Program-made: the position numbers and the translations under genes
The notes under the pieces: model-generated
What the model was told of the DNA's origin: nothing
The model's database searches: none
The model's input: the letters and a program-made list of their open reading frames with translations, nothing else
Source of the DNA: Elusimicrobia bacterium HGW-Elusimicrobia-1
GTDB taxonomy: Bacteria; Elusimicrobiota; Endomicrobiia; PHAN01
NCBI GenBank assembly: GCA_002841695.1
Contig: PHAN01000016.1
Coordinates: 4,024 to 68,023, forward strand
Reading direction: 5' to 3'
Length of the DNA stretch: 64,000 nt
In this document: one piece after another, positions 1 to 64,000 of the stretch
Layout: each line of letters starts with the position of its first letter
Numbering within the stretch: the first letter of the stretch is position 1

Positions 1-51
1 TTTTGAATAATAAAACTTAATTCACGCGTCAATAAAGGCATTGGAGAAATC

Positions 52-1509
52 ATGGACAGAAACCTCGTTGAAAAAGTCACAAAACAAGTTATCGCCGACT
101 ACAGCCGCAAGTCCTCGTCGCCGCGAAAGATTATGGCGGTTTTTATGGGCGGAGACCGTAATCTCGACGATGCGCTGTCGGCCGTTCGCGAAATAGCCCG
201 CGCGGGCAACGAAACCAAAATCCTGATAACCCGCTCCGCCGCCTCCGTGATAGGCGTTGACAGAATCAAAAATACTACCGGCGTTTCCGACGTGATAATC
301 GACGACGGCAAACAGAATTCCGTGGCGCTTTCGTCGTGGCCGGATGCTCTGGTTATAGCCACCCTCACTCTGAACGGTCTTTCCAAAATAGCCAATCTCA
401 TAACCGACACGCTTCACTCCAATATCGTCGTAGGATGTCTTGAAAGACAAGTGCCGGTTATCGCCGCGCGCGACGCGGTTTTCTGCTCCTGCCATCCGGA
501 GCCGTCTTCCGCGAGCGGCCTGGCCAGAAAAGTCGAGTCGATGGTTTACGATCTCAAAAATATGGGCGTAACGGTGACCACCGCCAAAAATCTCGCCCGC
601 GATACGTCCTCGGCGACGGGCGCCCCAATCAAAAAAATTGAAGTTACCGTCGGAACGGCGGGAAAAGTGTTTTCGTACACGCCGCCCGCGGCCGTTGGCC
701 CGGCCGATAATTGTCCTGCTTTTAAGGATGGCGCGGACTGCGCTTCCTGCGGTAAGTGCATTGAGAAAAAACCCGGTTCCGTCGGCGCGGTAATATCGGC
801 CGGCGCCGACCGCGTAAGCGCCAGTGCGGGTACGCTTGCCCCCGGAAAACTCGCCAATTACATCGACCATACTCTCTTGAAAGCCAACGCCACTCAGGAA
901 GAAATCGGCAAACTCTGCGAAGAAGCCGCCAAATATAAGTTCGTTTCCGTTTGCGTGAACCCCGCCTACGTGGCGATGTCCGCGCAGCTTTTGCGCGGCT
1001 CCGGCGTTAAGGTGTGCACGGTAATAGGATTTCCTCTGGGAGCCACAACGCCCACGGTAAAAGCCATCGAGGCCAGAGACGCCATAGCCAACGGAGCCGA
1101 CGAGATAGATATGGTCATAAACGTCGGAGCCCTTAAAAGCGGAAACCATCAGTTGGTTCTTGAAGATATAAAAGCGGTGCGCGAAGCGACGCGCGGCAAA
1201 ATACTCAAAGTCATTCTTGAAACCGCGTATCTCACGCGCGAAGAAAAAATCAAGGCCTGCGAATTATCCAAAGCGGCCGCCGCGGATTTTGTTAAAACTT
1301 CCACCGGCTTCGGCCCGTCGGGCGCGACCGCCGAGGATATAAAACTTATGCGCGACACCGTCGGGCCGTCGATGGGCGTAAAGGCCTCGGGCGGTATTCG
1401 TTCCACCGCCGACGCGACGGCAATGGTCGCCGCGGGCGCCACGCGCATAGGCGCCTCCGCCAGCGTGGCCATAGTGATGGGCAAAGACGCCGGCGCGGGA
1501 AAATATTAA
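52..1509 (+). CDS. deoC: Fusion protein: N-terminal amphipathic helix plus linker, RpiB/LacAB-like Rossmann domain, Cys-rich linker, deoxyribose-phosphate aldolase (DeoC) domain
   Basis: C-terminal ~220 aa carry class I DeoC hallmarks ([47 protein letters not shown]). N-terminal ~150 aa ([43 protein letters not shown]) resemble the RpiB/LacAB (or flavoprotein-like) fold but are degenerate. The linker contains [16 protein letters not shown]. Residues 4-16 ([13 protein letters not shown]) followed by SRKSSSPRK look like a BMC encapsulation peptide. ATG 52 is preceded by GGAGAAATC. Confidence 0.8.
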
Positions 1510-1513
1510 AAGC

Positions 1514-1598
1514 AGTGGCGAGTGGCTAGTGATTAGTGGATAGTAAAGTCAAGAAGTTTTTCTAGCCACTAGCCACTAATCACTAGTCACTAACCACC
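1514..1598. repeat. Inverted element built from tandem heptads (AGTGGNN x4.5 on the left arm, CTARYCA x5 on the right arm) between deoC-fusion stop and BMC-H start
   Basis: Read directly: agtggcg agtggct agtgatt agtggat agt ... ctagcca ctagcca ctaatca ctagtca ctaacca. The arms are roughly reverse-complementary. Related copies occur at 17542-17587, 34186-34219 and 34326-34362. Confidence 0.7.
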
Positions 1599-1613
1599 AT
1601 GGAGGTCGTAAAA

Positions 1614-1895
1614 ATGTCGGAAATCAAAGAAGCGTTGGGTATGATTGAAACCAGAGGGCTCATCGGAATGATTGAGGCCTCTGATGCCATGGTCAAAGCC
1701 GCCAAAGTCCGTCTCGTCGGATATGAAAAGATCGGCGCCGGATTGGTCACCTCTATGGTCAGAGGAGAGGTCGGAGCCGTTCGCGCCGCCGTGGAAGCCG
1801 GAGCCGCCGCCGCCCAGAAAGTCGGCGAACTCGTAAGCGTTCACGTGATACCGCGTCCGCACGAAGACGTTGAAAAAATAATCCCCAACAAATAA
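1614..1895 (+). CDS. Bacterial microcompartment shell protein, BMC-H (PduA/EutM/CcmK family, Pfam00936)
   Basis: Near-canonical BMC-H sequence: [91 protein letters not shown] lies 8 nt upstream of ATG 1614. The ORF track start at 1599 is an in-frame alternative. Confidence 0.92.
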
Positions 1896-1971
1896 ACTTA
1901 CCGCATCGGCGAATGTCCGGCCGCCGTCCGCGTGTCGGCCGGCATCCTTGCGTTCCGGCGGTTTTTCGTAA

Positions 1972-2286
1972 ATGGATAAAAACGACATAGTCGACGTCGT
2001 GGCGGCCGTTCTTTCGTCCGCCCCCGCCCGCTCTTCCGGCGGCGAGCGGCCCGTTACGCCGTTTGGCGAGGCGGCCTCGCGGACGTATAAGTCCGGTGTT
2101 TACGCGTCAGGGTATCTGAAGCCGTTTACGGCGCTCAAAAGCGGTCGGCCTTTTCTGAGCGAGTACGACGTAAAGACAATGCTGAGTTCCAATCCGCGCG
2201 AAATAACGGTTCCCAAAAACGCCATTATCAGTCCGCTTGCCGAAGATCTTATACAGGAGAAAAACGTAAAAATCAATTATGTATGA
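1972..2286 (+). CDS. Hypothetical 104-aa protein with N-terminal encapsulation-peptide-like helix (DIVDVVAAVLSS) plus low-complexity linker; translationally coupled to pilT
   Basis: ORF with an amphipathic N-terminal helix followed by a Pro/Ser/Gly linker (APARSSGGERP). Its stop overlaps the pilT start (ATGTATGA at 2279-2286). No family recognised. Confidence 0.45.
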   Translation: MDKNDIVDVVAAVLSSAPARSSGGERPVTPFGEAASRTYKSGVYASGYLKPFTALKSGRPFLSEYDVKTMLSSNPREITVPKNAIISPLAEDLIQEKNVKINYV

Positions 2287-3355
2287 CGTAAAAAAACTTC
2301 TTGGCGCGATGATCCGCAACAACATATCGGACATCCATCTTAAATCTGATTCCGCGCCCTTAGTAAGAGTCAACGGAGAGCTTGTCACCGCGTCCGAGGA
2401 AAAGATAACGGCTGAAACGATGAAAACAATCGTTGAATCGGTGCTTTTGCCCGATCAGGCCGAGAAGTTTCGCAGGGATTGCGACATAGATTTTGCATAC
2501 TCCGTCGAAGGTCTTTCGCGGTTCCGCGTCAATATGAGCATGGAAAGGGGTAATCCGTCCATTGTTCTTCGAGTTATTCCGACGGAAGTAAAAACCTTTG
2601 AGGAACTCAACCTCCCCGACGAAGCATTCAGAAAACTCGCCAACGAATCCCGCGGGCTCATACTGATAGCGGGAATAACCGGCTCCGGAAAAACAACCAC
2701 TCTCAACGCCATTATCAATCACATCAACGAAAATACGCGCGCGAAGATCGTTACCATAGAAGATCCTATCGAGTATTATCATTTCGACAAAAAATCGTCG
2801 ATCTCGCAGCGCGAAATCGGCCGCGACGCCAAATCGTTTGAGAGCGCGCTGAAATATTCTCTCAGACAGGACCCCGATATCATAGTGCTGGGCGAACTCA
2901 GAGATTCCGAGTCGATGAAAGCCGCCATACTGGCCGCCGAGACCGGGCATCTGGTGCTTTCCACCATCCACACCATAGATACTTCTCAGACGATAGACCG
3001 CATCATCAGTTCTTACCCTCCGCATCTTCAGTCGGGCGTATGCGCCCAACTCGCCTATGTGGTCAAGGGGATAGTGGCACAGCGTCTGGTGCCTTCCAAA
3101 GATTGCTCCGCGCAATACCCCATTTGCGAGATACTTATAGGCACGTCGCTTATAAAAAATATCATCGCGGAGAAAAAGCTCGGCGATATAGCCAAGGCGC
3201 TTGAACAGGGCTCTTTTTACGGTATGCGCACGTTCGACCAGGATATATACAAGCTTTTTACCGAAGGTAAGATTTCGTCGGAAACCGCGTTTGAAAACGC
3301 CACTAACGTAGACGATCTGTCTTTGCGGCTAAAGGGTATAGAGCGAACCTCATAA
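2279..3355 (+). CDS. pilT: PilT-family type IV pilus retraction (twitching motility) ATPase
   Basis: Walker A GITGSGKTT, Asp box, Walker B DIIVLGELRD and His box TIHT are all present. Length 358 aa. N-terminus matches PilT-type (ISDIHLKSDSAPLVRVNGEL). Confidence 0.85.
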   Translation: MYDVKKLLGAMIRNNISDIHLKSDSAPLVRVNGELVTASEEKITAETMKTIVESVLLPDQAEKFRRDCDIDFAYSVEGLSRFRVNMSMERGNPSIVLRVIPTEVKTFEELNLPDEAFRKLANESRGLILIAGITGSGKTTTLNAIINHINENTRAKIVTIEDPIEYYHFDKKSSISQREIGRDAKSFESALKYSLRQDPDIIVLGELRDSESMKAAILAAETGHLVLSTIHTIDTSQTIDRIISSYPPHLQSGVCAQLAYVVKGIVAQRLVPSKDCSAQYPICEILIGTSLIKNIIAEKKLGDIAKALEQGSFYGMRTFDQDIYKLFTEGKISSETAFENATNVDDLSLRLKGIERTS

Positions 3356-3409
3356 AGGGACTTGCCTCCGCCCGCAGAGCCGACATCCGCAGTTGAAAGT
3401 CCGCGATCA

Positions 3410-5275
3410 ATGCTCAAAAAATGGGAATTTATCAGGCAGCCGGCGGAAAAAGATTCATCGCGCTGGCGTCTAAAACTCAAAATCGCCGAGGATGACGTCG
3501 ACAAAATCCTGGGCGAGCTGCCGGGCAATAAGGGAAGGCCGTTTCTGGTCGAGGACGGCGTCTTTGATTTCGGCGCGTATTTTTACAATCTCACGCAAAA
3601 CGACCACGCGGCCATAGCCGAAATACTCAAAAAGAAGTCGCCCGACGGCAAATGCGGCGGTTTTAACGAAGAAACCGAGGACGTTTTCGCTTCTCTGGCC
3701 GCCAAAATCGACGAATCCGCCCGCCTATCGCCGGTTTCTCAGGAATCCGCCAATCGTCCCGCGCCTCCTGCCGCGCCGCCATCCGGCCCACGCAACGGTC
3801 ATCACAACGGTAATAACGTCCCTGCTTCGCAGGCGGGCGCGGATGCTGCGGTCTCGCCGCAGGAAACTTATTCCGGCGCATTTCTCGTGGAGGATATGCC
3901 GCTTAATCCGGAGTATATTTTCGAGCAGTTTGTCGTGGGTTCCAATAATCGCTTTACCCACGCCGCCGCGCTCGCCGTGGCCAAGGCGCCCGGTAAAACT
4001 TACAATCCTTTCTTCATACACGGCGGCGTCGGCCTGGGTAAAACCCATTTGATGCAGTCCATCGGGCATTACGTCAAAAAAAACTTTCCGGATTTGAAGG
4101 TCCTCTATGTCACCACGGAGAAGTTCGTAGGCGACGTCATCGACGCCATAAGCCACGGCGAAAACAACGCTCTGAGGAACTTTTATAAAACCATCGACGT
4201 GCTTCTGGTCGACGATATACAGTCGCTGTCGCAATCCGAATCCATGCAGGACGAATTCTTTCATATTTTCAACCTGTTGCATCAGAATAAAAAACAGATA
4301 GTCATAACCTGCGACCGCCCGCCGAAACTTCTTAATATTCTGGAAGATCGGCTTCGCTCCCGTTTCGAGTGGGGGCTTATTGCCGATATGAAATCTCCCA
4401 CACTGGAAACAAGGGTCGCGATACTTAAGAAAAAAGAAGAAGCCGAGCATCTGGAACTCGACGATAATATACTGCTTTACATCGCTTCCAAGTTGAAATC
4501 CAATATAAGAGAACTCGAAGGTTTCCTGAAAAGAATAACCGCGTATTCCACGCTGACTAAGCAGGAAATCAATATTGCCCTGATAAAAACGCTTATGGCG
4601 GAACTTCTGCCCGGCGAGGAGAATCCGGATATTACCATGGCCGCCGAACAGGCAGCCAAGTCGCCTGTGCCGCAAATGCCGCCGCAGACAATTCCGAGTC
4701 AAAAAATACCCGAACACGATTCGCCCGAGCCGGAGCGTCCGTCTATGGATTCGCTTAGCGAGGCGGACATCAAAATAGTCCCCAAAGGCGTCCAATTTTC
4801 GCCCTCGCCGGCGCACACGATACCGCAGCCGGTTCATCAGCAGCCGTCCGTTCACGCCGCCGCGCACGCGTCATTGGATCCGACACTGCGTCCGGTTGAT
4901 GTGGTGTTCTTTTTTCCGTCGGGGAAAGAGAATGAACTGGCGAAAATAAAAGACAAGTTCGCCGAGGTCATCAAAAAACACAAACTCAAATTTCAACTCG
5001 TTTCCGTATTTGACAAACCATACGAAAATAAGGGCAAGATAAATTACGCCATGTTTACCGAACTCTGCAAGACAAACAAGGTCGGCATCTCCGTGGTGCT
5101 TGCGCCCCCGCCGGATGCGGGCATTCGGGAAGAGGATTTTGTCAATATTCTGGGAGCGATGATGAGCGATGAAAAAATATCTCTTCAACTGGTTCCGTGG
5201 AACGAGATAAACAAGGACTACCGCTATCTCAATCTGGCGTTGGATATAACACTTTCCGGCGCCGACGGCAAGTGA
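3410..5275 (+). CDS. DnaA-like AAA+ protein: DnaA domain III (including the RFEWGL signature) with non-DnaA N-terminal region and a ~230-aa C-terminal extension replacing DNA-binding domain IV
   Basis: NPFFIHGGVGLGKTHLMQSIG (Walker A), VLLVDDIQ (Walker B), RSRFEWGLIADMKSP (DnaA box VII) and ITCDRPP match DnaA domain III. No HTH domain IV sequence is present in any frame. The tail contains a Pro-rich linker and a distinct ~120-aa domain (VVFFFPSGKENELAKIKDKF...). An alternative TTG start exists at 3362. Confidence 0.7.
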   Translation: MLKKWEFIRQPAEKDSSRWRLKLKIAEDDVDKILGELPGNKGRPFLVEDGVFDFGAYFYNLTQNDHAAIAEILKKKSPDGKCGGFNEETEDVFASLAAKIDESARLSPVSQESANRPAPPAAPPSGPRNGHHNGNNVPASQAGADAAVSPQETYSGAFLVEDMPLNPEYIFEQFVVGSNNRFTHAAALAVAKAPGKTYNPFFIHGGVGLGKTHLMQSIGHYVKKNFPDLKVLYVTTEKFVGDVIDAISHGENNALRNFYKTIDVLLVDDIQSLSQSESMQDEFFHIFNLLHQNKKQIVITCDRPPKLLNILEDRLRSRFEWGLIADMKSPTLETRVAILKKKEEAEHLELDDNILLYIASKLKSNIRELEGFLKRITAYSTLTKQEINIALIKTLMAELLPGEENPDITMAAEQAAKSPVPQMPPQTIPSQKIPEHDSPEPERPSMDSLSEADIKIVPKGVQFSPSPAHTIPQPVHQQPSVHAAAHASLDPTLRPVDVVFFFPSGKENELAKIKDKFAEVIKKHKLKFQLVSVFDKPYENKGKINYAMFTELCKTNKVGISVVLAPPPDAGIREEDFVNILGAMMSDEKISLQLVPWNEINKDYRYLNLALDITLSGADGK

Positions 5276-5285
5276 CGCCTCGACG

Positions 5286-6941
5286 ATGAAAAAAACGGGA
5301 TTTTTGCACTCTCTGATTCTTTTTGCTTTCGCCGTGCTGTGGGTCGGCGGCGGTTTGTGGATTACGGTCTGCGCTACGCGTTCCTATGCGGCCGCGCGCG
5401 CCGTATCGGCGGCGAAGTCGGCAGTTTCTTCAGGGACGTCGCGCGGCATATATGAGCATTTCGCATCGGAGAAGACACTGGTCAAGATCGGACGCGTATC
5501 CGCCAAAACGGGCGCGATAGAGAAGCCCGTGACAAAGACCTCGCGTATGCCGGTGGAGTTTTTCTCCGCGGAGTTCGAGGCAGGGGGGGAATATTACAGA
5601 ATGTGGTATGCGGCGGCGTTTTATCTGGATTCGCTCAAGCATAAGATGACGCCGGTGGCAATCGGTTGGGTAGTGTGGCTGTTCGCGGGACTTTTTGCGG
5701 CGCACTGGCTCAACAGAAAACTTTTATTCGATCCATTGGATGCCCTCTCGTCGATCGAATCCTCGCCCGCCAGAATTCCCAAGGCCATCGAGGCCGCCGC
5801 AAGGGCGGTTTTCGACGCGCGATCCCATCTGGCGCTTCATTCGGTGCACTCTTCCGTGTTGCTGCAGGCCGCCAAATCCATATCTTCGCACGTGGACCTC
5901 AATCACGCCGTCTCGCGCATACTCGACATAGTTGTGGAGAAATTCCCCGACACTTCCTGCTCCGTGACGTTTCTCGACGATGACGGTTTCATAAGAATAA
6001 AAAACACCCGCGGGCTTTCCGCCGAGTTTATCAAAAAAATCAAGCTTCGCCGGGGAGAGGGTTTTGCGGGGGAATGCGTTGAAACCAAAAAAACCATAGT
6101 GGTACAGGATACCGATAAGACGTCGAATGCGGCCACCGATAAATTTGTCGCCGGTGAAAACATCAAATCGTTCGTCCACGTTCCCATAGTCGTCGAAAAT
6201 CGCGCCATCGGGACATTCAATATCAACTCGTACAAGAAGGACTATTTTACCCGCGACATTCTCAGCGTGGCCGCCACGCTCAGCGAATATCTGTCCGTGG
6301 CCGTTTCCAACGCCAAACTCTACGAACGTCTGCGAGATTTCAACCGGCGTCTGGAATCGGAAGTGTCCTACACCACCAGCGAATTGCTCAAGACCAACGC
6401 GAAACTGGTGCGTAAAATCAGAACGATGAAGAGCGCCATGGAAATCTTCGGCTATTTTGAATCCGAATCCCCGTCGACCGAAATATTGACGAAAGTATTT
6501 ACCAAAATCCGCGACGTTGTCGGCGCCGATTTTATAGCGTTTGTCACTTGCGACGCGGCTTGCGGACGGTTTAGGCCGCTTTTCAGGGTATCGGGTCTCG
6601 GCGATAACGAAACCGCTTTCGGCCGGACGGAATATGCGCCCGCCGAAGTCCCGCCCGCCGCCGAAGCTTTGGCGTCCGGCCGGCCCGTCATCAAAAATTC
6701 CCCGACGTCCGACGCTAAATGGAAGATAGTTCCGGAAGGCGTATTCATCAAAACGTCGGCGGTTTTTCCCGTTTTTGCCGGAGGAACCGCCGCGGGAGCC
6801 ATAATACTGGCAAATAAAATCGGCGAAGGTTTCGACGACGCCGACGCGGAATTCGCAGTTATGGCGGCTTCCCGTCTGGGCGTTTATATACACTGCGAGT
6901 ACCACTGTCACAAAAAAACGCCCGTTGCGGCGAAAAAATAA
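5286..6941 (+). CDS. Membrane-anchored tandem GAF-domain protein (no recognisable output domain)
   Basis: N-terminal TM helices (LILFAFAVLWVGGGLWITV, VVWLFAGLFAAHWL). The first GAF domain matches typical GAF sequence (...GEGFAGECVETKKTIVVQDTDK...IGTFNINS) and is followed by a second GAF-like region. Confidence 0.6.
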   Translation: MKKTGFLHSLILFAFAVLWVGGGLWITVCATRSYAAARAVSAAKSAVSSGTSRGIYEHFASEKTLVKIGRVSAKTGAIEKPVTKTSRMPVEFFSAEFEAGGEYYRMWYAAAFYLDSLKHKMTPVAIGWVVWLFAGLFAAHWLNRKLLFDPLDALSSIESSPARIPKAIEAAARAVFDARSHLALHSVHSSVLLQAAKSISSHVDLNHAVSRILDIVVEKFPDTSCSVTFLDDDGFIRIKNTRGLSAEFIKKIKLRRGEGFAGECVETKKTIVVQDTDKTSNAATDKFVAGENIKSFVHVPIVVENRAIGTFNINSYKKDYFTRDILSVAATLSEYLSVAVSNAKLYERLRDFNRRLESEVSYTTSELLKTNAKLVRKIRTMKSAMEIFGYFESESPSTEILTKVFTKIRDVVGADFIAFVTCDAACGRFRPLFRVSGLGDNETAFGRTEYAPAEVPPAAEALASGRPVIKNSPTSDAKWKIVPEGVFIKTSAVFPVFAGGTAAGAIILANKIGEGFDDADAEFAVMAASRLGVYIHCEYHCHKKTPVAAKK

Positions 6942-6999
6942 TAATGCCTTGTCGATCCGGCCTCGCGCCGGCGGCGGCAAAAAACACGGAGGTTTTACA

Positions 7000-8178
7000 A
7001 TGCAAATCAGATTAGCCGACAGATTGTCGCGGCTCGGCACCGAAACAGCGTTTGAAGTCCTGGCCAAAGCGAAAGCGCTCGAGGCCAAGGGCAAGGAAAT
7101 GGTGCATCTTGAAATCGGCGAGCCGGATTTCGATACTCCTAAAAATATCCGCGACGCCGCCAAGAAAGCCATCGACGACGGATGGACGCATTACGGGCCG
7201 TCGGCCGGGCTTCCGGAACACCGCGCGGCGATAGCCGAATATATCTCAAAAACCCGCGGCATAAAAGTGCTCCCGGAGGAAGTGGTGGTTACACCCGGCG
7301 CCAAACCCATAATCTTCTACACTATGCTCACGGTGTTGAAACCCCGCGACGAGGTTATCTATCCTAACCCGGGTTTTCCGATATACGAGTCGATGATAAA
7401 ATTCGTCAGCGGCATACCCGTGCCCATTCCCCTGCGCGAAGAAAACGACTTTAACTTCGACATAAAAGAATTCAAAAAACTGGTTACGCCCAACACCAAG
7501 GTCATAATACTCAACTCGCCTCAGAACCCCACGGGCGGAGTTCTTCCCAGAAAAGTTCTCGAGGAGATAGCCGATATAGTTCTTCAGCGCGACGACATCG
7601 TCGTTCTTTCCGACGAGGTTTACTCCCGTATGCTCTACGACGGACAGGAACATTTTTCCATTGCGTCCATACCCGGAATGAAGGACCGCACGATAATAAT
7701 CGACGGATATTCCAAAACCTACGCGATGACGGGCTGGCGCGCGGGTTACGGCGTTATGAACAAGGAATACGCCGGCTGGATGACTAAACTTATGACCAAC
7801 TCCAATTCCTGCACGGCTTCTTTCACGCAGATGGCCTGCATAGAGGCGTTGCGCGGCGACCAGAGCGAGGTCGACAAAATGGTTGCGGAGTTTGCCCGCC
7901 GCAGGGATGTTATGGTCGAAGGATTGAATAAAATCCCCGGCGTGAAATGCAAAAAACCCAAGGGAGCGTTTTACGTGTTCCCGAACTTCAGCGAATTCGG
8001 AATGAAGTCCAAAGAAATGGAAGAGTTCCTGCTGGAAGAGGCCGGCGTGGCCGCGCTTGCGGGAACATCCTTCGGAGATTACGGCGAGGGATACATACGT
8101 TTCTCTTACGCCAATTCCGTGGAGAACATCAAAAAGGCGCTTTCTAAAATAGAAACGGCCCTGAAGCGTCTCCGCTGA
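7000..8178 (+). CDS. Class I/II pyridoxal-phosphate aminotransferase (aspartate aminotransferase-like)
   Basis: AAT-like N-terminus (LSRLGTETAFEVLAKAKALEAKGKEMVHLEIGEPDFDTP). PLP-lysine region YSKTYAMTGWRAGY. GGAGG upstream of ATG 7000. Confidence 0.8.
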   Translation: MQIRLADRLSRLGTETAFEVLAKAKALEAKGKEMVHLEIGEPDFDTPKNIRDAAKKAIDDGWTHYGPSAGLPEHRAAIAEYISKTRGIKVLPEEVVVTPGAKPIIFYTMLTVLKPRDEVIYPNPGFPIYESMIKFVSGIPVPIPLREENDFNFDIKEFKKLVTPNTKVIILNSPQNPTGGVLPRKVLEEIADIVLQRDDIVVLSDEVYSRMLYDGQEHFSIASIPGMKDRTIIIDGYSKTYAMTGWRAGYGVMNKEYAGWMTKLMTNSNSCTASFTQMACIEALRGDQSEVDKMVAEFARRRDVMVEGLNKIPGVKCKKPKGAFYVFPNFSEFGMKSKEMEEFLLEEAGVAALAGTSFGDYGEGYIRFSYANSVENIKKALSKIETALKRLR

Positions 8179-8400
8179 TAAAAAGCATTTGACATCTCGT
8201 CGATAATTTCGTAGAATGTTCGGCTTTCCCCGATAGCCGCCGGGTTGTAGTTCTTCCGGCGGTCCGACGAAAATATCCACGCTTTGCGGATGGGCGTCGC
8301 GGCGCCGCTTCAAATCGCTTTCCCGACACAGTCGTTCCACAATATCAAAAGGAGGTCGGAAACCCTTCCAAAGAAAAAGACGGGGCTTCCGGTAATAACT

Positions 8401-10701
8401 ATGAGTCAGAAAGAAATCGTGAGCGCATCGGCGCTGGCGGCAAAAACATCGTATCCATCCTCGGAAATCGCATCGGCCGAACGGCTATTCGCGGCATATC
8501 GTTCGATAGTCGTAATGCTGTTCAACTTCGTGCAATCGGGCCATCCGGGCGGGTCGATATCGATGGGAAGGCCGCTGCTTAACATTACCCTCAATAAAAA
8601 CACCAAACTCGATATAACGGACCTCGACCGCCCCGACTCCGACATTATAGGTATGGCCGCCGGTCATAAGGCGCTGGGGCTGTATTCATATCTGGGGCTG
8701 CTCTTTGAGATAGTCAAAATAAAAGACCCCAAACTTTTTGAGTCGATAAAACGCAAAATGCGGTTCGAGGACCTTCTGGGCTTCCGCAAAAATCCCGCCA
8801 CCGAACTTCCTCTGATGAAGAAATTCTCTTCCAAGCGGCTCGACGGACATCCCACTCCCGAAACACCGGGCGTAGTGGTGGCTACGGGAGCGTCGGGCGT
8901 GGGTTTCGGCGCCCTGGGCGGATATGCTTTTGCCAAAAAAGAGTATTACGACGCGCCTCCGACGATAAACATTATCGAGGGAGAGGGGGGAATGACTCCC
9001 GGCCGCGTGCACGAGAATCTCGCGCATTTCTGGGCGCTGGACCTTTGGAATCTTATAATTCACGTCGACTGGAACAACGCATCCATCGACGCCGACAATG
9101 TGTGCGCCACGGACAAGTGCCGCGGACAATATGTCAACTGGTCGCCTCACACGCTGGGAGCATTGCACGGCCTCAACGTAGTTTACGTCGAAGACGGACG
9201 CGACCCTTCAAAAGTCCGCGCCGCGCAGGATCACGTATTCGGCGAATTTATGAGCCGGAAAGAATCGCCCAATATGATAGTGTACCGCACGGTGAAGGGC
9301 GAGGGATACTGGGAAGGAAGAAAGTCCCACGGCGCCGGATTCAAGACGGACGCGCCGGAGTATTTCGCCGCGCAGAAAACTTTCGAGGACGCTTTCAACG
9401 TAAAAATGATACCCGCCCCCGAAAAACTGACTCTTGAAACAAGAGAAGAGTATCTTTATAAAAATCTGCTCGTCGTCGAACAGGCGTTGAAATCCGACAC
9501 GAAACTCGTCGACTATGTATTCAACGCGCTGATGTCGTCCCGCGACGCCCTCAATAAAGCCGGCCGCAGGCCCGCGGCAAAAAGCGCCGATATATCGACG
9601 GTTAAGGCGCCGTCCGGCAAGTTCTCGGAAACGAATCCTCCCGCCGAAATCATCCATAAACCCGGTTCCGCGGTTACACTCAGGGAATCGCTCGGCAATA
9701 CGCTTCATTACTTCAACGCTTACACGGGCGGCGGTCTTTACGGCTTCGCGGCCGACCTCGTGGGTTCCACAAGCTTAAATCTTATGTGCGAGGACTTTCA
9801 GAAAAAGGGATTCCTCACCTGCGAAAATCCCTACGCCAAAATAATTCCCACGGGAATTTGCGAAGACGGCGGCTCGTCGCTGATATCGGGCATTTCGGCC
9901 ACCGGACATTATGTGGGAGTGGGAAGTTCGTACGCCACTTTCATGAGCCCCATGGGATTTACGGCCGCGCGGCTTTTTGCCATCGCCTACCAGGCGAAGC
10001 ACGGCGCCGATATGGCTCCGATGATACTGATTAACGCTCACGCGGGTCTTAAAACCGGAGAGGACGGACCGACTCACGCCTGTCCGCAGACCCTTTCTCT
10101 GTGGAAGGGATTTGATAAATTAAACGTGAAAGTTGTCACGCTTACTCCCTGGGATCCCAACGAAATCTGGCCGCTTATGATAGCGGCTCTCAAACTTCGT
10201 CCCGCCGTCATAATTCCTTACGTGACGCGGCCGGCCGAGACGGTTGTCGACAGGGAAAAAATAGGACTTCCTCCCGCCGCCGTCGCCGCCGCCGACGGCA
10301 TATACCGCGCGCGCACCGCTAAAAAATCTTCGAAAACGGTGATATATCAGGGCGCCGAAGTCGGCACGGAACTGCCGGGAGTGCTTGAAGCGCTGGACAA
10401 GGATGATGTTGACGTCAACATTCTCTACGTCGCGAGTTCCGAACTTTTCTCCAATCTTTCCGCCGATAAACGGGAAAAAATACTGCCGGTCGAGTTCAAG
10501 AAAAACGCTATGGCCGTCACCGGTTTTACGATTGATACAATGTACGAATACCTGCTTTCAGAAGAGGGCAGGGCAGCGTCGCTGCATCCTTTCAAGAAAG
10601 GCGTTTTCCTTGGTTCGGGACCGGGTTCGGAAGTGCTCAAACAGGCCGGACTCGACGCCGCTGCGCAAGTCAAAGCCATAAAAGAATTCGTCGGTAAGTG
10701 A
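8401..10701 (+). CDS. Divergent transketolase-family thiamine-diphosphate enzyme (766 aa)
   Basis: Collinear with transketolase: SGHPGGSIS (TK GHPG motif), GEGGMTPGRVHENLAHFWALDLWNLIIHVDWNNASID (TK GDGxxMEG...DNxISID). Carries extra insertions and a longer C-terminus than canonical Tkt. Confidence 0.6.
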   Translation: MSQKEIVSASALAAKTSYPSSEIASAERLFAAYRSIVVMLFNFVQSGHPGGSISMGRPLLNITLNKNTKLDITDLDRPDSDIIGMAAGHKALGLYSYLGLLFEIVKIKDPKLFESIKRKMRFEDLLGFRKNPATELPLMKKFSSKRLDGHPTPETPGVVVATGASGVGFGALGGYAFAKKEYYDAPPTINIIEGEGGMTPGRVHENLAHFWALDLWNLIIHVDWNNASIDADNVCATDKCRGQYVNWSPHTLGALHGLNVVYVEDGRDPSKVRAAQDHVFGEFMSRKESPNMIVYRTVKGEGYWEGRKSHGAGFKTDAPEYFAAQKTFEDAFNVKMIPAPEKLTLETREEYLYKNLLVVEQALKSDTKLVDYVFNALMSSRDALNKAGRRPAAKSADISTVKAPSGKFSETNPPAEIIHKPGSAVTLRESLGNTLHYFNAYTGGGLYGFAADLVGSTSLNLMCEDFQKKGFLTCENPYAKIIPTGICEDGGSSLISGISATGHYVGVGSSYATFMSPMGFTAARLFAIAYQAKHGADMAPMILINAHAGLKTGEDGPTHACPQTLSLWKGFDKLNVKVVTLTPWDPNEIWPLMIAALKLRPAVIIPYVTRPAETVVDREKIGLPPAAVAAADGIYRARTAKKSSKTVIYQGAEVGTELPGVLEALDKDDVDVNILYVASSELFSNLSADKREKILPVEFKKNAMAVTGFTIDTMYEYLLSEEGRAASLHPFKKGVFLGSGPGSEVLKQAGLDAAAQVKAIKEFVGK

Positions 10702-10800
10702 CTATGTCATTCTGAGGAGTCACCTTGCGGGTGACGACGAAGAATCTTGTCTTAATAGATTCTTCGCTTCTCTCAGAATGACGTGATTCGGACAATAATT
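10702..10800. repeat. Nested-palindrome intergenic repeat (MITE/REP-like), related to the copy at 27676-27900
   Basis: gtcattctgagg...ctcagaatgac (11-nt IR), gtcacc/ggtgac and gaagaatct/agattcttc sub-palindromes. A 27-nt block agattcttcgcNNCNctcagaatgacg is shared with 27805-27831. Confidence 0.6.
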
Positions 10801-12510
10801 ATGCAGATAAGCGAACTGATTCGCGCGGCATCCGGAAGCGTCAAGCCGGATTTATGCCTGAAAAACGGCCGGGTCGTCAACGTGCTTTCGGGCGAAATCG
10901 AACGCGCCGATATTCTGGTGCACAAGGGCTATATAGCGGCCGTCGGCGCGCATTTGCCCCGCGCCCGACATTCCATAGATATGGGCGGATCGTTTGTCGC
11001 GCCCGGTTTTATCGACGGTCACGTGCATATAGAGTCGTCGATGATGTCCGTATCCGAGTTCGCCCGCGCCGTGTCGTCGCGCGGTGTGACATCGGTAATC
11101 ACCGACGCCCACGAAATCGCCAACGTTCTTGGCATCGACGGAATAAAGTATATGCTTGAATCGGCAAAATATCAGCCGCTTAATGTATTTTTTATGCTTC
11201 CGTCGTGCGTTCCCGCCACCAAAATGGAAACGGCGGGCGCGCGTTTGTCCGGCTTCGACCTTTATCCGTTTCTTAAAGAAAAGTGGGTGGTCGGCCTGGG
11301 CGAAGTAATGAATTTTCCCGGCGTCATAATGGCCGACGAGGATTTGCTCGACAAAATGAAGATTGCCGCCGGCAAAAGAATCGACGGGCATTCTCCCGGA
11401 CTTTCCGGAGCGGGTCTGGCCGCCTATATAGCATCCGGCATAACGTCGGACCACGAATCCACCACCCTTGCGGAGGCGCGCGAAAAACTTCGCAGAGGAA
11501 TGTACGTAATGGTTCGCGAAGGCACTTCCGAGAAGAATCTCGCATCCCTGATACCTCTTGTCAACGAAAAAAATTACTCGCGCTTTTTCTTTGTTTCCGA
11601 CGACAGACATCCGCACGACCTGGTGAAAGAGGGTTCCATAGATCATCTTGTAAGAAAAGCCGTGTCTCTGGGTCTGGCCCCCCTGACGGCCATAAGAATG
11701 GCCACGATAAACACTGCGGAATACTTCCGTCTTCCGCGCATCGGCGCGCTGGCTCCGGGTTATCAGGCCGACATCGCCGTGTTCGACAGTATGCGCGCAA
11801 TTCGTCCGCGAATGGTTATGCGGCGCGGCGCGGTAGTCGCCAAAGACGGGAAGTTCGTTGCGCGCAAAGTCCGCATCGCGGCCCGTCTCAGAGGTTCGGT
11901 AAATGTGCGATGGCTCGACGCAAAAGATTTCGCGGTGCGCGCCGAGGGAAAGCGCATTAAAGTAATCGAGGTCGTTCCCCATCAAATAGTAACCCGCAAA
12001 AAAATAATGCGCGCAAAGGTCGAAAAAGGCCTGGCCGTTTCCGATACGGCGAACGACGCGCTTAAAATGGTCGTGGTGGAACGGCATCAGGCGTCGGGCG
12101 CAATCGGCAAAGGATTTGTGAAGGGCTTCGGTCTTAAAAGGGGCGCGATAGCCCAGTCCGTCGCGCACGACTCGCATAATATCATAGCGGTCGGCGCCGA
12201 CGACCGGTCCATTTATTCGGCCTGCGTCGACATAGTAAAAATGGGCGGCGGTTTAAGCGTTGCCGACGGCGACAACATTCTTGCGCGTATGCCTCTGCCG
12301 ATAGCCGGACTTATGACCGACGAGCCGCTTGAGTCGGTAGTGACGTCTCTGGAAGAACTGCTTGCCGCGGCGCGAAAACTCGGCTGCGGATTGCCCGATC
12401 CGTTTATGACGCTGTCTTTTATGGCGCTGCCGGTAATACCGGAACTGAAACTGACGGATAAAGGTCTTGTCGACGTAAATAAAATGAAAATTACGGAGCT
12501 TTTCGAATGA
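10801..12510 (+). CDS. ade: Adenine deaminase
   Basis: GFIDGHVHIESSMM metal-binding motif and overall collinearity with Ade (~570 aa). GTG 10783 is an alternative start. Confidence 0.85.
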   Translation: MQISELIRAASGSVKPDLCLKNGRVVNVLSGEIERADILVHKGYIAAVGAHLPRARHSIDMGGSFVAPGFIDGHVHIESSMMSVSEFARAVSSRGVTSVITDAHEIANVLGIDGIKYMLESAKYQPLNVFFMLPSCVPATKMETAGARLSGFDLYPFLKEKWVVGLGEVMNFPGVIMADEDLLDKMKIAAGKRIDGHSPGLSGAGLAAYIASGITSDHESTTLAEAREKLRRGMYVMVREGTSEKNLASLIPLVNEKNYSRFFFVSDDRHPHDLVKEGSIDHLVRKAVSLGLAPLTAIRMATINTAEYFRLPRIGALAPGYQADIAVFDSMRAIRPRMVMRRGAVVAKDGKFVARKVRIAARLRGSVNVRWLDAKDFAVRAEGKRIKVIEVVPHQIVTRKKIMRAKVEKGLAVSDTANDALKMVVVERHQASGAIGKGFVKGFGLKRGAIAQSVAHDSHNIIAVGADDRSIYSACVDIVKMGGGLSVADGDNILARMPLPIAGLMTDEPLESVVTSLEELLAAARKLGCGLPDPFMTLSFMALPVIPELKLTDKGLVDVNKMKITELFE

Positions 12511-13715
12511 CGCGCAAACTCGTCGCGCTTGTCATACTCGATTCATTCGGCGCGGGAGCCCTTCCCGACGCCGCTGAATACGGCGATGCGGGCGCCGACA
12601 CGCTCGGTCACATCGCCGGACAAACCAAGAATTTTAATCTGCCCAATCTGGCGCGGCTGGGACTTTATGAATTGATAGCTCCTTCGGCCCGGCCGGCTTT
12701 TCCGCCCGGAAAAATCACCGGCTGCTACGGCAAAATGGCCGAGGCCTCGGACGGTAAAGACACGCCCATAGGCCACTGGGAGATAACGGGACTTATCACC
12801 GAAAAACCGCTGCCCACTTATCCCGACGGCTTTCCCAAAGAATTAATCGAGCGCTATGAAAAAATCATAGGCGTCAAAACCCTCGGCAATTACGCCGCCT
12901 CCGGCACGGAGATTTTAAAACAACTCGGCGACGAGCATTACAAAACCGGATATCCGATAGTATACACTTCGGCCGACAGCGTTTTTCAGGTGGCCGCGCA
13001 CGAGGATCCCAAAATTTTCGGGCTCAAAAAACTTTACGAAATATGCGAAGCCGTCAGAAAAATGCTGGCGCCTCCGCATAACGTGGGCCGCGTTATCGCG
13101 CGGCCGTTTATCGGCGAGCCGGGGGCGTTTGCGCGCACGTCGAACCGTCACGATTACGCCCTCGACCCCGCCGGCGAGACGCTTCTTGACAAACTCCGGA
13201 AAGCCGGCGTGAGAGTGTCGGCCGTCGGAAAAATATACGACATATTCAACGGTAAAGGCATCGACGAAACCGTTCGCACGCGCGACAACCGCGACGGAAT
13301 GGCGCGAACGCTTGAAGCCGTCCGCAAAGCCGTCGACGGGCCGTCGGGAACCAAAACTTTCGTGTTCACGAATCTGGTCGATTTCGATATGCTCTGGGGA
13401 CATCGCAGAAATGTCGCGGCTTATTACGAGGGGCTTAAGGAGTTCGACGATTTTCTGCCGCGGCTGGAAGATGCTCTCGGCGATGAAGGCGTTCTTCTGA
13501 TAGCGGCCGACCACGGCTGCGACCCCGCCTACGCCGCTCATACCGACCACACCCGCGAACACGTGCCCGTGCTTGTCTCGGGACAAGGCGTTAAGAAAGG
13601 AATAAATCTGGGCGTCCGCAAAACCTTCGCCGACGCCGGGCAGACAATATCCGAATTGTTCGGGGCGGAGCGAACCGCCGCGGGAGTTTCATTCGCCAAG
13701 GAAATAGTTCTTTGA
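12507..13715 (+). CDS. deoB: Phosphopentomutase
   Basis: N-terminus VILDSFGAG, followed by GHWEITG and AADHGCDP motifs typical of DeoB. Its start overlaps the ade stop. Confidence 0.9.
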   Translation: MTRKLVALVILDSFGAGALPDAAEYGDAGADTLGHIAGQTKNFNLPNLARLGLYELIAPSARPAFPPGKITGCYGKMAEASDGKDTPIGHWEITGLITEKPLPTYPDGFPKELIERYEKIIGVKTLGNYAASGTEILKQLGDEHYKTGYPIVYTSADSVFQVAAHEDPKIFGLKKLYEICEAVRKMLAPPHNVGRVIARPFIGEPGAFARTSNRHDYALDPAGETLLDKLRKAGVRVSAVGKIYDIFNGKGIDETVRTRDNRDGMARTLEAVRKAVDGPSGTKTFVFTNLVDFDMLWGHRRNVAAYYEGLKEFDDFLPRLEDALGDEGVLLIAADHGCDPAYAAHTDHTREHVPVLVSGQGVKKGINLGVRKTFADAGQTISELFGAERTAAGVSFAKEIVL

Positions 13716-14746
13716 GCGCTTCCTTGTTACTTATCGTTTTGATAGTTGTTGTCGCGTTGGCGTTCGATTTTACCAATGGATTCAACGACTCCGCCAATAT
13801 TGTGGCGGCCGCCATAATGTCCCGCGCCATAGGACCGTCGACGGCGTTGTTGTTGGCGGCAGTTTCGGAATTCGTGGGAGCGTATTTTTTGGGAACGGCG
13901 GTCGCTTCAACGGTAGGGAAAGGCATCATAGACCCCGCGGGATTTACCGCTTCGGGCGGCGCCGCCGGCGGACTTGCGATTCTTTCGGCGCTGTTCGGCG
14001 CCATAGCGTGGAACGTAACTTCGTTGAGAATGGGAGTGCCGTCGTCGTCTTCGCACGCGCTCATAGGCGGACTTATCGGAGCATTCATAGCACTGGCCGG
14101 ATTTCACAGCGTTTACTGGAACAAGGTCGCGCAGGTAATCTCTATAATGATAATATCGCCTGTCATCGGAATTGCCTCGACTTTTATATTCGCGAAACTC
14201 ACGTTGCTGTTTGCATCGTGGAGTTCTCCGCGCATAAACAAGATATTCCGCAAGTTTCAGATCGTCGCTCTCGTGACACAGGCGCTTGCGCATGGCACCA
14301 ACGACGCGCAGAAGACAATGGGAGTGATAACTTTTGCTTTGATAGCGATGGGCTTTCTTGCCGCGCCCGATGCCGCCGCCGCGCTGGTCGTGCCCAAATG
14401 GGTAACAGCCGCCTGCGCCGCGGCGATAGCGCTTGGAATGGGTTCGGGCGGACGCAAGATAATAAAAACTCTCGGCGGAAAACTTTATAAAATCCGGCCC
14501 GTTCACGGCTTCGCTTCTCAGACGGCTTCGTCATTGATAATCGCGGCGACATCGTTTTTCGGATATCCCATTTCGACGTCGCAGGTCATTTCGTCTTCGG
14601 TGATGGGCGCCGGCGCGGCATTCCGCCCCAAAATGGTCCGGTGGCAGGTCGCAAAGGATATGGGTATGGCGTGGCTCGTAACCATACCGGTGAGCGCCCT
14701 TGTCTCGGCTTTGATTTTTTCGGTCGTCAAAAAGATTTTACTTTAA
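13712..14746 (+). CDS. Inorganic phosphate transporter, PiT family
   Basis: Polytopic membrane protein with PiT signatures (FDFTNGFNDSAN and a second HGTNDAQK repeat). Confidence 0.85.
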   Translation: MSASLLLIVLIVVVALAFDFTNGFNDSANIVAAAIMSRAIGPSTALLLAAVSEFVGAYFLGTAVASTVGKGIIDPAGFTASGGAAGGLAILSALFGAIAWNVTSLRMGVPSSSSHALIGGLIGAFIALAGFHSVYWNKVAQVISIMIISPVIGIASTFIFAKLTLLFASWSSPRINKIFRKFQIVALVTQALAHGTNDAQKTMGVITFALIAMGFLAAPDAAAALVVPKWVTAACAAAIALGMGSGGRKIIKTLGGKLYKIRPVHGFASQTASSLIIAATSFFGYPISTSQVISSSVMGAGAAFRPKMVRWQVAKDMGMAWLVTIPVSALVSALIFSVVKKILL

Positions 14747-14776
14747 CAAAAACCTCGCGGCATAAGGAAGGTTAAC

Positions 14777-15379
14777 ATGTGGCCTTTTAAAAAACGTCCC
14801 GATTTTTTCGATATGCTCGCGGCGCAATCGGCAAAAGTCGAGGAAGGACTGCAGACGCTTGTCGAGTTTATGGATGAACCGTCCAAAGAAAAAGCAAAAA
14901 AAATTAACGATCTTGAGGAAGAGGCGGACGAACTCCGCAGAGTGTTAATCGACGAATTGAACCGCACTTTCGTCACGCCGATAGACCGCGAGGATATATT
15001 CGCCCTGTCGCGCGACATCGACGATTTGATAGATTACGCTAAATCCACCGTCGAGGAAATGACTCTTTTTGAAGTCAAACCGGATATATCCATAAAAAGC
15101 ATGGTCGAAGCTCTTTCCGGCGCGGCGCGCGAGATAAACTTTGCGATGAAAAATCTCAAAGAACGTCCCGGCGTGGCCGAGGAACACATAGTAAGAGCCA
15201 AAAAAATAGAGAATTATGTAGAACATCGTTACAGGGAAGGTTTAGCCGAATTATTTAAGACAAACGACACCATAAATATAATGAAAACACGCGAGATTTA
15301 CCGCCACCTTTCCAACGCGGCCGACCGCGTATCGGACGCCGCCGACGTTATGGGCGATATTCTCGTTAAAACCGCATAA
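14777..15379 (+). CDS. DUF47/PhoU-like phosphate-transport accessory protein (PiT partner)
   Basis: Typical DUF47 N-terminus (FFDMLAAQSAKVEEGLQTLVEFM...EEEADELRR). Conserved pairing immediately downstream of a PiT gene. Confidence 0.75.
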   Translation: MWPFKKRPDFFDMLAAQSAKVEEGLQTLVEFMDEPSKEKAKKINDLEEEADELRRVLIDELNRTFVTPIDREDIFALSRDIDDLIDYAKSTVEEMTLFEVKPDISIKSMVEALSGAAREINFAMKNLKERPGVAEEHIVRAKKIENYVEHRYREGLAELFKTNDTINIMKTREIYRHLSNAADRVSDAADVMGDILVKTA

Positions 15380-15395
15380 AGGGAGACGTAGTAAG

Positions 15396-16214
15396 ATGAC
15401 TATAATTGAAAAACTCAAAGAATCCGAAAATTTTCTTGAGACCAAAACATCCATACGGCCCGAGATAGCGCTGGTTCTGGGCTCAGGTCTCGGCGGCGTG
15501 GTGGATATTATCGGGAACAAAACCGTGATACCTTACAAAGATATACCGCATTTTCCCGTGTCCACCGTTTGCGGACACGCCGGACAGCTCGTATTCGGAA
15601 CGCTCGAAGGCAAGTCGGTCGTGGCTATGCAGGGCCGCGTGCATTTTTACGAAGGGCATCCGATGAGCGTAGTCACCTATCCGATACGCCTGATGAAAAA
15701 ACTCGGCTGTTCCAAATTGATACTGACCTCCGCGGTGGGAGGTATAAACGAGAGCTATGCGCCCGGCGACGCCGTGGTCATAACCGACCATATAAACTTT
15801 ATGGGCACGAATCCTCTTATAGGCGGGCATTGCGACGATTTCGGACAGAGATTCCCGGATATGAGCCGCGTATACTCGTCGCGCCTGGCGGGCATTGCGA
15901 TTGATACCGCCCAAAAAATGAACATCCGCGCCCACGTCGGCGTTTATTTCGCGTCGACCGGCCCGTCATACGAGACACCTTCGGAAGTCAGGGCTTTTGC
16001 CAAACTCGGCGGCGACGTCGTGGGAATGTCGGTTGTGCCGGAAGCCATAGTGGCCAACCAGTCGGGCATTGAACTTCTGTGCCTTTCTTATGTGTCGAAT
16101 ATGGCCAGCGGAATTTCCAAAAAAGGACTCTCTCACGAAGAAGTCATGGAAGTCGGACGTGAGGCCGGCGGCCGCCTGTCTAAACTTATTGCCGCGGTCG
16201 TTAAGTCGGCTTAA
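15396..16214 (+). CDS. Purine nucleoside phosphorylase (trimeric PNP-I family, PunA/DeoD-type II)
   Basis: ALVLGSGLGG phosphate-binding motif, HFYEGH, and VGMSVVPEA. Confidence 0.85.
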   Translation: MTIIEKLKESENFLETKTSIRPEIALVLGSGLGGVVDIIGNKTVIPYKDIPHFPVSTVCGHAGQLVFGTLEGKSVVAMQGRVHFYEGHPMSVVTYPIRLMKKLGCSKLILTSAVGGINESYAPGDAVVITDHINFMGTNPLIGGHCDDFGQRFPDMSRVYSSRLAGIAIDTAQKMNIRAHVGVYFASTGPSYETPSEVRAFAKLGGDVVGMSVVPEAIVANQSGIELLCLSYVSNMASGISKKGLSHEEVMEVGREAGGRLSKLIAAVVKSA

Positions 16215-16229
16215 ACGCGGGAGATATAT

Positions 16230-17540
16230 ATGAGAATATACGACATAATCTATAAGAAGAGAAATAATCTGGAACTTTCCGCCGACGAAATTAAATATAT
16301 CGTCGAGGCGTATACCAAAGGCGACGTCCCCGACTACCAGATGGCGGCCTTTCTTATGGCCGTTTTTATACGGGGGATGGCCGACGCCGAACTGGCCGAA
16401 CTCACGGCCGCTATGACCGAATCCGGCGAGATAATGGATTTGTCCGACATAAAATCGCCCAAAATCGACAAACACTCCACGGGCGGCGTGGGCGACGGCA
16501 TATCGCTGGCGCTGGCGCCCCTTGCGGCCAGTTTCGGCGTGGTCGTGCCTATGATGTCCGGCAGAGGACTGGGGCATACCGGCGGCACTCTGGACAAACT
16601 CGAATCGATACCCGGTTTCAGGGTGGATCTTTCCGCGGGCGATTTCAAAAAGCAACTCGATAAAATAGGCGTCGCGATAATAGGTCAGACGGAAAAAGTC
16701 GCCCCGGCCGACAAAAAAATCTACGCTCTGCGCGATGTCACCGCCACGGTCGACTCCATACCTCTTATAGCCGCTTCCATAATGTCCAAGAAACTCGCCG
16801 AAGGCGCCGATGGTCTTCTGCTCGACGTAAAAACCGGCTCCGGCGCGTTTATGAAAACGCTCGAAGATTCAAAAAAACTAGCCGGAGTTATGGTAGCCAT
16901 AGGCCGCAAGTCCGGTAAAACTATGCGTGCCGTGATTACCGATATGAGCCAACCGCTGGGGAATGCGGTCGGTAATTCGCTTGAAATCGAACAGACGGTT
17001 TCCGTGCTCAAAGGCCGCGGCCCCGAAGATTTCAGCTCGCTTGTCGTAGAACTCGCCGCGCGGATGATAGTGATGGCCGGCGTTTTTGACAAAATTGAAG
17101 ACGCCCGTTCCGCCGCCGCAAAAAATCTTTCGTCGGGCGCCGCGCTTGCAAAATTCGCCGCTATGGTCGAAGCTCAGGGCGGCGACCCCGAAGTGGCCGC
17201 GTCTCCGGATAAAATTCTGCCTCGCTCCAAATTCGCGGAGGACATAAAAATTCCGGGCGGCGGTTATATATCGGAAATTAAGACCGACGACGTCGGCATA
17301 TGTTCTTTGGAACTGGGCGCCGGCCGCGCCAGTAAGGAAGATAAGATAGATTACTCCGCCGGAATAGTCCTGCATAAAAAGGTCGGCGACAAGATATCGT
17401 CCGACGAGGCCGTCGCGACATTTTCGTATAACAAAGCGCGTTCGCCCATTTCGGAAATAAAGAAAAAGTTCGCCGAATGTTTCAAGGTGTCTCAAACGCC
17501 GCCGCAAAAGCCGCGGATGATTCACGACGAGATAAAGTAA
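16230..17540 (+). CDS. pdp: Pyrimidine-nucleoside (thymidine) phosphorylase
   Basis: KHSTGGVGD, a Gly-rich loop and overall Pdp/DeoA collinearity (436 aa). Confidence 0.9.
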   Translation: MRIYDIIYKKRNNLELSADEIKYIVEAYTKGDVPDYQMAAFLMAVFIRGMADAELAELTAAMTESGEIMDLSDIKSPKIDKHSTGGVGDGISLALAPLAASFGVVVPMMSGRGLGHTGGTLDKLESIPGFRVDLSAGDFKKQLDKIGVAIIGQTEKVAPADKKIYALRDVTATVDSIPLIAASIMSKKLAEGADGLLLDVKTGSGAFMKTLEDSKKLAGVMVAIGRKSGKTMRAVITDMSQPLGNAVGNSLEIEQTVSVLKGRGPEDFSSLVVELAARMIVMAGVFDKIEDARSAAAKNLSSGAALAKFAAMVEAQGGDPEVAASPDKILPRSKFAEDIKIPGGGYISEIKTDDVGICSLELGAGRASKEDKIDYSAGIVLHKKVGDKISSDEAVATFSYNKARSPISEIKKKFAECFKVSQTPPQKPRMIHDEIK

Positions 17541-17541
17541 A

Positions 17542-17587
17542 AGTGAATAGTGGTTAGTCTTTTACTATTCACTAACCACTAACCACT
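17542..17587. repeat. Heptad-repeat hairpin element (CACTAAC x2.5 with inverted partner) immediately 5' of recJ
   Basis: agtgaatagtggttagtc tttt actattcactaaccactaaccact. Same module family as 1514-1598. Confidence 0.65.
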
Positions 17588-17603
17588 TGTCCTACACACT
17601 ACA

Positions 17604-19826
17604 ATGACAGATAAATGGCAAGTAGCAGAAATAGACCGTGACAAAGTCAGGGAGTTTTCCCGGGCGCTGGGCATAAAGCCCATAGTCGCCCAACTTCTTC
17701 TTGTCCGCGGTGTCAAAAATCTCAAAGAGGCCGAGGCGTTTCTTAACCCGGATCTGGCCTCTCTGCCCAACCCGTTTCTGCTGCGCGACATGGAAGCGTG
17801 CGTGGAGCGGATACGCAAGGCCATCGCCGCCGGAGAGAAAATCCTCATTTTCGGCGACCGCGACGTCGACGGTATAACATCGGTTTCCATACTTAACAGG
17901 ACGATTAAAACTTTGGGTGCCAAGCACGTTTTCTGGTATATACCTTCGACGGAGGGTTACGGGCTCAACGTGCCTGCCGTCGAGCGATTCAAAAAAGAGC
18001 ACAATATAACTCTCCTTATCACGGTAGATTGCGGCATATCGAACAGAGAAGAGATAAAAATCATCCGCGAAATGGGCATAGACGTAATCGTGACGGATCA
18101 TCACGAACCTCCGGAAAAAATCCCTGAGTGCACGGCGGTGCTCAATCCGAAACTCGCAGGTTCGCAGTATCCGTTCAGGGATCTGGCCGGATGCGCCGTG
18201 GCCTTCAAAGTCGCGCACGCTTTGCTTTTTTCGTACAACCCTTATTATAACGAGGAACTTGTGGCCGTCGACATAGAGACCACGGGGCTTCATCCGCGCT
18301 ATTCGGAAATATGCGAGATAGGCGCGGCCCTTACAAAAAACGGCGGGATAACGGCCACTTTTCAGACGCTGGTAAAAACGAAAAAACCGATCCCCTCGGA
18401 TGTCTCGGCGATTCACGGGATTACCGACGATATGTGCGTTTCGGCGCCGCCTCTTAAAGAGGCGCTCGTGAAACTCGCCGACTTTATCGGATCGAGGCGT
18501 CTGCTCATACACAACGCTCCTTTCGACCTTTCCTTTTTAAGACACGCTTTCAAGGCGGAGTTGCGCAGCTCTCTTGACAACGACTGCATAGACACGCTGA
18601 GGATGTCGCGGCTGCATTTTCCGTTTAAGTCGCACGCGCTTACTTCGCTGGTGTCCGATATGAAAATAAGCGTCAGCGAGCACCACAGGGCGCTTGCCGA
18701 CGCAATGGCCTGCGCGCAGGTATTCTGGCGCCTGCAGGAAATGTCCGATGCGCGGGTAAAATATTTTCTTGAGGACCATCTCGACCTTGTTTCCGTCGGC
18801 ACTCTTGCCGACATAATGCCTCTTGTGGGCGAAAACAGAATTCTCGTAAAGCGCGGACTCGAACTGCTTACCAATTCCAAAAAAGCCGGAGTAAAAGAGA
18901 TTGTCGAAGGCGCGCTGCGCGAGCGGAACACGCTTTCGCTTACGTCAAAATACGTTACGTGGAACATAACGCCGCTCCTTAACGCCGCCGGAAGAATGGG
19001 CAAAGCCGACGTGGCCTGCCGGCTTTTGATGTCGACAAAGACCGACGAGGCGCGCGACCTCTACGGCGAAGTCGTAAAACTGAATCTTGACCGCAAGGAA
19101 TTGCAGACAGTAAACGTAGAAAAATTTTTCTCGAAACTCAAAACACAGTGCGATACCCAAAAAGACAGAATAATAGTCATATCCTCCGACGAAGCCGAGC
19201 ACGGCGTCACGGGAATAGTCGCCTCCAATATCGTCAGGTCGCTCAAAAAACCGGCCATTCTTTTTGTCGTCAAAGACGGTATAGCGCAGGGCGCCGGCCG
19301 CTCTTCCGGAGGTTTCAACCTGCTTGCGGCCGTCGAGCAACTCTCGGGGATGCTGATAAAATACGGCGGACATAAATCCGCCGTCGGGCTTTCTATGAAA
19401 GTCGAAGACGTCGACGAGTTCCGCAGAAGGATAAACGAGATCGCCGCCAAAGAGCCGCCGCCCGTCGAGGAACCGGTGATACTGGTTGATGTCTGCGTTG
19501 CTCCGGAAGACATAACCTCTGATTTCCTCAGGCAGATAGAGCAGCTCGAACCTTTTGGCCTTGAAAATCCGGCTCCGGTCTTCTGGGTCAAAGGCCTCAG
19601 AGTTCAGTCGGTCTCGCGGATGGGCGCCGGCGGTGAGCATTTAAGATTGCGTTTCGCCAAAAACTCAACGGGACTCTCGGCCGTCGGATGGGGACTCGGA
19701 AGTATGAGCGATGACATTTCGCGCTGGGACAGTGTGGACGTCGTCGGTCAAATCGAATCGAATTTCTGGCAGGACAAAGAGTATATGCAGCTGCAGATAA
19801 TGGATATAAGCCCCGCGCCGCTTTGA
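17604..19826 (+). CDS. recJ: RecJ-like single-stranded-DNA exonuclease (DHH/DHHA1) carrying an inserted DnaQ-like DEDDh 3'-5' exonuclease domain
   Basis: DHH motifs (ILIFGDRDVDGITS; LLITVDCGIS; VIVTDHHEP), the RecJ linker (LDLVSVGTLADIMPL) and DHHA1 (GGHKSAVG). Between them lie Exo I VAVDIETTGL, Exo II LLIHNAPFDLSFL and Exo III HHRALADAMA. Confidence 0.8.
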   Translation: MTDKWQVAEIDRDKVREFSRALGIKPIVAQLLLVRGVKNLKEAEAFLNPDLASLPNPFLLRDMEACVERIRKAIAAGEKILIFGDRDVDGITSVSILNRTIKTLGAKHVFWYIPSTEGYGLNVPAVERFKKEHNITLLITVDCGISNREEIKIIREMGIDVIVTDHHEPPEKIPECTAVLNPKLAGSQYPFRDLAGCAVAFKVAHALLFSYNPYYNEELVAVDIETTGLHPRYSEICEIGAALTKNGGITATFQTLVKTKKPIPSDVSAIHGITDDMCVSAPPLKEALVKLADFIGSRRLLIHNAPFDLSFLRHAFKAELRSSLDNDCIDTLRMSRLHFPFKSHALTSLVSDMKISVSEHHRALADAMACAQVFWRLQEMSDARVKYFLEDHLDLVSVGTLADIMPLVGENRILVKRGLELLTNSKKAGVKEIVEGALRERNTLSLTSKYVTWNITPLLNAAGRMGKADVACRLLMSTKTDEARDLYGEVVKLNLDRKELQTVNVEKFFSKLKTQCDTQKDRIIVISSDEAEHGVTGIVASNIVRSLKKPAILFVVKDGIAQGAGRSSGGFNLLAAVEQLSGMLIKYGGHKSAVGLSMKVEDVDEFRRRINEIAAKEPPPVEEPVILVDVCVAPEDITSDFLRQIEQLEPFGLENPAPVFWVKGLRVQSVSRMGAGGEHLRLRFAKNSTGLSAVGWGLGSMSDDISRWDSVDVVGQIESNFWQDKEYMQLQIMDISPAPL

Positions 19827-19859
19827 GCGTCCGGAGAACTACATAAGGAGACACAATCA

Positions 19860-21113
19860 ATGAGTTATGCCGATTTCATTTCCGAACGCCTGTCCGCCGA
19901 CGCGGGTTTTGTCGCCGTCGTATCGAAAATCAAGTCCCTTAAAAAGGGCGACAAAGTGCTGCTGTTCCCGCACGACGATCCCGACGGCCTTACCGCCGGC
20001 GTCATACTCGAAACTCTTATGAAGTCGCGCGGAGCCGACGTCCGCACCGTGATACTTCCGACTTACGAACTCAGCGCCGCGGAACTCGACGCAAATCTTA
20101 AAGGTGAAAAACTGGTCGTCATAGCCGACAAAGGCACCATAGGATATTACGACGACTACACGACCAGGGCCGAAATAATGGTGGTGGACCATCACCCGCC
20201 CCAGAGCGGCGAAATCAAGAAGGCCATAGTGTTTAATCCGTCGGTAAAACAATACACGCAGACATCCACATCGCATATGGCGCACATGCTCGCCGCCGCG
20301 CTTTCATCCGCCGACGCCAGGACGGATTATCTTGCTCTCGTCGGAATGAAAGCCGACTGGGCGATAGAACCCGCCACGGATTTTGTGTGCGAATACTGCA
20401 AGCCGTTTTACGCCGAAGCTGCCCTGAAATATCCCTCGCTGACGGCAAAGGTAAAAGCCGCTCCGACGATGTTCGAGGTAAAACAGCGCGAAGTCACGAC
20501 GCTGCTCAACCAGATAAGCGAGTTCTATTTTGTGCTTTCGGGAGGCGGTTTTCAGTATTATTACGAGCCCCGCCAGAACGAGTTTGCCTACGAAGTGCTC
20601 AAAGCGTCGACCTTCGCGTCGTGGAGCGATTTCGCCGCGTTCCGGTCGTCGCTTTCCGAGAAACTCATAACTTCGGCGATTTACGAGCACTTCCGCGAGG
20701 ACTGGTCGAGTTTGTCCACGCTGTTCGATTATTCCGTCGAGATCGGGACCAAGGGAAATCAAAAAGTGTTTTTCTTCCTGGGTAACGACGTGCGCTGGAT
20801 GCCGATGGCCGGCTCCGTCAAACTTTATGATTTAAAGACCCGTGCCGGCGGAGGCGAAGCGGCCTTCATTATGACGAATCTCGAACCCGGCGGTGGAGTG
20901 CATTTCTCGTTCCGCTCGACGGGCGGCGATATTCATTTGGGAAAACTTGCGAGTTCCACCGCCGAGGCGCTCATAGCCAAATACGGTCAGCGCGGCGTCA
21001 TTTCAGGCGGAGGACATCCGGTCGCCGCCGAATGCAAAACCCGTTCGGCAGGCGTGCCCCTTGCGGAGGCCTTGAAGATATTTTTAGAGACACTGCCGGA
21101 AGCGTTGAAGTGA
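19860..21113 (+). CDS. DHH/DHHA1 phosphoesterase, NrnA-like (oligoribonuclease / pAp phosphatase family)
   Basis: DHH motifs (LLFPHDDPDGLTAG; VVDHHPP) and C-terminal DHHA1 (GGGHPVAAE). No OB or RecJ-specific regions. Confidence 0.75.
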   Translation: MSYADFISERLSADAGFVAVVSKIKSLKKGDKVLLFPHDDPDGLTAGVILETLMKSRGADVRTVILPTYELSAAELDANLKGEKLVVIADKGTIGYYDDYTTRAEIMVVDHHPPQSGEIKKAIVFNPSVKQYTQTSTSHMAHMLAAALSSADARTDYLALVGMKADWAIEPATDFVCEYCKPFYAEAALKYPSLTAKVKAAPTMFEVKQREVTTLLNQISEFYFVLSGGGFQYYYEPRQNEFAYEVLKASTFASWSDFAAFRSSLSEKLITSAIYEHFREDWSSLSTLFDYSVEIGTKGNQKVFFFLGNDVRWMPMAGSVKLYDLKTRAGGGEAAFIMTNLEPGGGVHFSFRSTGGDIHLGKLASSTAEALIAKYGQRGVISGGGHPVAAECKTRSAGVPLAEALKIFLETLPEALK

Positions 21114-21252
21114 AAAATTGAGTCAATTGAAAAATACTCCTTTTTCCCGTATGTCATTTCCGAATGTTGTTATCGGGAATCCATACTGCGGAGGAAACCT
21201 TGAATTTCCGCTTTAGCGGGAATGACGTGACAAGGGTTTTTCAACGGTCTCA
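21114..21252. repeat. Dispersed intergenic repeat (MITE-like), sharing both terminal blocks with 27676-27900
   Basis: 5' block caattgaaaaaRtaYcc (21124-21140 vs 27681-27697). 3' block gaatgacNNNacaaNNNgggtttttcaacggYctca (21218-21252 vs 27844-27879). Confidence 0.65.
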
Positions 21253-21336
21253 AATTAAGAAGTCGGTGAATTTAGCGATGGAAAGCGCCGGACGCCGACA
21301 GCGTCCCGGTGTTTTTCTGATATTTGCGGAGGCAAT

Positions 21337-22212
21337 ATGGCTGACAAAGACAAGCTGCCTGTGGTAAAAATCGGAGTTATAGGCGGCAGCGGAGTGTACG
21401 AAATCGAGGGCATTAAAAACTTAAAGGAATACGATATCCCCACACCCTTCGGGAAAACATCCGACACGATAATCGTCGGAGAACTCGGCGGCGTACCGTG
21501 CGCTTTCCTTCCGCGCCACGGCCGCGGGCATCGCATTTCTCCGTCGGAAGTCAACTCCCGCGCCAACATTTACGCGATGAAAGCGTTCGGTGTGGAAAGA
21601 ATTATCGCCGTGTCGGCGTGCGGCTCGCTCAAAGAGGAAATAGAGCCGGGCGATTTCCTGATACCCGATCAGCTCTTTGACAGAACCCGAGAGCGGCCTC
21701 GCAGTTTTTTCGGCGAGGGAATTGTGGGACACGTCGGTTTCGCGGAGCCGTACTGCAAACAATTAAGCGAATTGCTGTTCGCCAAAAGCAGGGAACTCGG
21801 CATTAAATCGCATCTCGGCGGCACATACGTCTGCATCGAAGGCCCTATGTTCTCGACCAAAGCCGAATCAAAGGTCTGGCGCGGGATGGGATTCTCCATC
21901 GTCGGTATGACCAACCTGCCGGAAGCGCGCCTGGCGCGCGAAGCCGAAATATGCTTCACCACGGTGGGGCTCGTGACCGACTACGACGTTTGGAAAGAAG
22001 GCGAAGAGGTTACCGTCGAGAAGGTGGTCGCCACCATCACCAAAAACGTGGCCAATGTCAAAAAACTTTTGAAGGCGCTCGTCGGAGAAATCAAGCCGGA
22101 ACGCGATTGCGCCTGCAAAGACGCTCTGCGCGGCGCCATAATGACGGCGCCCGAAGCCATAGATAAAAAGACGTCGGAAAAACTCAAACTGATAATAGGC
22201 AAATACATATGA
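21337..22212 (+). CDS. mtnP: 5'-methylthioadenosine / purine nucleoside phosphorylase (MTAP, PNP family 2)
   Basis: VKIGVIGGSG, PRHGRGHRISPSEVN, IIAVSACGSL and GPMFSTKAES. Confidence 0.85.
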   Translation: MADKDKLPVVKIGVIGGSGVYEIEGIKNLKEYDIPTPFGKTSDTIIVGELGGVPCAFLPRHGRGHRISPSEVNSRANIYAMKAFGVERIIAVSACGSLKEEIEPGDFLIPDQLFDRTRERPRSFFGEGIVGHVGFAEPYCKQLSELLFAKSRELGIKSHLGGTYVCIEGPMFSTKAESKVWRGMGFSIVGMTNLPEARLAREAEICFTTVGLVTDYDVWKEGEEVTVEKVVATITKNVANVKKLLKALVGEIKPERDCACKDALRGAIMTAPEAIDKKTSEKLKLIIGKYI

Positions 22213-23174
22213 AAAAAACAGCGTCATCGCCGTCCGCCCGAAAAAAATCGGCCGATTCGTCCATACTGGTAGTCGGTTCCGTGGCGCTCGACAGTGTCAA
22301 GACGCCCTTCGGCGAAGTCAAAGACGCCCTCGGCGGTTCGGCCACATACTTCGGCGTGTCGGCGTCGTACTTCGCGCCGGTAAAACTTGTTGCCGTAGTC
22401 GGAAAGGATTTTCCGTCCAAGCACGTCAAACTGTTGAAGTCCCGCGGAATCGACACGAGCGGTCTGCTCCGCGCGCCGGGCAAGACGTTTCGCTGGAAGG
22501 GCTATTACGAATATGACCTCAACAACGCGCGCACACTCGACACCAAGCTGAATGTCTTTGCCGATTTCAAGCCCGAACTCGACGATGCCGCCCGCGACAG
22601 CCGATATGTGTTTCTGGGCAATATAGACCCCGAAATACAGACGGGAGTTCTTAAAAAAATCAAAAAACCGCGCTTAGTCGGCGCGGACACCATGAACTTC
22701 TGGATAGAGCGCAAACCCGAAGCGCTCAAAGAAATGATACGTTTCGTCGATGTCCTCATAATCAATGAAGGCGAGACCAGAGAGTTCGCCAAGGAGAAAA
22801 ATCTCGTGCGCGCCGCCCGACGGATAATGTCGTGGGGGCCGCGATGGCTCGTCGTAAAACGCGGAGAGTACGGCGCCCTTCTGTTTTCGCAAAGCGAAGT
22901 TTTCGCCGCGCCGGCGTATCCGCTGGAAAATATTTCCGATCCCACGGGCGCGGGCGACAGTTTCGCCGGCGGCTTCATGGGCGCGCTGGCGTCGTCGGGA
23001 ATGTCGGCTTTGTCCGGGAAAATATTCCCGTCGATGGCCTCCGCCGTCGTTTCCGGCAGCGTGATGGCTTCGTTCAATGTGGAATCATTCAGCTTGGGCC
23101 GTCTGGCCAATCTCGACGGAAAAAAGATTGCCGCGAGGTTCGGGGAGTTTATTCGTCTTACGCGATTCGCCTGA
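22209..23174 (+). CDS. PfkB-family carbohydrate/nucleoside kinase (ribokinase/deoxyribokinase/adenosine kinase-like)
   Basis: N-terminal GG motif (ILVVGSVALD...ALGGSATY) and C-terminal DPTGAGDSFAGG anion-hole motif. Its start overlaps the mtnP stop. Confidence 0.8.
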   Translation: MKKTASSPSARKKSADSSILVVGSVALDSVKTPFGEVKDALGGSATYFGVSASYFAPVKLVAVVGKDFPSKHVKLLKSRGIDTSGLLRAPGKTFRWKGYYEYDLNNARTLDTKLNVFADFKPELDDAARDSRYVFLGNIDPEIQTGVLKKIKKPRLVGADTMNFWIERKPEALKEMIRFVDVLIINEGETREFAKEKNLVRAARRIMSWGPRWLVVKRGEYGALLFSQSEVFAAPAYPLENISDPTGAGDSFAGGFMGALASSGMSALSGKIFPSMASAVVSGSVMASFNVESFSLGRLANLDGKKIAARFGEFIRLTRFA

Positions 23175-23233
23175 AAGCCGATCGCCCGGTAAATATCGCC
23201 GCCGCGCATATCGCGGCGCAATGGAGAAAAGTT

Positions 23234-24217
23234 ATGATGAAGATAGGAAGAGATTTCACGAACCTGCTGAACACTTCGTTTCTGACGGAGTCGGAAAGAA
23301 AAGACCTTAAGTCGGGAAAACTTGCCGTGTCGGACATGGACGCGCGCGTGCAGATTCGCGCCAAAGCCGACGTCGTAAACCAGATAAAGGTCGCCAAGGA
23401 AACCGGTCTCGATCATGTGGAGTTAGATGGAGGCGTGCCGAATCCGTACCTTGAGCTTTCGTCGGACAAAATAGCCGAAGCGCGGGAATACGCCGTAAAA
23501 AACGGCATCTCCCTGTCATTTCATCTGCCCTACACTTTCGTGGCGGCGGCAACGGCTTCCTTCCAGGAGTCCGACCGGAAAGTCGCGGTGGAACTTCTGA
23601 AAAAATACATAGACGTGGCCAAAGCGCTGGGATGTAACAACGTTAACATGCATCCGGGCGCAGTGCCTTTTTACCAGGCGGTGGGAGAATACAAAAAAAT
23701 CGTGAAGTCCAGCGTGATAAAATCCCTGGAGGAACTTGTTCCCTACGCGGAGTCGAAAGGTCTTTCCTTCCATATGGAAAACAACACGGCTTTCGATTCG
23801 ATTTGTTTTGAAGTCGCCGAATGTCTGGAAATTATCGACGCCGTCAATAAAAAAGGTTCCAAGGTCAAGTTCTGTTTCGACATAGGTCACTGGTTCACAA
23901 GAGCCGACGTGGGGATGACGATTCCGGAACCTCCCGAAAATATAATGAACGAAATTCCCGCGGGCTATCTCGGGCAGATACATCTCAACGACTACATACC
24001 CGTCATAAAGAAATTTCATCCGCCCCTGCACTACCAGAAGGGTCTTCTGAAAAAAGACAATCTCGTCCGTCTGGCCAAAATGCTCAAAGATAAAGGCGCA
24101 GACCTGATAGTGGTTGAAACGGCCGTAAGAGACGTCGACGAGTTGCTCGCCGCCCGCGAAATAATGGATGCCGAGAGTAAGTTTTTGAGGGACGTGCTTA
24201 AAGAAGCGGGAGTGTAA
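23234..24217 (+). CDS. Sugar-phosphate isomerase/epimerase, xylose-isomerase-like TIM barrel (AP-endonuclease-2 fold)
   Basis: Family-typical segments (HVELDG, NNVNMHPG, FHMENN, FCFDIGHW). ATG 23234 (MMKIGRD) chosen; the ORF-track upstream extension overlaps the PfkB gene. Confidence 0.7.
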   Translation: MMKIGRDFTNLLNTSFLTESERKDLKSGKLAVSDMDARVQIRAKADVVNQIKVAKETGLDHVELDGGVPNPYLELSSDKIAEAREYAVKNGISLSFHLPYTFVAAATASFQESDRKVAVELLKKYIDVAKALGCNNVNMHPGAVPFYQAVGEYKKIVKSSVIKSLEELVPYAESKGLSFHMENNTAFDSICFEVAECLEIIDAVNKKGSKVKFCFDIGHWFTRADVGMTIPEPPENIMNEIPAGYLGQIHLNDYIPVIKKFHPPLHYQKGLLKKDNLVRLAKMLKDKGADLIVVETAVRDVDELLAAREIMDAESKFLRDVLKEAGV

Positions 24218-24282
24218 TGTTTTTGTTTCCGGCGCTTTTTCTTTGGACAAGTAAAAAGAGCGAATAACCAGGAGGATTACGA

Positions 24283-24939
24283 ATGTTCTACATTTTTCTT
24301 ATGGGAAGACCCGGCTGCGGCAAGTCGGAAATTTACCGCCGCGTGGCCGAAGAGCTTAAAAACCGAAAACTCGCGTCGGATTTCCTCAGAGTAGACGATT
24401 TTCCTAAACTCTGGGCCAAGTTTCAGGGCGATGACGCCGCTGACAAAGCCGGCACACCGCGCAAATATTCGCGCGCGACGGCGGACGGCGGTTATCTCGT
24501 CACCAACGACGGAGTATGGGACGAAATCCTCAAAGAAGTCGACGCCGACCTCAAAGACCTTTCGCGGCCCGGACGCGCGATATTCATAGAGTTTTCGCGC
24601 CCGAATTACGTGCATTCGATACTGGAAAATTTTTCCGGAAGCGTGCTCGACACCGGAGTCGTGGTCTACATCGACTGCTCCTTTGAAACCTGCTGGCAGA
24701 GGAACGTCAGACGTCACGAGGCCGCCGTCGCCGCGGGCGGCGACGACCATCTGGTAAGCCGCGAAGAGATGGAAAAAACTTATCTTCACGACGACCGCGA
24801 CGCTCTCGTGAAAAACAACAGGATACCGGTTGTCGTCGTTGATAACGAAAAAGACGGCACCGAGCATCTTGCCGCCGCCACCGCGGCCGTGCTCGCGGAA
24901 ATGGAGAAAATCGTCAAGTCAAGAAAAATAAGCATCTAA
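24283..24939 (+). CDS. P-loop NTPase, putative nucleoside/nucleotide kinase (family not recognised)
   Basis: Walker A at the N-terminus (IFLMGRPGCGKSE). Size (218 aa) and layout are reminiscent of adenylate/shikimate-kinase-like small kinases. Lies between the sugar-phosphate isomerase and add. Confidence 0.5.
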   Translation: MFYIFLMGRPGCGKSEIYRRVAEELKNRKLASDFLRVDDFPKLWAKFQGDDAADKAGTPRKYSRATADGGYLVTNDGVWDEILKEVDADLKDLSRPGRAIFIEFSRPNYVHSILENFSGSVLDTGVVVYIDCSFETCWQRNVRRHEAAVAAGGDDHLVSREEMEKTYLHDDRDALVKNNRIPVVVVDNEKDGTEHLAAATAAVLAEMEKIVKSRKISI

Positions 24940-24951
24940 AAGAGGCGTACA

Positions 24952-25983
24952 ATGATAGACGCAAAAACAGCACACCTGCTTCCCAAGGCCGACCTCCACT
25001 GCCATCTCGACGGTTCCGTGCGCACTTCCACGATCCGCGATCTGGCCGGGAAGGCCGGCGCTAAGCTTCCTGCCGAAGACCTTGCCGAACTGGAAAAATA
25101 CGTCAGGGTGCCCGAAACCTGCCGGTCGTTGACGGAGTTTCTGGCGTGCTTCAACTTTTTCTACGACTTCTTGAAATCGCCGGAAGCCGTCGAAAGGATA
25201 GCTTACGAGCTTGTCGAGGACGCGGCCAAAGAAAACGTGCGTATAATCGAGGTGCGCTTCGCCCCGCCCCTGCAGGAAACCGATAAGTTTTCCGCCGACG
25301 AAGTGGTGCGCCGCGCGCTTGCCGGTCTTGCCGCCGGAGAGAGTGATTTTAAGGTAAAGACGGGAGCCATACTTTGTTTCTATCGGTCGCTTTCCGAGAC
25401 CCGGAACGACGCCACGCTTTCGTCGCTCAAAAAATATTTCGGCAACGGCGTGATAGGCGCGGATCTTGCTGGCGACGAGTCGCGCTATCCGTTTTCGCTC
25501 TACGCGAAATATTTTCGCGCCGCGGTGGATATGAAAGTGCCGCTTACAGCCCACGCCGGCGAAGCCGCCGGGCCCCAGAGCATTAAAGCGGCTCTTGACC
25601 TCGGCGCAAAAAGAATAGGACACGGAACGCGCTTGCGCGAGGATTCCGAATTACTTAAACGGGTTGTCGCCGAGGGCGTGCCGCTTGAAGTGTGCGTCAC
25701 GTCGAACGTTCAGACGCAAACAGTGCCCGATTATTCCGATCATCCGATAAAAAAATACTACGACGCCGGCGTCAAGGTGACGTTAAACACCGACGACCGT
25801 TCCGTATCGGGCATTGATTTGAGCTACGAAGTAAAAAAAATATCCGAGGTCTACGGATTCGACGATAAAGACATAGCCCGCATACTGGAAAACGGATTCG
25901 ATGCGTCGTTTATCGACGAGAAAACAAGAAAAGAAGTTTTATCGCGGGCCTCAAAAGAGATAAAAGAAATACTGAAAATTTAA
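24952..25983 (+). CDS. add: Adenosine deaminase
   Basis: LPKADLHCHLDGS metal-binding start. Also HAGE and the C-terminal ...NTDD region. Confidence 0.9.
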   Translation: MIDAKTAHLLPKADLHCHLDGSVRTSTIRDLAGKAGAKLPAEDLAELEKYVRVPETCRSLTEFLACFNFFYDFLKSPEAVERIAYELVEDAAKENVRIIEVRFAPPLQETDKFSADEVVRRALAGLAAGESDFKVKTGAILCFYRSLSETRNDATLSSLKKYFGNGVIGADLAGDESRYPFSLYAKYFRAAVDMKVPLTAHAGEAAGPQSIKAALDLGAKRIGHGTRLREDSELLKRVVAEGVPLEVCVTSNVQTQTVPDYSDHPIKKYYDAGVKVTLNTDDRSVSGIDLSYEVKKISEVYGFDDKDIARILENGFDASFIDEKTRKEVLSRASKEIKEILKI

Positions 25984-26003
25984 AACGGAGGTTTCAAAAG
26001 TTT

Positions 26004-26399
26004 ATGGATAAAAAATATCAGGAATTGCTCGAAGCCGCAAAAGCCGCCCGCAAAAACTCTTACAGCCCCTATTCAAAGTTTCCCGTGGGAGCGGCTCTCT
26101 TGACGGAAGACGGAAAAATCTTTACCGGCTGCAATGTCGAAAACGCCTCCTACGGTTTGACTAATTGCGCCGAGCGCACCGCGATATTCAAAGCCATTTC
26201 CGAGGGCTCCAAAAAATTCAAGGCCATAGCCATAGTGCTCGACGCTCCCGATTACGGAGCGCCCTGCGGCGCGTGCCGTCAGGTTATATACGAGTTCGGT
26301 CCCAATATCGACGTCATAATGGGCACGGTGTCGGGTAAGTCCGAGGTAAAAAAAATCTCGGAACTTATACCTCTGGCATTCGGACCGGAGAATCTTTGA
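26004..26399 (+). CDS. cdd: Cytidine deaminase
   Basis: CAERTAI and PCGACRQV zinc-binding motifs. Length 131 aa. Confidence 0.92.
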   Translation: MDKKYQELLEAAKAARKNSYSPYSKFPVGAALLTEDGKIFTGCNVENASYGLTNCAERTAIFKAISEGSKKFKAIAIVLDAPDYGAPCGACRQVIYEFGPNIDVIMGTVSGKSEVKKISELIPLAFGPENL

Positions 26400-26494
26400 T
26401 AGAAAAACAGGAGTGTAGCGGCGGGATTGCTATCCCGCAATAATATGCCGCATAGCAATGCGGCCGCTATCATCTCCGCTAAAAAGGAGAAATA

Positions 26495-27673
26495 ATGACG
26501 AGAGAACTCAATCGCCGCAAAGAAACGAACGAGTTGCTTCTGAAACTATCCGCCAAGTACGGACTTCCGAAACTTGAAGCCGTCGTCAAGGACGAAAATT
26601 CCATACTTTTCGGCAAGGACGTGTATGTGTGTCTGCACGACATCGTGGCCGCGTCCATGGAGACCGGGGATACTCTTGAAAATCTGAAAAACGCCAAGAA
26701 TATTTATAACTCGCCGGTGTTCGCCGTCAACGCAGCCAAGGGAGTATTCAGAATACAGAATAAGCCCGACTTTCAGGCGGCTCTCGAACAGATGAAAAAG
26801 TATTCCAATCAGTTCGCGCTGAGCCCGTACGCGGTAATCAATACTTTTCTGGCGGTCATAGCGGCCGGCGTCGCGGGTTTTAATCTCGACGAGCTTTTGA
26901 AAAAAGGCGTGGGACATATCGAAGGGTTCATTGCCCACCAGATACAAAACGCCGCCGGATGGGACGCGAAAAATCTTTCCTCCGTCAACCCCGCTCTGAT
27001 AATGCCCATCGGCGGCGCGGGCACCGGCAAATCGACTTTTTACCGCGAAATGCCCAACGTGCTGAATTTGTCCTGCGACAACGTGCGCTACCTGCTTTTC
27101 AAAGAGTTCGGCCCGTGTTTCGCTTCGTGGGAAAGCACTTTGGCCTGGTGGGTGGTCAATCAGCTGACCGACCTGTATATCGGCAAGGGAATGAGCGTAT
27201 TTTACAACGGCGTAAATACCGATATGGAGTATCGTTCTCCGATAACGATGGAGAACCGCGACCCGCTCTATGCCGGCATTCCGTATAAGATAAAACTTGT
27301 TTACTTCGAGCCGCCCGTGCGTCTCAACGCGGATGAACTTTCGGAGCTTAAAAAAATAAATCTGTGGGCCGCTCCGATAGACGCCGTTGACTTCTCGAAA
27401 CTTTCGCCGAATGTCGCCAAGATAATGGAACTTATCAAGAACAATTATCAGCGCACGCTGTCCCGTACCAAAGAAATATCGGAAGGCAAAAAAACGCAGG
27501 ATCCCTACGATATTCTTTATTCCGTGCCCGCGGCGATAGTTAAGCTGTTCATAGAACAGTCGTTCGACGAGCCCAAAGGCGGCAACGTAATTTTCGTGCC
27601 GCGCCGCGAAATCTCCGACGAGAAAGAACGCGCCGCGTTTTATAAGGAACAAGCCGCAAAAGTGCTGAGATAA
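26495..27673 (+). CDS. Hypothetical two-domain protein: unknown N-terminal ~180 aa plus P-loop kinase-like C-terminal domain
   Basis: Walker A IGGAGTGKST at roughly residue 190. No family assignable from memory. Confidence 0.45.
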   Translation: MTRELNRRKETNELLLKLSAKYGLPKLEAVVKDENSILFGKDVYVCLHDIVAASMETGDTLENLKNAKNIYNSPVFAVNAAKGVFRIQNKPDFQAALEQMKKYSNQFALSPYAVINTFLAVIAAGVAGFNLDELLKKGVGHIEGFIAHQIQNAAGWDAKNLSSVNPALIMPIGGAGTGKSTFYREMPNVLNLSCDNVRYLLFKEFGPCFASWESTLAWWVVNQLTDLYIGKGMSVFYNGVNTDMEYRSPITMENRDPLYAGIPYKIKLVYFEPPVRLNADELSELKKINLWAAPIDAVDFSKLSPNVAKIMELIKNNYQRTLSRTKEISEGKKTQDPYDILYSVPAAIVKLFIEQSFDEPKGGNVIFVPRREISDEKERAAFYKEQAAKVLR

Positions 27674-27675
27674 TT

Positions 27676-27900
27676 TGTGACAATTGAAAAAGTATCCAAA
27701 ATGTCACCCTGAACCCTTCGTTTTTGTCACCCTGAGTGAAACGAAGGGTCTATCTTGTCGTCGAAAGACGAGATTCTTCGCGGAGTTTATCCTGAGGCAT
27801 TATGAGATTCTTCGCTACGCTCAGAATGACGCCGCCGAAGGACCAGAATGACAAATACGGGGTTTTTCAACGGCCTCAGTTTGTGATGACCGCTTTTTTA
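27676..27900. repeat. Composite intergenic repeat carrying blocks shared with 21114-21252 and 10702-10800 plus internal hairpins
   Basis: Internal hairpins cccttcgttt..aaacgaaggg and tcgtcgaaagacga, plus a gtcaccctga duplication. Contains an in-frame ATG (27802) that the ORF track used as an unlikely start for the transporter gene. Confidence 0.6.
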
Positions 27901-27915
27901 CGGGAGATACATAAA

Positions 27916-29955
27916 ATGAAAAGAAAAATGTTATTCGCTTTGGCTTTGGCAGCCGTAATATTTTCGCAGGCATATGCCGCGAAGATAGAAATAGTATCGG
28001 GCAACAAGCAGACCGGTGTCGTCGGAGAAAAAAGCGACGAATCTCTGGTAGTGCGCGTTCTGTCGGATGCGGGCAAGCCGCTGTCCGGTATGCGGGTGAG
28101 TTTCAGAATCGATCAGGAGCCCGGTCAGCCGTACAAAAAAGGACGGAAGGCGGAACTTTCTTCGGCGAGCGCCGCGACGGACAAAAACGGAACGGCGTCC
28201 GTGGACATTATTTTCGGGGAGCCCAAAGCGGGACAGTACGCCGTAACGGCTTTTATCGACGATAAAAATACAGTTCCCGCGGCGTTTGAACTCATGTCCG
28301 TGAAAAGCGGATGGCTGGTAATGGTCGCCCTCGGGGTTTTGGGCGGCCTGGGCGTTTTTCTGTTCGGAATGTTTTTCTTGAACGACTCTCTTCAAAAAGT
28401 CGCCGGCAACAAACTCAAAAACCTGCTGATAATGCTGACCAATAATCCGCTCAAAGGCCTGATGACGGGGCTTGTAGTGACCGGAATAAATCAGTCCTCG
28501 TCGGCCACTACGGTTCTTGAAGTCAGCTTGGTCAGCGTCGGTCTGATGACTTTTTACCAGTCGATGGCCGTCACCGTGGGCGCCGAGATAGGTTCCACGC
28601 TTCTGGCGCAGCTGGTGGCGTTTAAGGTATCTGATTTTGCGGCCATCATCGCCGGTCTCGGCTTTTTTATAACGTTTTTCAGCAAGTCCAAGAAAATCAA
28701 GCAGGTCGGCGATATCATACTGAGTTTCGGCGTGCTTTTTATCGGAATGAAGATAATGTCCGATTCTCTGTCTCCGCTTAAAACTTATCAACCCTTTCTT
28801 GAGTTGATGGAAAACGTCGCCAATCCGATAGTGGGAATTCTCGTCGGACTGGCCTTTACCCTCGTTGTTCAGTCGAGCGGAGCGACTACCGGTATAGTCA
28901 TATCTCTGGCGCTGGCCGGCACCATCACATTGAAACAGGCCATTCCGCTGAATCTCGGCGCTATGGTCGGCACGTGCATTACCGCCATACTCGGCTCCAT
29001 AGGCCGCGGGCGGGAGGGAAAACGCGTGGCGTTTTTCCACGTGCTTCACCAGATTGCGGGCGTCGCCCTGGTATTCCCGTTTATGACGATAATAAACTAT
29101 AAGGGAGCGCCGGCGTGGATACATTTTACGGAATGGTTCACGCTTACGTTTTTCGGCACCACGGACGTCACGCGTCAGATAGCTATGGCGCATACGCTGA
29201 TTTCCGTGTTTAACGCCGTATGGATTCTGCCGATTTTGCGTCCGGCTTACCGGCTTATCAATCTGGTGCTTCCGTCCAAGGAAGAGGAAAAACCTTTCGG
29301 GCCCATTTATCTCGACGAAAATCTTGTGGCGACTCCCGATCTGGCTCTGGTGCAGGTCCGCAAGGAAATAGTCCGCGAGGGCGAGATTGTCGTCGAAATG
29401 CTCAAGGAGACCATAAACGTTTTCGACTGCCGCGAGATAAGATTGTGCGACACGGTCTCCCTGAAGGACATCCGCGTGGACATTTTGCATAATGCGATAG
29501 TGCCTTACCTGACCAGAATAGGCCAGCAGGTGCTCAACGACGAACAATCCAAGGAACAGACGGCGCTTCTGTATATTACCGCGGATGTTGAGGCCGTGGG
29601 CGATATCATAGATAAAAATATTATGCCGCTTGCCCGCAAAAAATTCGAAAACAAACTCTGGTTTTCCGACGAGGGCTGGGAAGACATAATGCAACTGCAT
29701 ACGCGCGTTTTGAAGGTAATCGAACACGCCGTCAGGGCGATACGCGACAACGACAGGGAGTACGCCCAACTCGTCGCCAATTCCAAACCCGAAATCGGCA
29801 GTTACGAAGACGAACTCAGACGCAAGCACATCGCCCGCCTGAACGCGGGTCTCAAGGAATCGCTGGATACGTCCAGTATTCATATAGACCTCATCGATCA
29901 GTTCAAGCGCATCAACTCGCACACGTCGGCGATAGGTTTCGTTATTCTGTCCTGA
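27916..29955 (+). CDS. Na+/phosphate cotransporter (NptA/PhoU-domain type) with N-terminal signal peptide and extracytoplasmic bacterial Ig-like (Big_1-type) domain
   Basis: Signal peptide MKRKMLFALALAAVIFSQAYA. Big-like domain (EIVSGNKQTGVVGEK...ATDKNGTASVDI...GQYAVTA). Two Na/Pi cotransporter repeats (GINQSSSATT; VVQSSGATTG) and C-terminal PhoU-like repeats. Confidence 0.75.
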   Translation: MKRKMLFALALAAVIFSQAYAAKIEIVSGNKQTGVVGEKSDESLVVRVLSDAGKPLSGMRVSFRIDQEPGQPYKKGRKAELSSASAATDKNGTASVDIIFGEPKAGQYAVTAFIDDKNTVPAAFELMSVKSGWLVMVALGVLGGLGVFLFGMFFLNDSLQKVAGNKLKNLLIMLTNNPLKGLMTGLVVTGINQSSSATTVLEVSLVSVGLMTFYQSMAVTVGAEIGSTLLAQLVAFKVSDFAAIIAGLGFFITFFSKSKKIKQVGDIILSFGVLFIGMKIMSDSLSPLKTYQPFLELMENVANPIVGILVGLAFTLVVQSSGATTGIVISLALAGTITLKQAIPLNLGAMVGTCITAILGSIGRGREGKRVAFFHVLHQIAGVALVFPFMTIINYKGAPAWIHFTEWFTLTFFGTTDVTRQIAMAHTLISVFNAVWILPILRPAYRLINLVLPSKEEEKPFGPIYLDENLVATPDLALVQVRKEIVREGEIVVEMLKETINVFDCREIRLCDTVSLKDIRVDILHNAIVPYLTRIGQQVLNDEQSKEQTALLYITADVEAVGDIIDKNIMPLARKKFENKLWFSDEGWEDIMQLHTRVLKVIEHAVRAIRDNDREYAQLVANSKPEIGSYEDELRRKHIARLNAGLKESLDTSSIHIDLIDQFKRINSHTSAIGFVILS

Positions 29956-29991
29956 CGGCCGGTGCGATATTTTGACAAGGAGAAGTAAGTT

Positions 29992-31383
29992 ATGAGCGAA
30001 CAACATCAGCAGCAGCCCGCGCTTTTCAACGAAGACGAACTCTCAAAATTAAAAATCACCAAGGTGATCAAACGCGACGGCCGCATAGTGGCCTTTAACC
30101 GCGGGAAAATCGTCGATTCGATTTTCCGCTCGGCGGTCGACGTGGGCGGCTCTGACCGCGCTCTCGCGGAGTCCCTGGCCGACAAAGTCATAACGCTGAT
30201 GAAACAGATATATCCCATAGCCGCAATGCCGTCCGTCGAGGAAATACAGGATCTGATAGAAAAAGTTCTGGTCGGCAACGCGCATTACCGCACTGCCAAG
30301 GCGTACATTCTTTACCGCGACGAACACAGAAGGTTGCGCGAACATAAAGACGCCAAAATCGTTGTGGAGGACAATGTGCCTTATAAAGTTCTCTGGAGAG
30401 TTTATTCCTGGAATGTGGATCACGGCTGCGACACGACCGAGAATATAGAAAAAACAATCCGCGACGGCAGGTTCCCCGAATTGGTGGCGGCCGCCGAGAA
30501 GCAGTACCACGACAACATAGGCGACGTCGCCGACAGAATACTGGAAAGAGCCGACAAAATAAAACTGGTCATCGTCGCCGGTCCGTCGTCGAGCGGCAAG
30601 ACCACTACGACTCTTAAAATCGGGGAAAAACTCGCCGCAAAAAATCTTTCGTTTGTCTCCATCGGGCTGGATAATTATTTTAAGGACCTCCAAGAGCATC
30701 CCAAGGATGAATACGGCGATTATGATTTTGAGACGCCGGAAGCGCTCGACTTGAAACTCATAAACGAGCATCTCTTTGAATTGATGAAGGGAAAAACCAT
30801 AAAGATGCCCCTGTATGATTTCAAAACGGGCAAGCGCAAACTCAACGCTCAGGAATTCCGTCTGGAAAAAAACCAGATTCTTCTCATTGACTCGCTGCAC
30901 GGTCTTTATCCGGCCATGACGGCGTCGATTCCGCACAACAATAAGTTCAAATTCTACATCGAGGCGCTCTGTCAGATAAAGGATTCAAAGGGCGAGTTTA
31001 TGCGCTGGTGCGATTTAAGAATGCTTCGCCGCATGATCAGAGATTCCTGGCACCGCTCGTACGACCCCGTGCGCACCGTCGGGCACTGGCATTACGTAAG
31101 GCGTTCCGAAAAGCGTCACATTGTGCCTTTCATAAATAAATCGGATTATATTTTTAACGGGTCGCTTCCTTACGAACTTCCGCTTCACAAGAAATATCTT
31201 TTCAAATACTTTGATTCGATACTCGGCGCTTATAAGGACGATCCCAAAAAGATAGACGCCTACATCCGCGCCAAGCGCGTTTACGATATATTATCGGAAT
31301 TCAAAACGGATCCCGACGACACTTGCGTCCCCGACAATTCTCTGATGAGAGAGTTTATAGGCGGCAGTAAGTACAGCTACTGA
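29992..31383 (+). CDS. ATP-cone domain fused to uridine kinase/phosphoribulokinase-family nucleoside kinase
   Basis: N-terminal ATP-cone (KVIKRDGRIVAFNRGKIVDSIFRSAVDVG). PRK-family P-loop VIVAGPSSSGKTTT. Downstream LIDSLHGLY region typical of Udk. Confidence 0.7.
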   Translation: MSEQHQQQPALFNEDELSKLKITKVIKRDGRIVAFNRGKIVDSIFRSAVDVGGSDRALAESLADKVITLMKQIYPIAAMPSVEEIQDLIEKVLVGNAHYRTAKAYILYRDEHRRLREHKDAKIVVEDNVPYKVLWRVYSWNVDHGCDTTENIEKTIRDGRFPELVAAAEKQYHDNIGDVADRILERADKIKLVIVAGPSSSGKTTTTLKIGEKLAAKNLSFVSIGLDNYFKDLQEHPKDEYGDYDFETPEALDLKLINEHLFELMKGKTIKMPLYDFKTGKRKLNAQEFRLEKNQILLIDSLHGLYPAMTASIPHNNKFKFYIEALCQIKDSKGEFMRWCDLRMLRRMIRDSWHRSYDPVRTVGHWHYVRRSEKRHIVPFINKSDYIFNGSLPYELPLHKKYLFKYFDSILGAYKDDPKKIDAYIRAKRVYDILSEFKTDPDDTCVPDNSLMREFIGGSKYSY

Positions 31384-31454
31384 AAAAACCCGACGGCGTA
31401 ACAATATCCGCCCGCGATTCGTCTAATGCGCGGGCGGGCCGTAACGGCTTCTAT

Positions 31455-32474
31455 ATGCTCAGTGTAAGAGAGACGATCGAGGAGCGTGAAAAGACACTTG
31501 CGCCGCAGGCGCAGCTGTCCGGTAAAACCCGCGGTCGGGCATTAAGCGAAGACGAATGCCCCGTGCGCACCGTGTATCAGCGGGATCGCGACCGCATTCT
31601 CCACTCTCTGGCTTTCAGGAAACTCAAGCAGAAGACGAACGTGTTTCTGTCGACGACAGGCGAACAATTCCGCACACGACTTACCCATACGCTTGAAGTT
31701 TCCGCCATAGCCCGTACGATTGCCCAGGCGCTTAACCTTAATTCCGACCTCGCCGAGGCCGTAGCCCTCGGACACGACCTGGGGCACACGCCTTTCGGTC
31801 ACGCCGGCGAGGATGTCATAAAAAAAATCGATCCGGAATTTCATCACGCCCGACAATCGGTAAGGGTAGCCGAATTTTTCGAGAAAGAAGGCAAAGGGCT
31901 TAATCTGACGGTTGAGGTTCTCGACGGAATTCTTAAACACACGAAAGGCAAAAAAAAGATAAGCGAATTCGACGGCAACGGACTTTACGGCAAACCTCTT
32001 ACTCTTGAGGGTATGATAGTGCAATACGCCGACTGGGTCGCCTACATCAATCACGACCTTGATGACGCTATGCATATGGGACTTGTTTCTGAAAGCGATG
32101 TTCCGTCGTCCGTGGCAAAAACTCTGGGAACACGTCATTCGCGTCGCGTTAACACGATGGTTCAGGACATAGTGGAGTGTTCGGCCGGCCTCGAAGTCAT
32201 TAAGATGAGCGCCGGAGTCCTTGCGGCCACGGAAGAACTCAGAGATTTTTTATACCGCGACGTGTATCCGCGCCCGGAAGTTCTGGGAGCGGAAAATCAG
32301 TCCGAGCGGGTTATTGATTTCTTGACGGAAGGATTGACAAAACGTCCCGATATTATATATAAGGAATACCCTTGGTATCCGAGGGAAATACCGCTAAATT
32401 CGGCCGTAATCGATTTTGTCTGCGCCCTCACCGACAACGCCGCGCTGGCTCTTTACGGGGAGTTAAAAAAATGA
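31455..32474 (+). CDS. dgt: dGTP triphosphohydrolase-like HD-domain protein
   Basis: VYQRDRDRILHS, FRTRLTHTLEV, LGHDLGHTPFGH, and the Dgt-like subfamily length. Confidence 0.8.
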   Translation: MLSVRETIEEREKTLAPQAQLSGKTRGRALSEDECPVRTVYQRDRDRILHSLAFRKLKQKTNVFLSTTGEQFRTRLTHTLEVSAIARTIAQALNLNSDLAEAVALGHDLGHTPFGHAGEDVIKKIDPEFHHARQSVRVAEFFEKEGKGLNLTVEVLDGILKHTKGKKKISEFDGNGLYGKPLTLEGMIVQYADWVAYINHDLDDAMHMGLVSESDVPSSVAKTLGTRHSRRVNTMVQDIVECSAGLEVIKMSAGVLAATEELRDFLYRDVYPRPEVLGAENQSERVIDFLTEGLTKRPDIIYKEYPWYPREIPLNSAVIDFVCALTDNAALALYGELKK

Positions 32475-32698
32475 AATGCTACGTCGACCGTATCGAAGAC
32501 GGCAAGTACGCGGTGATAAATGTGACGGGCGGCGGCGAGATGATAATTCCCGTGAAGCAGTTCAAGTTCAAAATCCGCGAGGGGATGCATCTTGACGCGG
32601 ATTTCCGTTGCGACAAAAAATCCGAGCGCGCAACTCTCGACAGAGTAAAAAAACTTCAGGCCGAACTTTTGGCGCGTTCCGGTAAAAAAAACAAATGA
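32471..32698 (+). CDS. DUF3006-like small protein
   Basis: 75 aa. MKCYVDRIEDGKYAVI..GGG pattern typical of DUF3006. Start overlaps the dgt stop. Confidence 0.5.
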   Translation: MKCYVDRIEDGKYAVINVTGGGEMIIPVKQFKFKIREGMHLDADFRCDKKSERATLDRVKKLQAELLARSGKKNK

Positions 32699-34185
32699 TA
32701 AAAAGAGCTTCCGTTATTCTGGCGGCACTCGCCGTCGCGGCGCAAATAGCCGTTGCCTCCGACGACATCAAGATATGGTTCTCGAATCCGGACTCATCTT
32801 TGCCAAGCCCTCTTTCGCACGATACTTCCAAAAGAATAGACGCGGCGCTCTATGATTTCATAGATTCGGCTCAGAGCGGAACCACCGTCTACGTCGCCAT
32901 TTTTGAAATGAATCTCGACGGCTCCGGCGATGCCTCGGCGCTTAAAAACATAAAAGGCCTGCTTAACTCCAAAAGCGCCGACGGCGTCGCAATTTATGTC
33001 GTCGGGCACTCCACTGTAACTCTTGCCGGTCTCACTTTCCCGACTACGGTCTACCGCGCCGCTTACGAGGGCGAAGGCACCGAGGGTTCCGGCGGCCTCA
33101 TGCACAACAAGTTCGTCGTGCTGAAGGATTCCGCCGTCTGGACGGGGTCGTACAATTTTACTCTCAGCGCGACTTTGCAGCAGGACAACAACGCCGCGGA
33201 GATATTCTCGCCGGAACTGGCCGGGGTTTTCGAGACGGAATTCATCAATATGTACGGGCCGCTTGCCGTCGCTTCCAAAAAATTCGGCGACATTAAAACG
33301 TCTTCGGCGTCGGCGGCCGGCACAAACGTAAACGGCAGTTCCGTCACTATGCGCGACGGCACCGTCGTAAAAGTTTATTTCAACCCCTACACGACTCCGC
33401 AGACGGTAGCCGCGGCCATCGAAAGCGAAATCGCGCCGTCGCCTGTTTCGGGTATACCCGCGCCCGCGGAAAGCGTCGGTTTTGCCGCGGCGTGGTTTTC
33501 CAGAACGTCGATATCCGAAGCCATGAAAGAGGCGCTCGCGGCCGATGCCGGTCTTGATATATCAGGAATAATGGACGATCAGAGCAGCAATACGTCGAAT
33601 TTCTGGAGTTTGAAGACATCGACGATAAATGTCGTGTGGGACTCGCGCCGCTCGTCATTCGGGCGGGGGCTTATGCACCATAAATTTATTTTTATCGACC
33701 CGCGACGCTTAAACGGCCGTGTCGTTACCGGTTCGGCCAACTGGTCCAACTCAGGCGCGACTTCCGACGGCAACGACAACGACGAAAACATCGTCATAAT
33801 ATACAACTCTTCCGTAAGCGGTAAATATTACGACGAGTTCCGCAGAATGTTCGCGCTGACGGGTCAGGTTTCGGCGGGCGCCGTGGCAAAGGCCGTCGAC
33901 AACGTCATAATGTATCCGAGTCCCGCGCGGGCTTCCGCGGCTATAGGTTTCGATATCTCGGCGGTCGTCGAGAAAATCACCATCAAGATATACACGCTTT
34001 CGGGCGAATTGGCGCGGTCCATTACCCCTGAAACATATTATCCCGGGTTTTACAACGAGGTCGTCTGGAACCTGAAAAATTCCACGGGGCAGCGTGTCGC
34101 GCCCGGTCTTTATTTCATAAAAGTCGAAGCCGAAACTCCCGACGGAAAGTTTTTCGCGCTCAAAAAAGCCGCGGTGGGGAAGTGA
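32695..34185 (+). CDS. Secreted phospholipase-D-family (HKD) nuclease with C-terminal T9SS-type (Por_Secre_tail-like) sorting domain
   Basis: Signal peptide. Two HKD motifs (HNKFVVLKD...GSYNFT and HHKFIFID...GSANWS). C-terminal ~85 aa match the T9SS CTD consensus (YPSP...IKIYTLSGELARSI...VWNLKNSTGQRVAPGLYFIKVEA). Confidence 0.8.
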   Translation: MIKRASVILAALAVAAQIAVASDDIKIWFSNPDSSLPSPLSHDTSKRIDAALYDFIDSAQSGTTVYVAIFEMNLDGSGDASALKNIKGLLNSKSADGVAIYVVGHSTVTLAGLTFPTTVYRAAYEGEGTEGSGGLMHNKFVVLKDSAVWTGSYNFTLSATLQQDNNAAEIFSPELAGVFETEFINMYGPLAVASKKFGDIKTSSASAAGTNVNGSSVTMRDGTVVKVYFNPYTTPQTVAAAIESEIAPSPVSGIPAPAESVGFAAAWFSRTSISEAMKEALAADAGLDISGIMDDQSSNTSNFWSLKTSTINVVWDSRRSSFGRGLMHHKFIFIDPRRLNGRVVTGSANWSNSGATSDGNDNDENIVIIYNSSVSGKYYDEFRRMFALTGQVSAGAVAKAVDNVIMYPSPARASAAIGFDISAVVEKITIKIYTLSGELARSITPETYYPGFYNEVVWNLKNSTGQRVAPGLYFIKVEAETPDGKFFALKKAAVGK

Positions 34186-34219
34186 TGGTGATTAGTGGCG
34201 AGTGGTTAGTGATTAGTAA
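34186..34219. repeat. Heptad-repeat element copy (gtgatt agtggcg agtggtt agtgatt agtaaat) 5' of the outer-membrane protein gene
   Basis: Shares gtggcgagtggYtagtgattagt with 1514-1544. Its inverted partner lies at 34326-34362. Confidence 0.65.
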
Positions 34220-34235
34220 ATAAAACGGATAGCAT

Positions 34236-35207
34236 ATGAGCAAATTGTGTCTTTCGAGCAGTGTTCCGACGGCGCCCCGCGGACGAGGATGGCTCCTGCG
34301 ACGGATTGCCCTTGTCCTTGCCTTTACTATCCACTATCCACTCGCCACTAACCACTTACTATACGCCGCCGGTTCGTCCGCCGGAGAGTTTCTTAAAATA
34401 ATTCCCGGCGTCCGCGCCGCGGGTATGGCCGGGACTTTTACCGCTCTTGCCGACGATAAAGCGGCATTGTATTACAACCCTGCCGGACTTTCGCAGCTTC
34501 GCTGGAACGAGGCGTCGCTGTCCTATAACAGGTGGATAATCGACACTTCTCTGACGTCGCTGACCTACGGGCACACATTCGGCGTCAACGGCTCGGCGGC
34601 CGTCGGGTTTACCTATTACGATTCGGGCGATATAGAAAAACGCGGCGACACCAAAGACGCCGAGGGCAGTTTCAGGCATACCGGATTGGCCGCCCGCGCC
34701 GCTTACGGCAATGAATTTTTTGAAGGCGTGTCGCTCGGCATGGCGGTAAAATACGCCGCGGAGACGCTCGACGGCGATTCCACCGGCGCCATCGGCTTCG
34801 ACGCCGGAGTTCATTATAAGACCATTCTTGATTTCGGCGAAACATCTTTCGGCGCCGCCGCGCAGAACATCGGCTCCAAGATGTGGGAACAATATGATAT
34901 GCCTTTGCTTATTCGCGCCGGCGTCGCGCTAAAACCATCGAAAGATTTTCTTACGCTGGCCGCCGAATACGTCGCGCCTCAGGCGGGGATACCGTATATG
35001 GGGGTGGGTATGGAAATCACCCCCGGCGATTTGTCGCTGCGCGCGGGTTATAGGGCCGGCGTCTCCGACGTGTCGGGTCTTTCGGCCATCACGCTGGGAT
35101 TCGGTTACAGATATACGCAGGATTACGACTATCTGTTTAATTACGCCTTCTCGACGCAGGGCGACCTCGGCCTTATGCACAGGGTCGAAGTCGCAATGGC
35201 ATTCTGA
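34236..35207 (+). CDS. Outer-membrane beta-barrel protein (FadL/PorV- or PorP/SprF-like, uncertain)
   Basis: Signal peptide. Contains a YYNPAGL motif. Alternating beta-strand pattern with a C-terminal aromatic residue (MAF). Immediately downstream of the T9SS-CTD nuclease. Confidence 0.45.
   Translation: MSKLCLSSSVPTAPRGRGWLLRRIALVLAFTIHYPLATNHLLYAAGSSAGEFLKIIPGVRAAGMAGTFTALADDKAALYYNPAGLSQLRWNEASLSYNRWIIDTSLTSLTYGHTFGVNGSAAVGFTYYDSGDIEKRGDTKDAEGSFRHTGLAARAAYGNEFFEGVSLGMAVKYAAETLDGDSTGAIGFDAGVHYKTILDFGETSFGAAAQNIGSKMWEQYDMPLLIRAGVALKPSKDFLTLAAEYVAPQAGIPYMGVGMEITPGDLSLRAGYRAGVSDVSGLSAITLGFGYRYTQDYDYLFNYAFSTQGDLGLMHRVEVAMAF
34326..34362. repeat. Inverted heptad-repeat element copy (actatcc actatcc actcgcc actaacc act) inside the 5' coding region (signal peptide) of the outer-membrane protein gene
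   Basis: Approximately the reverse complement of 34186-34219 and 1514-1544. The two copies flank the RBS and start codon at 34236. Confidence 0.6.
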
Positions 35208-35224
35208 TAAAAGGTCGTTGGCCG

Positions 35225-36115
35225 ATGAAAAGACAAATAAAACATTATCGATATTCGGCGCTCATGCGCTTCTTATCCATTTTCGCGGCGCTGTCGCTGC
35301 GATGCGGCGCGGCCTTTGCCGACACATCGATACTGAAGGTTCATTTTCTCGACGTCGGACAGGGGGATTGCTCTCTCATTCAGACGCCCGGAGGAAAAAC
35401 TCTGTTGGTGGACGGCGGGCCCGAAGACGACTACTTCGACGCCGGCCGCGAAATTATTGTTCCGTATCTTAAAAAACTCGGCATCAAAAAAATAGACGCG
35501 ATATTTGTTTCGCACGCTCATCGCGATCATATAGGCGGCATTCCCGAAATAATAAAAAACTTCGAGGTAGGCGCTGTTTACGATACCGGCTACGCATATC
35601 CTTCGCCGATTTATGAAAAGCTCCTCCGGCAGATAAACGCCAATAAGATAACTTACATACAGGCGCGCGCCGACACCAAAGCGGTAATAGACCCGGACGT
35701 GGAAATAAAGATTCTGGCCCCCCCGAAGAAGCTTCCGTGGGACGATCCGAACAATAATTCCATGGTGGTACGGCTTTCGTACAAAGAAATCTCGTTTCTG
35801 TTTACCGGCGACATCGAGGCGGACGCCGAGGATTCTCTCGTCAGAATTTATCGCTACGGCCTGGAATCCAACATACTGAAAGTCGCGCACCACGGCTCCA
35901 AAACATCATCCGCCGATTATTTTCTGGAAGCGGTTAATCCCGAGGCCGCGGTCATACAAGTCGGACGCCGCAACCGTTTCCGGCATCCCAGCCCGTCTAC
36001 CGTCAAAAAATTAAAAGATTTCGGGATGAACGTCTACCGGAACGACATCGACGGCACCGTCGTCGTCGATACCGACGGTCATGTCTTTGAAGTCAAAAAA
36101 CTCGGGTTTCAGTAA
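35225..36115 (+). CDS. Secreted ComEC-type metallo-beta-lactamase-fold protein (putative nuclease), paralog 1
   Basis: Signal peptide. FLDVGQGDCSLIQTP start typical of the ComEC MBL domain. HAHRDHIGG metal motif. Also VAHHGS. Confidence 0.75.
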   Translation: MKRQIKHYRYSALMRFLSIFAALSLRCGAAFADTSILKVHFLDVGQGDCSLIQTPGGKTLLVDGGPEDDYFDAGREIIVPYLKKLGIKKIDAIFVSHAHRDHIGGIPEIIKNFEVGAVYDTGYAYPSPIYEKLLRQINANKITYIQARADTKAVIDPDVEIKILAPPKKLPWDDPNNNSMVVRLSYKEISFLFTGDIEADAEDSLVRIYRYGLESNILKVAHHGSKTSSADYFLEAVNPEAAVIQVGRRNRFRHPSPSTVKKLKDFGMNVYRNDIDGTVVVDTDGHVFEVKKLGFQ

Positions 36116-36137
36116 TCCTGCGGCACAATAAATATCC

Positions 36138-37070
36138 ATGATTGTAAAAAAAACAGCACGATTGTCGGCTGCGCTTTTTTTTGCCGTTTTACTGACGGGC
36201 TGCGCAACCGCTCCGAAGCGCGCAACTCGCCTCTTTGTCGCGCCTGCCGATTACATATCGGGCGACACCGACATCAAAATACATATGATAGACGTCGGCC
36301 AGGGCGATTCCATCCTTATACAGACGCCCAACGGACGCAATATGCTCATAGACGCCGGAGGCGTGCCTTCGTTTATGGGCGGGAATACCGATACCGGCCG
36401 CGAATACGTCATTCCGTTTTTACAGCGGCATTTGCGCCGGGGATTTACTCTGGACGCGGTTATAATGTCGCACCCGCACGCGGACCATATAGGCGGTATG
36501 CCGACGGTGCTGGAGAATGTGAAAGTCCGCAAGGTATACGATTCCGGCTACGCCCGCGGCGACAGCGAATACGGAAAGTGTCTTGAAATTATCAAGCGCA
36601 AGAATATCGACTACGAGGTCGTCTCCGCCGGAGACGTCATAGAACTTGACCCCGACCTGGAAATAACCGTGCTTTCGCCGCCGTCGGGCATATCATTCGA
36701 GGGCGCTAACAACAATTCCGTGGTAGTGCGGATAAAATACAAGGATTTTGTGACGATATTGACGGGCGACGCCGAGGTCGAAGCCGAGAACTATATGGTC
36801 CCAAGTTTTCGCGGCGGACTTCAGGCCAGCTTGCTTAAGGTCGGTCATCACGGGTCGCGCACTTCTTCCACGCCGGGATTTATAAACGCGCTGATTCCGG
36901 AAGTAGCCCTGATACCATGCGGGAGAAACAACCGTTTCGGTCACCCTCATTCCGAAACCGTTTCGCGTCTGAGAGGGGCCGATACATATGTTTATCGCAG
37001 CGATTACGACGGCGATGTCACCGTTACTTCCAACGGATTCAGTTTCACCGTCCGGACTTCGCGCAGATAA
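36138..37070 (+). CDS. Lipoprotein ComEC-type metallo-beta-lactamase-fold protein (putative nuclease), paralog 2
   Basis: Lipobox LLTGC. Also IDVGQGDSILIQTP, HPHADHIGG and VGHHGS. Confidence 0.75.
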   Translation: MIVKKTARLSAALFFAVLLTGCATAPKRATRLFVAPADYISGDTDIKIHMIDVGQGDSILIQTPNGRNMLIDAGGVPSFMGGNTDTGREYVIPFLQRHLRRGFTLDAVIMSHPHADHIGGMPTVLENVKVRKVYDSGYARGDSEYGKCLEIIKRKNIDYEVVSAGDVIELDPDLEITVLSPPSGISFEGANNNSVVVRIKYKDFVTILTGDAEVEAENYMVPSFRGGLQASLLKVGHHGSRTSSTPGFINALIPEVALIPCGRNNRFGHPHSETVSRLRGADTYVYRSDYDGDVTVTSNGFSFTVRTSRR

Positions 37071-37083
37071 TCAAAAAAAAACC

Positions 37084-37112
37084 TTGAATTCGCGCGTGGA
37101 TTTGTGTATAAT
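37084..37112 (+). promoter_or_regulatory. Consensus-like sigma70 promoter (TTGAAT-N17-TATAAT with extended TGTG) upstream of HIT-rpsU-nif3-dnaG-rpoD
   Basis: ttgaat tcgcgcgtggatttgtg tataat, read directly. Confidence 0.55.
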
Positions 37113-37181
37113 CAATCCCTGTTGAGTTTCGCATAATCAGTTGACATTTTGTCTCTGCCGTAATCGGCGGTTTTACCCGCG

Positions 37182-37520
37182 ATGGACTGTGTTTTCTGCA
37201 AAATAGCTTCGGGAGTATTGCCGTCATCCAAGGTCTACGAGGATGACAAAGTGTTCGCTTTCAGGGACATAACTCCTCAGGCGCCCGTGCATATACTGAT
37301 AGTGCCGCGCCGACATATCGAGGGTCTTGATTCATTGAGCGATACCGACGCTGATGTCTCCGCCGCCATACTTGCGGCCGCAAAAAAAATTGCCGCCGCG
37401 GAGGGCCTTAAAAACGGATGGCGGCTGGTCTCAAATTGCGGTCCCGATGCCGGTCAGGCCGTGGCTCATCTTCATTTTCATCTTCTCGGAGGACGCAAGT
37501 TTTTGTGGCCCCCGGGTTAA
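37182..37520 (+). CDS. HIT-family (histidine triad) nucleotide hydrolase
   Basis: CVFCKI, plus the HLHFHLLGG histidine triad. Confidence 0.85.
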   Translation: MDCVFCKIASGVLPSSKVYEDDKVFAFRDITPQAPVHILIVPRRHIEGLDSLSDTDADVSAAILAAAKKIAAAEGLKNGWRLVSNCGPDAGQAVAHLHFHLLGGRKFLWPPG

Positions 37521-37565
37521 AAATACAAGCAATAAATATACCAATGAAAGGTGGTGTTATCATTA

Positions 37566-37832
37566 ATGGTTAACGTTGTCGTCCGTCAGGGCGAAACTAT
37601 CGAAGAGGCGTTGCGCCGTTTCAAGCGCGAGTGCGAAAAGCACGGAGTTCTTCAGGAAATCAAAAGAAGAGAGTACTACAAACCTCCCAGCGTCGTCAAA
37701 AAAGAGAAAAATAACGAGATAAAAAGAAAGCTCCGCAGGAGAGCGTTCAAAGCGGCCAATCAGCGCAAGCGCCGCTTGCGCGTTGTGCGCCGGCCGGGCT
37801 CCCGCCCGCCGAGTCGTCCGTCGTCCAGATAA
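37566..37832 (+). CDS. rpsU: 30S ribosomal protein S21 (with basic C-terminal extension)
   Basis: MVNVVVRQGETIEEALRRFKRECEKHGVLQEIKRREYYKPPS. RBS AAAGGTGG lies 11 nt upstream. Confidence 0.85.
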   Translation: MVNVVVRQGETIEEALRRFKRECEKHGVLQEIKRREYYKPPSVVKKEKNNEIKRKLRRRAFKAANQRKRRLRVVRRPGSRPPSRPSSR

Positions 37833-37875
37833 TCGAGGGGAAAACTTCGTTTATTTCGTTAAAAAGGAAACTTGC

Positions 37876-38835
37876 ATGGCTTCATTAAAAGAGATATACC
37901 GCGCCGCCGTGGACGCAGGCATAAAAGCCGACCCGCGCGGCGAGGAGTTTGTCCGGCGCGAGTTGGCGCGCGAAAAGGAAAAATTCGAGAAGCTTTCGGA
38001 TATCGAAAAGTCCGAGTTCGACCGCGAAAAACTCGAAAATCCCTACTCCGACACCCGCATCCTCAACGATCCGTCCGGCGCCGGCATAAAAACCGCGCTG
38101 ACGGGCATAGATATGGAAGCGCCGGAGATACTTCTGTTCGACGCGCTCAAAAGGAAAGGTCGCTCGATAGACGCCGTAATCGGGCATCATCCCGAAGGCC
38201 GCGCGTACGCCAGGTTCTACGAAGTCATGAAGATGCAGGCCGACATTTTTTCGGCTGCGGGCGTGCCTATAAATATAGTCGAAGGCCTTACCGCCGAAAG
38301 AATGTCGGAAGTCGCGCGCAGGGTGGCGCCCGCCAACCATGAGCGCGCCGTCGACGCCGCCAAGTTGATGGATGTGCCGTTTATGTGCGTCCACACTCCG
38401 GCCGACAATCACGTCGCCTCGCACCTTTCGCGGCTCTTCGCCGAGAAGAAGCCCGAATTCCTCGACGACGTAATCAAAATACTCAAGGACATCCCCGAAT
38501 ATAAAATAGCCGTGGAGGCCGGTTCGGGGCCATTTATACTTGTCGGCGAAAAATCCCGCCGCGCCGGACGCGTCATAGTGGATATGACGGGCGGCACCGA
38601 GGGCTCAAAGGACATATTCGATTCACTGGCCACATCGGGCGTCGGAACCGTCGTCGCCATGCATTTGAGCGAAGATCATTACAAAAAAGCCAAGGAAAAC
38701 CGCGTAAACGTGGTTGTGGCCGGACATATATCCTCGGACAATCTGGGGCTTAATCTACTCTTCGACGCGCTTAAACTTCGCGGGATCGAGCTTGATACGG
38801 TTCCCTGCTCCGGTTTCCGTCGAGTCAACCGTTAA
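37876..38835 (+). CDS. NIF3 (NGG1p-interacting factor 3)-like dinuclear-metal-centre protein (YqfO/YbgI family)
   Basis: GHHPE..., HTPADN, and the overall NIF3 layout. Conserved position upstream of dnaG. Confidence 0.65.
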   Translation: MASLKEIYRAAVDAGIKADPRGEEFVRRELAREKEKFEKLSDIEKSEFDREKLENPYSDTRILNDPSGAGIKTALTGIDMEAPEILLFDALKRKGRSIDAVIGHHPEGRAYARFYEVMKMQADIFSAAGVPINIVEGLTAERMSEVARRVAPANHERAVDAAKLMDVPFMCVHTPADNHVASHLSRLFAEKKPEFLDDVIKILKDIPEYKIAVEAGSGPFILVGEKSRRAGRVIVDMTGGTEGSKDIFDSLATSGVGTVVAMHLSEDHYKKAKENRVNVVVAGHISSDNLGLNLLFDALKLRGIELDTVPCSGFRRVNR

Positions 38836-38891
38836 TTTTTGTACTTAATGCAAGCGCCGGTTCGACACCGCGCGTCCGCCCCTTTTTTTGT

Positions 38892-40733
38892 ATGGCCATC
38901 CCCTCAAAAACCATCGAAGACATAAAAGCGAAAGCCGATATAGTGGCCGTTATCGAGAAGTATCTGCCGGAGCTTAAAAAATCCGGACGCAACTATCGTG
39001 CGCGTTGTCCTTTCCATAACGAAAAAACCCCCTCGTTTTTCGTCAATCCCGACAAAGGGATGTACCATTGTTTCGGCTGCGGAGCCAATGGCGACGTGTT
39101 CAAGTTCGTGCAGGAATACGAAAAAATATCCTGGCCGGAGGCCGTGCGAAAAATTGCCGCCGACGTCGGCATATCCGTGCGCGACGAGTACGAAAACTCG
39201 GCCGCCGCCGCCGAAGACCGTCGTCTTTACGAGGCGCTCGAGCGCGCCGCGAGCCATTACAAAAAAACTCTTTTTGAAACGTACGCGGGCAAAAACGCGC
39301 TCGAATATCTTAAAGGCCGTTCGATTACCCTCGATACTATAGAACGTTTCGGCATAGGTTTTTCCCAGGGCGACGCCGTCCATGCGCTGGCCAAAGAGGG
39401 AATAACCGCCGAGCAGCTTGCAAAGGCGGGCCTGTCCCGCGACGGCGACGGAAGGACGTTCGAATACATGAGCGGGCGGCTGGTTTTTCCCATCAGAGAC
39501 GCGCGCGGAAGAATAGTGGCTTTCGGAGGCCGTTCGCTGGACGATACCCGTCAGCCGAAATACCTCAACACTCCCGAAACGCGCATTTACATAAAGGGAC
39601 GTCATCTGTACGGTTTTTTTGAGGGTTCCGAGCGCATAAAAAAATCAGCCGAGATAATAATTGTCGAAGGTTATGTCGACGTGGTTGCGTCGCACCAGTA
39701 CGGCCTTCCTAACGCGGTTTCCTGTCTGGGCACCGCTTTTACGGAATACCACGCCGCGCTCGTCGGGCGTTTCGTAAAAAAAACGGCTCTGATATTCGAT
39801 CCGGATAAAGCGGGACTTACCGCGGCTGTCCGCGCGGCGGAACATCTTATAAATACCGAGACGGAGTTTTACGTGGTCACTCTGCCCGATAAGACCGACC
39901 CTGACGAATATATAATTAAAAACGGAGCCAGGGAATTTGTCGACTACATCAGGCGCAGCAAAAAAAACTTTTTCGATTTTCACTGCGATTATCTTGCGGC
40001 CAAGCACGGCGCGGCTACGCCGCTTGAAAAACTCGCCTGTCTTAAAGAAATTTTCCCCAACGTGTCGCGCATAAAAAGCCCGCTGATCGCTCAGGAGACG
40101 CTCAAAATCGTCTCCCAGAAACTGGGAATTGACCTTAATATTGTGGCCGCCGAATACTCCATCGCGCTTAAAAAACTCGGCGGACATTCCGGCAATCGTT
40201 TTCAAACTTCGGAGCGGGTATATCCGTCGAGAGCGCCGTCGGAGCCCGCGCGGGCTCACGCCGCAAAAACTTCGTCAAGACCGCTTTCGGGCGAGGAGAC
40301 GCTTATTTCGGTGCTCTTGCGCAGTCCCGAGCGTTCCGCCGATTTCAGTCAGGAGATGTTTCTGGAACAAGGGTGTCTGTCCGTCTGGAAAAAGATCCGC
40401 GAAGATTATACGCATCGCGGCAAAATCGACGCCGCGGCCATAGCCGCCTCTTTGCCCGACGACGCAAAGGAATGGTTCTCTTCTCTGGCCGTCCGCGAAA
40501 TAAATCTTTCCGTGCACGAATGCGTCGAAAGAATCCACGGCGAAATGTCCGAGGCGCTGCTGCGCAAAAGATTGAAAGCGCTTGAGCCCGAGGTGCTCGC
40601 TTCGCTTGTCGGCGGTCGCCCAGATGCGGCCAAATGCGAGGAATACCAGTCGATACTGCGTCGTCTCAAAAATCCGCGCCCGCCGCGCGGCGCGGTCGAA
40701 AATGCCGCCGAGGTCAGCCCCGCCAGACGCTAA
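38892..40733 (+). CDS. dnaG: DNA primase
   Basis: Zinc ribbon CPFHNEKTPSFFVNPDKGMYHCFGCGANGD. TOPRIM motifs (IVEGYVDV; DPDKAG). Confidence 0.92.
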   Translation: MAIPSKTIEDIKAKADIVAVIEKYLPELKKSGRNYRARCPFHNEKTPSFFVNPDKGMYHCFGCGANGDVFKFVQEYEKISWPEAVRKIAADVGISVRDEYENSAAAAEDRRLYEALERAASHYKKTLFETYAGKNALEYLKGRSITLDTIERFGIGFSQGDAVHALAKEGITAEQLAKAGLSRDGDGRTFEYMSGRLVFPIRDARGRIVAFGGRSLDDTRQPKYLNTPETRIYIKGRHLYGFFEGSERIKKSAEIIIVEGYVDVVASHQYGLPNAVSCLGTAFTEYHAALVGRFVKKTALIFDPDKAGLTAAVRAAEHLINTETEFYVVTLPDKTDPDEYIIKNGAREFVDYIRRSKKNFFDFHCDYLAAKHGAATPLEKLACLKEIFPNVSRIKSPLIAQETLKIVSQKLGIDLNIVAAEYSIALKKLGGHSGNRFQTSERVYPSRAPSEPARAHAAKTSSRPLSGEETLISVLLRSPERSADFSQEMFLEQGCLSVWKKIREDYTHRGKIDAAAIAASLPDDAKEWFSSLAVREINLSVHECVERIHGEMSEALLRKRLKALEPEVLASLVGGRPDAAKCEEYQSILRRLKNPRPPRGAVENAAEVSPARR

Positions 40734-40747
40734 AAGGATAAAAATAA

Positions 40748-42472
40748 ATGTCTAAAAAAATACTTAAAAACATAGTAGAGTACGCCAAATCGCAGGGTTC
40801 GCGGATAACTTACGAAGACCTGAATTCGCGCATACCGCCCGAATATTTTTCAAAGGATTTCTACGACAGTTTGCTCGATGTCCTTAAGTCGTCCGGTATA
40901 ACCGTTGCCGACAAAAATGAGGAGCATCAAGGCGAGTCCCACGAAGCCGCCGTCGAGCATCATAAGGCCGAGCTGGCCAGCGCGATAGAAAAAGAGGCGC
41001 TGGAAAATCCCGTAAGAATTTACCTTCGTGAAACCGCCAAGACGCCTCTTCTGACATGGGAAGAAGAAATCGACCTTGCCCGCCGCATTCGCGATAACGA
41101 GAGAAAACTCGAGTTGATGATTCTCTCCTCGCCGATCATTTTCAAAGAAATCAAAAACTGGGCCACCCTTATCGACCAGGATGAAATGACCGAGAAAGAG
41201 CTTATGCAGCGCGGCCGCAAATCCGAGGGTCAGCTCGCCTATATGCGCCGCAAAATCCGCAAGGTCGTCAATTCCATCAACGCTTCGGAGCGTGTGCTCA
41301 ATCGTCTGATAGAAGAGGCGGCGTCAAAAAATTTAAGCGTCCGCGCCAGAGAGAGCATAACGGCCCAAAAAGAGGCCGCCAAGCTTAAACTTCTCAATCA
41401 GATAATTTCGCTTAATCTCAACCAGAATAAAATAAAACGCCTGACCAATAAAATAAAAACTCTTGCCGAAAAGGGAATGGAGTTGAGACGGCATTTGGAC
41501 GCGGTGGAGCGGCGCATAAAAATTAGTTTGTCTGATCTTAAAAATATATACGCCAAGTTGATGCGTCGCAAGATTTCGTCCCGCGATTTTGCGGCCAAGA
41601 CGCATATCAGCTCCGCCCTGGCCGAAAAAACTTTAACCAATAACGCCGAATATATCGCGAGTTTCAAGGATTTCGAGTCGGCTCTGCCGATGCCGGTTGC
41701 GGATCTTTTCTATATGAAGGAACGCATAGAAGTTCTCGAAAAACAGATCCACGACGATAAATCCAAACTTATCAGCGCGAACCTCCGCCTGGTGGTGTCT
41801 ATAGCCAAAAAATACATAAATCAAAGTCCTCTTGAACTCGCCGATCTTATACAAGAGGGAAACCACGGGCTTATGCGCGCCGTCGAAAAGTTTGAATGGA
41901 AAAGGGGATTTAAATTCTCGACATACGCCACATGGTGGATAAGACAGTCCATAAACAGGGCAATAGCCGATCACGGCCGCACAATACGCATACCCGTGCA
42001 TAAAAAAGAGATGATTTCCAAGATTTCTAAAATTCGGCGGAAGTACCAGCAGGAACATGCCCGCGACCCGCTTATAGCCGAATACGCCAAACACCTGCAT
42101 CTGGGCGCGGCGGAAACCCGCGAGATACTTTCGCTTATGCAGGAGCCCATATCCACCGCGACTCCCGTCGACGACGACGAATCGTCGCGTATAGAGGATC
42201 TCATCGAGGATCAGAACTCGCTTTCGCCTTCCAAGGCGCTTTATCAGATGCGTTTGCGCATAGCCATAGAAAAAATACTCTCCACCCTGCACGCCCGCGA
42301 AGCCGAAATCATCAGAATGAGATTCGGACTTGACGGGGGACATCAGCGCACACTTGAAGAAGTCGGTCAGGCGTTTAACATAACGAGAGAGCGTGTGCGC
42401 CAGATAGAAGCAAAGGTCCTGCGCAAACTCAAACATCCCTCCCGCAGCAAGCATCTCAGAGAGTATATTTAA
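40748..42472 (+). CDS. rpoD: RNA polymerase primary sigma factor
   Basis: Region 2 ([37 protein letters not shown]). Regions 3 and 4 ([27 protein letters not shown]). Confidence 0.92.
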
Positions 42473-42495
42473 CCCTATCTCCTGCCCCCGCCTCT

Positions 42496-42525
42496 TTGAC
42501 TGCCCCCGCCCCATTTTGCTACAAT
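42496..42525 (+). promoter_or_regulatory. sigma70-type promoter (TTGACT-N18-TACAAT) for the tRNA-Met gene
   Basis: ttgact gcccccgccccattttgc tacaat. Ends ~16 nt before the tRNA 5' end. Confidence 0.55.
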
Positions 42526-42541
42526 CTCCTTTCGAGTAATT

Positions 42542-42615
42542 GGGCCCGTAGCTCAGTTGGTTAGAGCAGACGACTCATAATCGTCGGGTCGTGGGTTCGA
42601 GTCCTACCGGGCCCA
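42542..42615 (+). tRNA. tRNA-Met (anticodon CAT; elongator type, could alternatively be tRNA-Ile2 if lysidinylated); CCA not encoded
   Basis: Cloverleaf read by hand. Acceptor gggcccg/cgggccc. D-arm gctcagttggttagagc. Anticodon stem gacga/tcgtc with loop ctCATaa. T-arm gtgggttcgagtcctac. G1-C72 rules out the initiator. Confidence 0.8.
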
Positions 42616-42698
42616 AACTTAATGCGGCAGAGTTGAACAGGCGGGGGTAAGGCGCAAAAAACCTTAACCGTCGTTTACTGCTGTCCGTTTTTCTCGTC

Positions 42699-42773
42699 GG
42701 ACGGTTAGCTCAGCGGTAGAGCATTGCACTCACATTGCAAGGGCCGCAGGTTCAAATCCTGCACCGTCCACCA
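42699..42773 (+). tRNA. tRNA-Val (anticodon CAC), CCA encoded
   Basis: Acceptor ggacggt/accgtcc. D-arm gctcagcggtagagc. Anticodon stem ttgca/tgcaa with loop ctCACat. T-arm gcaggttcaaatcctgc. Ends with 3' cca. Confidence 0.8.
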
Positions 42774-42828
42774 GATGTCTGCCCGCGCCGCTAAATTATG
42801 CGGCGTATAAAATAATGTCGCCAAAATA

Positions 42829-43578
42829 ATGTCAATAGTATCGGACACACTTGCAAAATTGATTAAACTTCAGGCGCTGGATGCGGAAGCGGCGCGTCTG
42901 GCGTGCGCGCTTGAGGGTATCCCCGCGCGCAAGAAAAGTGTCGAAGACGCGCTGGCGGCGAGTAAAAGGGAATTCGACGAAAAACAAAATCTCGCGCGGC
43001 GTTTGCAACTCGATCTTAAAAACAAGAACGCCGAACTTGAGGCGGCCGAAGCCGCCGTGCAGAAACACACCGCCGAACTTAACACCGTAAAAAGTAACCA
43101 GGCGTATCGGGCGTTGCTCGACGAGATCGAGGAAGCCAAGAGGCGTTCGTCGGAAATAGAAGACGCCATACTCAAAATCCTCGATTCCGCAGACAGGGAA
43201 AACAAGGCGGCGCTCGCCGCTTCGGCCGTAATAAAAAAGATGGAAGCCGATGCCGCGTCCGAGTTATCCGGAATCGACGAGGAAACGCGCAAAATTGAGT
43301 CGGAGTCGTCCGGTTTGCGCGCTCAAAGAGAAGCCGCGGCGGCCGAAGTCGATCCGAGATTCTTGAGCATTTACACTCATATGCTATCGGCCAAAGGCGG
43401 AATGGCGATAGCTAAGCTTGAGGGCTCCGGTTGCGGCGGTTGTCATATGAAACTGTCCGTGCAGAACATAAACGAGCTTGAGCGCGTGTACAGCGCGGGT
43501 TCGCAGTCGGTCGAACTTGTTCGCTGCGAAAATTGTTCCAGAATACTTTACTCGGAAAAATATTCAAAGCGGAGTTGA
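42829..43578 (+). CDS. Coiled-coil protein with C-terminal C4 zinc-ribbon (DUF164/zf-RING_7-like)
   Basis: Long heptad-rich region ending in CGGCHMKLS...CENCSRIL. Confidence 0.6.
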   Translation: MSIVSDTLAKLIKLQALDAEAARLACALEGIPARKKSVEDALAASKREFDEKQNLARRLQLDLKNKNAELEAAEAAVQKHTAELNTVKSNQAYRALLDEIEEAKRRSSEIEDAILKILDSADRENKAALAASAVIKKMEADAASELSGIDEETRKIESESSGLRAQREAAAAEVDPRFLSIYTHMLSAKGGMAIAKLEGSGCGGCHMKLSVQNINELERVYSAGSQSVELVRCENCSRILYSEKYSKRS

Positions 43579-43604
43579 TGGTTTGATGTGCCCGTTCTTT
43601 TATA

Positions 43605-44050
43605 AATAACGGCTCGCCGCGCGTCGGCGTGTCGCCCCGTCCCGCTTTTCCCGCGATAAATCGCGGGAAAAGCGGGGCGGGGAGGAACTTCCGGACTCTC
43701 GTCCTTCCGCCTCGTTTATTCGGGGACGGGGGAACAGGTAGCGGGTAATTCCCGTCGTCCCGCCTTGGCGGGGCAGAGGTGCGAACAGAAACGGCACGCG
43801 GCGAAAGTCGCGGGCCGCCCCGGCGTCAAGACCCGGGGCGAGACGCTCCATAAGCGCGCGAACGCATTAATTTGTGTGCGCGCGGACAAAGAGCGGATGA
43901 AACGGCTAAATCCTTACCCGAGAGCAAGGCCGAACATGGTGGGCCGCTTGACCCCGCCGGTAACGACGGGGCTTAGAGTAATGACACGCGTTCCGCCGCA
44001 GTATGGCGGGATACGAAATCCGGAGTATAGACGCGCGGCAGGTCGTCAAA
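43605..44050 (+). ncRNA. rnpB: Putative RNase P RNA (bacterial type A-like), boundaries approximate
   Basis: Non-coding, highly structured GC-rich segment. P2 is gccgcgcgtc (43616-25) paired with gacgcgcggc (44030-39). P3 is a 16-bp hairpin at 43641-43676. It is followed by GGAGGAAcuUCCGGAcuc (P4 5' strand, cf. universal AGGAAAGUCCGGGCUC) and later aAAUCCGGAGua (P4 3' strand). The segment GAUGAAACGGCUAAAUCCUUACCCGAGAGCAAGGCCGAACAUGGUGGG (43896-43943) closely parallels E. coli ACGGUAAACUCCACCCGGAGCAAGGCCAAAUAGGGG. P4 shows unusual deviations from consensus. Confidence 0.6.
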
Positions 44051-44066
44051 TACAGGGGGCGGCAAA

Positions 44067-44387
44067 ATGGATATCGCGGCTCTTATCAAGCATCGTATTT
44101 ACACATACGCCGAGTTTGCCAGGTACATTTTCGGCAGAGTGACCGGCAGTCGCTCGGCCGACAGGGAAAATAATTACTGGGGATATATCGCCTCCCTGAC
44201 CGAACATCGCCGCAAGAAGTGCCCCCACGCGTCTCTTCGGAAAATTTCTTCTACGAAATTTTTTTGCGAGAAATGCGGCGCCGAAGTCCGCTACATCCGC
44301 GAAGAACTCTCTATCGCGGCCGAAATTACGACGGTGCTTCTTGCCGCCGCGTTGGTTTACAAAATCCTCAAAAAACCCCGCTCGTAA
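44067..44387 (+). CDS. Hypothetical small protein with zinc-ribbon-like CPH...CEKCG motif and C-terminal transmembrane helix
   Basis: ORF of 106 aa. Hydrophobic tail IAAEITTVLLAAALVYKIL. Confidence 0.35.
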   Translation: MDIAALIKHRIYTYAEFARYIFGRVTGSRSADRENNYWGYIASLTEHRRKKCPHASLRKISSTKFFCEKCGAEVRYIREELSIAAEITTVLLAAALVYKILKKPRS

Positions 44388-44466
44388 AACAACCGACCCG
44401 CCTGAGTTTATTGACCCGCCGACACTTGACAAGGTCTCCGCTATTTTGTACACTTATCGGGAAACG

Positions 44467-44490
44467 GTGGATAAAAGTGGCGGAAAGTGT
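44467..44490 (+). promoter_or_regulatory. Putative MraZ operator: three GTGG/GTGT direct repeats at 10-nt spacing upstream of mraZ
   Basis: GTGGataaaaGTGGcggaaaGTGT. Matches the known MraZ-binding architecture (direct repeats one helical turn apart). A candidate promoter TTGACA-N17-TACACT lies just upstream (about 44428-44456). Confidence 0.5.
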
Positions 44491-44522
44491 TGATTTTCCG
44501 CATCTTCCGCGGGAGTCCGTCG

Positions 44523-44948
44523 ATGTATGTCGGCTATTTCCTTCACGCAGTAGACAAAAAAAATCGAATATTCATACCTTACCGCTTCCGCTCCGGAAAA
44601 AACAATTACGTCCTTTCGCGCGGTCTGGAAAAATGCCTTTGGCTTTTCGATTCTCCGCGCTGGTCGCAAATCCTCGATAAATTTGAAAATCTCTCCTGGC
44701 AGGACAAATCCAAACAGAGGGCTTTTAAAAGAACGCTTCTGGCCGGCGCCGTCGAGTGCGGTATGGACTCGCAGGGCCGTCTGATAATCCCATCGCATCT
44801 TATGGAGTACGCGGGCATCAGGAAAGAGTCGTCGGTAATCGGCATGGGCGACCGCATAGAGATATGGGACAGCGCCGTCTGGAAGAAATACTCCACGGGC
44901 TTCGGCGAAAAATCTTTTGCGGCGCTGGCTGAGAAACTGGATATATAG
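44523..44948 (+). CDS. mraZ: Transcriptional regulator MraZ
   Basis: Two DXXXR-type repeats (HAVDKKNRIFIP; GMDSQGRLIIP). ATG 44523 chosen so that the operator repeats remain upstream. Confidence 0.85.
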   Translation: MYVGYFLHAVDKKNRIFIPYRFRSGKNNYVLSRGLEKCLWLFDSPRWSQILDKFENLSWQDKSKQRAFKRTLLAGAVECGMDSQGRLIIPSHLMEYAGIRKESSVIGMGDRIEIWDSAVWKKYSTGFGEKSFAALAEKLDI

Positions 44949-45818
44949 ATGAAGCACATCCCGGTGCTCGTCGAAGAAATCGTGAATTTCCTGTCCCCCG
45001 TCACGGGCGGATTTTACGTAGACGCTACCCTGGGGACGGGCGGACACTCAAGAAGGATACTTGAATCCTGCCCCGACGCGCGGGTGACGGGAATGGACGT
45101 AGACCCGGCGGCGGTGGCGCTGGCCGTCGAGAATCTCAAAGATTTCGGCGGCAGATTTACCGCCGTGACCGACAATTACAGAAACATCGCCGCGGTTACG
45201 GAGCGATTCGGCAAAGCCGACGGCATACTGGCCGATCTGGGGATGTCGTCGCTGCAGCTCGACGACCCGTCGCGCGGGTTTTCGTTCGGCGCGGACGGCG
45301 TCCTCGATATGAGAATGTCGCCGCGGCTTCCGTTGACTGCCGCCGACGTCGTGAATAAATTCCCCGCCGACGAGCTTGAAAGAATATTCCGCGAGTACGG
45401 CGACGAAAGATACGCGCGACGGATAGCCGGTGCGGTCGCCTCGGAAAGAAAATCGCGCGCGTTTTGCGGCGCGGCGGATTTTGCGGCTTTTGTGGCTTCT
45501 AAGGCGCCGCGCGGCCGCGGGGGAATACATCCGGCCACGCGGGTTTTTCAGGCGCTCAGGATATACGTCAACTCGGAACTGGATAATCTCGACGCCCTGC
45601 TGGCGGCCGCTCCCGCCGCGCTCAAATCCGGAGGGCGTTTGGCGGTGATAAGTTTTCACTCGAAAGAGGACGGCGCCGTTAAAAGAGCTTTTAAGTCGAT
45701 GGCGGCCGACGGAACCGCGCGTTTGCTGACCAAGAAGCCCGTGAGGCCGTCGGACGGTGAGATTGCGTCCAACCCGCGCAGTCGCTCGGCTAAGCTGAGA
45801 GTAATGGAAAAAATATGA
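44949..45818 (+). CDS. rsmH: 16S rRNA (cytosine1402-N4)-methyltransferase
   Basis: HIPVLVEEIV..DATLGTGGHS, plus the C-terminal region typical of MraW. Confidence 0.9.
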   Translation: MKHIPVLVEEIVNFLSPVTGGFYVDATLGTGGHSRRILESCPDARVTGMDVDPAAVALAVENLKDFGGRFTAVTDNYRNIAAVTERFGKADGILADLGMSSLQLDDPSRGFSFGADGVLDMRMSPRLPLTAADVVNKFPADELERIFREYGDERYARRIAGAVASERKSRAFCGAADFAAFVASKAPRGRGGIHPATRVFQALRIYVNSELDNLDALLAAAPAALKSGGRLAVISFHSKEDGAVKRAFKSMAADGTARLLTKKPVRPSDGEIASNPRSRSAKLRVMEKI

Positions 45819-45840
45819 TATCTCGGGCGGTATTCTTTGA

Positions 45841-46095
45841 ATGAAAGAAAAAGTAACAGGGCTGGCTTTGGTTTTTCTGTTTCTGGGCGTGATAGTTTGG
45901 CAAAGCGTCTCAGTCGACAGAAATCGTTATATCCTGCGGGAGTATTTCGCGCGCAGAGACGAGCTTTCCGCGATAAACCAAAAATATTTTTTGCGCCTTA
46001 AAAGCATTATGTCGTCGGAAGCGATGATGCGCTACGCCTCAGGAAAAAAATATCGCTTCGCCTCCGCGAGCGATATAATCATAGCGGAACAATGA
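45841..46095 (+). CDS. ftsL: Cell division protein FtsL-like (single TM helix, small)
   Basis: 84 aa. TM helix LALVFLFLGVIVW. Conserved position between rsmH and ftsI. Confidence 0.6.
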   Translation: MKEKVTGLALVFLFLGVIVWQSVSVDRNRYILREYFARRDELSAINQKYFLRLKSIMSSEAMMRYASGKKYRFASASDIIIAEQ

Positions 46096-47753
46096 CAAAA
46101 AAGAGATTCGCCGGGATATTTATCGGAGTTTGCGCGGCATGGCTGCTCGTCGCCGCCCGTCTTTTTATGTTGCAGATTTGGTCTCCGCCCGACGGGTGCG
46201 ATGGATTCGCTCCCAAAGAGACGGTCGAAAACGGCCCGCGCGGAACCATTTATGATCGCAACGGCGAGGTCCTTGTGATGAGTCGCAAGATGACAGGGCT
46301 TTTTATGGACGCCAAGCTTGTCGAAGAGTCCGGCGGCGTTTCCTCGCTTTACGAAAGAATCAGATCTGTTTCTTCGATGAGCAAAAGCGAACTTGCCCGC
46401 ATGGCCGCCACAAAAAGAAGATACATACCGCTGGACATCGAGTTTCCCGCCGATGAAATCGCGGCGATAAGGTCCTTGAATATTCCGGGGATAGGCATGG
46501 AAGAGCGGGTGAGGCGGGTATATCCCGAGGGCGAACTCGCCAGAGAACTTCTGGGCATATGCGGCACACACGCTAAAACCGGCGCCGAGCTTGCCTTCGA
46601 CGGCCAGTTGAGCGGCCACGCCGTGCGGGTAAGAAAGCAGCGCGACGGCGCGGGCAGAAGCATTCCCGAAGATTTTTATTTTGAAGAAGTATCCCGCGGC
46701 GCCGACGTTTATTTGACGATAGACAAAAACATACAGCATATAGCCGAGCGGGCCGCCGCGGAATCCATGGAAGCGACAGGGGCCGCGGGGGTCGTCATCA
46801 TCGTGCAGAATCCTGTCGACGGGGAAATACTGGCGGCCGCCACCCGACGGAAAACGCCGTCGGCCAGAATATCTCCCATTGCCGAGGTGTTCGAGCCGGG
46901 CTCGACGTTCAAGATATTTACGTACGCGCTGGCTTTTGCCGAGGGCGCCATCAAGGATGACGAACTGATATTTTGTGAAAACGGAAAGTATAAAATTTAT
47001 GACAAATACATCGGCGACCACGAAAAAAAGGGGACGTTGACCGTGCGCGAGGCCTTCGCTTTTTCGTCAAATATCGCCTGCGCAAAAATATCGCAGCGCA
47101 TTTCCGTCGACAAAATCAGGACGTCCGTAAGAAATTTCGGTTTCGGCGCGCAATCGGGCATCAAGCTGCCCGGCGAAGAGAAAGGTCTTATGCCCCGTAA
47201 ATGGGACCCGTTTACGACCGCGACGGTTTCATTCGGACAGGGTATCGGAGTTACGCCCATACAGCTTGCCAACGCATATTCGTCTATAGCAAACGGCGGA
47301 TGGCTTCTGGAGCCCAGGATAGAAAAAAAAATTGTGTCGGCCGACGGGCGGCGCAGGGCGCAGGAAAGCGGCCGCACCGTCGTGCGGCGCGTTGCCGACG
47401 ACAAAACAGTCGCGGCTCTTAAGGAAATGCTGGGAGATGTGGTCAGTTACGGCACGGGACAGCACAGCGCGGTGCCGGGTTACAACATAGGCGGCAAGAC
47501 CGGCACGGCACAGAAAATCGACGTCGCCACGGGACGCTATTCTAAAAAACATTATGTGTCCTCTTTCTGCGGGATAGTGCCTCTGGAAGATCCGCGGCTT
47601 ACTGTTTTTGTAATGGTAGATTCGCCGGCCAAGGGCGATTACTGGGGTTCCACCGTCGCGGCGCCGGTATTCGCCAGAGTGGCGGGCGCCGCCGCCGCGT
47701 ATATGAGGATACCGCCGTCGCCTTCCGGCGCGAAGCTGGCTTCGATCAAATGA
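46092..47753 (+). CDS. ftsI: Penicillin-binding protein (FtsI/PBP3-type transpeptidase)
   Basis: SxxK (GSTFKI), SxN (SSN) and KTGT motifs. N-terminal TM helix plus dimerisation domain. Confidence 0.88.
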   Translation: MTKKRFAGIFIGVCAAWLLVAARLFMLQIWSPPDGCDGFAPKETVENGPRGTIYDRNGEVLVMSRKMTGLFMDAKLVEESGGVSSLYERIRSVSSMSKSELARMAATKRRYIPLDIEFPADEIAAIRSLNIPGIGMEERVRRVYPEGELARELLGICGTHAKTGAELAFDGQLSGHAVRVRKQRDGAGRSIPEDFYFEEVSRGADVYLTIDKNIQHIAERAAAESMEATGAAGVVIIVQNPVDGEILAAATRRKTPSARISPIAEVFEPGSTFKIFTYALAFAEGAIKDDELIFCENGKYKIYDKYIGDHEKKGTLTVREAFAFSSNIACAKISQRISVDKIRTSVRNFGFGAQSGIKLPGEEKGLMPRKWDPFTTATVSFGQGIGVTPIQLANAYSSIANGGWLLEPRIEKKIVSADGRRRAQESGRTVVRRVADDKTVAALKEMLGDVVSYGTGQHSAVPGYNIGGKTGTAQKIDVATGRYSKKHYVSSFCGIVPLEDPRLTVFVMVDSPAKGDYWGSTVAAPVFARVAGAAAAYMRIPPSPSGAKLASIK

Positions 47754-49243
47754 AACTTTCAGAACTGCTTGCAAATATCCCCGGAATAAACGCGGAACAT
47801 AACAATATCCCCGATGTGGAGATATCGGGCGTCCGCACGGATTCAAGAAAGACGCGCCGCGGCGATCTTTTTGTGGCGCTCGATGGAGCCCGCGCGAAGG
47901 GCGCGGATTTTGCGTCCGCGGCGTTTGCCGCCGGAGCCGTCGCGGCCCTCGTTCCCGCGACGAGCGGTCTTGCCCCCGAAGGCAAAATAATAACGGCCGC
48001 CGACATCAACGCCGCCGTCGCCGCGATAACTTCGCGGTTTTTCGGAAATCCTTCCGCGAAAATGCAAGTGATAGGCGTGACGGGCACCAACGGCAAAACC
48101 ACTTTCACTTATCTTATGGAAGCGATATCTTCCCGCGTCAAAAAAACAGGCGTTATAGGCACAATAAATTATCGCTACGGCGGAAAAATTTTCCCGGCGC
48201 CCAACACGACGCCGTTTGCCGGCGATCTTGCCGAACTTTTGGCGAATATGAAGTCGCGCGGGGTCAAGACCGTCGTTATGGAGGTGTCGAGCCATTCGCT
48301 TTCGCAGCGCCGCGTCGACGGTGTGGAGTTCGACTGCGCCGTGTTCACCAATCTCACGCAGGATCATCTGGACTATCACGGAGATATGCAGAGTTATTTT
48401 GAAGCCAAGAAGCGCCTGTTCGCGGACTTGATGGCCAAGAGTCCGAAAAAGAATAAAACCTGCGTGGTCAATATCGACGATGAATGGGGGGGGAAACTCG
48501 CGCAGTCGATTGCTTCCATCGAGGGCGGCGCGCGGATTGTGACTTGTTCCGCGCAAGGTTCCGCCGACGCGCGGATGTCTGACTTGCGTATGAGCCCGCG
48601 AGGCGCCGCTTTTACGTGCGAGATATCGGGGCTCAAACATAAATTCGAGACGCAATTGATAGGGAGATATAATATTTCCAACGCTTTTCTGGCGGCGGTC
48701 GCGGCGCTGTCCTGCGGGTTTTCCGCGTCCGACGTCAAAAAGGGCATATCAGCCCTGAAGCGCATTCCCGGACGTCTGGAAACTATTCATGCCAGAAAAG
48801 GTTTTACAGTCGTCATAGATTACGCGCACACTCCCGACGCCTTATCCAAAGTGATAGGCACTCTGCGGGATCTTCGACCCGGCCGTCTGATAACCGTTTT
48901 CGGATGCGGCGGCGACCGCGACAGAACCAAGCGTCCCATGATGGGCGCCGCCGCCGCGGAGGGCAGCGACTTAGTCGTGGTGACGTCGGATAATCCCCGC
49001 ACGGAGGATCCGCATAAAATAATTCTGGATATCGAGATAGGCATAAAAAAAACCGGCGCTTCAAATTACAGCATAATAATGGACAGAAAAGAGGCCATCG
49101 GCTATGCCATAGGAGCCGCCCGTCCGCGGGATATTGTGCTTCTTGCGGGCAAGGGCCACGAAACCTGCCAGATAATAGGCGAAGAAAAAATACCGTTCAG
49201 CGATTATGACGTCGCCGTCGAGGCAATTAAAAACCGCGCATGA
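47750..49243 (+). CDS. murE: UDP-N-acetylmuramoyl-L-alanyl-D-glutamate--2,6-diaminopimelate ligase
   Basis: GVTGTNGKTT. DNPR motif present (DNPRTEDP), consistent with meso-DAP specificity. Mur ligase layout. Confidence 0.88.
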   Translation: MKLSELLANIPGINAEHNNIPDVEISGVRTDSRKTRRGDLFVALDGARAKGADFASAAFAAGAVAALVPATSGLAPEGKIITAADINAAVAAITSRFFGNPSAKMQVIGVTGTNGKTTFTYLMEAISSRVKKTGVIGTINYRYGGKIFPAPNTTPFAGDLAELLANMKSRGVKTVVMEVSSHSLSQRRVDGVEFDCAVFTNLTQDHLDYHGDMQSYFEAKKRLFADLMAKSPKKNKTCVVNIDDEWGGKLAQSIASIEGGARIVTCSAQGSADARMSDLRMSPRGAAFTCEISGLKHKFETQLIGRYNISNAFLAAVAALSCGFSASDVKKGISALKRIPGRLETIHARKGFTVVIDYAHTPDALSKVIGTLRDLRPGRLITVFGCGGDRDRTKRPMMGAAAAEGSDLVVVTSDNPRTEDPHKIILDIEIGIKKTGASNYSIIMDRKEAIGYAIGAARPRDIVLLAGKGHETCQIIGEEKIPFSDYDVAVEAIKNRA

Positions 49244-50661
49244 ATACGACTCGTCTGATGGATTTCGTCAAAATTGTCGGAGGCGTGTTTATCAGCGGCG
49301 ACCCGCACGAGTGCTTCCGCTCGGTTTCCGTGGATACGCGCACTCTGGCCGCCGGCGATTGTTATTTCGCGCTGGTCGGCCCGGTTCACGACGGACACGA
49401 TTTTATAAAAGAGGCGGTTTCAAAAAACGCCGGAGTAATAGTGTTTTCCCGCGGCGATATAACCCTCTCCGAAAACAAAATATCCCTGGGCATCCCCGCG
49501 CTTATAAAAGTTGACGACACTCTTAAGGCGCTCGGAGATTACGCGGCGGCTTCCAGACGGGAGTTTGACGCGCGAGTGGCTGTCGTAGCCGGTTCCAACG
49601 GCAAGACGACGGTAAAAAATATGCTTTCAGACATTCTGACTCTCGAAGGCAATACTCATAAGAGTCCTTCTAATTACAATAATCTGGTGGGATTGCCGTT
49701 ATCTATACTGGGCGCGTCCGGCGACGAAAAATTTGTCGTGCTTGAGGCGGGCATATCGGTGCGCGGAGAGATGGAGCGGCTGGGAAAAATCGCCTCTCCG
49801 GACGTCGCGATTTTAACAAACATAGGGGCCGAGCATCTTGCCGGTTTCGGCGATATGGAAGGAGTTCTGCGGGAAGAGACCAAACTGCTCGATTCGCTGC
49901 GGCCGGGAGGCGTGGCCGCGCTTAACATCGACGACGAACGCCTGTCGGGCGTTTCGCGCACACTGAAAAAATCGGTTATACGTTATTCGGTTCGTTCAAT
50001 GCCCGGCGCCGACATTTCGGCGGCGTCGGTGACCGTCTCTCCGGACGGTGTGGAATTTATAATGGATTATGCCGGCGAGGCGCTGGATATAAATCTTCGA
50101 GTCAACGGGGTTTTCAATGTTTCAAACGCTCTTGCCGCCGCCTCCGCGGCCAAGGCCTTCGGGGCGCCGGCCGAAAAAGTTAAAGCGGGTCTTGACGGCT
50201 TTGCTCCGGTGGCGGGCAGGATGCAGAAGTTGAAACTGCCGAACGGCGGAGTCATAATAAATGACGCGTATAACGCAAACCCGGATTCTATGAGGGCGGC
50301 TCTTGCGGCTTTCTGCGAGGCATATCCCCAGTGTTCAAAAATTTTCGTGCTCGGCGATATGCTTGAAACCGGCGCGGCCGAAACCAAAGAACACGAAGCG
50401 CTCGCCGACTTCATAATGACGCTGCCCTTCGACGAGGTGTTGCTTGTCGGAGAAAGAATGCGCCATGCGCTGCGACGCATGAAAACTCTGCATCCTCCGG
50501 CGCCCGTACGCCATTTTGCTTCCGTGCGCGAATTATCGGAAGAATTGCGCGACCCCAAATACACGTCCGGCTCTTCGGCCGTGTTTTTTAAAGCGTCGCA
50601 TTCAATCGGACTTTCTGAGCCGGCAACGCAGTTATATGCGGATCATTCCCGCGAAATATAG
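49240..50661 (+). CDS. murF: UDP-N-acetylmuramoyl-tripeptide--D-alanyl-D-alanine ligase
   Basis: GSNGKTT P-loop. Mur ligase middle and C-terminal domains. Conserved gene order. Confidence 0.88.
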   Translation: MNTTRLMDFVKIVGGVFISGDPHECFRSVSVDTRTLAAGDCYFALVGPVHDGHDFIKEAVSKNAGVIVFSRGDITLSENKISLGIPALIKVDDTLKALGDYAAASRREFDARVAVVAGSNGKTTVKNMLSDILTLEGNTHKSPSNYNNLVGLPLSILGASGDEKFVVLEAGISVRGEMERLGKIASPDVAILTNIGAEHLAGFGDMEGVLREETKLLDSLRPGGVAALNIDDERLSGVSRTLKKSVIRYSVRSMPGADISAASVTVSPDGVEFIMDYAGEALDINLRVNGVFNVSNALAAASAAKAFGAPAEKVKAGLDGFAPVAGRMQKLKLPNGGVIINDAYNANPDSMRAALAAFCEAYPQCSKIFVLGDMLETGAAETKEHEALADFIMTLPFDEVLLVGERMRHALRRMKTLHPPAPVRHFASVRELSEELRDPKYTSGSSAVFFKASHSIGLSEPATQLYADHSREI

Positions 50662-50679
50662 GTATTCAAGGAGCCGCGG

Positions 50680-51765
50680 ATGCTTTATCATTTACTGTTC
50701 GGTTTAAGGAACATCTTTTCGCCGCTTAATATTTTCCAGTATATAACCTTCCGTGCTTTCGGCGCCATATTTACGTCTTTCATCCTGACGATTATTCTGA
50801 CCAATCTTATGGTCGCGTATATGAAGCGCCGCATGATTACGCAGCCGATAAGAGACGACGGTCCCGCCACGCATCACGCCAAGCAAGGCACCCCGACAAT
50901 GGGCGGAATAGCCATACTTGTTTCCATGGCGGTTACTACCGCGCTTTGGGCGCGACTTGATAACAGGTTCATACTCTGGCTTCTTGGCGGTGTTATATTT
51001 TTGGGGATGCTGGGCTTTGCCGACGACTATCTTAAACACGTCAAGAAAAATTCGCGGGGACTGTCCGCGTCAAAAAAACTTGCAGGGCAGATTGTTCTGG
51101 CCGTATCCGTGGCGCTCTACCTGAGGCAATATCCGGCGGCGGCGGCTTTTGCCGACACCATCAACATTCCGTATCTTAAAGACGCCTACATAGGCCTCGG
51201 CGCGCTTTATGCGGCGTTTGTCGTATTCGTCATTCTCGGCGCGTCCAACGGCGTAAACTTTACCGACGGGCTCGACGGTCTGGCCATAGGCAATCTTGTG
51301 GTGGCGGCTTTCACTTTTTCGATTTTCGCTTATCTGGCCGGCAATGTGCGTTTTGCGCAGTATCTTAAAATAATTTATGTGCCGGGAGCGGGCGAAATAA
51401 CGGTTTATCTGGCGGCTATGCTCGGCACCGGTCTGGGTTTTTTATGGTACAACACGCATCCCGCGCAGATATTCATGGGCGATACCGGTTCGCTTTTTCT
51501 TGGCGGCGGATTGGGCATGGTGGCGGTTTTCATAAAACAGGAACTGCTTCTGGTTATTATCGGAGGTGTTTTCGTGGCCGAAGTTTTATCCGTGATACTG
51601 CAGGTGCAGTATTTTAAAAGAACGGGCAAAAGAATTTTCCGCATGGCGCCGCTGCACCATCATTATGAACTCGGCGGGTTATCCGAACCCAAAATAACCG
51701 TAAGATTCATAATAATTTCGATAGTGCTTTCTCTGGTGGCGCTCGCTTCGTTAAAATTGCGTTGA
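50680..51765 (+). CDS. mraY: Phospho-N-acetylmuramoyl-pentapeptide transferase
   Basis: Polytopic protein. KxGTPTMGG, NGVNFTDGLDGLA and the HHH motif (APLHHHYE). Confidence 0.92.
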   Translation: MLYHLLFGLRNIFSPLNIFQYITFRAFGAIFTSFILTIILTNLMVAYMKRRMITQPIRDDGPATHHAKQGTPTMGGIAILVSMAVTTALWARLDNRFILWLLGGVIFLGMLGFADDYLKHVKKNSRGLSASKKLAGQIVLAVSVALYLRQYPAAAAFADTINIPYLKDAYIGLGALYAAFVVFVILGASNGVNFTDGLDGLAIGNLVVAAFTFSIFAYLAGNVRFAQYLKIIYVPGAGEITVYLAAMLGTGLGFLWYNTHPAQIFMGDTGSLFLGGGLGMVAVFIKQELLLVIIGGVFVAEVLSVILQVQYFKRTGKRIFRMAPLHHHYELGGLSEPKITVRFIIISIVLSLVALASLKLR

Positions 51766-51766
51766 T

Positions 51767-53095
51767 ATGAAAATAGGAATAATGGGTTTCGGCTTAACCG
51801 GAGCGGCGGTTGCGCAATTCGCTCTGGATTCCGGATGCGATGTTTTCGTGTCCGAATCGCGGGCTTCCTCGCCGCTTGCTCTTGATCCGTCGCTGCGCCG
51901 AAAAAAAACTTTCGGCGCGGAATTCGGCGGGCATACCGCCAAGCTTCTTGACGCCGATCTGATAGTCAAAAGTCCCGGCATCCGTTCCGACGAGAAAATT
52001 CTTCTGTCGGCCGCAAAAAAGGGAATTCCGGTCACGGGGGAACTTGATTTCGTGTTCGCGCGGATTCCCCGTCCCGCAAAAGTAGTGGCTATAACCGGCA
52101 CCAACGGCAAGACCACGGTCACGGCGCTTGCGGGCGCGATACTCAAAAAGAAATTTCCGAGAGTATTCGTTTGCGGCAATATAGGGCTGCCTCTTGCGGC
52201 GGTGGCAAAAAAAATCGGTCCGAGGGACGCGCTTGTTCTTGAGGTTTCAAGCTATCAGCTCGAGGATGCCCGGTTTTTTCGTCCGGATGTGTCCGTGATA
52301 CTCAATGTGACTCCCGATCACCTGGAACATCACGGCAATATGAGCGCGTACGCGGCCGCAAAGAGCAGAATATTTTTGAATCAGCGTCCTGATGACCGCT
52401 GCGTACTCAACTTTGACGACAAAATCTGCCGTCATCTTGCGGCCAAGGCGCCGTGCAAAAAAGTATTTTTCAGCGTTCGCCGCAAACTTTCCCGCGGGGC
52501 TTATTATGACGACGGTGTGTTTAATCTGAATCTGTCGGGCCGCGCGGAAAAAATAAAACTGAATCTGGCGATTCCGGGCGAGCACAACATATCCAACGCT
52601 CTGGCGGCTTTCGCCGCGTGTCGTTTGGCCGGCGCCGGTGTGGCTCAGATAAAATCCGCCGGCTCGAAATTCAATGGCGTGGAACATCGCATAGAGTCCG
52701 TCGCGGTAAAAAAAGGAGTCGGATATATCAACGATTCCAAGGCCACCAATGTATCTTCCGTCGAAGTGGCGCTCAAAGCGCTGCCCGTCGGCATTTGGCT
52801 GATTATGGGCGGACGCGATAAGGGATCGCCTTACGCGCCGCTGCTGCCGCTCATACGGAAAAAAGTAAAGGGTATATTTCTGATAGGAGAGGCCGCCGTC
52901 AGGATAGGCGCCGAGCTTCGCGGTTCCGCCGCGGTATATTTCAGCGGAGATTTGAAAACGGCCGTTTCGTCGGCCGCTAAAAAGGCGCAAGCCGGCGATA
53001 TCGTTTTACTGTCGCCCGCGTGTTCGTCGTACGACCAGTTCGAAAATTTCGAGCGTCGCGGAGAGGCCTTCAAAAAAATCGTGGGGGCTCTCTGA
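51767..53095 (+). CDS. murD: UDP-N-acetylmuramoylalanine--D-glutamate ligase
   Basis: ITGTNGKTT. MurD layout and conserved gene order. Confidence 0.88.
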   Translation: MKIGIMGFGLTGAAVAQFALDSGCDVFVSESRASSPLALDPSLRRKKTFGAEFGGHTAKLLDADLIVKSPGIRSDEKILLSAAKKGIPVTGELDFVFARIPRPAKVVAITGTNGKTTVTALAGAILKKKFPRVFVCGNIGLPLAAVAKKIGPRDALVLEVSSYQLEDARFFRPDVSVILNVTPDHLEHHGNMSAYAAAKSRIFLNQRPDDRCVLNFDDKICRHLAAKAPCKKVFFSVRRKLSRGAYYDDGVFNLNLSGRAEKIKLNLAIPGEHNISNALAAFAACRLAGAGVAQIKSAGSKFNGVEHRIESVAVKKGVGYINDSKATNVSSVEVALKALPVGIWLIMGGRDKGSPYAPLLPLIRKKVKGIFLIGEAAVRIGAELRGSAAVYFSGDLKTAVSSAAKKAQAGDIVLLSPACSSYDQFENFERRGEAFKKIVGAL

Positions 53096-53111
53096 TTCCG
53101 GGCGTTTCGGT

Positions 53112-54257
53112 TTGATGAAGATATTTATTATGAATAAAATCCAGCGCACCGACACAAAACTGCTTCTGGCCGTGACGGCTCTGGCGCTTTTCGGGGCTGT
53201 GATGGTGCTATCGGCCAGTATGCTTCTGGCGTTTAAGCGCTTCAACGCGCCTTACAGTTTTTTCTTCAAACATCTTATGTGGATGACCGTCGGTTTCGGA
53301 TGTCTCTGGTCGGCGGTGCACATAAAAACGGCTTTCGTCAGAAAATACGCCCGATGGTTTTACATCGGCATGACGGCCATGCTGGGCGGAGTTTTGCTTT
53401 TCGGCCGCGAAATAAACGGGGCAAAGCGATGGTTTGATCTTGGTTTTACGACCTTTCAGCCGTCGGAAGCCATGAAAGTGGCTATGATAATATTTCTGGC
53501 CGATTACCTTGACAGAAAAAAAAGCCGTCTTAAAACACCCGCCGGTTTCGCGCAGCTGGCGGCGCTTGTGGCAGTGCCGCTCGGTCTTATACTCGTGCAG
53601 CCCGACCTCGGCGGCGCGATAGTAATCGTCTGCGTGGCGCTGGCGATGTTTTTTCTGGCCGGCGTCAAATTGCGATATCTTGCCGCGGCGGGTTTGATTT
53701 GCGTCGCGATAGGCGCTTCGGCGATAGCCGTTACGCCTTACCGTCTCGCCAGGGTCAAAAACTTCGCCGCGACGGCCTTGTCGCCGTCGCGTGGATCCAA
53801 AACTCCGAGCGGCCCCGCCGAAGTCGAAAGTCAGCAGGGCGCCGCTCTTGCCGCGCTTGCCCGCGGCGGATGGCTTGGCGCCGGGCCGGGCTCGAGCCGT
53901 CTGAAAGTGTTCTATCTGCCGGAGCCGCACACGGATTTCGTTTTCGCGGTAATAGGCGAAGAGTTCGGCTATCTGGGCGCCATAGTCGTAATAGGTCTGT
54001 TTTTTGCGGTTTTTGCGCGAGGTCTGAGGGCCGCTTCCCTGAGCAACGATATGTTTGTGTCGCTGGCGTCGGCCGGCATAACGATCTATTTTACCGTGCA
54101 GGCGCTGTTTCACATAAGCGTCAGCTGCGGGCTTCTGCCGACAAAAGGTCTGACTCTTCCGTTTATATCCTTCGGCGGGAGTTCGCTGGTCGTAACGCTC
54201 GCCGCCGCGGGTATGCTGCTTAATTTTTCGTCGGGAAAGGGAGAACGCGCGCGATGA
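53112..54257 (+). CDS. ftsW: Peptidoglycan glycosyltransferase FtsW (SEDS family)
   Basis: Ten-TM SEDS layout with conserved PSE motif (QPSEAMK), ...TDFVFAVIGEE... and a conserved C-terminal region. Confidence 0.88.
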   Translation: MMKIFIMNKIQRTDTKLLLAVTALALFGAVMVLSASMLLAFKRFNAPYSFFFKHLMWMTVGFGCLWSAVHIKTAFVRKYARWFYIGMTAMLGGVLLFGREINGAKRWFDLGFTTFQPSEAMKVAMIIFLADYLDRKKSRLKTPAGFAQLAALVAVPLGLILVQPDLGGAIVIVCVALAMFFLAGVKLRYLAAAGLICVAIGASAIAVTPYRLARVKNFAATALSPSRGSKTPSGPAEVESQQGAALAALARGGWLGAGPGSSRLKVFYLPEPHTDFVFAVIGEEFGYLGAIVVIGLFFAVFARGLRAASLSNDMFVSLASAGITIYFTVQALFHISVSCGLLPTKGLTLPFISFGGSSLVVTLAAAGMLLNFSSGKGERAR

Positions 54258-55333
54258 AAAACATAAAGGTTCTTATAGCCGCCGGCGGCACGGGCGGACA
54301 TCTTTATCCGGGGATAGCTTTGGCCTCGGAGTTGATTTCACGCGGATGCGAAGTTTCGTTTGCCGTAAAAAATGACGATCTCGGCAAGGATATACTTTCC
54401 GAGCTTAAAATAGATTACGATTGCGTCGTCGCCCATCCTTTTCCGCGCCGCTCGCCGTCGGCGCTGGCGGTTTTTGCCGCAGTCAACTTAGCCGGTATAA
54501 TCTCGGCGGTACGGCTGCTTAGGCGCCGCCGTCCGTCCGTGGTGGCGGGAATGGGCGCTTACGTCTCTTTTCCGGTTATCGCGGCCGCGCGTTTGTCGGG
54601 CATACCGACGATCATACACGAGCAAAACTCCGTGCCGGGCCTCGCCAATAAAGCGCTGTCGTATATCGCGGACAAAATAGCGATCAGTTTTCCGTCGTCG
54701 GAGGTTTTCTTCAAAAAAGCCAAAACGGTCGTGACCGGGAATCCCGTTCGCGGGGCCATATCCTCGGCGGAAAGAAACCTTCGCAAATTCGATCTCGAAG
54801 ACGGCAAGCGCGCGATTCTTATTTTCGGCGGAAGCCAGGGCGCCTCCGCAATAAATTCCGCGGCCATCGGAGCGTTGCGGCATCTCGAAGAGTTTAAGTC
54901 GAGAATACAGTTTCTGCATCTTACCGGCGAAGCCGATTATTTCCGTGTAAAAGAGGCCTACGCCGCTTCCGGATTCCGCGCGGCGGTGTACCCGTATCTC
55001 AGGGAAATGGGAACCGTGTACGCATCCTCGGACATTGCCGTGTGCCGAGCAGGAGCCACCACCATAGCCGAACTGGCCGCCACGGGACTTCCGGCGATAC
55101 TGGTTCCGTATAAACGCGCAACGGCGGATCATCAGACGAAAAACGCTCAAGCCCACATCGCCGCCGGATACGCGGCCGAAATCATCTCCGAAGACGACCT
55201 GAATCCCGGGATACTCGCCAAGAAACTGAGCGAATCCGCGCTTAATCCCGTCGGAAGGCGCCGCGCCGCTCCGCACGGATCGGCGGCGTCCGACCTCGCC
55301 GCAGTCGTACTGTCGCTGGCCGCCTCCCGCTGA
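54254..55333 (+). CDS. murG: UDP-N-acetylglucosamine--N-acetylmuramyl-(pentapeptide) pyrophosphoryl-undecaprenol N-acetylglucosamine transferase
   Basis: AAGGTGGHLYPG, GGSQGA, and GT-B layout. Confidence 0.9.
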   Translation: MKNIKVLIAAGGTGGHLYPGIALASELISRGCEVSFAVKNDDLGKDILSELKIDYDCVVAHPFPRRSPSALAVFAAVNLAGIISAVRLLRRRRPSVVAGMGAYVSFPVIAAARLSGIPTIIHEQNSVPGLANKALSYIADKIAISFPSSEVFFKKAKTVVTGNPVRGAISSAERNLRKFDLEDGKRAILIFGGSQGASAINSAAIGALRHLEEFKSRIQFLHLTGEADYFRVKEAYAASGFRAAVYPYLREMGTVYASSDIAVCRAGATTIAELAATGLPAILVPYKRATADHQTKNAQAHIAAGYAAEIISEDDLNPGILAKKLSESALNPVGRRRAAPHGSAASDLAAVVLSLAASR

Positions 55334-55446
55334 AAATAGCGTTCAAACATGCAATAATTCCGACGCTTTTTTTACGGAATCCCGGGCATAATTTGCTATT
55401 ATCTTCCGTGCGACGGACCATCCGCCAACCGAAAGGAATTCCCTTA

Positions 55447-56193
55447 ATGAAAAAACGAACGATACTCGTGACCAACGACGACGGCATTCACGGCGCCGGT
55501 TTGCGGCCTTTGGTGTCCGAACTTAAAAAAATAGGCAGGGTAATAGCCATCGTTCCTGATCAGGAACGCTCCGGCATGAGCCATTCCATAACCCTGCATA
55601 AACCGTTATGGATAAGAAAGGTCGATGACGATTTTTATATGACCACGGGAACTCCCGTCGACTGCGTGCGATTTTCGATACTGCATATGTTCAAGAAAAA
55701 AATCGACATGGTCGTTTCGGGCATAAACACGGGGCCGAATCTGGGCGAGGACGTCATATACTCCGGCACCGTCGCCGGCGCCCGCGAAGGAGCGCTTCTG
55801 GGCAAACCGTCGCTGGCGGTATCTCTGTCTGATCTCGGCAATATCAATTTCCGCGACGCGGCGATATTCGCGAGGCATTTGGCCGAAAAAGTTTTCGCCC
55901 AAGGCATTCCTGACGATATTTATCTGAATGTGAACTATCCCAAAGTGAAGCGGGGGGTGGAAGTTACCACCCTGGGCAAGCGGGTTTACGACGAGAAAAT
56001 ATTGACTCGCCGCGATCCGCGCGGCGGAACTTATTTCTGGCTGTCCGGCAAGATACTCAAAAGCAAGTTCGTAAAAGGCACCGACACCGGAGCCGTCGAT
56101 CGCGGCCGCGTTTCCATCACGCCTCTGCGCATTGAGACGGCGAATCCCGCAATATACGGCGAAACCGCAAAGTGGCTGAAAGATTTAAGCTGA
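55447..56193 (+). CDS. surE: 5'/3'-nucleotidase SurE
   Basis: ILVTNDDGIHGAGL and SGINxGPN motifs. ATG 55447. Confidence 0.88.
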   Translation: MKKRTILVTNDDGIHGAGLRPLVSELKKIGRVIAIVPDQERSGMSHSITLHKPLWIRKVDDDFYMTTGTPVDCVRFSILHMFKKKIDMVVSGINTGPNLGEDVIYSGTVAGAREGALLGKPSLAVSLSDLGNINFRDAAIFARHLAEKVFAQGIPDDIYLNVNYPKVKRGVEVTTLGKRVYDEKILTRRDPRGGTYFWLSGKILKSKFVKGTDTGAVDRGRVSITPLRIETANPAIYGETAKWLKDLS

Positions 56194-58199
56194 TATCGCC
56201 GTTTGCGCCCGCCGGCGACCAGCCGGGGGCTATAGACGCTCTCGCCGACGGAGTCCGTTCCGGCAAGAAGCACAACCTTTTGCTCGGCGTTACCGGCGCC
56301 GGCAAAACTTTCGTAATTGCTTCCGTCATAGAAAAACTCCAGAAACCCGCCCTGATAATCTCGCCCAATAAAATTCTGGCCGCGCAGCTTTACGCGGAAT
56401 TCAAGAAATTCTTTCCCGAAAACGCCGTAGAATATTTCATCTCGTACTACGATTACTACCAGCCCGAAGCGTATATTCCTCGGACGGATACTTTCATAGA
56501 AAAGGACTCCGCCGTCAACGAACATATCGACCGGCTCCGTCTGAAAGCCACGTCTTCGCTGATGTCGCGCAGGGACGTTATCGTAGTGGCGTCGGTATCC
56601 TGCATTTACAATCTGGGCTCTCCCGAGGACTACAAAAAATTCTCGGTTCTCGTCGAAAAAGGGGCGTCCAAGGGCATCGGGGATCTTCTGCGGGAACTTG
56701 TGGCCGTGCAGTATGCCAGAAATGATTTTGAGCCGTCCAGAGGGCATTTCCGCGTGAAAGGCGATATCGTCGACGTGTTTCCGGCATATCTGGAAACGGG
56801 CGTCAGGATTGAGTTTTTCGGCGATATCATCGAGAGCGTATCCGAAATAAATCCTCTTACCTCCGAACGTCTGCGCCCGCTTGAAAAAATCTATATATAT
56901 CCGGCCAAGCACTTTTTGACCGAGCCGCAGAAAATCTTGGACGCCGTTTCTGTAATCGAGGCCGAGCTCTCCGTGCGCGTAAAATATCTTGAGTCGATAG
57001 GAAAACTCGTCGAAGCGCAGCGTATCGCCCAGCGCACCCGTTACGATATGGAAATGCTCAAAGAGACGGGTTTTTGTCACGGCGTCGAGAACTATTCGAG
57101 GCACCTTTCGGGACGCCCGTCGGGCGCCCGCCCGGAATGCCTGATGGATTACTTCGGCGAAGATTTTCTCGTCGTAATCGATGAATCGCATCTTACGGTT
57201 CCGCAGATAAGGGGAATGCACGAAGGCGACCGCGCCCGAAAGACCACCCTTGTCGATTTCGGATTTCGTCTGCCGTCCGCGCTCGATAATCGCCCCCTGA
57301 GATTCGACGAATTCGAGTCGATGGTCAAGACCGCGCTTTACGCGAGCGCGACGCCGGGCGAATACGAAATATCACGTTCGGGATCGCCTGCCGAGCTTGT
57401 CATACGTCCGACGGGACTGGTCGATCCCGATGTGGAGATAAGGCCGTCGGAACGCCAGGTAATGGACGTCTCGTCGGAAATAGAGAAACTTTCGCCTCGC
57501 GGCCGCATCATAGTAAACACTCTTACAAAAAAAACCGCCGAGGATTTCGCCGCATGGCTCGACGAAAAGAAAATCCGCGCCAAGTATCTTCATTCCGGCA
57601 TCCCCGCTCTCGACAGAATCGCCATAATAAAAGATTTCCGTCTCGGAAAATTCGACGTTCTCGTCGGCGTGAACCTTCTGCGCGAGGGCCTGGATATGCC
57701 GGAGGTTCTCCTTGTGGCTGTGTTCGACGCCGACAAAGAAGGTTTTCTCAGGAGCGAAAGGACTCTTATACAGATAGCCGGACGCGCGGCACGGAATCTC
57801 GAAGGCAGAATAATACTCTACGCGTCTTCCGTCACGGATTCTATGCGGCGCGCGCTCGACGAAATGTCCCGCCGCCGCGTAAAGCAGCTGGAGCATAACA
57901 GAGTCCACGGAATAACACCGCGCACCATAATAAAAGCTGTCGACGATCTGGAAGAATTCGAGCGCATCGCCCGACGGGAATCGCTTGCCGTGGTTGTGGG
58001 GGAATCCGCGGCCGAATATATGTCCGGAGATAAACTGCCTTCCTACATAGCGCAGTTGGAGGAAGAAATGCTGCGCGCCGCCGACCAGCTGGATTTTGAA
58101 CTCGCCGCCGCGCTGCGCGACAAGATAGCGGAACTTAAAGAGATGTCAGCGGCGGCCGCCTTGCCTAAAAACTCCGCGCCGCGCCGGCGGAAAAAATGA
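56172..58199 (+). CDS. uvrB: Excinuclease ABC subunit B
   Basis: GDQPGAIDAL, GVTGAGKT, a helicase motif set and the C-terminal UvrB/UvrC interaction helix (LAAALRDKIAELK). Confidence 0.92.
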   Translation: MAERFKLISPFAPAGDQPGAIDALADGVRSGKKHNLLLGVTGAGKTFVIASVIEKLQKPALIISPNKILAAQLYAEFKKFFPENAVEYFISYYDYYQPEAYIPRTDTFIEKDSAVNEHIDRLRLKATSSLMSRRDVIVVASVSCIYNLGSPEDYKKFSVLVEKGASKGIGDLLRELVAVQYARNDFEPSRGHFRVKGDIVDVFPAYLETGVRIEFFGDIIESVSEINPLTSERLRPLEKIYIYPAKHFLTEPQKILDAVSVIEAELSVRVKYLESIGKLVEAQRIAQRTRYDMEMLKETGFCHGVENYSRHLSGRPSGARPECLMDYFGEDFLVVIDESHLTVPQIRGMHEGDRARKTTLVDFGFRLPSALDNRPLRFDEFESMVKTALYASATPGEYEISRSGSPAELVIRPTGLVDPDVEIRPSERQVMDVSSEIEKLSPRGRIIVNTLTKKTAEDFAAWLDEKKIRAKYLHSGIPALDRIAIIKDFRLGKFDVLVGVNLLREGLDMPEVLLVAVFDADKEGFLRSERTLIQIAGRAARNLEGRIILYASSVTDSMRRALDEMSRRRVKQLEHNRVHGITPRTIIKAVDDLEEFERIARRESLAVVVGESAAEYMSGDKLPSYIAQLEEEMLRAADQLDFELAAALRDKIAELKEMSAAAALPKNSAPRRRKK

Positions 58200-58214
58200 T
58201 AGAATACGTTTCGT

Positions 58215-59045
58215 ATGCGAATAAATAAAATAATTTCCGCGGCCTTGACGGAAGACAGAGCGTTCAGCGACGCCACTTGCGCGCTTTTGCCGCCCCGCGC
58301 TGCGAAAGCCGGGGCCATTGCCGTGATGACGGCCCGCGAGACAGGAGTGGTCTGCGGTCTCGGTGTCGCCGCCGGTGTTTTTCGCGCGACGTCCCGCCGC
58401 GTCCGTGTCGAAATTCTTGTCCCCGACGGAAAAAAGGTCGCGCGCGGCGAAGTACTTCTTAAAGCGCGCGGGCCGCTTCGGGCGCTTCTTGCCGCCGAAA
58501 GAACCGCTTTGAATTTCGCCGGACGGCTTTCGGGAATCGCCACGCTCACCGCGCGATTCGTCGAGGCCGCGCGCGGAACCCGCGCCCGCATATTCGACAC
58601 GCGCAAAACGACTCCGTGTCTCAGGGAACTCGAAAAGTCCGCCGTCCGGGCCGGAGGCGGCCGCAATCATCGGATGAATCTTGCGGATATGATTCTGGTC
58701 AAGGACAACCACTTGGCGGTCGTTCCGGACCCGCTCCTGTGGGTTAAAGCCGCCCGCCGTCGTCGGAAACAAATCGAAATAGAGTGCGACTCCATAACTC
58801 GGCTTCCCGCCGTCGCGGCCGCCGCGCCGGACATTATCCTGCTCGACAATATGAAGCCGCCGGTTCTGCGACGGGCGATAGCTTATATAAGGAAATTCCG
58901 CCCGTCCGCGCAAATTGAGGTGTCGGGCGGAGTGAATATTAAAACTGTCCGCGGGATAGCGCGGCTCGGACCGGACAGAATTTCCGTCGGAGCGCTCACG
59001 CATTCGGCGCCGTCGCTGGATCTGTCGCTTGAAATAAAGAGTTAA
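58215..59045 (+). CDS. nadC: Nicotinate-nucleotide pyrophosphorylase (quinolinate phosphoribosyltransferase)
   Basis: Segments RTALNFA, DTRKTTP, GGGxNHR, ILLDNM and EVSGG. Confidence 0.85.
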   Translation: MRINKIISAALTEDRAFSDATCALLPPRAAKAGAIAVMTARETGVVCGLGVAAGVFRATSRRVRVEILVPDGKKVARGEVLLKARGPLRALLAAERTALNFAGRLSGIATLTARFVEAARGTRARIFDTRKTTPCLRELEKSAVRAGGGRNHRMNLADMILVKDNHLAVVPDPLLWVKAARRRRKQIEIECDSITRLPAVAAAAPDIILLDNMKPPVLRRAIAYIRKFRPSAQIEVSGGVNIKTVRGIARLGPDRISVGALTHSAPSLDLSLEIKS

Positions 59046-59058
59046 AAAATTCTCGTTT

Positions 59059-60042
59059 ATGCCGGATTCAGTCAGAAAAAAAATATTCCGCGAACTTAAA
59101 AAGGGCGCTCTGGTGTCAGGCGAAGCCCTTGCCGGGGCCATCGGCGTGTCCCGGGCGGACGTCAACAAACATATAAAAAAACTCCGTGAAATGGGCTGCG
59201 ATATTCACGCGGCCAGAAAGTCGGGCTACATTATGAAATCCGGCCCGGATAAAATCACATTCGATAATCTCGAACTGGCGCTTTCCGACGATATTCCGGG
59301 ATTGTGTTTCGTCAATCTGACCAAAACGGATTCCACGCAGACGCGCGTCAAGGCGCTGGCCGAGAAGGGCTCCGCCGAATGGCTTGTCGTTCGCGCCGGC
59401 GAGCAGACCGCCGCCTACGGCCGGCTCCGCCGCCGCTGGGAATCTTCTCCGGGCGGTCTGTGGTTCTCAGTGTTGCTCAGGCCAAATATGGCTCCGTCCG
59501 CCGCGCCCGCGTTTTCGCCCGCGTTTTCCCTTGCGGTTCGCGCGGCGGTGGAGCGCGCGAGCGGAGTTAAATGTTACGTTAAATGGCCCAACGACGTGCT
59601 TGCGAAAAACCGCTCCGGCGAGTTCGTTAAAATCGCGGGGATAATAACCGAGATATCGGCCGATTCGCAGAAAATACACTGGCTGGCCGTCGGATGCGGG
59701 CTCAATGTTTCAAACAAAGTTCCGTCGGGCGCGCTGTTCGCGGCCTCGTCTCTTCTTGAAGCGGGCGCGCCGCCGTCCGTCGAGCCCGCGCGGATTCTGG
59801 CCGGGATACTCGCGGCAGCCAAAGACGTTTACGACAGGTACTCTCGCGGCGGCTTCGCGCAGTTCGTCCGCGAGTATGACACATACAACGCCCTGGGCGG
59901 CCGCGCCGTCGCGGCGGAAACTTTCGACGGAGAGACGGAAGGCGCGGTAAAAGGCGTCGACAACGAGGGGCGGTTGATTCTTGAAACATCGTCGGGGTTA
60001 AAGACCATAACGGCGGGCGACGTCACCATCAAAAAGGCGTGA
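59059..60042 (+). CDS. birA: Bifunctional biotin--[acetyl-CoA-carboxylase] ligase / biotin operon repressor
   Basis: N-terminal HTH (VSGEALAGAIGVSRADVNKHIKKLREMG). Catalytic GRxGRxW-type region (GRLRRRWESSPG). C-terminal SH3-like domain. Confidence 0.85.
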   Translation: MPDSVRKKIFRELKKGALVSGEALAGAIGVSRADVNKHIKKLREMGCDIHAARKSGYIMKSGPDKITFDNLELALSDDIPGLCFVNLTKTDSTQTRVKALAEKGSAEWLVVRAGEQTAAYGRLRRRWESSPGGLWFSVLLRPNMAPSAAPAFSPAFSLAVRAAVERASGVKCYVKWPNDVLAKNRSGEFVKIAGIITEISADSQKIHWLAVGCGLNVSNKVPSGALFAASSLLEAGAPPSVEPARILAGILAAAKDVYDRYSRGGFAQFVREYDTYNALGGRAVAAETFDGETEGAVKGVDNEGRLILETSSGLKTITAGDVTIKKA

Positions 60043-60089
60043 CGGCATTCCGGCTTCCGTCGCGATATTTTATAACGGAGACCAAAACA

Positions 60090-60728
60090 ATGGATGAACA
60101 CGTAATCTGGTGGAGAAAGAAAATACTTGCGCGGACGGCTAAGGCGCTGGAGGCCAACGGTTTTACCGCGGTCGCAGCCGACACGCTCAAAGATGCCGCG
60201 TCGTTTGCGGCCGATGCGGTTCCTGCCGGCTCGACGGTGGGGTTGGGCGGGTCTATGAGCGTGCGGGAACTGGGCCTGGCCGAAATGCTCTCGTCCCGCG
60301 GTCACGGCATAATAATGCCTCTTGCGGGAATGAGCCGCGAAGACGCTCTGGCCAAAAGGCGCGCGGCGCTTTCGGCGGACGTATATCTGGCGTCGCCGCA
60401 GGCGGTTACCGTCGACGGAAAACTTATTTTCGTGGACATGCACGCAAACAGGACGGCGGCCGTAAGCTTCGGGCCGTCGAAAGTGGTGCTGGTCGCGGGA
60501 TTCAACAAAATCGCCTTCGATGAGGCGGCGGGTATTTTCCGCGCCAGAAACGTCGCCGCGCCCATAAACGTAAGGCGTCTCGGGCGAAAAACCCCGTGCG
60601 CTGAAACCGGACTTTGTTCCGACTGCGACTCCGAGGGGCGTATATGCAGGGTGGTCGAGGTAATACTTAAAAAACCCGGCTCGACGGAAATATGCGTTGT
60701 TTTGTGCGCGCAAGATTTGGGCTATTGA
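60090..60728 (+). CDS. LUD-domain protein (LutC/YkgG-like lactate-utilisation family)
   Basis: Rossmann-like LUD layout (VGLGGSMS...ADVYLASPQAVTVDGKLIFVD...VLVAGFNK). Cys cluster near the C-terminus. An alternative upstream start exists at 60039. Confidence 0.55.
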   Translation: MDEHVIWWRKKILARTAKALEANGFTAVAADTLKDAASFAADAVPAGSTVGLGGSMSVRELGLAEMLSSRGHGIIMPLAGMSREDALAKRRAALSADVYLASPQAVTVDGKLIFVDMHANRTAAVSFGPSKVVLVAGFNKIAFDEAAGIFRARNVAAPINVRRLGRKTPCAETGLCSDCDSEGRICRVVEVILKKPGSTEICVVLCAQDLGY

Positions 60729-60822
60729 TTTGACACGACAAGTATAAATAAGTAGAATTGTGCGCAATAGAAAAAAAATGCCGGTCGTATTCCGGTCGGC
60801 GTAAAAAACGAGGAGGCCTGCA

Positions 60823-61005
60823 ATGGCTGAAGTTCTGGTAGTGGTCAGCAAGATCAAAAAGATGGTCAAAGAGTCCGATTTGAGAACCGGCGGAGATTAC
60901 ATCGATAAGCTTTCCGAAAAAGTCGATGCCATCGTCAAGGCGTCGGTCGAAAAAGTGAAAGCCGAAGGCGGTAAAAAAACCCTCGGAGCCGAGGATATAA
61001 TCTGA
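60823..61005 (+). CDS. Bacterial histone-fold protein (DUF1931/HBb-like, single 60-aa histone fold)
   Basis: MAEVLVVVSKIKKM...IDKLSEKVDAIVKASVEKVKAEGGKKTLGAEDII parallels archaeal HMfB (...IASEAVKLAKHAGRKTIKAEDIE) including the GRKT-x3-ED signature. Good RBS AGGAGG upstream. Confidence 0.6.
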   Translation: MAEVLVVVSKIKKMVKESDLRTGGDYIDKLSEKVDAIVKASVEKVKAEGGKKTLGAEDII

Positions 61006-61055
61006 AAAAGAGCCGTCCGACGGAAATCGCCGCGGGGGTAAGGCCCCCGCCGTCG

Positions 61056-62297
61056 GTGACGTTTGAAAGCGCCGCGCGGCTGATAACCTCGACCGTCCGG
61101 CGCCGGCTGCGCCCGTCGGGGGAAGTCGTGCGTCTTGAGGCCGCGCTCGGCCGCGCCGCAGCCAAAGACATCCGCGCGCGTATGCCGTCGCCGCCGTTCG
61201 ACAACTCCGCGATGGACGGATACGCCGTCCGCTCGCGCGATGTCCGTCGGGCCGTCGCGCGGCTTAAGGTCGTGGAAGTGATACCCGCGGGCAGAACGCC
61301 GTCTGAAAAAATCGGCCGTTGCGAGTGCGCCCGCATAATGACCGGCTCCCGCGCGCCCGCCGGCGCCGACGCCGTGGTAATGAGGGAAAACGCGTCGGCC
61401 GAAGCCGGCGGTTTCGTCACAATACTGCGCTCGGTCCGTCGGGGAGAAAACCTGCGCTTCGCGGGCGAGGACGTAAAAAAGGGCGCGTTGCTTATACCCA
61501 AAGGTTCGCTTCTGGGGCCCGCCGAACTTGGCCTTGCGGCCTCGCAAGGTCTTAAATCCGCGGCCGTTCTGCGGCGTCCCGTCGTAGGTTTTTTTACGAC
61601 CGGCGACGAAGTTGTAATGCCGGGCCGTCGGCTTAAATCTTCCCTGATATACAACGCCAACCGCTACACGCTGGGAGCGGCCATCGCCGAATCGGGTTGC
61701 TCGCCTCTCTACGCGGGGCATCTTTCCGACGATGAGCGTTCCGCGGCTTCCGCCATATCGTCGGCCGTCGCGCGCTGCGACGCGCTCATTACCTGCGGCG
61801 GAGTTTCCATGGGCGACTTCGATATAGTAAAAAAATCCCTGCGGCGTCTCGGCGCGAAATTTATTTTTGAAAGAATAGAAATGAAACCCGGGCGTCCGAC
61901 GGGTTTCGCGTTGTTGAGGGGCAAACCGGTTTTTACGCTTCCCGGAAACGTTGTGTCGTCTTTACTGTCCTACGAACTCTTGGTCTCGCCGCATCTTTCG
62001 CCGCACGGAAGCGGATTCGGACGTGTCTCCCGCGCCGTATCCGGTTTCACATACTCCAAAAACGATTCCCGCCGCCACTTTCTGCGGGTCAACGTGGAAA
62101 GCGACGACTCTCTCGTCCCGTCGGCGCGTTTGACCGGCGCTCAGGGTTCGGGCATTTTAAGCTCAATGTCCGGCTATGACGCGCTGGCCGTAATACTCGA
62201 AGGCCGCGTCTCTATACGGCGCGGATCGATAATTAAAATAATATCCCGCCGCCCGAAATTATCCCGAACCGTTACCACGCGCGGTTCCCGCAGGTGA
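61056..62297 (+). CDS. moeA: Molybdopterin molybdotransferase
   Basis: PPFDNSAMDGYAV. MoeA domain layout with GGVSMGDFD in the MoCF-biosynthesis domain. GTG start. Confidence 0.85.
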   Translation: MTFESAARLITSTVRRRLRPSGEVVRLEAALGRAAAKDIRARMPSPPFDNSAMDGYAVRSRDVRRAVARLKVVEVIPAGRTPSEKIGRCECARIMTGSRAPAGADAVVMRENASAEAGGFVTILRSVRRGENLRFAGEDVKKGALLIPKGSLLGPAELGLAASQGLKSAAVLRRPVVGFFTTGDEVVMPGRRLKSSLIYNANRYTLGAAIAESGCSPLYAGHLSDDERSAASAISSAVARCDALITCGGVSMGDFDIVKKSLRRLGAKFIFERIEMKPGRPTGFALLRGKPVFTLPGNVVSSLLSYELLVSPHLSPHGSGFGRVSRAVSGFTYSKNDSRRHFLRVNVESDDSLVPSARLTGAQGSGILSSMSGYDALAVILEGRVSIRRGSIIKIISRRPKLSRTVTTRGSRR

Positions 62298-62668
62298 AAA
62301 CAAAATTCAATATCTTCGACGCCCTGCTGGCCGTCGTTCTGGCCGCGGCGGCGTTTTTTTTATTTTTTTACGGAAGCGCGCGCTGGTCGGGAGGGCGGTC
62401 CGGCGGTCTTTTTGTCAGGGTGTTGTCCGGATCCGACGAAATCCGCTCCGCTCCTCTTGACGTTGACCGTATAATAAAAATCCGCGACGGCTTTACCGTC
62501 AAAATAGAAAAATCGCGGGTTTCCGTGCTTTCGTCCGACTGCCCCAAAAAAATTTGCGAGCATTCGGGAAGCATCTCCCGCGCCGGAGATTCTATCGTAT
62601 GCGCGCCGAATAAAATCGCCGTGACAATAGTCGCGAAAGACATAAATTATGACGCAGTCACAAAATAA
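62294..62668 (+). CDS. NusG domain II-containing (DUF1312) membrane-anchored protein
   Basis: TM helix followed by an ICEHSGSI...GDSIVCAPNKIAVTI pattern typical of NusG_II. Usual partner of Gx transporter genes. Confidence 0.6.
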   Translation: MKTKFNIFDALLAVVLAAAAFFLFFYGSARWSGGRSGGLFVRVLSGSDEIRSAPLDVDRIIKIRDGFTVKIEKSRVSVLSSDCPKKICEHSGSISRAGDSIVCAPNKIAVTIVAKDINYDAVTK

Positions 62669-63686
62669 GCCATTGTCGTCCGACGACAAAATCATCAATC
62701 TGGCCGCCGCCGGCGCCGCCATTCAGGCGGCCGAGTCGCTCATCCCCCTGCCCGTCCCGGGGGTAAAGCCGGGGCTTGCCAACGTCGCCACGCTGTCGGC
62801 CATAGAGGGGATGAACTTTGCCGACGCGTTTCTTGTCGCGCTGTGCCGTCCCGTGGCCGCGTCTTTTCTGACCGGCACATTTTTATCGCCCGCTTTCATA
62901 ATAAGTTTCGCGGCCTCGCCCGCCTCTTTTCTGGCGATGTCCCTGGCCGCCCGCGCCGGCGTTTTTTCGACTTACGGCGTCAGTATGGCCGGAGCCGTGG
63001 CGCACAACGCCGCGCAGCTTGCCGCGGTATATTTTTTGTTCGCCGGCGCGCTGAACATCTTCCGGCTGCTTCCGCTGCTCGTGATTGCGGGGGCGGTCAG
63101 CGGCGTGTTGACGGGCGCCGTTGCCGCGGCGGTCTTTTCGCGTTCCCGCGACGGCGAACCGGCGGAAGCGCGCGGAACGCCGTCGGAGGCGGCGGCCGCG
63201 CCGCCGGTTTCCTGGCGACGGCTTGCCGCCGCGCTGACGATTGTCGCGGTAAGTTTTTTTGTCGACAGGTGGGACGCGCTTGCCGCCGCCGGCGCGCTGT
63301 TCGTGCCGGCGGTATTTATAGGCGGTGGAATTGGCCTGTCGCGGCGCTATGCGCGATTCGCTCCGGCCGCCGCGGTTTTTTTCGCGCTGCCGTATTTATT
63401 GGGATCGGGTCTTTCGGTCGCCCTGACTTCGGGATTAAGAATAATTCTGGTTTTTCAGGCGTCCGCGTGGCTGTTTAAAAAAAACCCCGCCGGCTCTCTG
63501 CCCGAGATAAAAAATCGCGCGTTTGCAATATTTCCGTTGAGCGCATTCGCAAGGGCTTGGCGGATAACGGGGCGGGCGATATCGCTTGCCCCCGACGTCG
63601 CATCCGCGCTTGCCGCGGGAGATTCCGGGCCGGACAAAGAGGGATTTTTTCGACGGGCGGCTAAAATTCTTTCCGTGGGACGCTGA
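62649..63686 (+). CDS. Gx transporter family protein (heptaprenyl diphosphate synthase component I-like, Hpre_diP_synt_I)
   Basis: Polytopic membrane protein. Conserved pairing with the upstream NusG_II gene. Confidence 0.55.
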   Translation: MTQSQNKPLSSDDKIINLAAAGAAIQAAESLIPLPVPGVKPGLANVATLSAIEGMNFADAFLVALCRPVAASFLTGTFLSPAFIISFAASPASFLAMSLAARAGVFSTYGVSMAGAVAHNAAQLAAVYFLFAGALNIFRLLPLLVIAGAVSGVLTGAVAAAVFSRSRDGEPAEARGTPSEAAAAPPVSWRRLAAALTIVAVSFFVDRWDALAAAGALFVPAVFIGGGIGLSRRYARFAPAAAVFFALPYLLGSGLSVALTSGLRIILVFQASAWLFKKNPAGSLPEIKNRAFAIFPLSAFARAWRITGRAISLAPDVASALAAGDSGPDKEGFFRRAAKILSVGR

Positions 63687-63703
63687 TTCCGCCCGCCATT
63701 TCT

Positions 63704-64000
63704 TCAGTAGGTAAAAGGGATTGTTTTGAGCCCCGCAGTTTTGTGTATCCCGCCCCGTTTATCGACGATAACGCATTCCGCGCCTTCGATTTTTTCTATC
63801 AGCGCGATACCGCGTTTCGCCCCCAGCACGAACACAGCCGTCGACAGAGCGTCGGCGGTAAGGCAGTCGTCGGCGATTATACTGACCGATATTACGCCCT
63901 CGGCGGGAAAACCCGTGAACGGGTCGATGATATGATGGTACCTGCGTCCGTCGAGTTCCCTGAATCTTTCGTAGTCGCCGCTGGTCGCCACCGCCTTGTC
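63704..64000 (-). CDS. apbE: FAD:protein FMN transferase ApbE, C-terminal part (gene runs off the window end)
   Basis: YHHIIDPFTGFP and C-terminal ApbE-like sequence on the minus strand. The N-terminus lies beyond 64000. Confidence 0.7.
   Translation of the reverse strand, partial: DKAVATSGDYERFRELDGRRYHHIIDPFTGFPAEGVISVSIIADDCLTADALSTAVFVLGAKRGIALIEKIEGAECVIVDKRGGIHKTAGLKTIPFTY

What the first reader, a model, noticed from the sequence alone, without database searches (positions are those of the whole stretch)
1972..3355. Small encapsulation-peptide-bearing protein translationally coupled (ATGTATGA overlap) to a PilT-type ATPase next to the BMC shell gene
The 104-aa ORF has an N-terminal helix-plus-linker like BMC cargo proteins but no recognisable catalytic domain. 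Its stop codon overlaps the start of a full-length PilT retraction ATPase.

No other pilus genes (pilA, pilB, pilC, pilMNOPQ) are in the window. A PilT-family hexameric ATPase embedded between BMC genes and a DnaA-like AAA+ protein is an unexpected context. It could indicate DNA-uptake coupling, or a non-pilus role for this ATPase.
Basis: partly seen in the sequence, partly recalled or inferred. Interest (0 to 1): 0.55.

Follow-up and report, generated by a model that had tools for sequence, protein, structure and literature searches.

The report
Microcompartment tail gene abutting DNA-foraging PilT module
The small gene is the last, shell-targeted component of a deoxyribose-degrading bacterial microcompartment locus, and the PilT motor after it belongs to a separate conserved module that travels with DNA/nucleoside-catabolism genes in Elusimicrobia, which points to pilus-driven DNA foraging, not a small-protein/PilT partnership.

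Summary
A 104-aa ORF (1972-2286) overlaps a full-length PilT gene (2279-3355) by ATGTATGA, just after a BMC-H shell gene. No other pilus gene lies in the window.

The interpretation needs re-cutting. The small protein belongs to a family of at least 497 unannotated Elusimicrobia proteins. Each has an N-terminal helix, a variable linker and a conserved 45-aa C-terminal domain. That domain matches the C-terminus of the Firmicutes Eut protein family TIGR02536. In every shell-bearing locus examined it is the gene after DERA and BMC-H in SPU-type (deoxyribose-phosphate aldolase) microcompartment loci.

It occurs without PilT in two ways: as the terminal gene, or followed by a CheY-like receiver. 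Conversely, PilT-DnaA-like AAA+-GAF occurs directly after DERA in a locus with no shell genes and no small protein. So two modules abut here, and the 8-nt overlap is clade-specific operon compaction.

The next about 30 kb of the window is a nucleic-acid and nucleoside catabolism island. It holds secreted nucleases, a RecJ-exonuclease fusion, nucleoside phosphorylases, phosphopentomutase, deaminases and phosphate transporters.

Best reading: a DNA-as-food super-operon in which PilT (type IV pilus retraction) helps acquire DNA for the DERA pathway. The PilT mechanism is inferred, not shown.

The parts
52..1509 (+). DERA (deoxyribose-phosphate aldolase) fusion, 485 aa. It has an N-terminal EP-like helix ([17 protein letters not shown]), a flavoprotein-like domain (res 41-138), a CxxxxxxxxCxxCxxC motif (res 221-236, nt 712-759) and a DeoC domain (res 267-475).
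   Evidence: TIGR00126 deoC 3.4e-88, PF01791 and PF02441. There is a weak match of res 98-185 to TIGR02536. The Cys motif was located.
1515..1597 (+). Long, near-perfect RNA hairpin in the DERA/BMC-H intergenic region, with no T-tract after it.
   Evidence: MFE -43.8 kcal/mol, z = -7.2, and 0 of 200 shuffles fold as well. Its function was not determined.
1614..1895 (+). BMC-H shell protein (93 aa), with GGAGG 8 nt upstream of the ATG at 1614.
   Evidence: PF00936 4e-29 and EutM-like NF012018 1.8e-40. It is 86-99% identical in L001, L002 and L007. It is the only BMC-domain gene in the window.
1972..2286 (+). Small EP-type protein (104 aa). Helix res 3-15 (nt 1978-2016), variable linker res 16-58, and a conserved C-terminal domain res 59-103 with the nearly invariant core NAIISPLA.
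   Evidence: family and conservation; structure model; C-terminus matches TIGR02536 positions 162-204; 41 of 43 members do so.
2279..3355 (+). PilT-family hexameric ATPase (358 aa). Walker A is GITGSGKTT, Walker B is DPDIIVLGELRD and the His box is TGHLVLSTIHT. The start overlaps the small ORF's stop by 8 nt.
3410..5275 (+). DnaA-like AAA+ paralog (621 aa from the ATG at 3410). It has a novel N-domain (about 85 aa), a DnaA AAA+ core, a P/Q-rich linker and a novel C-domain (about 128 aa). There is no DnaA domain IV.
   Evidence: PF00308 1.8e-67 and no Bac_DnaA_C hit. The N- and C-domains are conserved even in homologs that lack the AAA+ core. The N-domain has only 22 cluster representatives among 1.8 billion proteins.
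5286..6941 (+). Membrane-anchored double-GAF sensor protein (551 aa). It lacks the kinase domains that its homologs carry in other clades.
   Evidence: PF13185/PF01590. Homologs in L008, L015, L016, L017, L019, L021-L023 are GAF-HisKA-HATPase_c kinases.
7000..8178 (+). Class I/II aminotransferase, syntenic after the GAF gene in L007 and L023 as well.
8284..37070 (+). Co-directional nucleic-acid and nucleoside catabolism island. In order: transketolase, adenine deaminase, phosphopentomutase-like enzyme, PHO4 + PhoU_div, two PNP_UDP_1 phosphorylases, pyrimidine-nucleoside phosphorylase, RecJ+RNase_T exonuclease fusion, DHH phosphoesterase, PfkB kinase, adenosine deaminase, Na/Pi cotransporter, ATP-cone uridine kinase, HD phosphohydrolase, secreted PLD-type nuclease, and two secreted ComEC-type metallo-beta-lactamases.
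   Evidence: Pfam scans. Signal peptides and the DVGQGD motif were read from the N-termini. The same TKT / adenine deaminase / phosphopentomutase run follows the module in L024.

Best explanation
The finding sits on the seam between two conserved modules of an Elusimicrobia 'DNA-as-food' gene cluster.

Module 1 is the tail of an SPU-type (DERA) microcompartment locus. Here it is reduced to a satellite-like DERA / BMC-H / small-gene unit. The small protein is a shell-targeted accessory component. Its N-terminal helix works as an encapsulation peptide. Its 45-aa C-terminal domain is shared with the Eut-locus family TIGR02536, and is most likely a protein-binding module for shell or cargo.

Module 2 is PilT / DnaA-like AAA+ / GAF sensor. 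It follows DERA in several Elusimicrobia lineages whether or not shell genes and the small gene are present.

Both modules are packed into one co-directional, probably co-transcribed unit with nuclease, nucleoside-phosphorylase, phosphopentomutase and phosphate-transport genes. The most likely mechanism runs as follows:
1. PilT powers type IV pilus retraction, which brings extracellular DNA to the cell.
2. Secreted and cytoplasmic nucleases and phosphorylases convert the DNA to deoxyribose-5-phosphate.
3. DERA splits that into glyceraldehyde-3-phosphate and acetaldehyde, inside or at the shell.
4. The GAF sensor and the DnaA-like ATPase regulate or assist the process.

Shown: gene identities, family conservation, synteny, and the double dissociation of the small gene and PilT. 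Inferred: encapsulation, co-transcription, the pilus/DNA-uptake role of PilT, and any role of the DnaA-like protein.
For: Small protein is a microcompartment component:
- At least 497 homologs, all 72-130 aa, nearly all from Elusimicrobia.
- Conserved helix, variable linker and conserved C-domain.
- It follows DERA and BMC-H in every shell-bearing locus examined (window, L001, L007-L009, L011-L019, L021-L023; L002/L006 and L010 are cut off before DERA).
- The full loci match SPU content: TIM, PTAC, AldDh, RpiB, DERA, BMC-H, BMC-T and three BMC-P (PMC11585597).
- 41 of 43 members match the TIGR02536 C-terminus.
- A published computational atlas predicts a TIGR02536/EutL shell complex (PMC13181095).

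Module independence:
- Small protein without PilT: L009-L014, L018.
- A CheY-like receiver in the PilT slot: L015, L016, L019.
- PilT-DnaA-like-GAF directly after a DERA with no EP, no shell gene and no small gene: L024.

Linkage is old and widespread:
- PilTs with this context span the whole neighbour-joining tree of the 118 closest PilT homologs.
- One of them (P0136) was picked without prior knowledge of its context.

Operon packing:
- Gaps of -14 to +32 nt at the junction in 13 loci.
- No terminator-like site on the + strand in the intergenic gaps between BMC-H and the aminotransferase; the four + strand sites reported in that span all lie inside coding sequence.

DNA-catabolism context:
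- in the window.
- 5'-nucleotidase upstream and ComM-like helicase downstream in L008, L017, L021, L022.
- A PilZ protein in L024.
- The SPU microcompartment is proposed to use DNA degradation products (PMC8217296, PMC11585597).
- Competence genes are conserved in Elusimicrobia (PMC8809381).
Against: - No pilin, PilB, PilC, PilMNOPQ or ComEC/ComEA gene is in the window or in any fetched locus, so the pilus link rests on PilT family membership alone.
- I could not check whether these genomes carry a type IV pilus system or a second PilT.
- A CheY-like receiver occupies the PilT slot in one clade. That could mean the slot is regulatory, not mechanical.
- The window's clade shows no AldDh, BMC-P, PTAC or RpiB within the 64-kb window or within 10 kb upstream. 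Whether a closed shell is made here is therefore unknown.
- A crude hydrophobic-moment test did not set the N-terminal helix apart from shuffles.
- Conserved synteny does not prove function.
Confidence: 0.5

Rival explanations
1. PilT-DnaA-like AAA+-GAF is a self-contained, non-pilus machine. For example, it could be a cytoplasmic apparatus that receives, threads or processes imported single-stranded DNA for degradation. The DnaA-derived AAA+, which has no duplex-binding domain IV, would coat or translocate ssDNA, and PilT would act as a hexameric motor.
For: - PilT and the DnaA-like gene are adjacent or nearly so in 10 loci.
- The DnaA-like protein carries two novel, lineage-restricted domains: 22 cluster representatives worldwide, with no Pfam or PDB match.
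- No pilus gene is nearby.
- A RecJ+RNase_T exonuclease fusion is in the island.
- A ComM-like helicase is downstream in four loci.
Against: - PilT is canonical in length, motifs and score, and closest to pilus-retraction PilTs with solved structures.
- In one clade the DnaA-like/GAF pair goes with a CheY-like receiver instead of PilT. In L016 and L019 the AAA+ core itself is missing while the N- and C-domains remain. So neither ATPase is obligatory.
- There is no direct evidence of DNA binding.
Confidence: 0.15
2. The small EP protein and PilT are functional partners, and PilT acts on the microcompartment itself (assembly, positioning, cargo loading or disassembly), recruited through the small protein.
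For: - The 8-nt overlap implies coupled translation in the window, L001 and L002.
- The two genes are adjacent in nine loci.
- The small protein has a second conserved stretch in the 'linker' (K-S/W-G...Y..P-Y/F-T-S/A-L) in the window clade and the receiver clade. This could be a docking motif.
Against: - Double dissociation. Many loci have the small protein without PilT, and PilT keeps its DnaA-like/GAF partners with no small protein or shell.
- The overlap is replaced by +2 to +32 nt gaps in other PilT-linked clades, and PilT overlaps DERA instead in L024.
- The linker motif is absent from the PilT-linked proteins P0087 and P0071.
Confidence: 0.08
3. There is no functional link. This is the organism's housekeeping pilT, sitting next to the DERA locus and kept there by descent. 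DnaA-like/GAF is an unrelated regulatory pair.
For: - pilT is commonly unlinked from other pil genes (my own knowledge).
- All loci come from one phylum, except L007, whose record is titled Ignavibacteria, so shared ancestry could explain much of the synteny.
- Overlapping starts and stops are common between unrelated operon neighbours.
Against: - Adjacency survives PilT divergence to about 50% identity, while flanking genes, shell content and even the presence of the microcompartment change.
- The same DERA-PilT-DnaA-like-GAF-transketolase-adenine deaminase-phosphopentomutase order is kept in the window and in L024.
- Intergenic gaps are operon-like throughout.
Confidence: 0.2

Closest known systems
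SPU (sugar-phosphate utilising) bacterial microcompartment with DERA as signature enzyme (Sutter et al. 2021, PMC8217296; Commun Biol 2024, PMC11585597)
   Same: Relatives (L008, L015-L019, L021-L023) carry the published SPU set: TIM, PTAC, AldDh, RpiB, DERA with an N-terminal extension, BMC-H, BMC-T and a BMC-P triplet. The proposed substrate is deoxyribose-5-phosphate from DNA breakdown. The window has the DERA and one BMC-H.
   Different: The window's clade keeps only DERA (fused to a flavoprotein-like domain), one BMC-H and the small gene. By the catalog's definition that makes it a satellite-type locus. The small EP protein, PilT, the DnaA-like protein and the GAF sensor are not mentioned in the parts of those papers I searched and read.
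Encapsulation-peptide cargo proteins such as PduP and PduD (architecture as summarised in PMC11585597)
   Same: A short terminal helix, a poorly conserved linker, then a folded domain, all encoded inside a microcompartment locus. The helix sequence resembles those on the DERA and AldDh of the same loci.
   Different: The 'cargo' is only a 45-aa domain with no recognisable enzyme fold. Encapsulation is untested.
TIGR02536 family ethanolamine-utilisation protein (Firmicutes EUT loci)
   Same: The C-terminal 43 residues are homologous (E 7e-8; 41 of 43 family members). Both are encoded in microcompartment loci. A computational atlas predicts that the Listeria member binds the shell trimer EutL (PMC13181095).
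   Different: TIGR02536 proteins are about 207 aa with a flavoprotein-like body. Here only the tail is present (32 bits against a 152.6 cutoff). In the window's clade a flavoprotein-like domain sits on the DERA instead.
PilT, the type IVa pilus retraction ATPase (e.g. PDB 5fl3, 6ojx, 2gsz, 3jvu)
   Same: Full-length match above the family cutoff, with intact Walker A, Walker B and His-box motifs and the same size.
   Different: The genomic context differs: downstream of a DERA/microcompartment locus and upstream of a DnaA-like AAA+ and a GAF sensor, with no pilus genes nearby. Activity and partners are unknown.
'Nutritional competence', meaning the use of competence/pilus gene homologs to consume DNA as a nutrient in E. 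coli (Finkel and Kolter; Palchevskiy and Finkel; cited from my own knowledge, not re-read here)
   Same: The concept is the same: DNA-uptake machinery serving catabolism, not recombination.
   Different: Here the link is a physical gene cluster that joins a pilus motor to the whole deoxyribose pathway and a microcompartment. No experiment exists.
DnaA / Hda AAA+ proteins
   Same: The AAA+ core matches PF00308 strongly (227 bits).
   Different: There is no DNA-binding domain IV. The protein has novel N- and C-terminal domains joined by proline-rich linkers. Some orthologs lack the AAA+ core altogether.

Membership tests
Encapsulation-peptide (EP) bearing microcompartment protein | Short terminal alpha-helix of about 15-20 residues | tested here: met
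   AlphaFold2 predicts helix 3-15. The segment is conserved across 43 aligned homologs.
Encapsulation-peptide (EP) bearing microcompartment protein | Amphipathic character of the helix | tested here: inconclusive
   The hydrophobic moment is 0.26, and 36% of shuffles reach it. The same crude test also fails on EPs recalled from Salmonella PduP and PduD.
Encapsulation-peptide (EP) bearing microcompartment protein | Poorly conserved flexible linker between helix and folded domain | tested here: met
   The linker varies in length (about 10-45 residues) and sequence. pLDDT is below 50 for residues 21-33.
Encapsulation-peptide (EP) bearing microcompartment protein | Encoded within a microcompartment locus | tested here: met
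   It follows DERA and BMC-H in every shell-bearing locus examined.
Encapsulation-peptide (EP) bearing microcompartment protein | Helix is sufficient to target a protein into the shell | not testable with these tools
   This needs reporter fusions or shell purification.
TIGR02536 ethanolamine-utilisation protein family | Whole-protein score above the curated cutoff (152.6 bits), about 207 aa with a flavoprotein-like body | tested here: not met
   32.4 bits. Only residues 59-101 align, to model positions 162-204. The protein shares a domain but is not a member.
PilT/PilU type IVa pilus ATPase (TIGR01420) | Whole-protein score above the curated cutoff | tested here: met
   415.5 bits against 319.1, aligned over model positions 2-342 of 343.
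PilT/PilU type IVa pilus ATPase (TIGR01420) | Intact Walker A, Walker B with catalytic Glu, and His box | tested here: met
   GITGSGKTT, DPDIIVLGELRD and TGHLVLSTIHT align to Thermus PilT.
PilT/PilU type IVa pilus ATPase (TIGR01420) | Works with a type IV pilus machine (PilB, PilC, pilins) in the same genome | not tested
   None was found within the window.
SPU microcompartment main locus | DERA (PF01791) signature enzyme with an N-terminal extension | tested here: met
   TIGR00126 3.4e-88. The N-terminal extension is 260 aa and begins with a helix-like segment.
SPU microcompartment main locus | Aldehyde dehydrogenase and at least one BMC-P (normally a triplet) in the locus | tested here: not met
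   tblastn with L008 AldDh, BMC-P, BMC-T, RpiB, TIM and PduL finds none in the window, L001, L003, L005 or L007. All are present in L008, L015-L019 and L021-L022; L023 is cut at its upstream end, before AldDh. The window therefore holds a satellite-type fragment.
DnaA replication initiator | C-terminal DNA-binding domain IV (Bac_DnaA_C) | tested here: not met
   No hit even at E <= 1. TIGR00362 aligns only model positions 99-347 of 437.

The most novel reading that the evidence does not exclude
PilT, the DnaA-derived AAA+ protein and the GAF sensor together form a previously unrecognised, Elusimicrobia-restricted DNA-acquisition and processing system dedicated to eating DNA. A replication-initiator AAA+ that lost its duplex-binding domain handles incoming single-stranded DNA, or couples its arrival to pathway activation. 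The whole system is hard-wired genetically to the deoxyribose-degrading microcompartment. The small EP protein would be an unrecognised universal accessory subunit of Elusimicrobia SPU shells.
Probability: 0.15. Interest if true: 0.8.

Novelty: new variant of a known kind. Interest (0 to 1): 0.55.

Why it matters
SPU microcompartments are among the most common microcompartment types, yet their physiological substrate source is still only inferred to be 'DNA degradation products'.

A conserved physical link between the DERA locus, a pilus-retraction motor, secreted nucleases and the complete nucleoside-to-deoxyribose-phosphate route gives that hypothesis a concrete, testable form. It also suggests that some uncultured Elusimicrobia forage on extracellular DNA.

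The work flags two uncharacterised protein families:
- A 45-aa domain shared between SPU and EUT loci. It is carried here on an encapsulation-peptide mini-protein with at least 497 homologs.
- A rare DnaA-derived AAA+ protein with two novel domains.

Both are tractable targets for structural and interaction studies.

Tried and rejected
1. A hydrophobic-moment test of the N-terminal helix was uninformative, even for reference EPs.
3. Pfam scans on 43 family members gave no consistent family.
4. I considered that the extra conserved linker motif marks the PilT-linked forms. I rejected this because P0087 and P0071 lack it yet are PilT-linked, while the receiver-linked forms have it.
5. I considered that the DnaA-like gene and the all-plus-strand gene order mark the replication origin. 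The GC skew shows no switch and the protein lacks domain IV, so I dropped the idea.
6. A metagenome scan with PilT peptide patterns returned only one partial, unrelated locus, L020.
7. Single-sequence AlphaFold2 of the DnaA-like protein gave pLDDT 41 and was unusable. Homolog sequences taken from fetched loci could not be submitted, under the tool's submission rule (seen).
8. A profile of the DnaA-like C-domain against the PDB gave no hit.
9. Literature searches found no paper that links microcompartments with PilT.
Full report
**Observation**

The window comes from Elusimicrobia bacterium HGW-Elusimicrobia-1, because the 104-aa protein is 100% identical to its CVU77_07670.
- A 104-aa ORF lies at 1972-2286. 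Its TGA lies inside the string ATGTATGA (2279-2286), which also holds the ATG of a 358-aa ORF at 2279-3355.
- The 358-aa protein is a bona fide PilT-family ATPase. It scores 415.5 bits on TIGR01420 against a cutoff of 319.1 and 161 bits on PF00437.
- Its best solved relatives are pilus-retraction PilTs from Thermus, Geobacter, Aquifex and Pseudomonas, and its Walker A, Walker B and His-box motifs are intact.
- Upstream are a BMC-H shell gene (1614-1895) and a 485-aa DERA (deoxyribose-phosphate aldolase). The DERA is fused to an N-terminal helix, a flavoprotein-like domain and a four-cysteine motif.
- Downstream are a DnaA-like AAA+ protein without domain IV (3410-5275) and a membrane-anchored double-GAF protein (5286-6941).
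- Pfam scans of most of the larger ORFs and a six-frame search for the prepilin motif found no other pilus gene in the 64 kb.

**The small protein is real and belongs to the microcompartment locus**

- A single-sequence search found seven relatives at 53-100% identity.
- A profile of 13 sequences found at least 497 proteins. The 120 listed are 56-130 aa long, none has a functional name (those that carry a name are 'hypothetical protein'), and every organism named is Elusimicrobia.
- Alignments show a conserved N-terminal segment (MDKNDIVDVVAAVLSS here, MLTKGAIEDLIAEHL in others). A linker that varies in length and sequence follows. The C-terminal domain of about 45 residues is conserved and carries a nearly invariant NAIISPLA core.
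- AlphaFold2 on 43 sequences gives helix 3-15, disorder in 16-60, and a small beta-alpha-beta-beta-alpha-beta domain at pLDDT about 86.
- No Pfam family matches. No solved structure matches by sequence or by Foldseek.
- 41 of 43 members match the last 43 positions of NCBIfam TIGR02536. This is an uncharacterised protein family of Firmicutes ethanolamine-utilisation loci. A computational interactome paper predicts that the Listeria member binds the shell trimer EutL (PMC13181095).

In every shell-bearing locus I examined, the small gene directly follows DERA and a BMC-H gene. In full loci the order is:
TIM - PTAC - BMC-H - BMC-P - AldDh - BMC-T - RpiB - BMC-P - BMC-P - DERA - (about 100-aa unknown) - BMC-H - small.

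That is the published content of SPU-type microcompartments, whose signature enzyme is DERA and whose proposed substrate comes from DNA degradation (PMC8217296, PMC11585597).

The helix / linker / domain layout and the locus position fit an encapsulation-peptide protein. A crude amphipathicity test was inconclusive, and encapsulation itself is untested.

**PilT belongs to a different module**

Four downstream arrangements exist.

| Arrangement | Gene order after the small gene (or after DERA) | Loci |
|---|---|---|
| a | PilT - (proline-rich unknown) - DnaA-like - GAF histidine kinase; about 375-aa unknown - ComM-like helicase follow except in L023 (receiver - aminotransferase there) | L008, L017, L021, L022, L023 |
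| b | The window's clade: a reduced DERA(fusion) - BMC-H - small unit, then PilT - DnaA-like - GAF (no kinase) - aminotransferase - transketolase | window, L001, L002/L006, L007 |
| c | A CheY-like receiver in place of PilT, then the DnaA-like protein or a version lacking the AAA+ core, then a GAF-GAF kinase | L015, L016, L019 |
| d | Nothing related; the small gene ends the locus | L009-L014, L018 |

Locus L024 shows the converse. Its PilT is 57% identical, and I chose it without knowing its context. Its order is:
TIM - PTAC - PilZ - RpiB - TPR - unknown - DERA (no extension) - PilT (overlapping DERA by 14 nt) - DnaA-like - GAF - transketolase - adenine deaminase - phosphopentomutase.
It has no shell gene and no small gene within 10 kb.

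So the small gene and PilT dissociate in both directions. PilT-DnaA-like-GAF tracks DERA and nucleoside catabolism, not the shell.

PilTs with this context are spread across the whole neighbour-joining tree of the 118 closest PilT homologs. That argues the linkage is old and common in this orthogroup.

The ATGTATGA overlap is found only in the window, L001 and L002. Elsewhere the junction is +2 to +32 nt. Overlaps of 4 nt are common among neighbouring genes in the same window.

**Surroundings**

Everything from 52 to about 37 kb is on the plus strand and tightly spaced. No terminator-like site was found on the + strand in the intergenic gaps between BMC-H and the aminotransferase; the four + strand sites reported in that span all lie inside coding sequence. 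The best promoter-like site sits before the transketolase, at 8189-8217.

From 8.3 to 37 kb the genes encode the following:
- transketolase, adenine deaminase and a phosphopentomutase-type enzyme
- a phosphate transporter with a PhoU-like partner, and a Na/Pi cotransporter
- two purine/uridine-type nucleoside phosphorylases and a pyrimidine-nucleoside phosphorylase
- a RecJ (DHH-DHHA1-OB) protein fused to an RNase T-type exonuclease, and a second DHH phosphoesterase
- a PfkB kinase, adenosine deaminase and an ATP-cone uridine kinase
- an HD phosphohydrolase
- a PLD-type nuclease with a signal peptide
- two secreted metallo-beta-lactamases with the ComEC-like DVGQGD motif

This is a complete route from DNA to deoxyribose-5-phosphate, which is the DERA substrate. 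Related loci add a 5'-nucleotidase upstream and a ComM-like helicase downstream. Competence genes are reported as conserved across Elusimicrobia (PMC8809381).

**Mechanism**

I commit to the following model.
1. The cluster is a DNA-as-food super-operon.
2. The small protein is a shell-targeted accessory subunit of the DERA microcompartment. Its helix acts as an encapsulation peptide, and its C-domain is a protein-binding module shared with EUT loci.
3. PilT is the type IV pilus retraction motor. It is co-expressed so that pili capture extracellular DNA.
4. The GAF sensor senses a nucleotide-type ligand and controls the system. It is a histidine kinase with a receiver in other clades.
5. The DnaA-like ATPase assists or regulates in an unknown way.

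Gene identities, conservation and synteny are shown. Encapsulation, co-transcription, the pilus role and all roles of the DnaA-like and GAF proteins are inferred.

My confidence in each part:

| Claim | Confidence |
|---|---|
| The small protein is a microcompartment component, not a PilT partner | about 0.8 |
| The PilT module is tied to DERA and nucleoside catabolism | about 0.8 |
| PilT acts through pilus-mediated DNA capture | about 0.45 |

The rivals are a non-pilus PilT/DnaA-like machine (0.15), pure inherited synteny (0.2), and a small-protein/PilT partnership acting on the microcompartment (0.08).

**The DnaA-like protein**

- It consists of a novel N-domain of about 85 aa, the DnaA AAA+ core, a proline-rich linker and a novel C-domain of about 128 aa.
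- The N- and C-domains persist in orthologs that have lost the AAA+ core.
- A paralogous C-domain sits on the proline-rich proteins next to PilT in L008 and L017.
- A second gene encoding an N-domain protein lies next to PilT in L023.
- The N-domain has only 22 cluster representatives among 1.8 billion proteins.
- No structure or family match was obtained.

**Open points**

- The window's clade has one BMC-H and no BMC-P, AldDh, PTAC or RpiB within reach. By the catalog's definition this is a satellite-type locus. I could not check whether a main locus lies elsewhere in the genome.
- I could not check for pilus genes or a second PilT elsewhere in the genome.

**Verdict**

The thing itself is a new variant of known kinds: an SPU microcompartment locus plus pilus-type DNA acquisition. 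It includes two uncharacterised protein families. Interest is moderate, at 0.55.

Noticed in passing
window 1515-1597: A near-perfect 19-bp-plus hairpin built from repeated CACTAGCCACTAATCACTAG-like units lies between DERA and BMC-H. Its MFE is -43.8 kcal/mol with z = -7.2, and no T-tract follows. It could be a processing or stability element that sets the shell-to-enzyme ratio. I did not check whether it is conserved in relatives.
   Followed up: partly
window 8284-37070: A large co-directional nucleic-acid and nucleoside catabolism island. It holds transketolase, adenine and adenosine deaminases, phosphopentomutase, three nucleoside phosphorylases, phosphate transporters, kinases and an HD hydrolase. 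Together these form a full route from DNA to deoxyribose-5-phosphate.
   Followed up: yes
window 17604-19826: An unusual single polypeptide that combines RecJ (DHH, DHHA1, OB) with an inserted RNase T/DnaQ-type 3'-5' exonuclease domain. It is potentially a two-ended ssDNA degrader.
   Followed up: no
window 32695-34185 and 35225-37070: A PLD-type nuclease with a signal peptide and a FlgD-Ig-like C-terminus. Next to it are two secreted or lipoprotein metallo-beta-lactamases that carry the ComEC-type DVGQGD motif. These are candidate extracellular DNases.
   Followed up: partly
window 52-831 (DERA N-terminal 260 aa): Only the window's clade fuses a flavoprotein-like domain (PF02441, weakly TIGR02536-like) and a CxxxxxxxxCxxCxxC motif to DERA. 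The small protein carries the TIGR02536 C-terminal domain. So the two halves of the Firmicutes Eut protein are split over two EP-tagged genes here.
   Followed up: partly
window 3410-5275; L016 10741-11706; L019 10734-11768; L023 5399-6130; L008 11428-12306; L017 11378-12382: The DnaA-like protein's novel N- and C-domains form a small family of their own. Some orthologs lack the AAA+ core entirely. Proline-rich paralogs that carry only one of the domains sit beside PilT.
   Followed up: partly
window 5286-6941 versus L008 13977-15380 and L015 12706-15195: The GAF protein of the window's clade has lost the HisKA/HATPase_c kinase domains that are present in other clades, which also encode CheY-like receivers. 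The signalling output must differ here.
   Followed up: no
L008 16474-18003; L017 17199-18725; L021 17381-18913; L022 17743-19296: A ComM/YifB-type Mg-chelatase-like helicase, a natural-transformation factor in other bacteria, lies two genes after the GAF kinase in four PilT-linked loci.
   Followed up: no
L024 7444-7818: A PilZ-domain protein is inserted among TIM, PTAC and RpiB in the shell-less DERA-PilT locus. L015 has a GAF-GGDEF protein upstream. Both hint at c-di-GMP control.
   Followed up: no
small protein residues 38-58 (window 2083-2145): A second conserved stretch lies inside the 'linker' (K-S/W-G..Y...P-Y/F-T-S/A-L-...-R/K-x-F). It is shared by the window clade and the receiver-linked clade, but it is absent from the short forms and from some PilT-linked forms. 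It remains unexplained.
   Followed up: partly
L007 (record titled Ignavibacteria bacterium BA1A30.2019.Bin.46): This contig carries the window-type cluster, with 68-90% protein identity to the Elusimicrobia window. That suggests mis-binning or horizontal transfer.
   Followed up: no
window 8189-8217: The best sigma-70-like promoter match in the first 8.5 kb (11 of 12 positions) lies just upstream of the transketolase gene. This suggests a second transcription start inside the island.
   Followed up: no

What the first reader, a model, noticed from the sequence alone, without database searches (positions are those of the whole stretch)
3362..5275. DnaA paralog retaining the diagnostic domain III (RFEWGL, DRPP) but lacking the DNA-binding domain IV
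The AAA+ core is unmistakably DnaA-like, including box VII RSRFEWGL. The N-terminus does not resemble DnaA domain I. After the lid, the protein continues into a Pro-rich linker and a ~120-aa domain of unknown type instead of the helix-turn-helix domain IV.

It lies next to pilT, not dnaN, so it is probably not the replication initiator. Hda-like proteins are much shorter. This looks like a distinct, uncharacterised DnaA-derived ATPase.
Basis: partly seen in the sequence, partly recalled or inferred. Interest (0 to 1): 0.7.

Follow-up and report, generated by a model that had tools for sequence, protein, structure and literature searches.

The report
DnaA-derived ATPase with MID-like tail
A conserved protein of uncultured Elusimicrobiota keeps the ATP-driven core of the replication initiator DnaA but has two lineage-specific end domains in place of DnaA's DNA-recognition and helicase-recruiting ends (one folds like the Argonaute MID domain); it sits between a pilus-retraction ATPase gene and a GAF sensor gene, so it is most likely a repurposed DnaA that databases mislabel as the initiator.

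Summary
The ORF at 3362-5275 (true start ATG 3410, 621 aa) has a complete DnaA domain III plus lid, 57% identical to canonical DnaAs and gapless against B. subtilis DnaA. It has no domain I and no domain IV, and no frameshift could restore them.

It belongs to a compact family: the C-domain occurs in 88 of 1.84 billion representative proteins, named members being Elusimicrobiota MAGs. The layout is N-domain, disordered linker, AAA+, Pro-rich linker, C-domain.

New here:
- The N- and C-domains also occur as small AAA-less proteins, encoded just upstream or in the same syntenic slot.
- All 51 AAA+-containing members examined lack the basic ssDNA-binding B-motif residues but keep the Walker A lysine and arginine finger.
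- The frame DeoC, PilT, (small N+C protein), family gene, GAF sensor/kinase/response regulator recurs across lineages. dnaN is near 0/43 family loci versus 67/74 canonical dnaA loci.

Most likely it is not the initiator but an ATP-dependent self-assembling switch. Coexistence with a canonical DnaA is supported only indirectly. Its ligand and function are unknown.

The parts
3410..5275 (+). Gene for the 621-aa DnaA-derived ATPase. The mechanical ORF starts at TTG 3362; the real start is ATG 3410; the stop TGA is at 5273-5275.
3410..3664 (+). N-domain (aa 1-85), beta-beta-alpha-beta-beta-alpha(-beta), lineage-specific and not DnaA domain I.
   Evidence: pLDDT ~94; conserved W5, P11, R18, Y57, Y59; hhalign versus canonical domain I gives 0.4%; no PDB sequence hit
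3665..3889 (+). Disordered linker 1 (aa 86-160), containing a short conserved amphipathic helix (aa 92-105, nt 3683-3724).
   Evidence: pLDDT <50 except for the helix; variable length and composition
3902..4399 (+). DnaA domain IIIa, the AAA+ core (aa 165-330): Walker A 4022-4045, Walker B 4199-4216, sensor I 4304-4324, box VII with arginine finger 4343-4378.
   Evidence: PF00308 E=1.8e-67; gapless alignment to B. subtilis DnaA 8btg; residue mapping
4229..4246 (+). Altered B-motif (SQSESM). The positions equivalent to E. coli K243 and R245 are both Ser.
   Evidence: Family 40/40 S or A versus canonical K/R 69/72 at K243, and R 42, S 20, G 9, A 1 at R245; holds in 11 further divergent members
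4400..4609 (+). DnaA domain IIIb, the lid (aa 331-400), with sensor II SNIRELEG (4499-4522) and the family-specific Phe at the E. coli A339 position.
4610..4885 (+). Disordered Pro-rich linker 2 (aa 401-492).
   Evidence: pLDDT 30-45; 17 Pro in 91 aa; in other members it hosts polyQ tracts or a Zn-ribbon
4886..5263 (+). C-domain (aa 493-618), a (beta-alpha)4 Rossmann-like fold closest to Argonaute/PIWI MID domains. The hallmark C-terminal motif KDYRYLNLALDITL lies at 5213-5254.
2279..3355 (+). Upstream partner gene, a PilT/PilU-family ATPase. The gap to the family gene is 54 nt with no terminator-like site.
   Evidence: TIGR01420 415 bits; upstream in 7/7 first-set lineages with enough sequence and in 13 further loci
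5286..6941 (+). Downstream partner gene, a membrane protein with two GAF domains. The gap is 10 nt. In other lineages the ortholog is a GAF-histidine kinase.

Best explanation
This is not the chromosomal initiator. It is a lineage-specific chimeric ATPase, seen mainly in uncultured Elusimicrobiota.

SHOWN:
- A complete DnaA domain III (AAA+ core plus lid) lies between two domains, N and C, that also exist together as small stand-alone proteins. Those small proteins are encoded immediately upstream of the family gene or in the very same genomic slot.
- The ATP-binding and oligomerisation residues examined across the family are kept: Walker A/B, sensor I/II, box VII R281, the arginine finger R285, AID-2 L290 and the hydrophobic H-motif residue.
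- Three nucleic-acid or helicase-handling features of DnaA are gone: domain I, the domain IV helix-turn-helix, and the basic B-motif residues (K243/R245).
- The C-domain is a Rossmann-like fold most similar to the Argonaute MID domain. It is slightly acidic and carries a set of invariant residues (F14, P16, Y51, N58, Y59, P79, K115, Y117, Y119 in domain numbering).
- The gene is flanked by PilT (54-nt gap) and a GAF sensor (10-nt gap) with no terminator-like sites. This frame is conserved down to about 40% identity.

INFERRED:
- The protein works as an ATP-dependent, DnaA-style head-to-tail self-assembling switch. Through long flexible linkers it displays many copies of the N and MID-like C domains.
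- By their positions in the secondary structure, the invariant C-domain residues lie at the strand C-terminal edge, where Rossmann-like domains usually bind ligands.
- Those domains bind a small nucleotide-type ligand, a 5'-phosphorylated nucleic-acid end, and/or the neighbouring PilT and GAF / two-component proteins.
- The output concerns the pilus and nucleic-acid/nucleoside scavenging functions encoded around it, not origin firing.
- A canonical DnaA encoded elsewhere starts replication.
For: - Architecture and conservation.
- AAA+ residues retained and B-motif lost in 40/40 plus 11/11 members, versus K/R in 69/72 canonical DnaAs.
- The family AAA+ module is monophyletic in an NJ tree (51 tips, 38/50 resamples).
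- No domain I or IV by Pfam, custom HMMs or hhalign.
- Stand-alone N+C paralogs: P0207, P0183, P0208; ORFs between pilT and the family gene in L008, L011 and L014 hit both the N and C profiles; L092 has an N+C gene 2 nt upstream of a full member.
- In L090 the orthologous slot (BMC 78%, DeoC 60%, orf104 36% identity) holds an AAA-less N+C protein flanked by a response regulator and a GAF-histidine kinase.
- Synteny with PilT and GAF.
- dnaN near 0/43 family loci versus 67/74 canonical dnaA loci; no canonical domain I or IV within 10 kb in 31 metagenome loci.
- No DnaA-box cluster and no strand switch in the window.
- E. minutum dciA is Emin_0004, inside the replication operon.
- Terminal domains are acidic (median net charge -1 and -2, versus +4 for domain IV).
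Against: - No canonical dnaA could be retrieved from any genome that carries the family, so 'paralog' rests on indirect evidence.
- The AAA+ module is as conserved as a real initiator's (57% identity to other phyla's DnaA; 71% within the family). This could mean it still does a DnaA-type job or co-assembles with DnaA.
- The MID resemblance is fold-level only: hhalign 0.4%, no Pfam hit, and Foldseek ranks lumazine synthases first by E-value.
- A by-eye alignment suggests the Argonaute 5'-phosphate lysines are not conserved.
- PilT is missing upstream in one subgroup (L106, L113, L121), and the GAF gene is missing in the Endomicrobiia-type loci (L005, L013), so neither partner is obligatory.
- Conserved gene order in a phylum can be inherited without functional coupling.
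- There is no experimental datum of any kind.
Confidence: 0.55

Rival explanations
1. Regulator of initiation by co-assembly. Because both AAA+ interfaces are canonical, the protein inserts into or caps filaments of the genuine DnaA. It lacks the B-motif and domain IV, so it would poison or tune origin opening. Its N and C domains would sense nucleotide or nutrient status, coupling replication to the nucleoside/phosphate scavenging genes around it.
For: - Very high similarity to canonical domain III with no family-specific indels; arginine finger, R281 and L290 kept.
- Loss of the ssDNA-contacting K243/R245 equivalents.
- A family-specific Phe at the A339 position next to sensor II.
- Location in a nucleoside, phosphate and DNA-catabolism island.
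Against: - AAA-less N+C proteins occupy the same slot and neighbour the same signalling genes, so the module's core function does not need a DnaA-like surface.
- The gene is never linked to dnaA or dnaN.
- AID-1 R227 is variable in the family (27/40 R; K in this protein), whereas it is invariant in canonical DnaA.
- No Hda-like clamp-binding motif is present.
Confidence: 0.2
2. Handler of imported single-stranded DNA. Working with PilT-driven pilus retraction and ComEC-type proteins, the AAA+ module coats or organises incoming ssDNA, and the MID-like domain caps its 5'-phosphate end. The DNA is then fed to RecJ and the nucleoside/deoxyribose catabolic pathway.
For: - PilT adjacency.
- The island contains a secreted PLD nuclease, ComEC-type MBL proteins, a RecJ-DnaQ fusion, nucleoside phosphorylases, DeoB, and DeoC in a microcompartment locus.
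- The MID fold is a 5'-end-binding module in Argonautes (function from established knowledge of Argonaute structures).
- The DnaA domain III H-motif hydrophobic residue is retained.
Against: - The basic B-motif residues that contact ssDNA in DnaA are lost in all members.
- The C-domain and N-domain are acidic.
- There is no sequence trace of the Y-K-Q-K pocket (and by-eye alignment).
- AAA-less paralogs exist.
- PilT is absent in some lineages.
Confidence: 0.12
3. It is the only DnaA homolog of these bacteria and is the replication initiator. It would recognise the origin through the N and MID-like domains (or through a partner) instead of a helix-turn-helix domain IV.
For: - Domain III is as conserved as in true initiators, and the protein passes the TIGR00362 DnaA cutoff by about 1 bit (345 versus 343.9).
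- No canonical dnaA was seen in the window or in about 0.6 Mb of family-locus flanks.
- I could not retrieve any canonical Elusimicrobiota DnaA with the tools available.
Against: - dnaN is near 0/43 family loci versus 67/74 canonical dnaA loci.
- The orthologous slot can hold a protein with no AAA+ module (L090).
- Some members lack the N-domain, and linkers vary wildly.
- The B-motif is lost, the terminal domains are acidic, and there is no DnaA-box cluster or strand switch.
- The family is rare (88 representatives), and no hit among the 136 listed comes from a contig >0.62 Mb. So no hit comes from the closed E. minutum or Endomicrobium genomes.
- E. minutum dciA = Emin_0004 fits a normal replication operon.
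Confidence: 0.05
4. Artefact: a truncated or frameshifted dnaA, an assembly chimera, or a decaying pseudogene.
For: None beyond the missing domain IV.
Against: - An identical protein occurs on 9 contigs from independent assemblies and sources.
- More than 130 homolog clusters share the same three-domain architecture at 40-70% identity.
- The other reading frames are closed.
- The C-domain is highly conserved (64% mean column identity, 18 invariant positions) and folds with pLDDT 91.
Confidence: 0.01

Closest known systems
Canonical bacterial DnaA (e.g. B. subtilis DnaA, PDB 8btg; TIGR00362; Pfam PF11638 + PF00308 + PF08299)
   Same: Domain III including the lid: gapless alignment over 248 residues to 8btg (E=3e-87) and median 57% identity to 72 canonical DnaAs. 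Walker A/B, sensor I/II, box VII, the arginine finger and the H-motif hydrophobic residue are all kept.
   Different: No domain I and no domain IV. The basic B-motif residues are replaced, and there is a family-specific Phe next to sensor II. The gene is never next to dnaN, and extra N and C domains are attached through long disordered linkers.
Hda / HdaA (DnaA-related regulatory inactivator)
   Same: A DnaA-clade AAA+ protein lacking domains I and IV. A weak Hda_lid match is present.
   Different: Hda is about 230-250 aa, AAA+ only, with an N-terminal clamp-binding motif. This protein is 621 aa, has no such motif, scores 112 bits against a 194.8 cutoff for TIGR03420, and is much closer to DnaA itself than to Hda.
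Argonaute / PIWI MID domain (e.g. MIWI 4p1z, hAgo2 3luc/7c6b)
   Different: No sequence or profile similarity. No PIWI, PAZ or N domains accompany it. The Y-K-Q-K 5'-phosphate pocket is not evidently conserved. Lumazine synthase, REC and LacI-type folds are only about 4 Z units behind, so common ancestry is unproven.
DnaC / DnaI / IstB helicase-loader AAA+ proteins
   Same: The same initiator/loader clade of AAA+ proteins. There is a weak PF01695 match (27.8 bits).
   Different: Scores are far below the family cutoffs (NF038214 45 versus 200; DnaI 33 versus 228). There is no helicase-binding N-domain and no transposase neighbour.

Membership tests
DnaA, chromosomal replication initiator | AAA+ domain III (PF00308) with Walker A/B, sensor I/II, box VII and arginine finger | tested here: met
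   PF00308 E=1.8e-67; residue-by-residue mapping; gapless alignment to 8btg
DnaA, chromosomal replication initiator | C-terminal helix-turn-helix domain IV (PF08299) that binds DnaA boxes | tested here: not met
   No Pfam hit. A custom domain IV HMM from 72 DnaAs gives no hit at E<=10. hhalign gives 0.2%. The other frames are closed. None of about 136 listed family members carries PF08299.
DnaA, chromosomal replication initiator | N-terminal domain I (PF11638; self-interaction and helicase recruitment) | tested here: not met
   No Pfam hit; custom domain I HMM gives no hit; hhalign gives 0.4%
DnaA, chromosomal replication initiator | ssDNA-binding H and B motifs of domain III (E. coli V211; K243/R245) | tested here: not met
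   The H-motif is kept (Ile). B-motif K243 is S or A in 40/40 members and R245 is S or A in 40/40, versus K/R in 69/72 canonical DnaAs at K243. The same holds in 11 divergent members. E. coli residue numbers come from my own recollection of the sequence, anchored on Walker A K178.
DnaA, chromosomal replication initiator | Genomic placement in the replication operon or near oriC (dnaA-dnaN; DnaA-box cluster) | tested here: not met
   dnaN lies within 10 kb of 0/43 family loci versus 67/74 canonical loci. There is no DnaA-box cluster. All genes from 52 to 58199 are on one strand.
DnaA, chromosomal replication initiator | NCBIfam TIGR00362 equivalog score above the curated cutoff | tested here: met
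   345.0 versus 343.9 bits, but only profile positions 99-347 of 437 are matched. This explains the 'DnaA' names in NCBI and JGI and is a naming artefact rather than evidence of function.
DnaA, chromosomal replication initiator | Being the sole DnaA homolog in the genome, i.e. essential for initiation | not testable with these tools
   Whole genomes or bins could not be searched. Only indirect evidence is available.
Hda / HdaA | Short AAA+-only protein with an N-terminal beta-clamp-binding motif; TIGR03420 above cutoff | tested here: not met
   621 aa with two extra domains. TIGR03420 scores 112 versus 194.8. The only QL[SD]LF-like matches lie inside the Walker B strand.
Argonaute MID domain | Rossmann-like MID fold | tested here: met
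Argonaute MID domain | Detectable sequence or profile homology to MID | tested here: not met
   No relevant Pfam hit even at E<=10. hhalign versus hAgo2 MID gives 0.4% and is out of register. A PDB profile search returns only noise.
Argonaute MID domain | 5'-phosphate/nucleotide pocket (Y529, K533, Q545, K566, K570 in hAgo2) | not testable with these tools
   Model coordinates cannot be superposed here. A by-eye secondary-structure alignment puts an invariant Asp at K566 and a variable residue at K570. This is a lead only.
Argonaute MID domain | Association with a PIWI domain | tested here: not met
   The domain is always C-terminal and preceded by a linker, a DnaA AAA+ module or the N-domain. 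No PIWI domain appears in any carrier scanned.
DnaC / IstB helicase loaders | Family-level HMM score above cutoff | tested here: not met
   NF038214 scores 45 versus 200; DnaI NF006505 scores 33 versus 228

The most novel reading that the evidence does not exclude
These Elusimicrobiota lineages have no canonical DnaA. This protein would then be their replication initiator, finding the origin without a helix-turn-helix domain IV and without the classical ssDNA-binding B-motif, for example through the MID-like domain, the N-domain, or the small N+C partner protein.
Probability: 0.05. Interest if true: 0.95.

Novelty: new variant of a known kind. Interest (0 to 1): 0.62.

Why it matters
**A new use of the DnaA core.** DnaA domain III is normally seen in the initiator itself or in the short regulator Hda. 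Here an almost unaltered DnaA ATPase core has been transplanted between two unrelated domains. It has lost every classical DNA-handling element examined, and it is fixed in an operon-like frame with a pilus-retraction ATPase and GAF / two-component sensors. If the reading is right, the initiator's ATP-dependent self-assembly switch can be reused outside replication, which would be a new functional class for this AAA+ clade.

**A new context for a MID-like fold.** The C-domain is a MID-like Rossmann domain outside any Argonaute context. It occurs in only 88 of 1.84 billion representative proteins.

**A practical annotation problem.** The family passes NCBI's DnaA equivalog cutoff by about one bit and is named 'chromosomal replication initiator protein DnaA' in NCBI and JGI records. 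That misnaming can mislead origin prediction. From my own knowledge, TIGR00362 is also one of the single-copy markers used for genome-quality and phylogenomic pipelines, so it could distort marker counts in this phylum.

Tried and rejected
**Frameshift or sequencing error hiding a domain IV.** Rejected: the other frames are closed, and the architecture is conserved in more than 130 clusters.

**Second dnaA or dnaN in the window.** None found.

**Finding a canonical Elusimicrobiota DnaA.**
It returned only 6 family loci plus canonical DnaAs of other phyla.
- The three indexed protein searches list only the best 120 hits, all of them family members.
- The papers on E. minutum and Rs-D17 are not held.
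- The only useful literature was the dnaA pseudogene reported in Ca. Endomicrobium trichonymphae and dciA = Emin_0004.

**Other searches that led nowhere.**
- The indexed search with the N-domain profile returned only two fragments.
- Sequence and profile searches of the N- and C-domains against PDB and Pfam gave noise only.
- A weak N-domain match to the LAGLIDADG endonuclease I-DmoI (E=0.4) was not pursued.
- hhalign of the C-domain to hAgo2 MID showed no signal.
- The AFDB50 fold library was unavailable.

**Alternative identities rejected.**
- Defence system: no PADLOC match.
- Phage origin: no viral contig carries the C-domain.
- Origin proximity: no DnaA-box cluster.
- Hda-type clamp motif: none.

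**Technical notes.** A first tree run timed out and was redone with a faster distance calculation. My greedy ORF picker miscalled 58-61 kb, which is ordinary coding sequence.
Full report
A 637-aa reading frame runs from TTG 3362 to the stop at 5275. All homologs begin at the equivalent of ATG 3410, and four independent assemblies call a 621-aa product there. Below I use 621-aa numbering; add 16 for the ORF as reported. Pfam finds Bac_DnaA (E=1.8e-67) and a weak Hda_lid, but no DnaA_N and no Bac_DnaA_C. NCBIfam's DnaA equivalog TIGR00362 is passed by about one bit (345.0 versus 343.9), using only profile positions 99-347 of 437. This explains why NCBI and JGI name these proteins 'chromosomal replication initiator protein DnaA'. 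The two other forward frames over 4500-5400 are full of stops, and the next gene starts 10 nt after the stop, so no frameshift can restore a domain IV. HMMs that I built from 72 canonical DnaAs find neither domain I nor domain IV in the protein. phmmer with E. coli and B. subtilis domain IV sequences finds no domain IV anywhere in the six-frame window.

**2. It is a conserved family, not an accident.** About 136 clusters (90% identity) share 40-70% identity over the full length. Where sources name an organism, it is mostly Elusimicrobia, Elusimicrobiota or Endomicrobia MAGs; a few records are labelled only 'bacterium' or 'subsurface metagenome'. The alignment and the AlphaFold model agree on five parts:
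- an N-domain (aa 1-85, pLDDT ~94);
- a disordered linker with one short conserved helix;
- DnaA domain IIIa plus lid (aa 165-400);
- a disordered Pro-rich linker;
- a C-domain (aa 493-618, pLDDT ~92) ending in the near-invariant motif KDYRYLNLALDITL.

The linkers are extraordinarily plastic. Variants include polyQ expansions, a ~250-aa coiled coil, a duplicated N-domain, and a Zn-ribbon. Some members lack the N-domain altogether.

**3. The AAA+ module is essentially canonical, with one telling exception.** It aligns without gaps to B. subtilis DnaA 8btg over 248 residues, and the alignment stops at the III/IV boundary. Median identity to 72 canonical DnaAs of other phyla is 57%. Those canonical DnaAs are 66% identical among themselves, and family members are 71% identical among themselves. 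The Walker A Lys, Walker B Asp-Asp, sensor I, box VII R281, the arginine finger R285, AID-2 L290, sensor II R334 and the H-motif hydrophobic residue are all kept. The two basic B-motif positions (E. coli K243 and R245) are Ser or Ala in 40/40 members. In canonical proteins K243 is K/R in 69/72, and R245 is R in 42, S in 20, G in 9 and A in 1. Eleven more divergent members also lack a basic residue at both positions. In E. coli and A. aeolicus these residues contact single-stranded origin DNA; this is established knowledge and the numbering is from my own recollection. A family-specific Phe replaces the small residue after ELEG (40/40 versus 0/72). In a neighbour-joining tree the 51 family AAA+ modules form one clade (38/50 resamples), which is consistent with a single origin. 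A caveat is that no canonical Elusimicrobiota DnaA was available for this tree.

**4. The terminal domains.**
- Neither domain matches any Pfam model or PDB sequence, even with profiles.
- Neither resembles canonical domain I or IV (hhalign 0.4% and 0.2%).
- The C-domain modelled alone is of high quality (pLDDT 91.4, pTM 0.86).
- Foldseek gives the best TM-score to the same MIWI MID (0.68/0.72) but ranks type-2 lumazine synthases first by E-value (4e-5 versus 2e-4).
- There is no sequence signal to hAgo2 MID.
- I therefore call the fold 'MID-like Rossmann', with homology unproven.
- By their positions in the secondary structure, the invariant residues F14, P16, Y51, N58, Y59, P79, K115, Y117 and Y119 (domain numbering) lie at the C-terminal ends of the strands and the start of the last helix. 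This is where Rossmann-like domains, including MID, bind ligands (inference).
- Both terminal domains are slightly acidic (median net charge -1 and -2, versus +4 for domain IV). This argues against a classical DNA-binding surface.
- The N-domain is beta-beta-alpha-beta-beta-alpha(-beta). I could not fold-search it alone.

**5. The C-domain is very rare, and the N and C domains are a pair.** An exhaustive HMMER search of 1.84 billion representative proteins finds only 88 carriers, always with the domain at the extreme C-terminus. In the subset I scanned or read, most have the DnaA AAA+ module. P0207, P0183 and P0208, however, are N-domain plus linker plus C-domain with no ATPase. The unannotated ORFs that lie between pilT and the family gene in other lineages turn out to be the same kind of small N+C protein:

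| Locus | N-domain E-value | C-domain E-value |
|---|---|---|
| L014 | 1.6e-15 | 7.4e-13 |
| L008 | 3e-12 | 2.5e-6 |
| L011 | 5e-12 | 3e-5 |

L005 and L013 keep only a weak C-domain with the same terminal motif. In L092 a 240-aa N+C gene ends 2 nt before a 614-aa full member. The protein in the window is thus best described as a small N+C protein into which a DnaA domain III has been inserted. The window itself has no second N or C copy.

**6. Genomic context.** In the window the order is: Flavoprotein-DeoC fusion, BMC shell protein, a 104-aa Eut-like ORF, PilT/PilU ATPase (TIGR01420, 415 bits), the family gene (54-nt gap), then a membrane protein with two GAF domains (10-nt gap). No terminator-like sites lie in the gaps. 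Findings across independent lineages:
- PilT lies upstream in 7/7 first-set loci with enough sequence, and in 13 of 31 further metagenome loci.
- An orthologous GAF protein, often a GAF-histidine kinase followed by a response regulator, lies downstream in 8 first-set and 6 further loci.
- Loci without PilT keep TIM, RpiB, (DeoC), the family gene, response regulators or a sensor kinase, then transketolase.
- In L090 the very same slot (BMC 78%, DeoC 60%, orf104 36% identity) holds the AAA-less N+C protein. It is preceded by a response regulator and followed by a GAF-histidine kinase.
- GGDEF or PilZ genes are nearby in three lineages.
- Downstream of the window's module lies a long same-strand run of nucleoside and DNA-scavenging genes.
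- No PADLOC defence model matches, and no viral contig carries the domain.

The indirect evidence all points one way:
- With a DnaN profile built from the canonical loci, dnaN is found within 10 kb of 67/74 canonical dnaA genes but of 0/43 family genes (604 kb).
- No canonical domain I or IV occurs in 422 kb around 31 family genes.
- The window shows no DnaA-box cluster and no strand switch.
- A relative carries an ortholog without any ATPase in the same slot, so that organism must initiate with something else.
- The B-motif is lost.
- In E. minutum the helicase operator dciA is gene Emin_0004, and the paper places it inside the dnaA-dnaN-recF-gyrB-gyrA operon. This fits a normal dnaA at gene 1.
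- No family hit comes from a contig longer than 0.62 Mb, that is, from the closed Elusimicrobium or Endomicrobium genomes. This is a weak inference.

I put the sole-initiator reading at about 5%.

**8. Most likely mechanism.**
- Shown: an intact ATP site, an intact arginine finger and intact oligomerisation residues. Domain I, domain IV and the basic B-motif are lost. The two terminal domains exist on their own and are encoded beside or instead of this gene. The placement between PilT and GAF or two-component sensors is conserved.
- Inferred: ATP-dependent DnaA-type head-to-tail assembly now serves to cluster the N and MID-like C domains on long flexible tethers. Those domains bind a nucleotide-type ligand, a 5'-phosphorylated nucleic-acid end and/or the neighbouring proteins. 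The output concerns the pilus and nucleic-acid scavenging functions nearby.
- Main rivals: a regulator that co-assembles with genuine DnaA (about 20%) and an ssDNA-handling factor for imported DNA (about 12%).

**9. Comparison and novelty.** In its core the protein works like DnaA domain III, but it fails the membership tests for DnaA-the-initiator (domains I and IV, B-motif, synteny). It also fails those for Hda (size, clamp motif, score) and for DnaC/IstB (scores). It shares a fold with the Argonaute MID domain, but not its sequence or its partner domains. I found no description of it in the held literature. I rate it a new variant of a known kind: a DnaA-clade AAA+ ATPase in a new architecture and a new genomic system, currently mis-annotated as DnaA.

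**10. Limits.** All functional statements are computational. The MID relation is structural only. The fold of the N-domain, the ligand, and the presence of a canonical DnaA in the same genome remain to be established.

Noticed in passing
window 17604-19826 (+): The RecJ gene carries an inserted DnaQ-type DEDD 3'-5' exonuclease domain (aa ~214-385): TIGR00644 543 bits plus TIGR00573 114 bits in one 740-aa protein. The same fusion (DHH + RNase_T + DHHA1 + RecJ_OB) appears in relative L008. It would be a single protein with both 5'-3' and 3'-5' ssDNA exonuclease modules.
   Followed up: partly
window ~50-37100 (+): A long same-strand run looks like one nucleic-acid scavenging island. It opens with microcompartment genes (Flavoprotein-DeoC fusion, BMC shell). 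It continues with transketolase, adenine deaminase, DeoB, PitA/PhoU, purine and pyrimidine nucleoside phosphorylases, RecJ-DnaQ, a DHH protein, MTAP, adenosine and cytidine deaminases, and a Na/Pi transporter. It ends with an ATP-cone + uridine-kinase fusion (29992-31383), a dGTPase-like HD protein, a PLD-type nuclease with a T9SS sorting domain (32695-34185), and two ComEC-type MBL-only proteins (35225-37070). Much of this order recurs in L007, L008 and L115.
   Followed up: partly
window 3683-3724 (aa 92-105 of the 621-aa protein); alignment A1 columns ~115-135: Inside the otherwise disordered linker 1 lies a short conserved amphipathic helix ([DE]-L-x-x-[ILMV]-L-x-x-[LV]-[AV]). It is a possible docking motif for a partner protein.
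   Followed up: no
related proteins P0107, P0175, P0211; L092 3858-5702; L106 8549-10411: A subset of family members carries a Zn-ribbon (CPxCG...[RY][WY]YCxxC) in linker 2. Other linker variants are a polyQ repeat expansion (P0077), a ~250-aa coiled coil (P0062) and two tandem N-domains (P0012).
   Followed up: partly
L001 1-667 (upstream of the window's region in ENA contig k141_45068): A 6490-residue giant protein with fn3/Big_5 repeats is encoded about 9 kb upstream of the family gene.
   Followed up: no
window, 14 dispersed sites (e.g. 5356-5364, 26003-26011, 41934-41942): TTATCCACA with up to 1 mismatch occurs 14 times versus 6.9 expected (1 of 100 shuffles reaches 14). The sites are scattered, mostly inside genes, and do not form an origin-like cluster.
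   Followed up: partly
window 1972-2286 (+): A 104-aa ORF overlapping the pilT start is conserved next to the BMC shell gene (36% identity in L090). It weakly matches the C-terminus of the TIGR02536 ethanolamine-utilisation protein, so it is probably a microcompartment accessory protein.
   Followed up: partly
L014 (GTDB record CAZFDO010000030.1): A MAG labelled 'uncultured Clostridia bacterium' carries the full Elusimicrobiota-type module (DeoC, PilT, small N+C protein, family gene, GAF). This points to either mis-binning or mis-classification, or to a rare occurrence outside the phylum.
   Followed up: no

What the first reader, a model, noticed from the sequence alone, without database searches (positions are those of the whole stretch)
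32695..37070. Secreted nuclease module: PLD nuclease with T9SS-type C-terminal domain, outer-membrane barrel, and two tandem ComEC-MBL paralogs
A signal-peptide HKD nuclease carries a textbook Por_Secre_tail-like C-terminal domain. The next gene is a beta-barrel outer-membrane protein, possibly a PorV/PorP-like shuttle. Then come two paralogous ComEC-type metallo-beta-lactamase domains, one with a signal peptide and one a lipoprotein. In competence proteins this domain is proposed to be the DNA nuclease.

Free-standing duplicated ComEC-MBL domains alongside a T9SS-cargo nuclease suggest extracellular or periplasmic DNA degradation feeding the downstream nucleoside pathway. The T9SS-type tail also hints at an FCB-group or related candidate-phylum host.
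Basis: partly seen in the sequence, partly recalled or inferred. Interest (0 to 1): 0.7.

Follow-up and report, generated by a model that had tools for sequence, protein, structure and literature searches.

The report
Envelope DNA-degrading operon in Elusimicrobiota
A groundwater Elusimicrobiota bacterium has a five-gene operon for exported nuclease-type enzymes, one carrying a sorting tail and sitting next to a matching outer-membrane barrel of a kind so far studied only in Bacteroidota; it lies beside genes for burning nucleosides and most likely lets the cell feed on environmental DNA.

Summary
The four + strand genes are at the stated coordinates: a two-HKD PLD enzyme with a signal peptide and a C-terminal sorting domain, a 14-strand PorV/PorQ-family barrel, and two 44%-identical ComEC-type MBL nucleases (one soluble, one lipoprotein).

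Corrections:
- The tail has T9SS type-A motifs but scores below the Por_Secre_tail thresholds. It passes FlgD_ig.
- A fifth gene was missed: DUF3006, translationally coupled to the PLD.
- The host is Elusimicrobiota (HGW-Elusimicrobia-1), not an FCB organism.
- No T9SS core family was seen among the window's annotated genes.

New evidence:
- The module recurs in Elusimicrobia down to 33-35% PLD identity.
- A barrel gene lies within 3 kb of 14 of 16 tail-bearing PLDs and 0 of 102 tail-less relatives.
- Unrelated tail-bearing proteins in Elusimicrobia also sit directly upstream of such barrels.
- In sister loci the barrel is fused to ComEA-type DNA-binding repeats.
- The window also encodes a deoC/deoB/deoA/deoD-like nucleoside catabolism set and phosphate transporters.

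Best reading: envelope DNA degradation for nutrition, with the barrel as the tail's dedicated receptor or anchor. Not shown: nuclease activity of the PLD, the route across the outer membrane, and presence of a T9SS. This is a new variant of known kinds, of moderate interest.

The parts
29992..31383 (+). ATP-cone + uridine-kinase fusion. It is the conserved upstream neighbour of the module.
   Evidence: PF03477 and PF00485. The same gene precedes DUF3006-PLD in L003 and L054.
31455..32474 (+). dGTP triphosphohydrolase. Its stop overlaps the DUF3006 start (ATGA). Among the loci examined it is seen in this position only in this genome.
   Evidence: NF002327 scores 411 bits, above its cut-off of 393. 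The overlap was read directly. The gene is absent from this position in L003 and L054.
32471..32698 (+). DUF3006 small protein (75 aa) with no signal peptide. It is translationally coupled to the PLD.
   Evidence: PF11213 scores 39.7 bits, above its cut-off of 32.3. The 4-bp overlaps are visible. It lies directly upstream of the PLD in L003, L054 and L068, and in L063 with one inserted gene between them.
32695..34185 (+). Exported two-HKD PLD-superfamily enzyme (putative nuclease) with a C-terminal sorting domain.
   Evidence: PF13091 in two stretches, E = 8e-27. AF2 model pLDDT 85.9. The top fold matches are PLD4 and PLD3 (ssDNA exonucleases), closely followed by lipid PLDs.
32695..32757 (+). 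PLD signal peptide (residues 1-21, with AVA|S cleavage-type site).
   Evidence: Read from the sequence. The maximum 10-residue hydropathy is 2.95 at residue 7. AF2 models it as helix 3-19 detached from the fold.
33103..33156 (+). First HKD motif (H137-N-K139 ... G151-S152-x-N154).
   Evidence: These columns are invariant in alignment A1 of 35 sequences.
33676..33744 (+). Second HKD motif (H328-H329-K330 ... G346-S347-x-N349-W350).
   Evidence: These columns are invariant in alignment A1.
33880..34182 (+). C-terminal beta-sandwich sorting domain (residues ~396-496), T9SS type-A-like.
   Evidence: FlgD_ig scores 30.5 bits (cut-off 27). Por_Secre_tail scores 20.4 and 18.8 bits, below its cut-offs. 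The PorU and PorZ C-termini match at E = 6e-9 and in the PDB as 6za2 and 5m11. Y407, P408, P410, G471, Y473 and K491 are invariant. AF2 models seven strands with pLDDT above 90.
34236..35207 (+). PorV/PorQ-family 14-strand outer-membrane barrel with an N-terminal hatch (NPAGL at residues 81-85) and a C-terminal Phe.
   Evidence: NF033709 scores 147 bits, above its cut-off of 90. AF2 pLDDT 89.4 with 14 strands. Foldseek top hits are 8gl6_F and 6h3i_F at E ~ 1e-12. N81-L85 are invariant in A2.
35225..36115 (+). MBL1: free-standing ComEC-type metallo-beta-lactamase-fold nuclease domain with an SPI-type signal (predicted soluble and periplasmic).
   Evidence: It matches TIGR00361 positions 438-663 at E = 1.9e-45 and 9ic4_A at E = 3.4e-49. 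DVGQGD, HAHRDH, TGD, HHGS and RHP are all present.
36138..37070 (+). MBL2: paralogous ComEC-type MBL domain, a lipoprotein (lipobox L-T-G-C22 at 36192-36203).
   Evidence: It matches the C-terminal part of TIGR00361 at E = 2e-47 and is 44% identical to MBL1. The lipobox Cys is conserved in the L054 and L063 orthologs.
37084..37112 (+). Best sigma-70-like promoter match in the region (TTGAAT-17-TATAAT). It lies just after the MBL2 stop and marks the likely 3' boundary of the unit, before HIT-rpsU-dnaG-rpoD.
   Evidence: 10 of 12 consensus positions match. This is a consensus match only.
52..26399 (+). Context: nucleoside and deoxynucleoside catabolism/salvage island. It contains a DeoC/LacD-family aldolase (52-1509), transketolase, adenine deaminase (10783-12510), phosphopentomutase (12507-13715), PHO4 and PhoU, two PNP_UDP_1 phosphorylases, pyrimidine nucleoside phosphorylase (16230-17540), RecJ-like and DHH exonucleases, a PfkB kinase, adenosine deaminase and cytidine deaminase.
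   Evidence: Precomputed Pfam calls for the identical contig and DeoC at 68.6 bits.
27802..29955 (+). Context: Na/Pi cotransporter with PhoU domain, for phosphate import.
   Evidence: PF02690 Na_Pi_cotrans and PF01895 PhoU.

Best explanation
This is an envelope-located DNA-degrading ('DNA-foraging') operon of an Elusimicrobiota bacterium.

Proposed steps:
1. The unit (dGTPase)-DUF3006-PLD-barrel-MBL1-MBL2 is transcribed together. This is inferred from 4-bp overlaps and 17-50 bp gaps.
2. The PLD, barrel, MBL1 and MBL2 are exported by Sec. The barrel is inserted into the outer membrane. MBL2 is lipid-anchored and MBL1 is soluble in the periplasm. This is inferred from the signals, which are conserved in orthologs.
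3. The PLD's T9SS-type C-terminal domain docks onto its own PorV-like barrel, which acts as a dedicated receptor or anchor at the outer membrane. This would resemble PorV binding type-A tails and PorP-like barrels holding type-B cargo in Bacteroidota. It is inferred from strict tail-barrel co-occurrence and from the fold. Which face of the membrane, and what translocon if any, are unknown.
4. The two-HKD PLD cuts DNA. The two ComEC-type, probably Mn-dependent, MBL nucleases/phosphodiesterases degrade the fragments further. This is inferred. Nuclease activity has been shown only for the homologous ComEC domain of Moorella.
5. Phosphate and nucleosides are taken up and used by the neighbouring phosphate transporters and deo-like pathway: nucleoside phosphorylases, deaminases, phosphopentomutase, DeoC-family aldolase, PfkB kinase and transketolase. 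This is inferred from gene content.
6. DUF3006 is a cytoplasmic partner made together with the PLD. Its role is unknown; a pre-export inhibitor or chaperone is a guess.
For: - Domain identities and intact catalytic motifs.
- Export signals conserved in orthologs, including the soluble versus lipoprotein split of the two MBLs.
- The module DUF3006-PLD-barrel-MBL-MBL recurs in L054 and L063, with partial copies on the short contigs L003 and L068. PLD-barrel-MBL also occurs in a different gene context in L055.
- A barrel-family ORF lies within 3 kb of 14 of 16 tail-bearing PLD genes and 0 of 102 tail-less PLD relatives (Fisher p = 2e-16, not corrected for phylogeny).
- Unrelated tail-bearing proteins (fn3/LTD giants, a Kelch propeller) sit directly upstream of barrel paralogs in four further cases.
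- The barrel's best structural matches are the PorV-sized chain F of the T9SS translocon complexes, one of which is the CTD-substrate-bound state.
- In sister loci the PLD-barrel pair sits next to barrel::ComEA-HhH fusions, further HhH proteins, an LTD+tail protein and a SpoVG-repeat protein, all nucleic-acid-binding domain types.
- The window holds nucleoside catabolism and phosphate-uptake genes.
- The ComEC C-terminal MBL domain is an Mn2+-dependent nuclease (PMC8579336).
- DNA-degrading bacteria co-localise extracellular nuclease genes with phosphohydrolase and transporter genes (PMC8289736).
Against: - No activity data exist for any of these proteins.
- The PLD fold matches lipid PLDs almost as well as the PLD3/PLD4 exonucleases. 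Sequence links to the nucleases NucT and Zucchini are weak.
- No nucleotidase with an export signal and no nucleoside transporter were identified next to the module.
- The RecJ-like and DHH exonucleases and most salvage genes could simply be housekeeping genes that happen to be syntenic.
- The module sits directly upstream of the conserved rpsU-dnaG-rpoD block, so part of the synteny may reflect vertical inheritance rather than function.
- The co-occurrence statistic is confounded by phylogeny, because all tail-bearing PLDs come from one lineage.
- How a folded 50-kDa enzyme would cross the outer membrane without a SprA-type translocon is unexplained.
Confidence: 0.6

Rival explanations
1. Competence accessory module. 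The free-standing ComEC-type MBLs supply in trans the periplasmic nuclease that degrades the non-transforming strand. The PLD acts like H. pylori NucT, an HKD nuclease linked to transformation. The barrel and its ComEA-fused relatives form an outer-membrane DNA reception site. The purpose would be DNA uptake for transformation rather than nutrition.
For: - Both MBLs match only the ComEC C-terminal nuclease domain.
- Only about half of ComEC proteins carry that domain, with repeated gains and losses (PMC6299819).
- comEC, comF, comM and dprA are reported as usually conserved in Elusimicrobia, and how DNA crosses their outer membrane is stated to be unclear (PMC8809381).
- Sister loci hold barrel::ComEA-HhH fusions, a pilin and a prepilin peptidase.
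- The PLD halves hit the NucT model weakly (E = 4e-8).
Against: - The window has no ComEC, ComEA, DprA or secretin gene.
- The immediate neighbours are catabolic and salvage genes and phosphate transporters.
- HhH proteins and MBLs co-occur in only one locus, L055. The loci richest in HhH proteins lack MBLs and DUF3006.
- I could not test whether this genome's ComEC lacks an MBL domain.
- The two purposes are not mutually exclusive.
Confidence: 0.2
2. Canonical T9SS cargo. Elusimicrobiota possess a complete but unrecognised type IX secretion system. [quoted passage not shown] This concerns only the export route and is compatible with a DNA-degrading function.
For: - The tail has type-A motifs and matches the PorU and PorZ C-termini.
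- Many family members carry a precomputed PF18962 hit.
- The barrel passes the PorV/PorQ family cut-off and is structurally closest to the PorV-sized translocon chain.
- CHU_C (type-B) tails next to PorP/SprF-like barrels also occur in Elusimicrobia.
Against: - The T9SS is described as specific to the FCB superphylum (PMC12398890). My literature searches found no report of it in Elusimicrobia.
- No T9SS core family appears among the families listed for the window or in about 20 kb around each related locus examined.
- The barrel fails the PorV (58 vs 250 bits) and PorQ (83 vs 220 bits) equivalog cut-offs.
- A dedicated barrel per cargo is not how type-A cargo is handled in Bacteroidota, where, to my knowledge, one PorV serves many cargoes.
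Confidence: 0.25
3. Phosphate scavenging from lipids or other phosphodiesters. The PLD would be a true phospholipase D or glycerophosphodiesterase-like enzyme. The MBLs would be phosphodiesterases, like the pneumococcal phosphorylcholine esterase Pce/CbpE. Together they would release phosphate and head groups rather than degrade DNA.
For: - Lipid PLDs (7e0m, PLD1/2, Streptomyces PLD) score nearly as well as PLD3/4 in the fold search.
- After ComEC, the next PDB sequence matches of MBL1 are the phosphorylcholine esterases 1wra and 2bib (E = 4e-9).
- Two phosphate transporters lie nearby.
Against: - The MBLs are about 40 orders of magnitude closer to ComEC nuclease domains than to Pce.
- Sister loci surround the PLD with DNA-binding domains (ComEA HhH, SpoVG, LTD), not lipid-related genes.
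- The neighbouring catabolic genes are nucleoside-specific.
Confidence: 0.1
4. Anti-phage defence or antibiotic resistance. PLD (DrmC-like) and MBL (Lamassu/Avs-like) effectors would form a defence system, or the MBLs would be beta-lactamases (AHM-like).
For: - Weak or partial hits to DrmC, LmuA-type MBL, Avs1a and 6A-MBL.
- blaAHM model at E = 2e-26 over its full length.
Against: - All enzymes carry export signals, whereas defence effectors act in the cytoplasm.
- Scores are far below the cut-offs (blaAHM 92 vs 590, DrmC 30 vs 133, Avs1a 44 vs 420).
- There is no sensor, ATPase or methylase partner.
- The context is chromosomal, conserved and housekeeping.
Confidence: 0.03

Closest known systems
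T9SS type-B CTD cargo paired with PorP/SprF-like barrels in Bacteroidota (for example PG1035-PorP and SprB-SprF; Gorasia et al. 2022, PMC9143113)
   Same: A cargo gene ending in a C-terminal sorting domain sits next to a gene for a dedicated small outer-membrane barrel. That barrel binds and anchors the cargo, independently of PorU and PorV. The same adjacency is seen here for the PLD and for four unrelated cargoes in Elusimicrobia.
   Different: Here the tail is type-A-like (YPNP/GxY; FlgD_ig/Por_Secre_tail) and the barrel is PorV/PorQ-like rather than PorP-like. The host phylum is outside the FCB group, and no SprA translocon has been shown.
PorV of the T9SS (chain F of the SprA translocon structures 6h3i and 8gl6)
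   Same: Both are 14-strand FadL-type barrels with an N-terminal hatch. PorV is the best structural match (TM 0.69, E ~ 1e-12). The barrel is a member of the NCBIfam PorV/PorQ subfamily (147 bits against a cut-off of 90).
   Different: Sequence identity to PorV is only 18-20%. The barrel fails the PorV and PorQ equivalog cut-offs. It is encoded once per cargo rather than once per genome. In sister lineages it is fused to ComEA-type DNA-binding repeats.
ComEC C-terminal MBL nuclease domain (Moorella thermoacetica; Silale et al. 2021, PMC8579336; PDB 9ic4 and full-length ComEC structures)
   Same: Same domain family (E = 3e-49). DVGQGD, H-x-[HD]-x-D-H, the TGD aspartate, HHGS and the final His are all conserved. 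Both are located outside the cytoplasm.
   Different: The proteins here are free-standing and lack the OB-fold and the transmembrane channel. The gene is duplicated into a soluble and a lipoprotein copy, and it is co-operonic with a PLD enzyme and an outer-membrane barrel.
HKD nucleases: PLD3/PLD4 (two-HKD ssDNA 5' exonucleases), Nuc and NucT (single-HKD bacterial nucleases)
   Same: Two HKD motifs in one chain of about 370 residues. PLD4 and PLD3 are the top fold matches. Each half matches Nuc-like PLDc_2, and NucT weakly.
   Different: Sequence identity is only 12-16%. Lipid PLDs match nearly as well. Substrate is untested. A bacterial signal peptide and a T9SS-like tail are added.
DNA-foraging gene clusters of sediment bacteria (Ca. 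Izemoplasmatales and others; Wasmund et al. 2021, PMC8289736)
   Same: Exported nuclease genes are co-localised with further nucleases or phosphohydrolases, phosphate transport and nucleoside or base catabolism genes. LTD domains accompany such nucleases.
   Different: The enzyme families differ (HKD and ComEC-MBL here). This organism has an outer membrane, and the cluster includes a dedicated outer-membrane barrel. Those clusters include ABC transporters, which I did not identify next to this module.

Membership tests
PLD (HKD) superfamily | Two copies of HxK(x)4D ... GSxN forming one active site | tested here: met
   H137-N-K139 ... G151-S-x-N154 and H329-K330 ... G346-S-x-N349 are invariant in 35 sequences. 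PF13091 matches in two stretches at 94 bits against a cut-off of 27. In motif 1 the Asp lies one residue further along than the consensus (HNKFVVLKD), read from the sequence.
HKD nucleases (Nuc/NucT, PLD3/4) | Hydrolysis of nucleic-acid phosphodiester bonds, or membership of a curated nuclease model | tested here: inconclusive
   NucT NF010492 scores 33 bits against a cut-off of 297. Zucchini 4ggj matches at E = 8e-3. PLD4 and PLD3 are the top fold hits, but lipid PLDs fall within about one log of E-value. Activity is not testable with these tools.
T9SS type-A C-terminal sorting domain (TIGR04183 / PF18962) | Score at or above the curated cut-off of the family model | tested here: not met
   TIGR04183 scores 18.8 against 23 and PF18962 scores 20.4 against 27 on the isolated tail. 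PF13860 FlgD_ig passes (30.5 against 27). The more distant relatives (P0005 onward, 33-47% identity) mostly carry a precomputed PF18962 hit, marked weak where the strength is given.
T9SS type-A C-terminal sorting domain (TIGR04183 / PF18962) | Located at the extreme C-terminus, beta-sandwich of about 80-100 residues, conserved motifs (YPNP-type, GxY, basic last strand) | tested here: met
   The domain spans residues 396-496 of 496. AF2 models seven strands with pLDDT above 90. Y407, P408, P410, G471, Y473 and K491 are invariant. The best PDB sequence hits are the PorU and PorZ C-terminal domains. The motif definitions are recalled from the T9SS literature, not re-derived here.
T9SS cargo | Presence of the T9SS machinery (SprA/Sov, PorU, PorZ, GldK/L/M/N) in the same genome | not testable with these tools
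   No such family is listed among the window's annotated genes. No report of a T9SS in Elusimicrobia was found.
T9SS cargo | Tail removed by PorU and cargo attached to anionic LPS or released | not testable with these tools
   This requires proteomics.
PorV/PorQ family (NF033709) | Score at or above the subfamily cut-off | tested here: met
   147.4 bits against a cut-off of 90, covering model positions 3-325 of 326.
PorV proper (NF033710) or PorQ proper (NF033711) | Score at or above the equivalog cut-off | tested here: not met
   PorV scores 58 against 250. PorQ scores 82.6 against 220. Pfam PorV PF19572 scores 19.6 against 27.
FadL/PorV-type barrels | 14-strand barrel with an N-terminal hatch carrying the NPA motif, and a C-terminal aromatic residue | tested here: met
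   AF2 gives 14 strands and a hatch at residues ~45-90 with pLDDT 89. N81-P-A-G-L85 is invariant. The protein ends in ...AMAF. PorV ranks above TbuX, TodX and FadL in Foldseek.
ComEC/Rec2 (TIGR00361) | Full architecture: OB-fold (DUF4131), Competence transmembrane channel, and MBL domain | tested here: not met
   Only model positions ~438-663 are matched. Scores of 155 and 162 bits fall below the cut-off of 190. The proteins are 296 and 310 aa with one N-terminal signal and no channel.
ComEC-type MBL nuclease domain | Homology to the ComEC C-terminal domain with intact metal-binding motifs | tested here: met
   9ic4_A matches at E = 3.4e-49 and 30bt_A at E = 1.7e-44. DVGQG, H97, D101-H102, D196, H222-H223 and H254 are invariant in seven module MBLs. 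Nuclease activity of the family was shown for Moorella ComEC (PMC8579336) and has not been tested for these proteins.
Bacterial lipoprotein (MBL2) | Lipobox [LVI][ASTVI][GAS]C after a hydrophobic segment | tested here: met
   L-T-G-C22 in the window. IAGC35 and FTGC38 in the L054 and L063 orthologs.
DUF3006 (PF11213) | Score at or above the gathering cut-off | tested here: met
   39.7 bits against 32.3. The family is almost always a standalone protein of 61-99 aa.

The most novel reading that the evidence does not exclude
Elusimicrobiota, a phylum outside the FCB group, may use a one-cargo-one-barrel sorting system. In it, proteins ending in T9SS-type tails are received by a dedicated PorV/PorP-like outer-membrane barrel encoded next door, possibly without the canonical T9SS translocon. 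One branch of this system (PLD nuclease, ComEC-type MBLs, barrel::ComEA fusions) would be the outer-membrane DNA capture and processing station. That is the step these bacteria are reported to lack an explanation for in DNA uptake.
Probability: 0.25. Interest if true: 0.8.

Novelty: new variant of a known kind. Interest (0 to 1): 0.55.

Why it matters
If the reading is right, three things follow.

1. T9SS-type sorting tails and PorV/PorP-like receptors operate outside the FCB superphylum, in a cargo-plus-private-barrel arrangement. This bears on how the T9SS evolved and on what the minimal tail-recognition unit is.
2. HKD enzymes and free-standing ComEC-type MBL domains would join the list of exported nucleases to look for when predicting which uncultured subsurface bacteria recycle environmental DNA, a major phosphorus and nitrogen pool.
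3. The barrel::ComEA fusions in sister lineages give a concrete, testable candidate for how Elusimicrobia handle DNA at the outer membrane. The Endomicrobium literature calls this step unclear.

DUF3006 also gains its first functional context, as a cytoplasmic partner co-translated with an exported HKD enzyme.

Tried and rejected
- **T9SS genes.** I looked for them among the Pfam families listed for the window and found none. This says little about the genome.
- **Literature.** Searches for T9SS in Elusimicrobia/Elusimicrobiota gave nothing relevant. There are no papers on DUF3006.
- **DUF3006 function.**
  - The word-index search found only close relatives.
  - The exhaustive HMM search found 114 representatives but no informative fusion. 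P0263 looks like an LspA fragment run together with DUF3006.
  - There is no solved structure and no plasmid hit.
  - My recollection that DUF3006 neighbours secreted ComEC-like MBLs in Firmicutes could not be tested and is not used as evidence.
- **Fold search to decide nuclease versus lipase.** It did not discriminate.
- **Haloferax Hvo_1477 as a precedent for a 'ComEC-like' eDNA lipoprotein.** On reading the paper, it is a thermonuclease and not an MBL, so I dropped it.
- **Defence-system reading.** Rejected because of the export signals and sub-threshold partial hits.
- **L071.** This is the one tail-bearing PLD locus with good flanks and no detectable barrel. The upstream 308-aa protein has a signal-like N-terminus and a terminal Phe, but shows no similarity to the barrel profile (hhalign E = 0.08). 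It remains a real exception.
- **Type-2 loci.** The 307-aa gene downstream of the PLD is only weakly barrel-like (hhalign probability 48%, E = 2e-4).
- **Failed look-up.** One look-up of a window gene failed because the called start differs.

Full report
**1. What is in the sequence**

Four + strand ORFs lie at exactly the coordinates given: 32695-34185 (496 aa), 34236-35207 (323 aa), 35225-36115 (296 aa) and 36138-37070 (310 aa). It encodes a 75-aa DUF3006 protein at 32471-32698 (PF11213, 39.7 bits against a cut-off of 32.3). Its start overlaps the stop of the upstream dGTPase gene, and its stop overlaps the PLD start, both as ATGA. The remaining gaps are 50, 17 and 22 bp. The best sigma-70-like match in the region lies just after the MBL2 stop (37084-37112). 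The genes therefore probably form one transcription unit that ends at about 37070, upstream of HIT-rpsU-(NIF3-like)-dnaG-rpoD.

**2. The proteins**

*PLD.* PF13091 matches in two stretches (E = 8e-27). In an alignment of 35 family members both catalytic motifs are invariant: H137-x-K139...G151-S-x-N154 and H329-K330...G346-S-x-N349. The N-terminus (MIKRASVILAALAVAAQIAVA|SDD) is a typical Sec signal and is hydrophobic in all orthologs. The AF2 model is confident (pLDDT 85.9). Its closest solved folds are human PLD4 and mouse and human PLD3, the two-HKD ssDNA 5' exonucleases. However, a bacterial PLD (7e0m), PLD1/2 and vaccinia F13 fall within about one log of E-value. Sequence links to the nucleases NucT, DrmC and Zucchini are weak. 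The fold therefore permits a nuclease but does not prove one.

*Tail (residues ~396-496).*
- It passes Pfam FlgD_ig (30.5 bits against 27).
- It falls short of the T9SS type-A models (PF18962 20.4 against 27; TIGR04183 18.8 against 23).
- It matches the C-terminal domains of PorU and PorZ in NCBIfam (E = 6e-9) and in the PDB (6za2, 5m11).
- The family consensus shows the YP(N/S)P, GxY and basic-last-strand pattern that I recall as the type-A hallmarks.
- Most of the ~460-aa relatives carry a precomputed PF18962 hit.

I therefore accept a T9SS-type tail at the level of homology and motifs, but not 'textbook' by curated score.

*Barrel.*
- It is a member of the NCBIfam PorV/PorQ subfamily (147 bits against 90).
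- It fails the PorV and PorQ equivalog cut-offs (58 against 250; 83 against 220).
- It also hits the Treponema UPF0164 family.
- The AF2 model (pLDDT 89.4) has 14 strands and an N-terminal hatch. The hatch motif N81-P-A-G-L85 is invariant in 40 homologs.
- The protein ends in Phe.
- Foldseek ranks chain F of the two SprA translocon complexes first (8gl6, the RemA-CTD-bound state, and 6h3i; E ~ 1e-12, TM 0.69). By size (345-367 residues) and in view of the NCBIfam result I take this chain to be PorV. TbuX, TodX and FadL follow at E ~ 1e-8.

*MBL1 and MBL2.*
- They are 44% identical to each other.
- They match only the C-terminal nuclease part of ComEC/Rec2 (E = 2e-45 and 2e-47).
- MBL1 matches the solved ComEC C-terminal domain 9ic4 at E = 3e-49.
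- All metal-binding motifs are intact in seven module copies.
- That domain of Moorella ComEC is an Mn2+-dependent nuclease/phosphodiesterase (PMC8579336).
- MBL1 orthologs have SPI-type signals. MBL2 orthologs always have a lipobox cysteine. The duplication and the soluble versus lipoprotein split are therefore old and maintained.

**3. Where it comes from**

The PLD and DUF3006 proteins are 100% identical to proteins of 'Elusimicrobia bacterium HGW-Elusimicrobia-1'. This organism belongs to phylum Elusimicrobiota. The nearest genome in the species collection is an Endomicrobiia MAG at 76% identity. Reviews describe the T9SS as FCB-specific (PMC12398890). I found no report of it in Elusimicrobia. 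No T9SS core family appears among the Pfam families listed for the window's genes, although a few genes have no family call. I could not scan the rest of the genome.

**4. Conservation and co-occurrence**

The order (Udk)-DUF3006-PLD-barrel-MBL-MBL recurs in L054 and L063. On the short contigs L003 and L068 the part that fits is the same. PLD identities to the window are 76% (L003), 44% (L054) and 34-35% (L063, L068). In L055 (33% identity) PLD-barrel-MBL sits in a different gene context.

A second architecture is found in L056, L061, L062, L064, L065, L067, L069 and L070. Where the contigs reach, it consists of:
- a PorP/PorV-like barrel upstream of the PLD;
- a weakly barrel-like 307-aa gene downstream (hhalign E = 2e-4);
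- an LTD+tail protein;
- a barrel fused to two ComEA-type HhH repeats (HHH_3 113-124 bits; TIGR00426 75-91 bits against a cut-off of 53);
- a further ~740-aa HhH protein;
- in L056, a pilin and a prepilin peptidase.

These loci have no MBL and no DUF3006.

I scanned 134 loci with local profiles. Counting only loci with at least 1 kb of flank, a barrel-family ORF lies within 3 kb of 14 of 16 tail-bearing PLD genes and 0 of 102 tail-less PLD relatives (Fisher p = 2e-16). Of the two exceptions, L068 ends 24 bp after the PLD. L071 is a true exception. This statistic is not corrected for shared ancestry.

To test generality I looked at two barrel paralogs that are not near any PLD. In L140 a 3,032-aa fn3 giant ending in FlgD_ig (43 bits) stops 2 bp before the barrel. 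In L141 a 731-aa Kelch propeller with a sub-threshold CHU_C/Por_Secre_tail-like end precedes the barrel by 115 bp. The giants upstream of the extra barrels in L056 and L055 also end in a CHU_C (34 bits) or a Por_Secre_tail-like (19.5 bits) domain. The tail, rather than the enzyme, is therefore what travels with the barrel.

**5. Surroundings in the window**

Upstream lie the following genes:
- a DeoC/LacD-family aldolase, transketolase and adenine deaminase;
- phosphopentomutase, PHO4 and PhoU;
- two PNP_UDP_1 phosphorylases and pyrimidine nucleoside phosphorylase;
- a RecJ-like exonuclease with an RNase_T insert and a second DHH protein (neither has a signal peptide);
- a PfkB kinase, adenosine deaminase and cytidine deaminase;
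- a Na/Pi cotransporter and an ATP-cone-uridine kinase.

SurE lies downstream. This amounts to a deoC/deoB/deoA/deoD-like route from (deoxy)nucleosides to central metabolism, plus phosphate uptake. Co-localisation of exported nucleases with such functions is a recognised signature of DNA-foraging bacteria (PMC8289736).

**6. Most likely mechanism (confidence about 0.6)**

The unit encodes an envelope DNA-degrading apparatus. The four exported proteins cross the inner membrane via Sec (inferred from signals). The barrel is inserted into the outer membrane. The PLD's tail docks on that barrel (inferred from co-occurrence, from the PorV-like fold, and by analogy with two Bacteroidota cases: PorV in a CTD-substrate-bound translocon complex and PorP-like barrels anchoring type-B cargo, PMC9143113). 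The PLD and the two ComEC-type MBLs then degrade DNA (inferred from context; for the MBLs also from family biochemistry). Products feed the neighbouring phosphate-uptake and nucleoside-catabolism genes (inferred). DUF3006 is cytoplasmic and co-translated with the PLD. Its role is unknown, and an inhibitor or chaperone role is only a guess. The side of the outer membrane on which the PLD ends up, and the translocon used if any, remain open.

**7. Rivals**

(a) Competence accessory (about 0.2). Only about half of ComEC proteins have the MBL domain (PMC6299819). [quoted passage not shown] The ComEA-fused barrels fit a DNA-reception role. However, the window's neighbours are catabolic, and most HhH-rich loci lack MBLs.

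(b) Canonical T9SS cargo (about 0.25). This concerns only the export route and is compatible with the main reading. It hinges on a genome scan I could not run.

(c) Lipid or phosphodiester phosphate scavenging (about 0.1). The fold search permits it, but the DNA-binding neighbours and the far stronger ComEC affinity of the MBLs argue against it.

(d) Defence system or beta-lactamase (about 0.03). The export signals and sub-threshold partial hits argue against it.

**8. Comparison with known systems, and novelty**

Each part belongs to a known superfamily. The membership tests show that the barrel is a PorV/PorQ-family member but is neither PorV nor PorQ proper. The MBLs are ComEC-domain homologs but not ComEC. 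The tail is T9SS-like but sub-threshold. The PLD is an HKD enzyme of unproven substrate.

What is new is the combination and its setting. An HKD enzyme with a T9SS-type tail, a private PorV-like barrel, free-standing duplicated ComEC-type nucleases and DUF3006 form one conserved operon, in a phylum where no T9SS has been described. Sister loci have the barrel fused to ComEA-type DNA receptors. I rate this a new variant of known kinds, with interest 0.55.

The most novel reading not excluded is a T9SS-independent cargo-plus-private-barrel sorting system that also forms the outer-membrane DNA-handling station of Elusimicrobia. I give it about 0.25 probability and interest 0.8 if true.

Noticed in passing
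L055:9408-10907 and L056:11364-12755 (also L061, L062, L067, L069, L070): These proteins of 463-499 aa have an N-terminal PorV/PorQ-like barrel region (NF033709 at 34-57 bits, below the cut-off) fused to two ComEA-type helix-hairpin-helix DNA-binding repeats (TIGR00426 at 75-91 bits, above the cut-off of 53). A ~720-740-aa HhH protein follows. This outer-membrane-barrel::ComEA architecture may be relevant to the unexplained outer-membrane step of DNA uptake in Elusimicrobia.
   Followed up: partly
L140:1-6990, L141:3690-6963, L056:1-7973, L055:3-3568: Unrelated large proteins (fn3/CarboxypepD_reg giant, Kelch propeller, fn3/LTD giants) end in FlgD_ig, CHU_C or Por_Secre_tail-like domains. Each is immediately followed by a PorV/PorP-like barrel gene. 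This suggests a general cargo-plus-private-barrel rule in Elusimicrobia.
   Followed up: partly
window 17604-19826 and 19860-21113: A 740-aa RecJ-like protein (DHH, DHHA1, RecJ_OB) has an inserted RNase_T (DnaQ-like) exonuclease domain. A second 417-aa DHH protein follows. Neither has a signal peptide, and both lie inside the nucleoside-catabolism block. They may be cytoplasmic oligonucleotide degraders or simply housekeeping genes.
   Followed up: no
window 52-1509: A 485-aa ORF fuses a Flavoprotein domain (PF02441) to a DeoC/LacD-family aldolase domain (68.6 bits). This is an unusual architecture for a deoxyribose-phosphate aldolase-like enzyme.
   Followed up: no
window 29992-31383: An ATP-cone domain (the allosteric nucleotide sensor of ribonucleotide reductases) is fused to a uridine-kinase/PRK domain. 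The gene is conserved immediately upstream of DUF3006-PLD in L003 and L054.
   Followed up: no
window 26495-27673: A 392-aa protein has a P-loop (GGAGTGKST) but no family above threshold (AAA_24 at 16.9 bits). It sits between cytidine deaminase and the Na/Pi transporter. It may be a novel nucleoside or nucleotide kinase-like protein.
   Followed up: no
L055:3580-4692: A 370-aa protein with three SpoVG-like stretches (74.7 bits) is encoded directly upstream of the tail-bearing PLD. SpoVG is known as a nucleic-acid-binding protein.
   Followed up: no
L056:17228-17383 and L141:7369-12521: Wzy_C (O-antigen-ligase-like) + TPR proteins lie close to the tail/barrel genes in two independent Elusimicrobia loci. 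In L056 they are next to a pilin and a prepilin peptidase. This may reflect pilin or surface-protein glycosylation, or a link to tail attachment.
   Followed up: no
one search hit list (P0140-P0162; P0171, P0186, P0219, P0239; P0213, P0224, P0233): Barrel homologs occur fused to fn3 (about 420 aa), to TPR repeats (about 550 aa) or to a CsgG-family domain (about 500 aa). The PorV-like barrel appears to be a versatile scaffold outside Bacteroidota.
   Followed up: no
window, many places (for example 27931-30006 minus strand, 691 aa): Long antisense ORFs overlap almost every + strand gene. None had family support where checked, and nearly all real genes are on the + strand. These look like shadow ORFs of a 53% GC genome rather than genes.
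   Followed up: no
P0275: A 725-aa protein contains eight tandem copies of the N-terminal half of DUF3006. It is the only multi-copy architecture found for this family.
   Followed up: no
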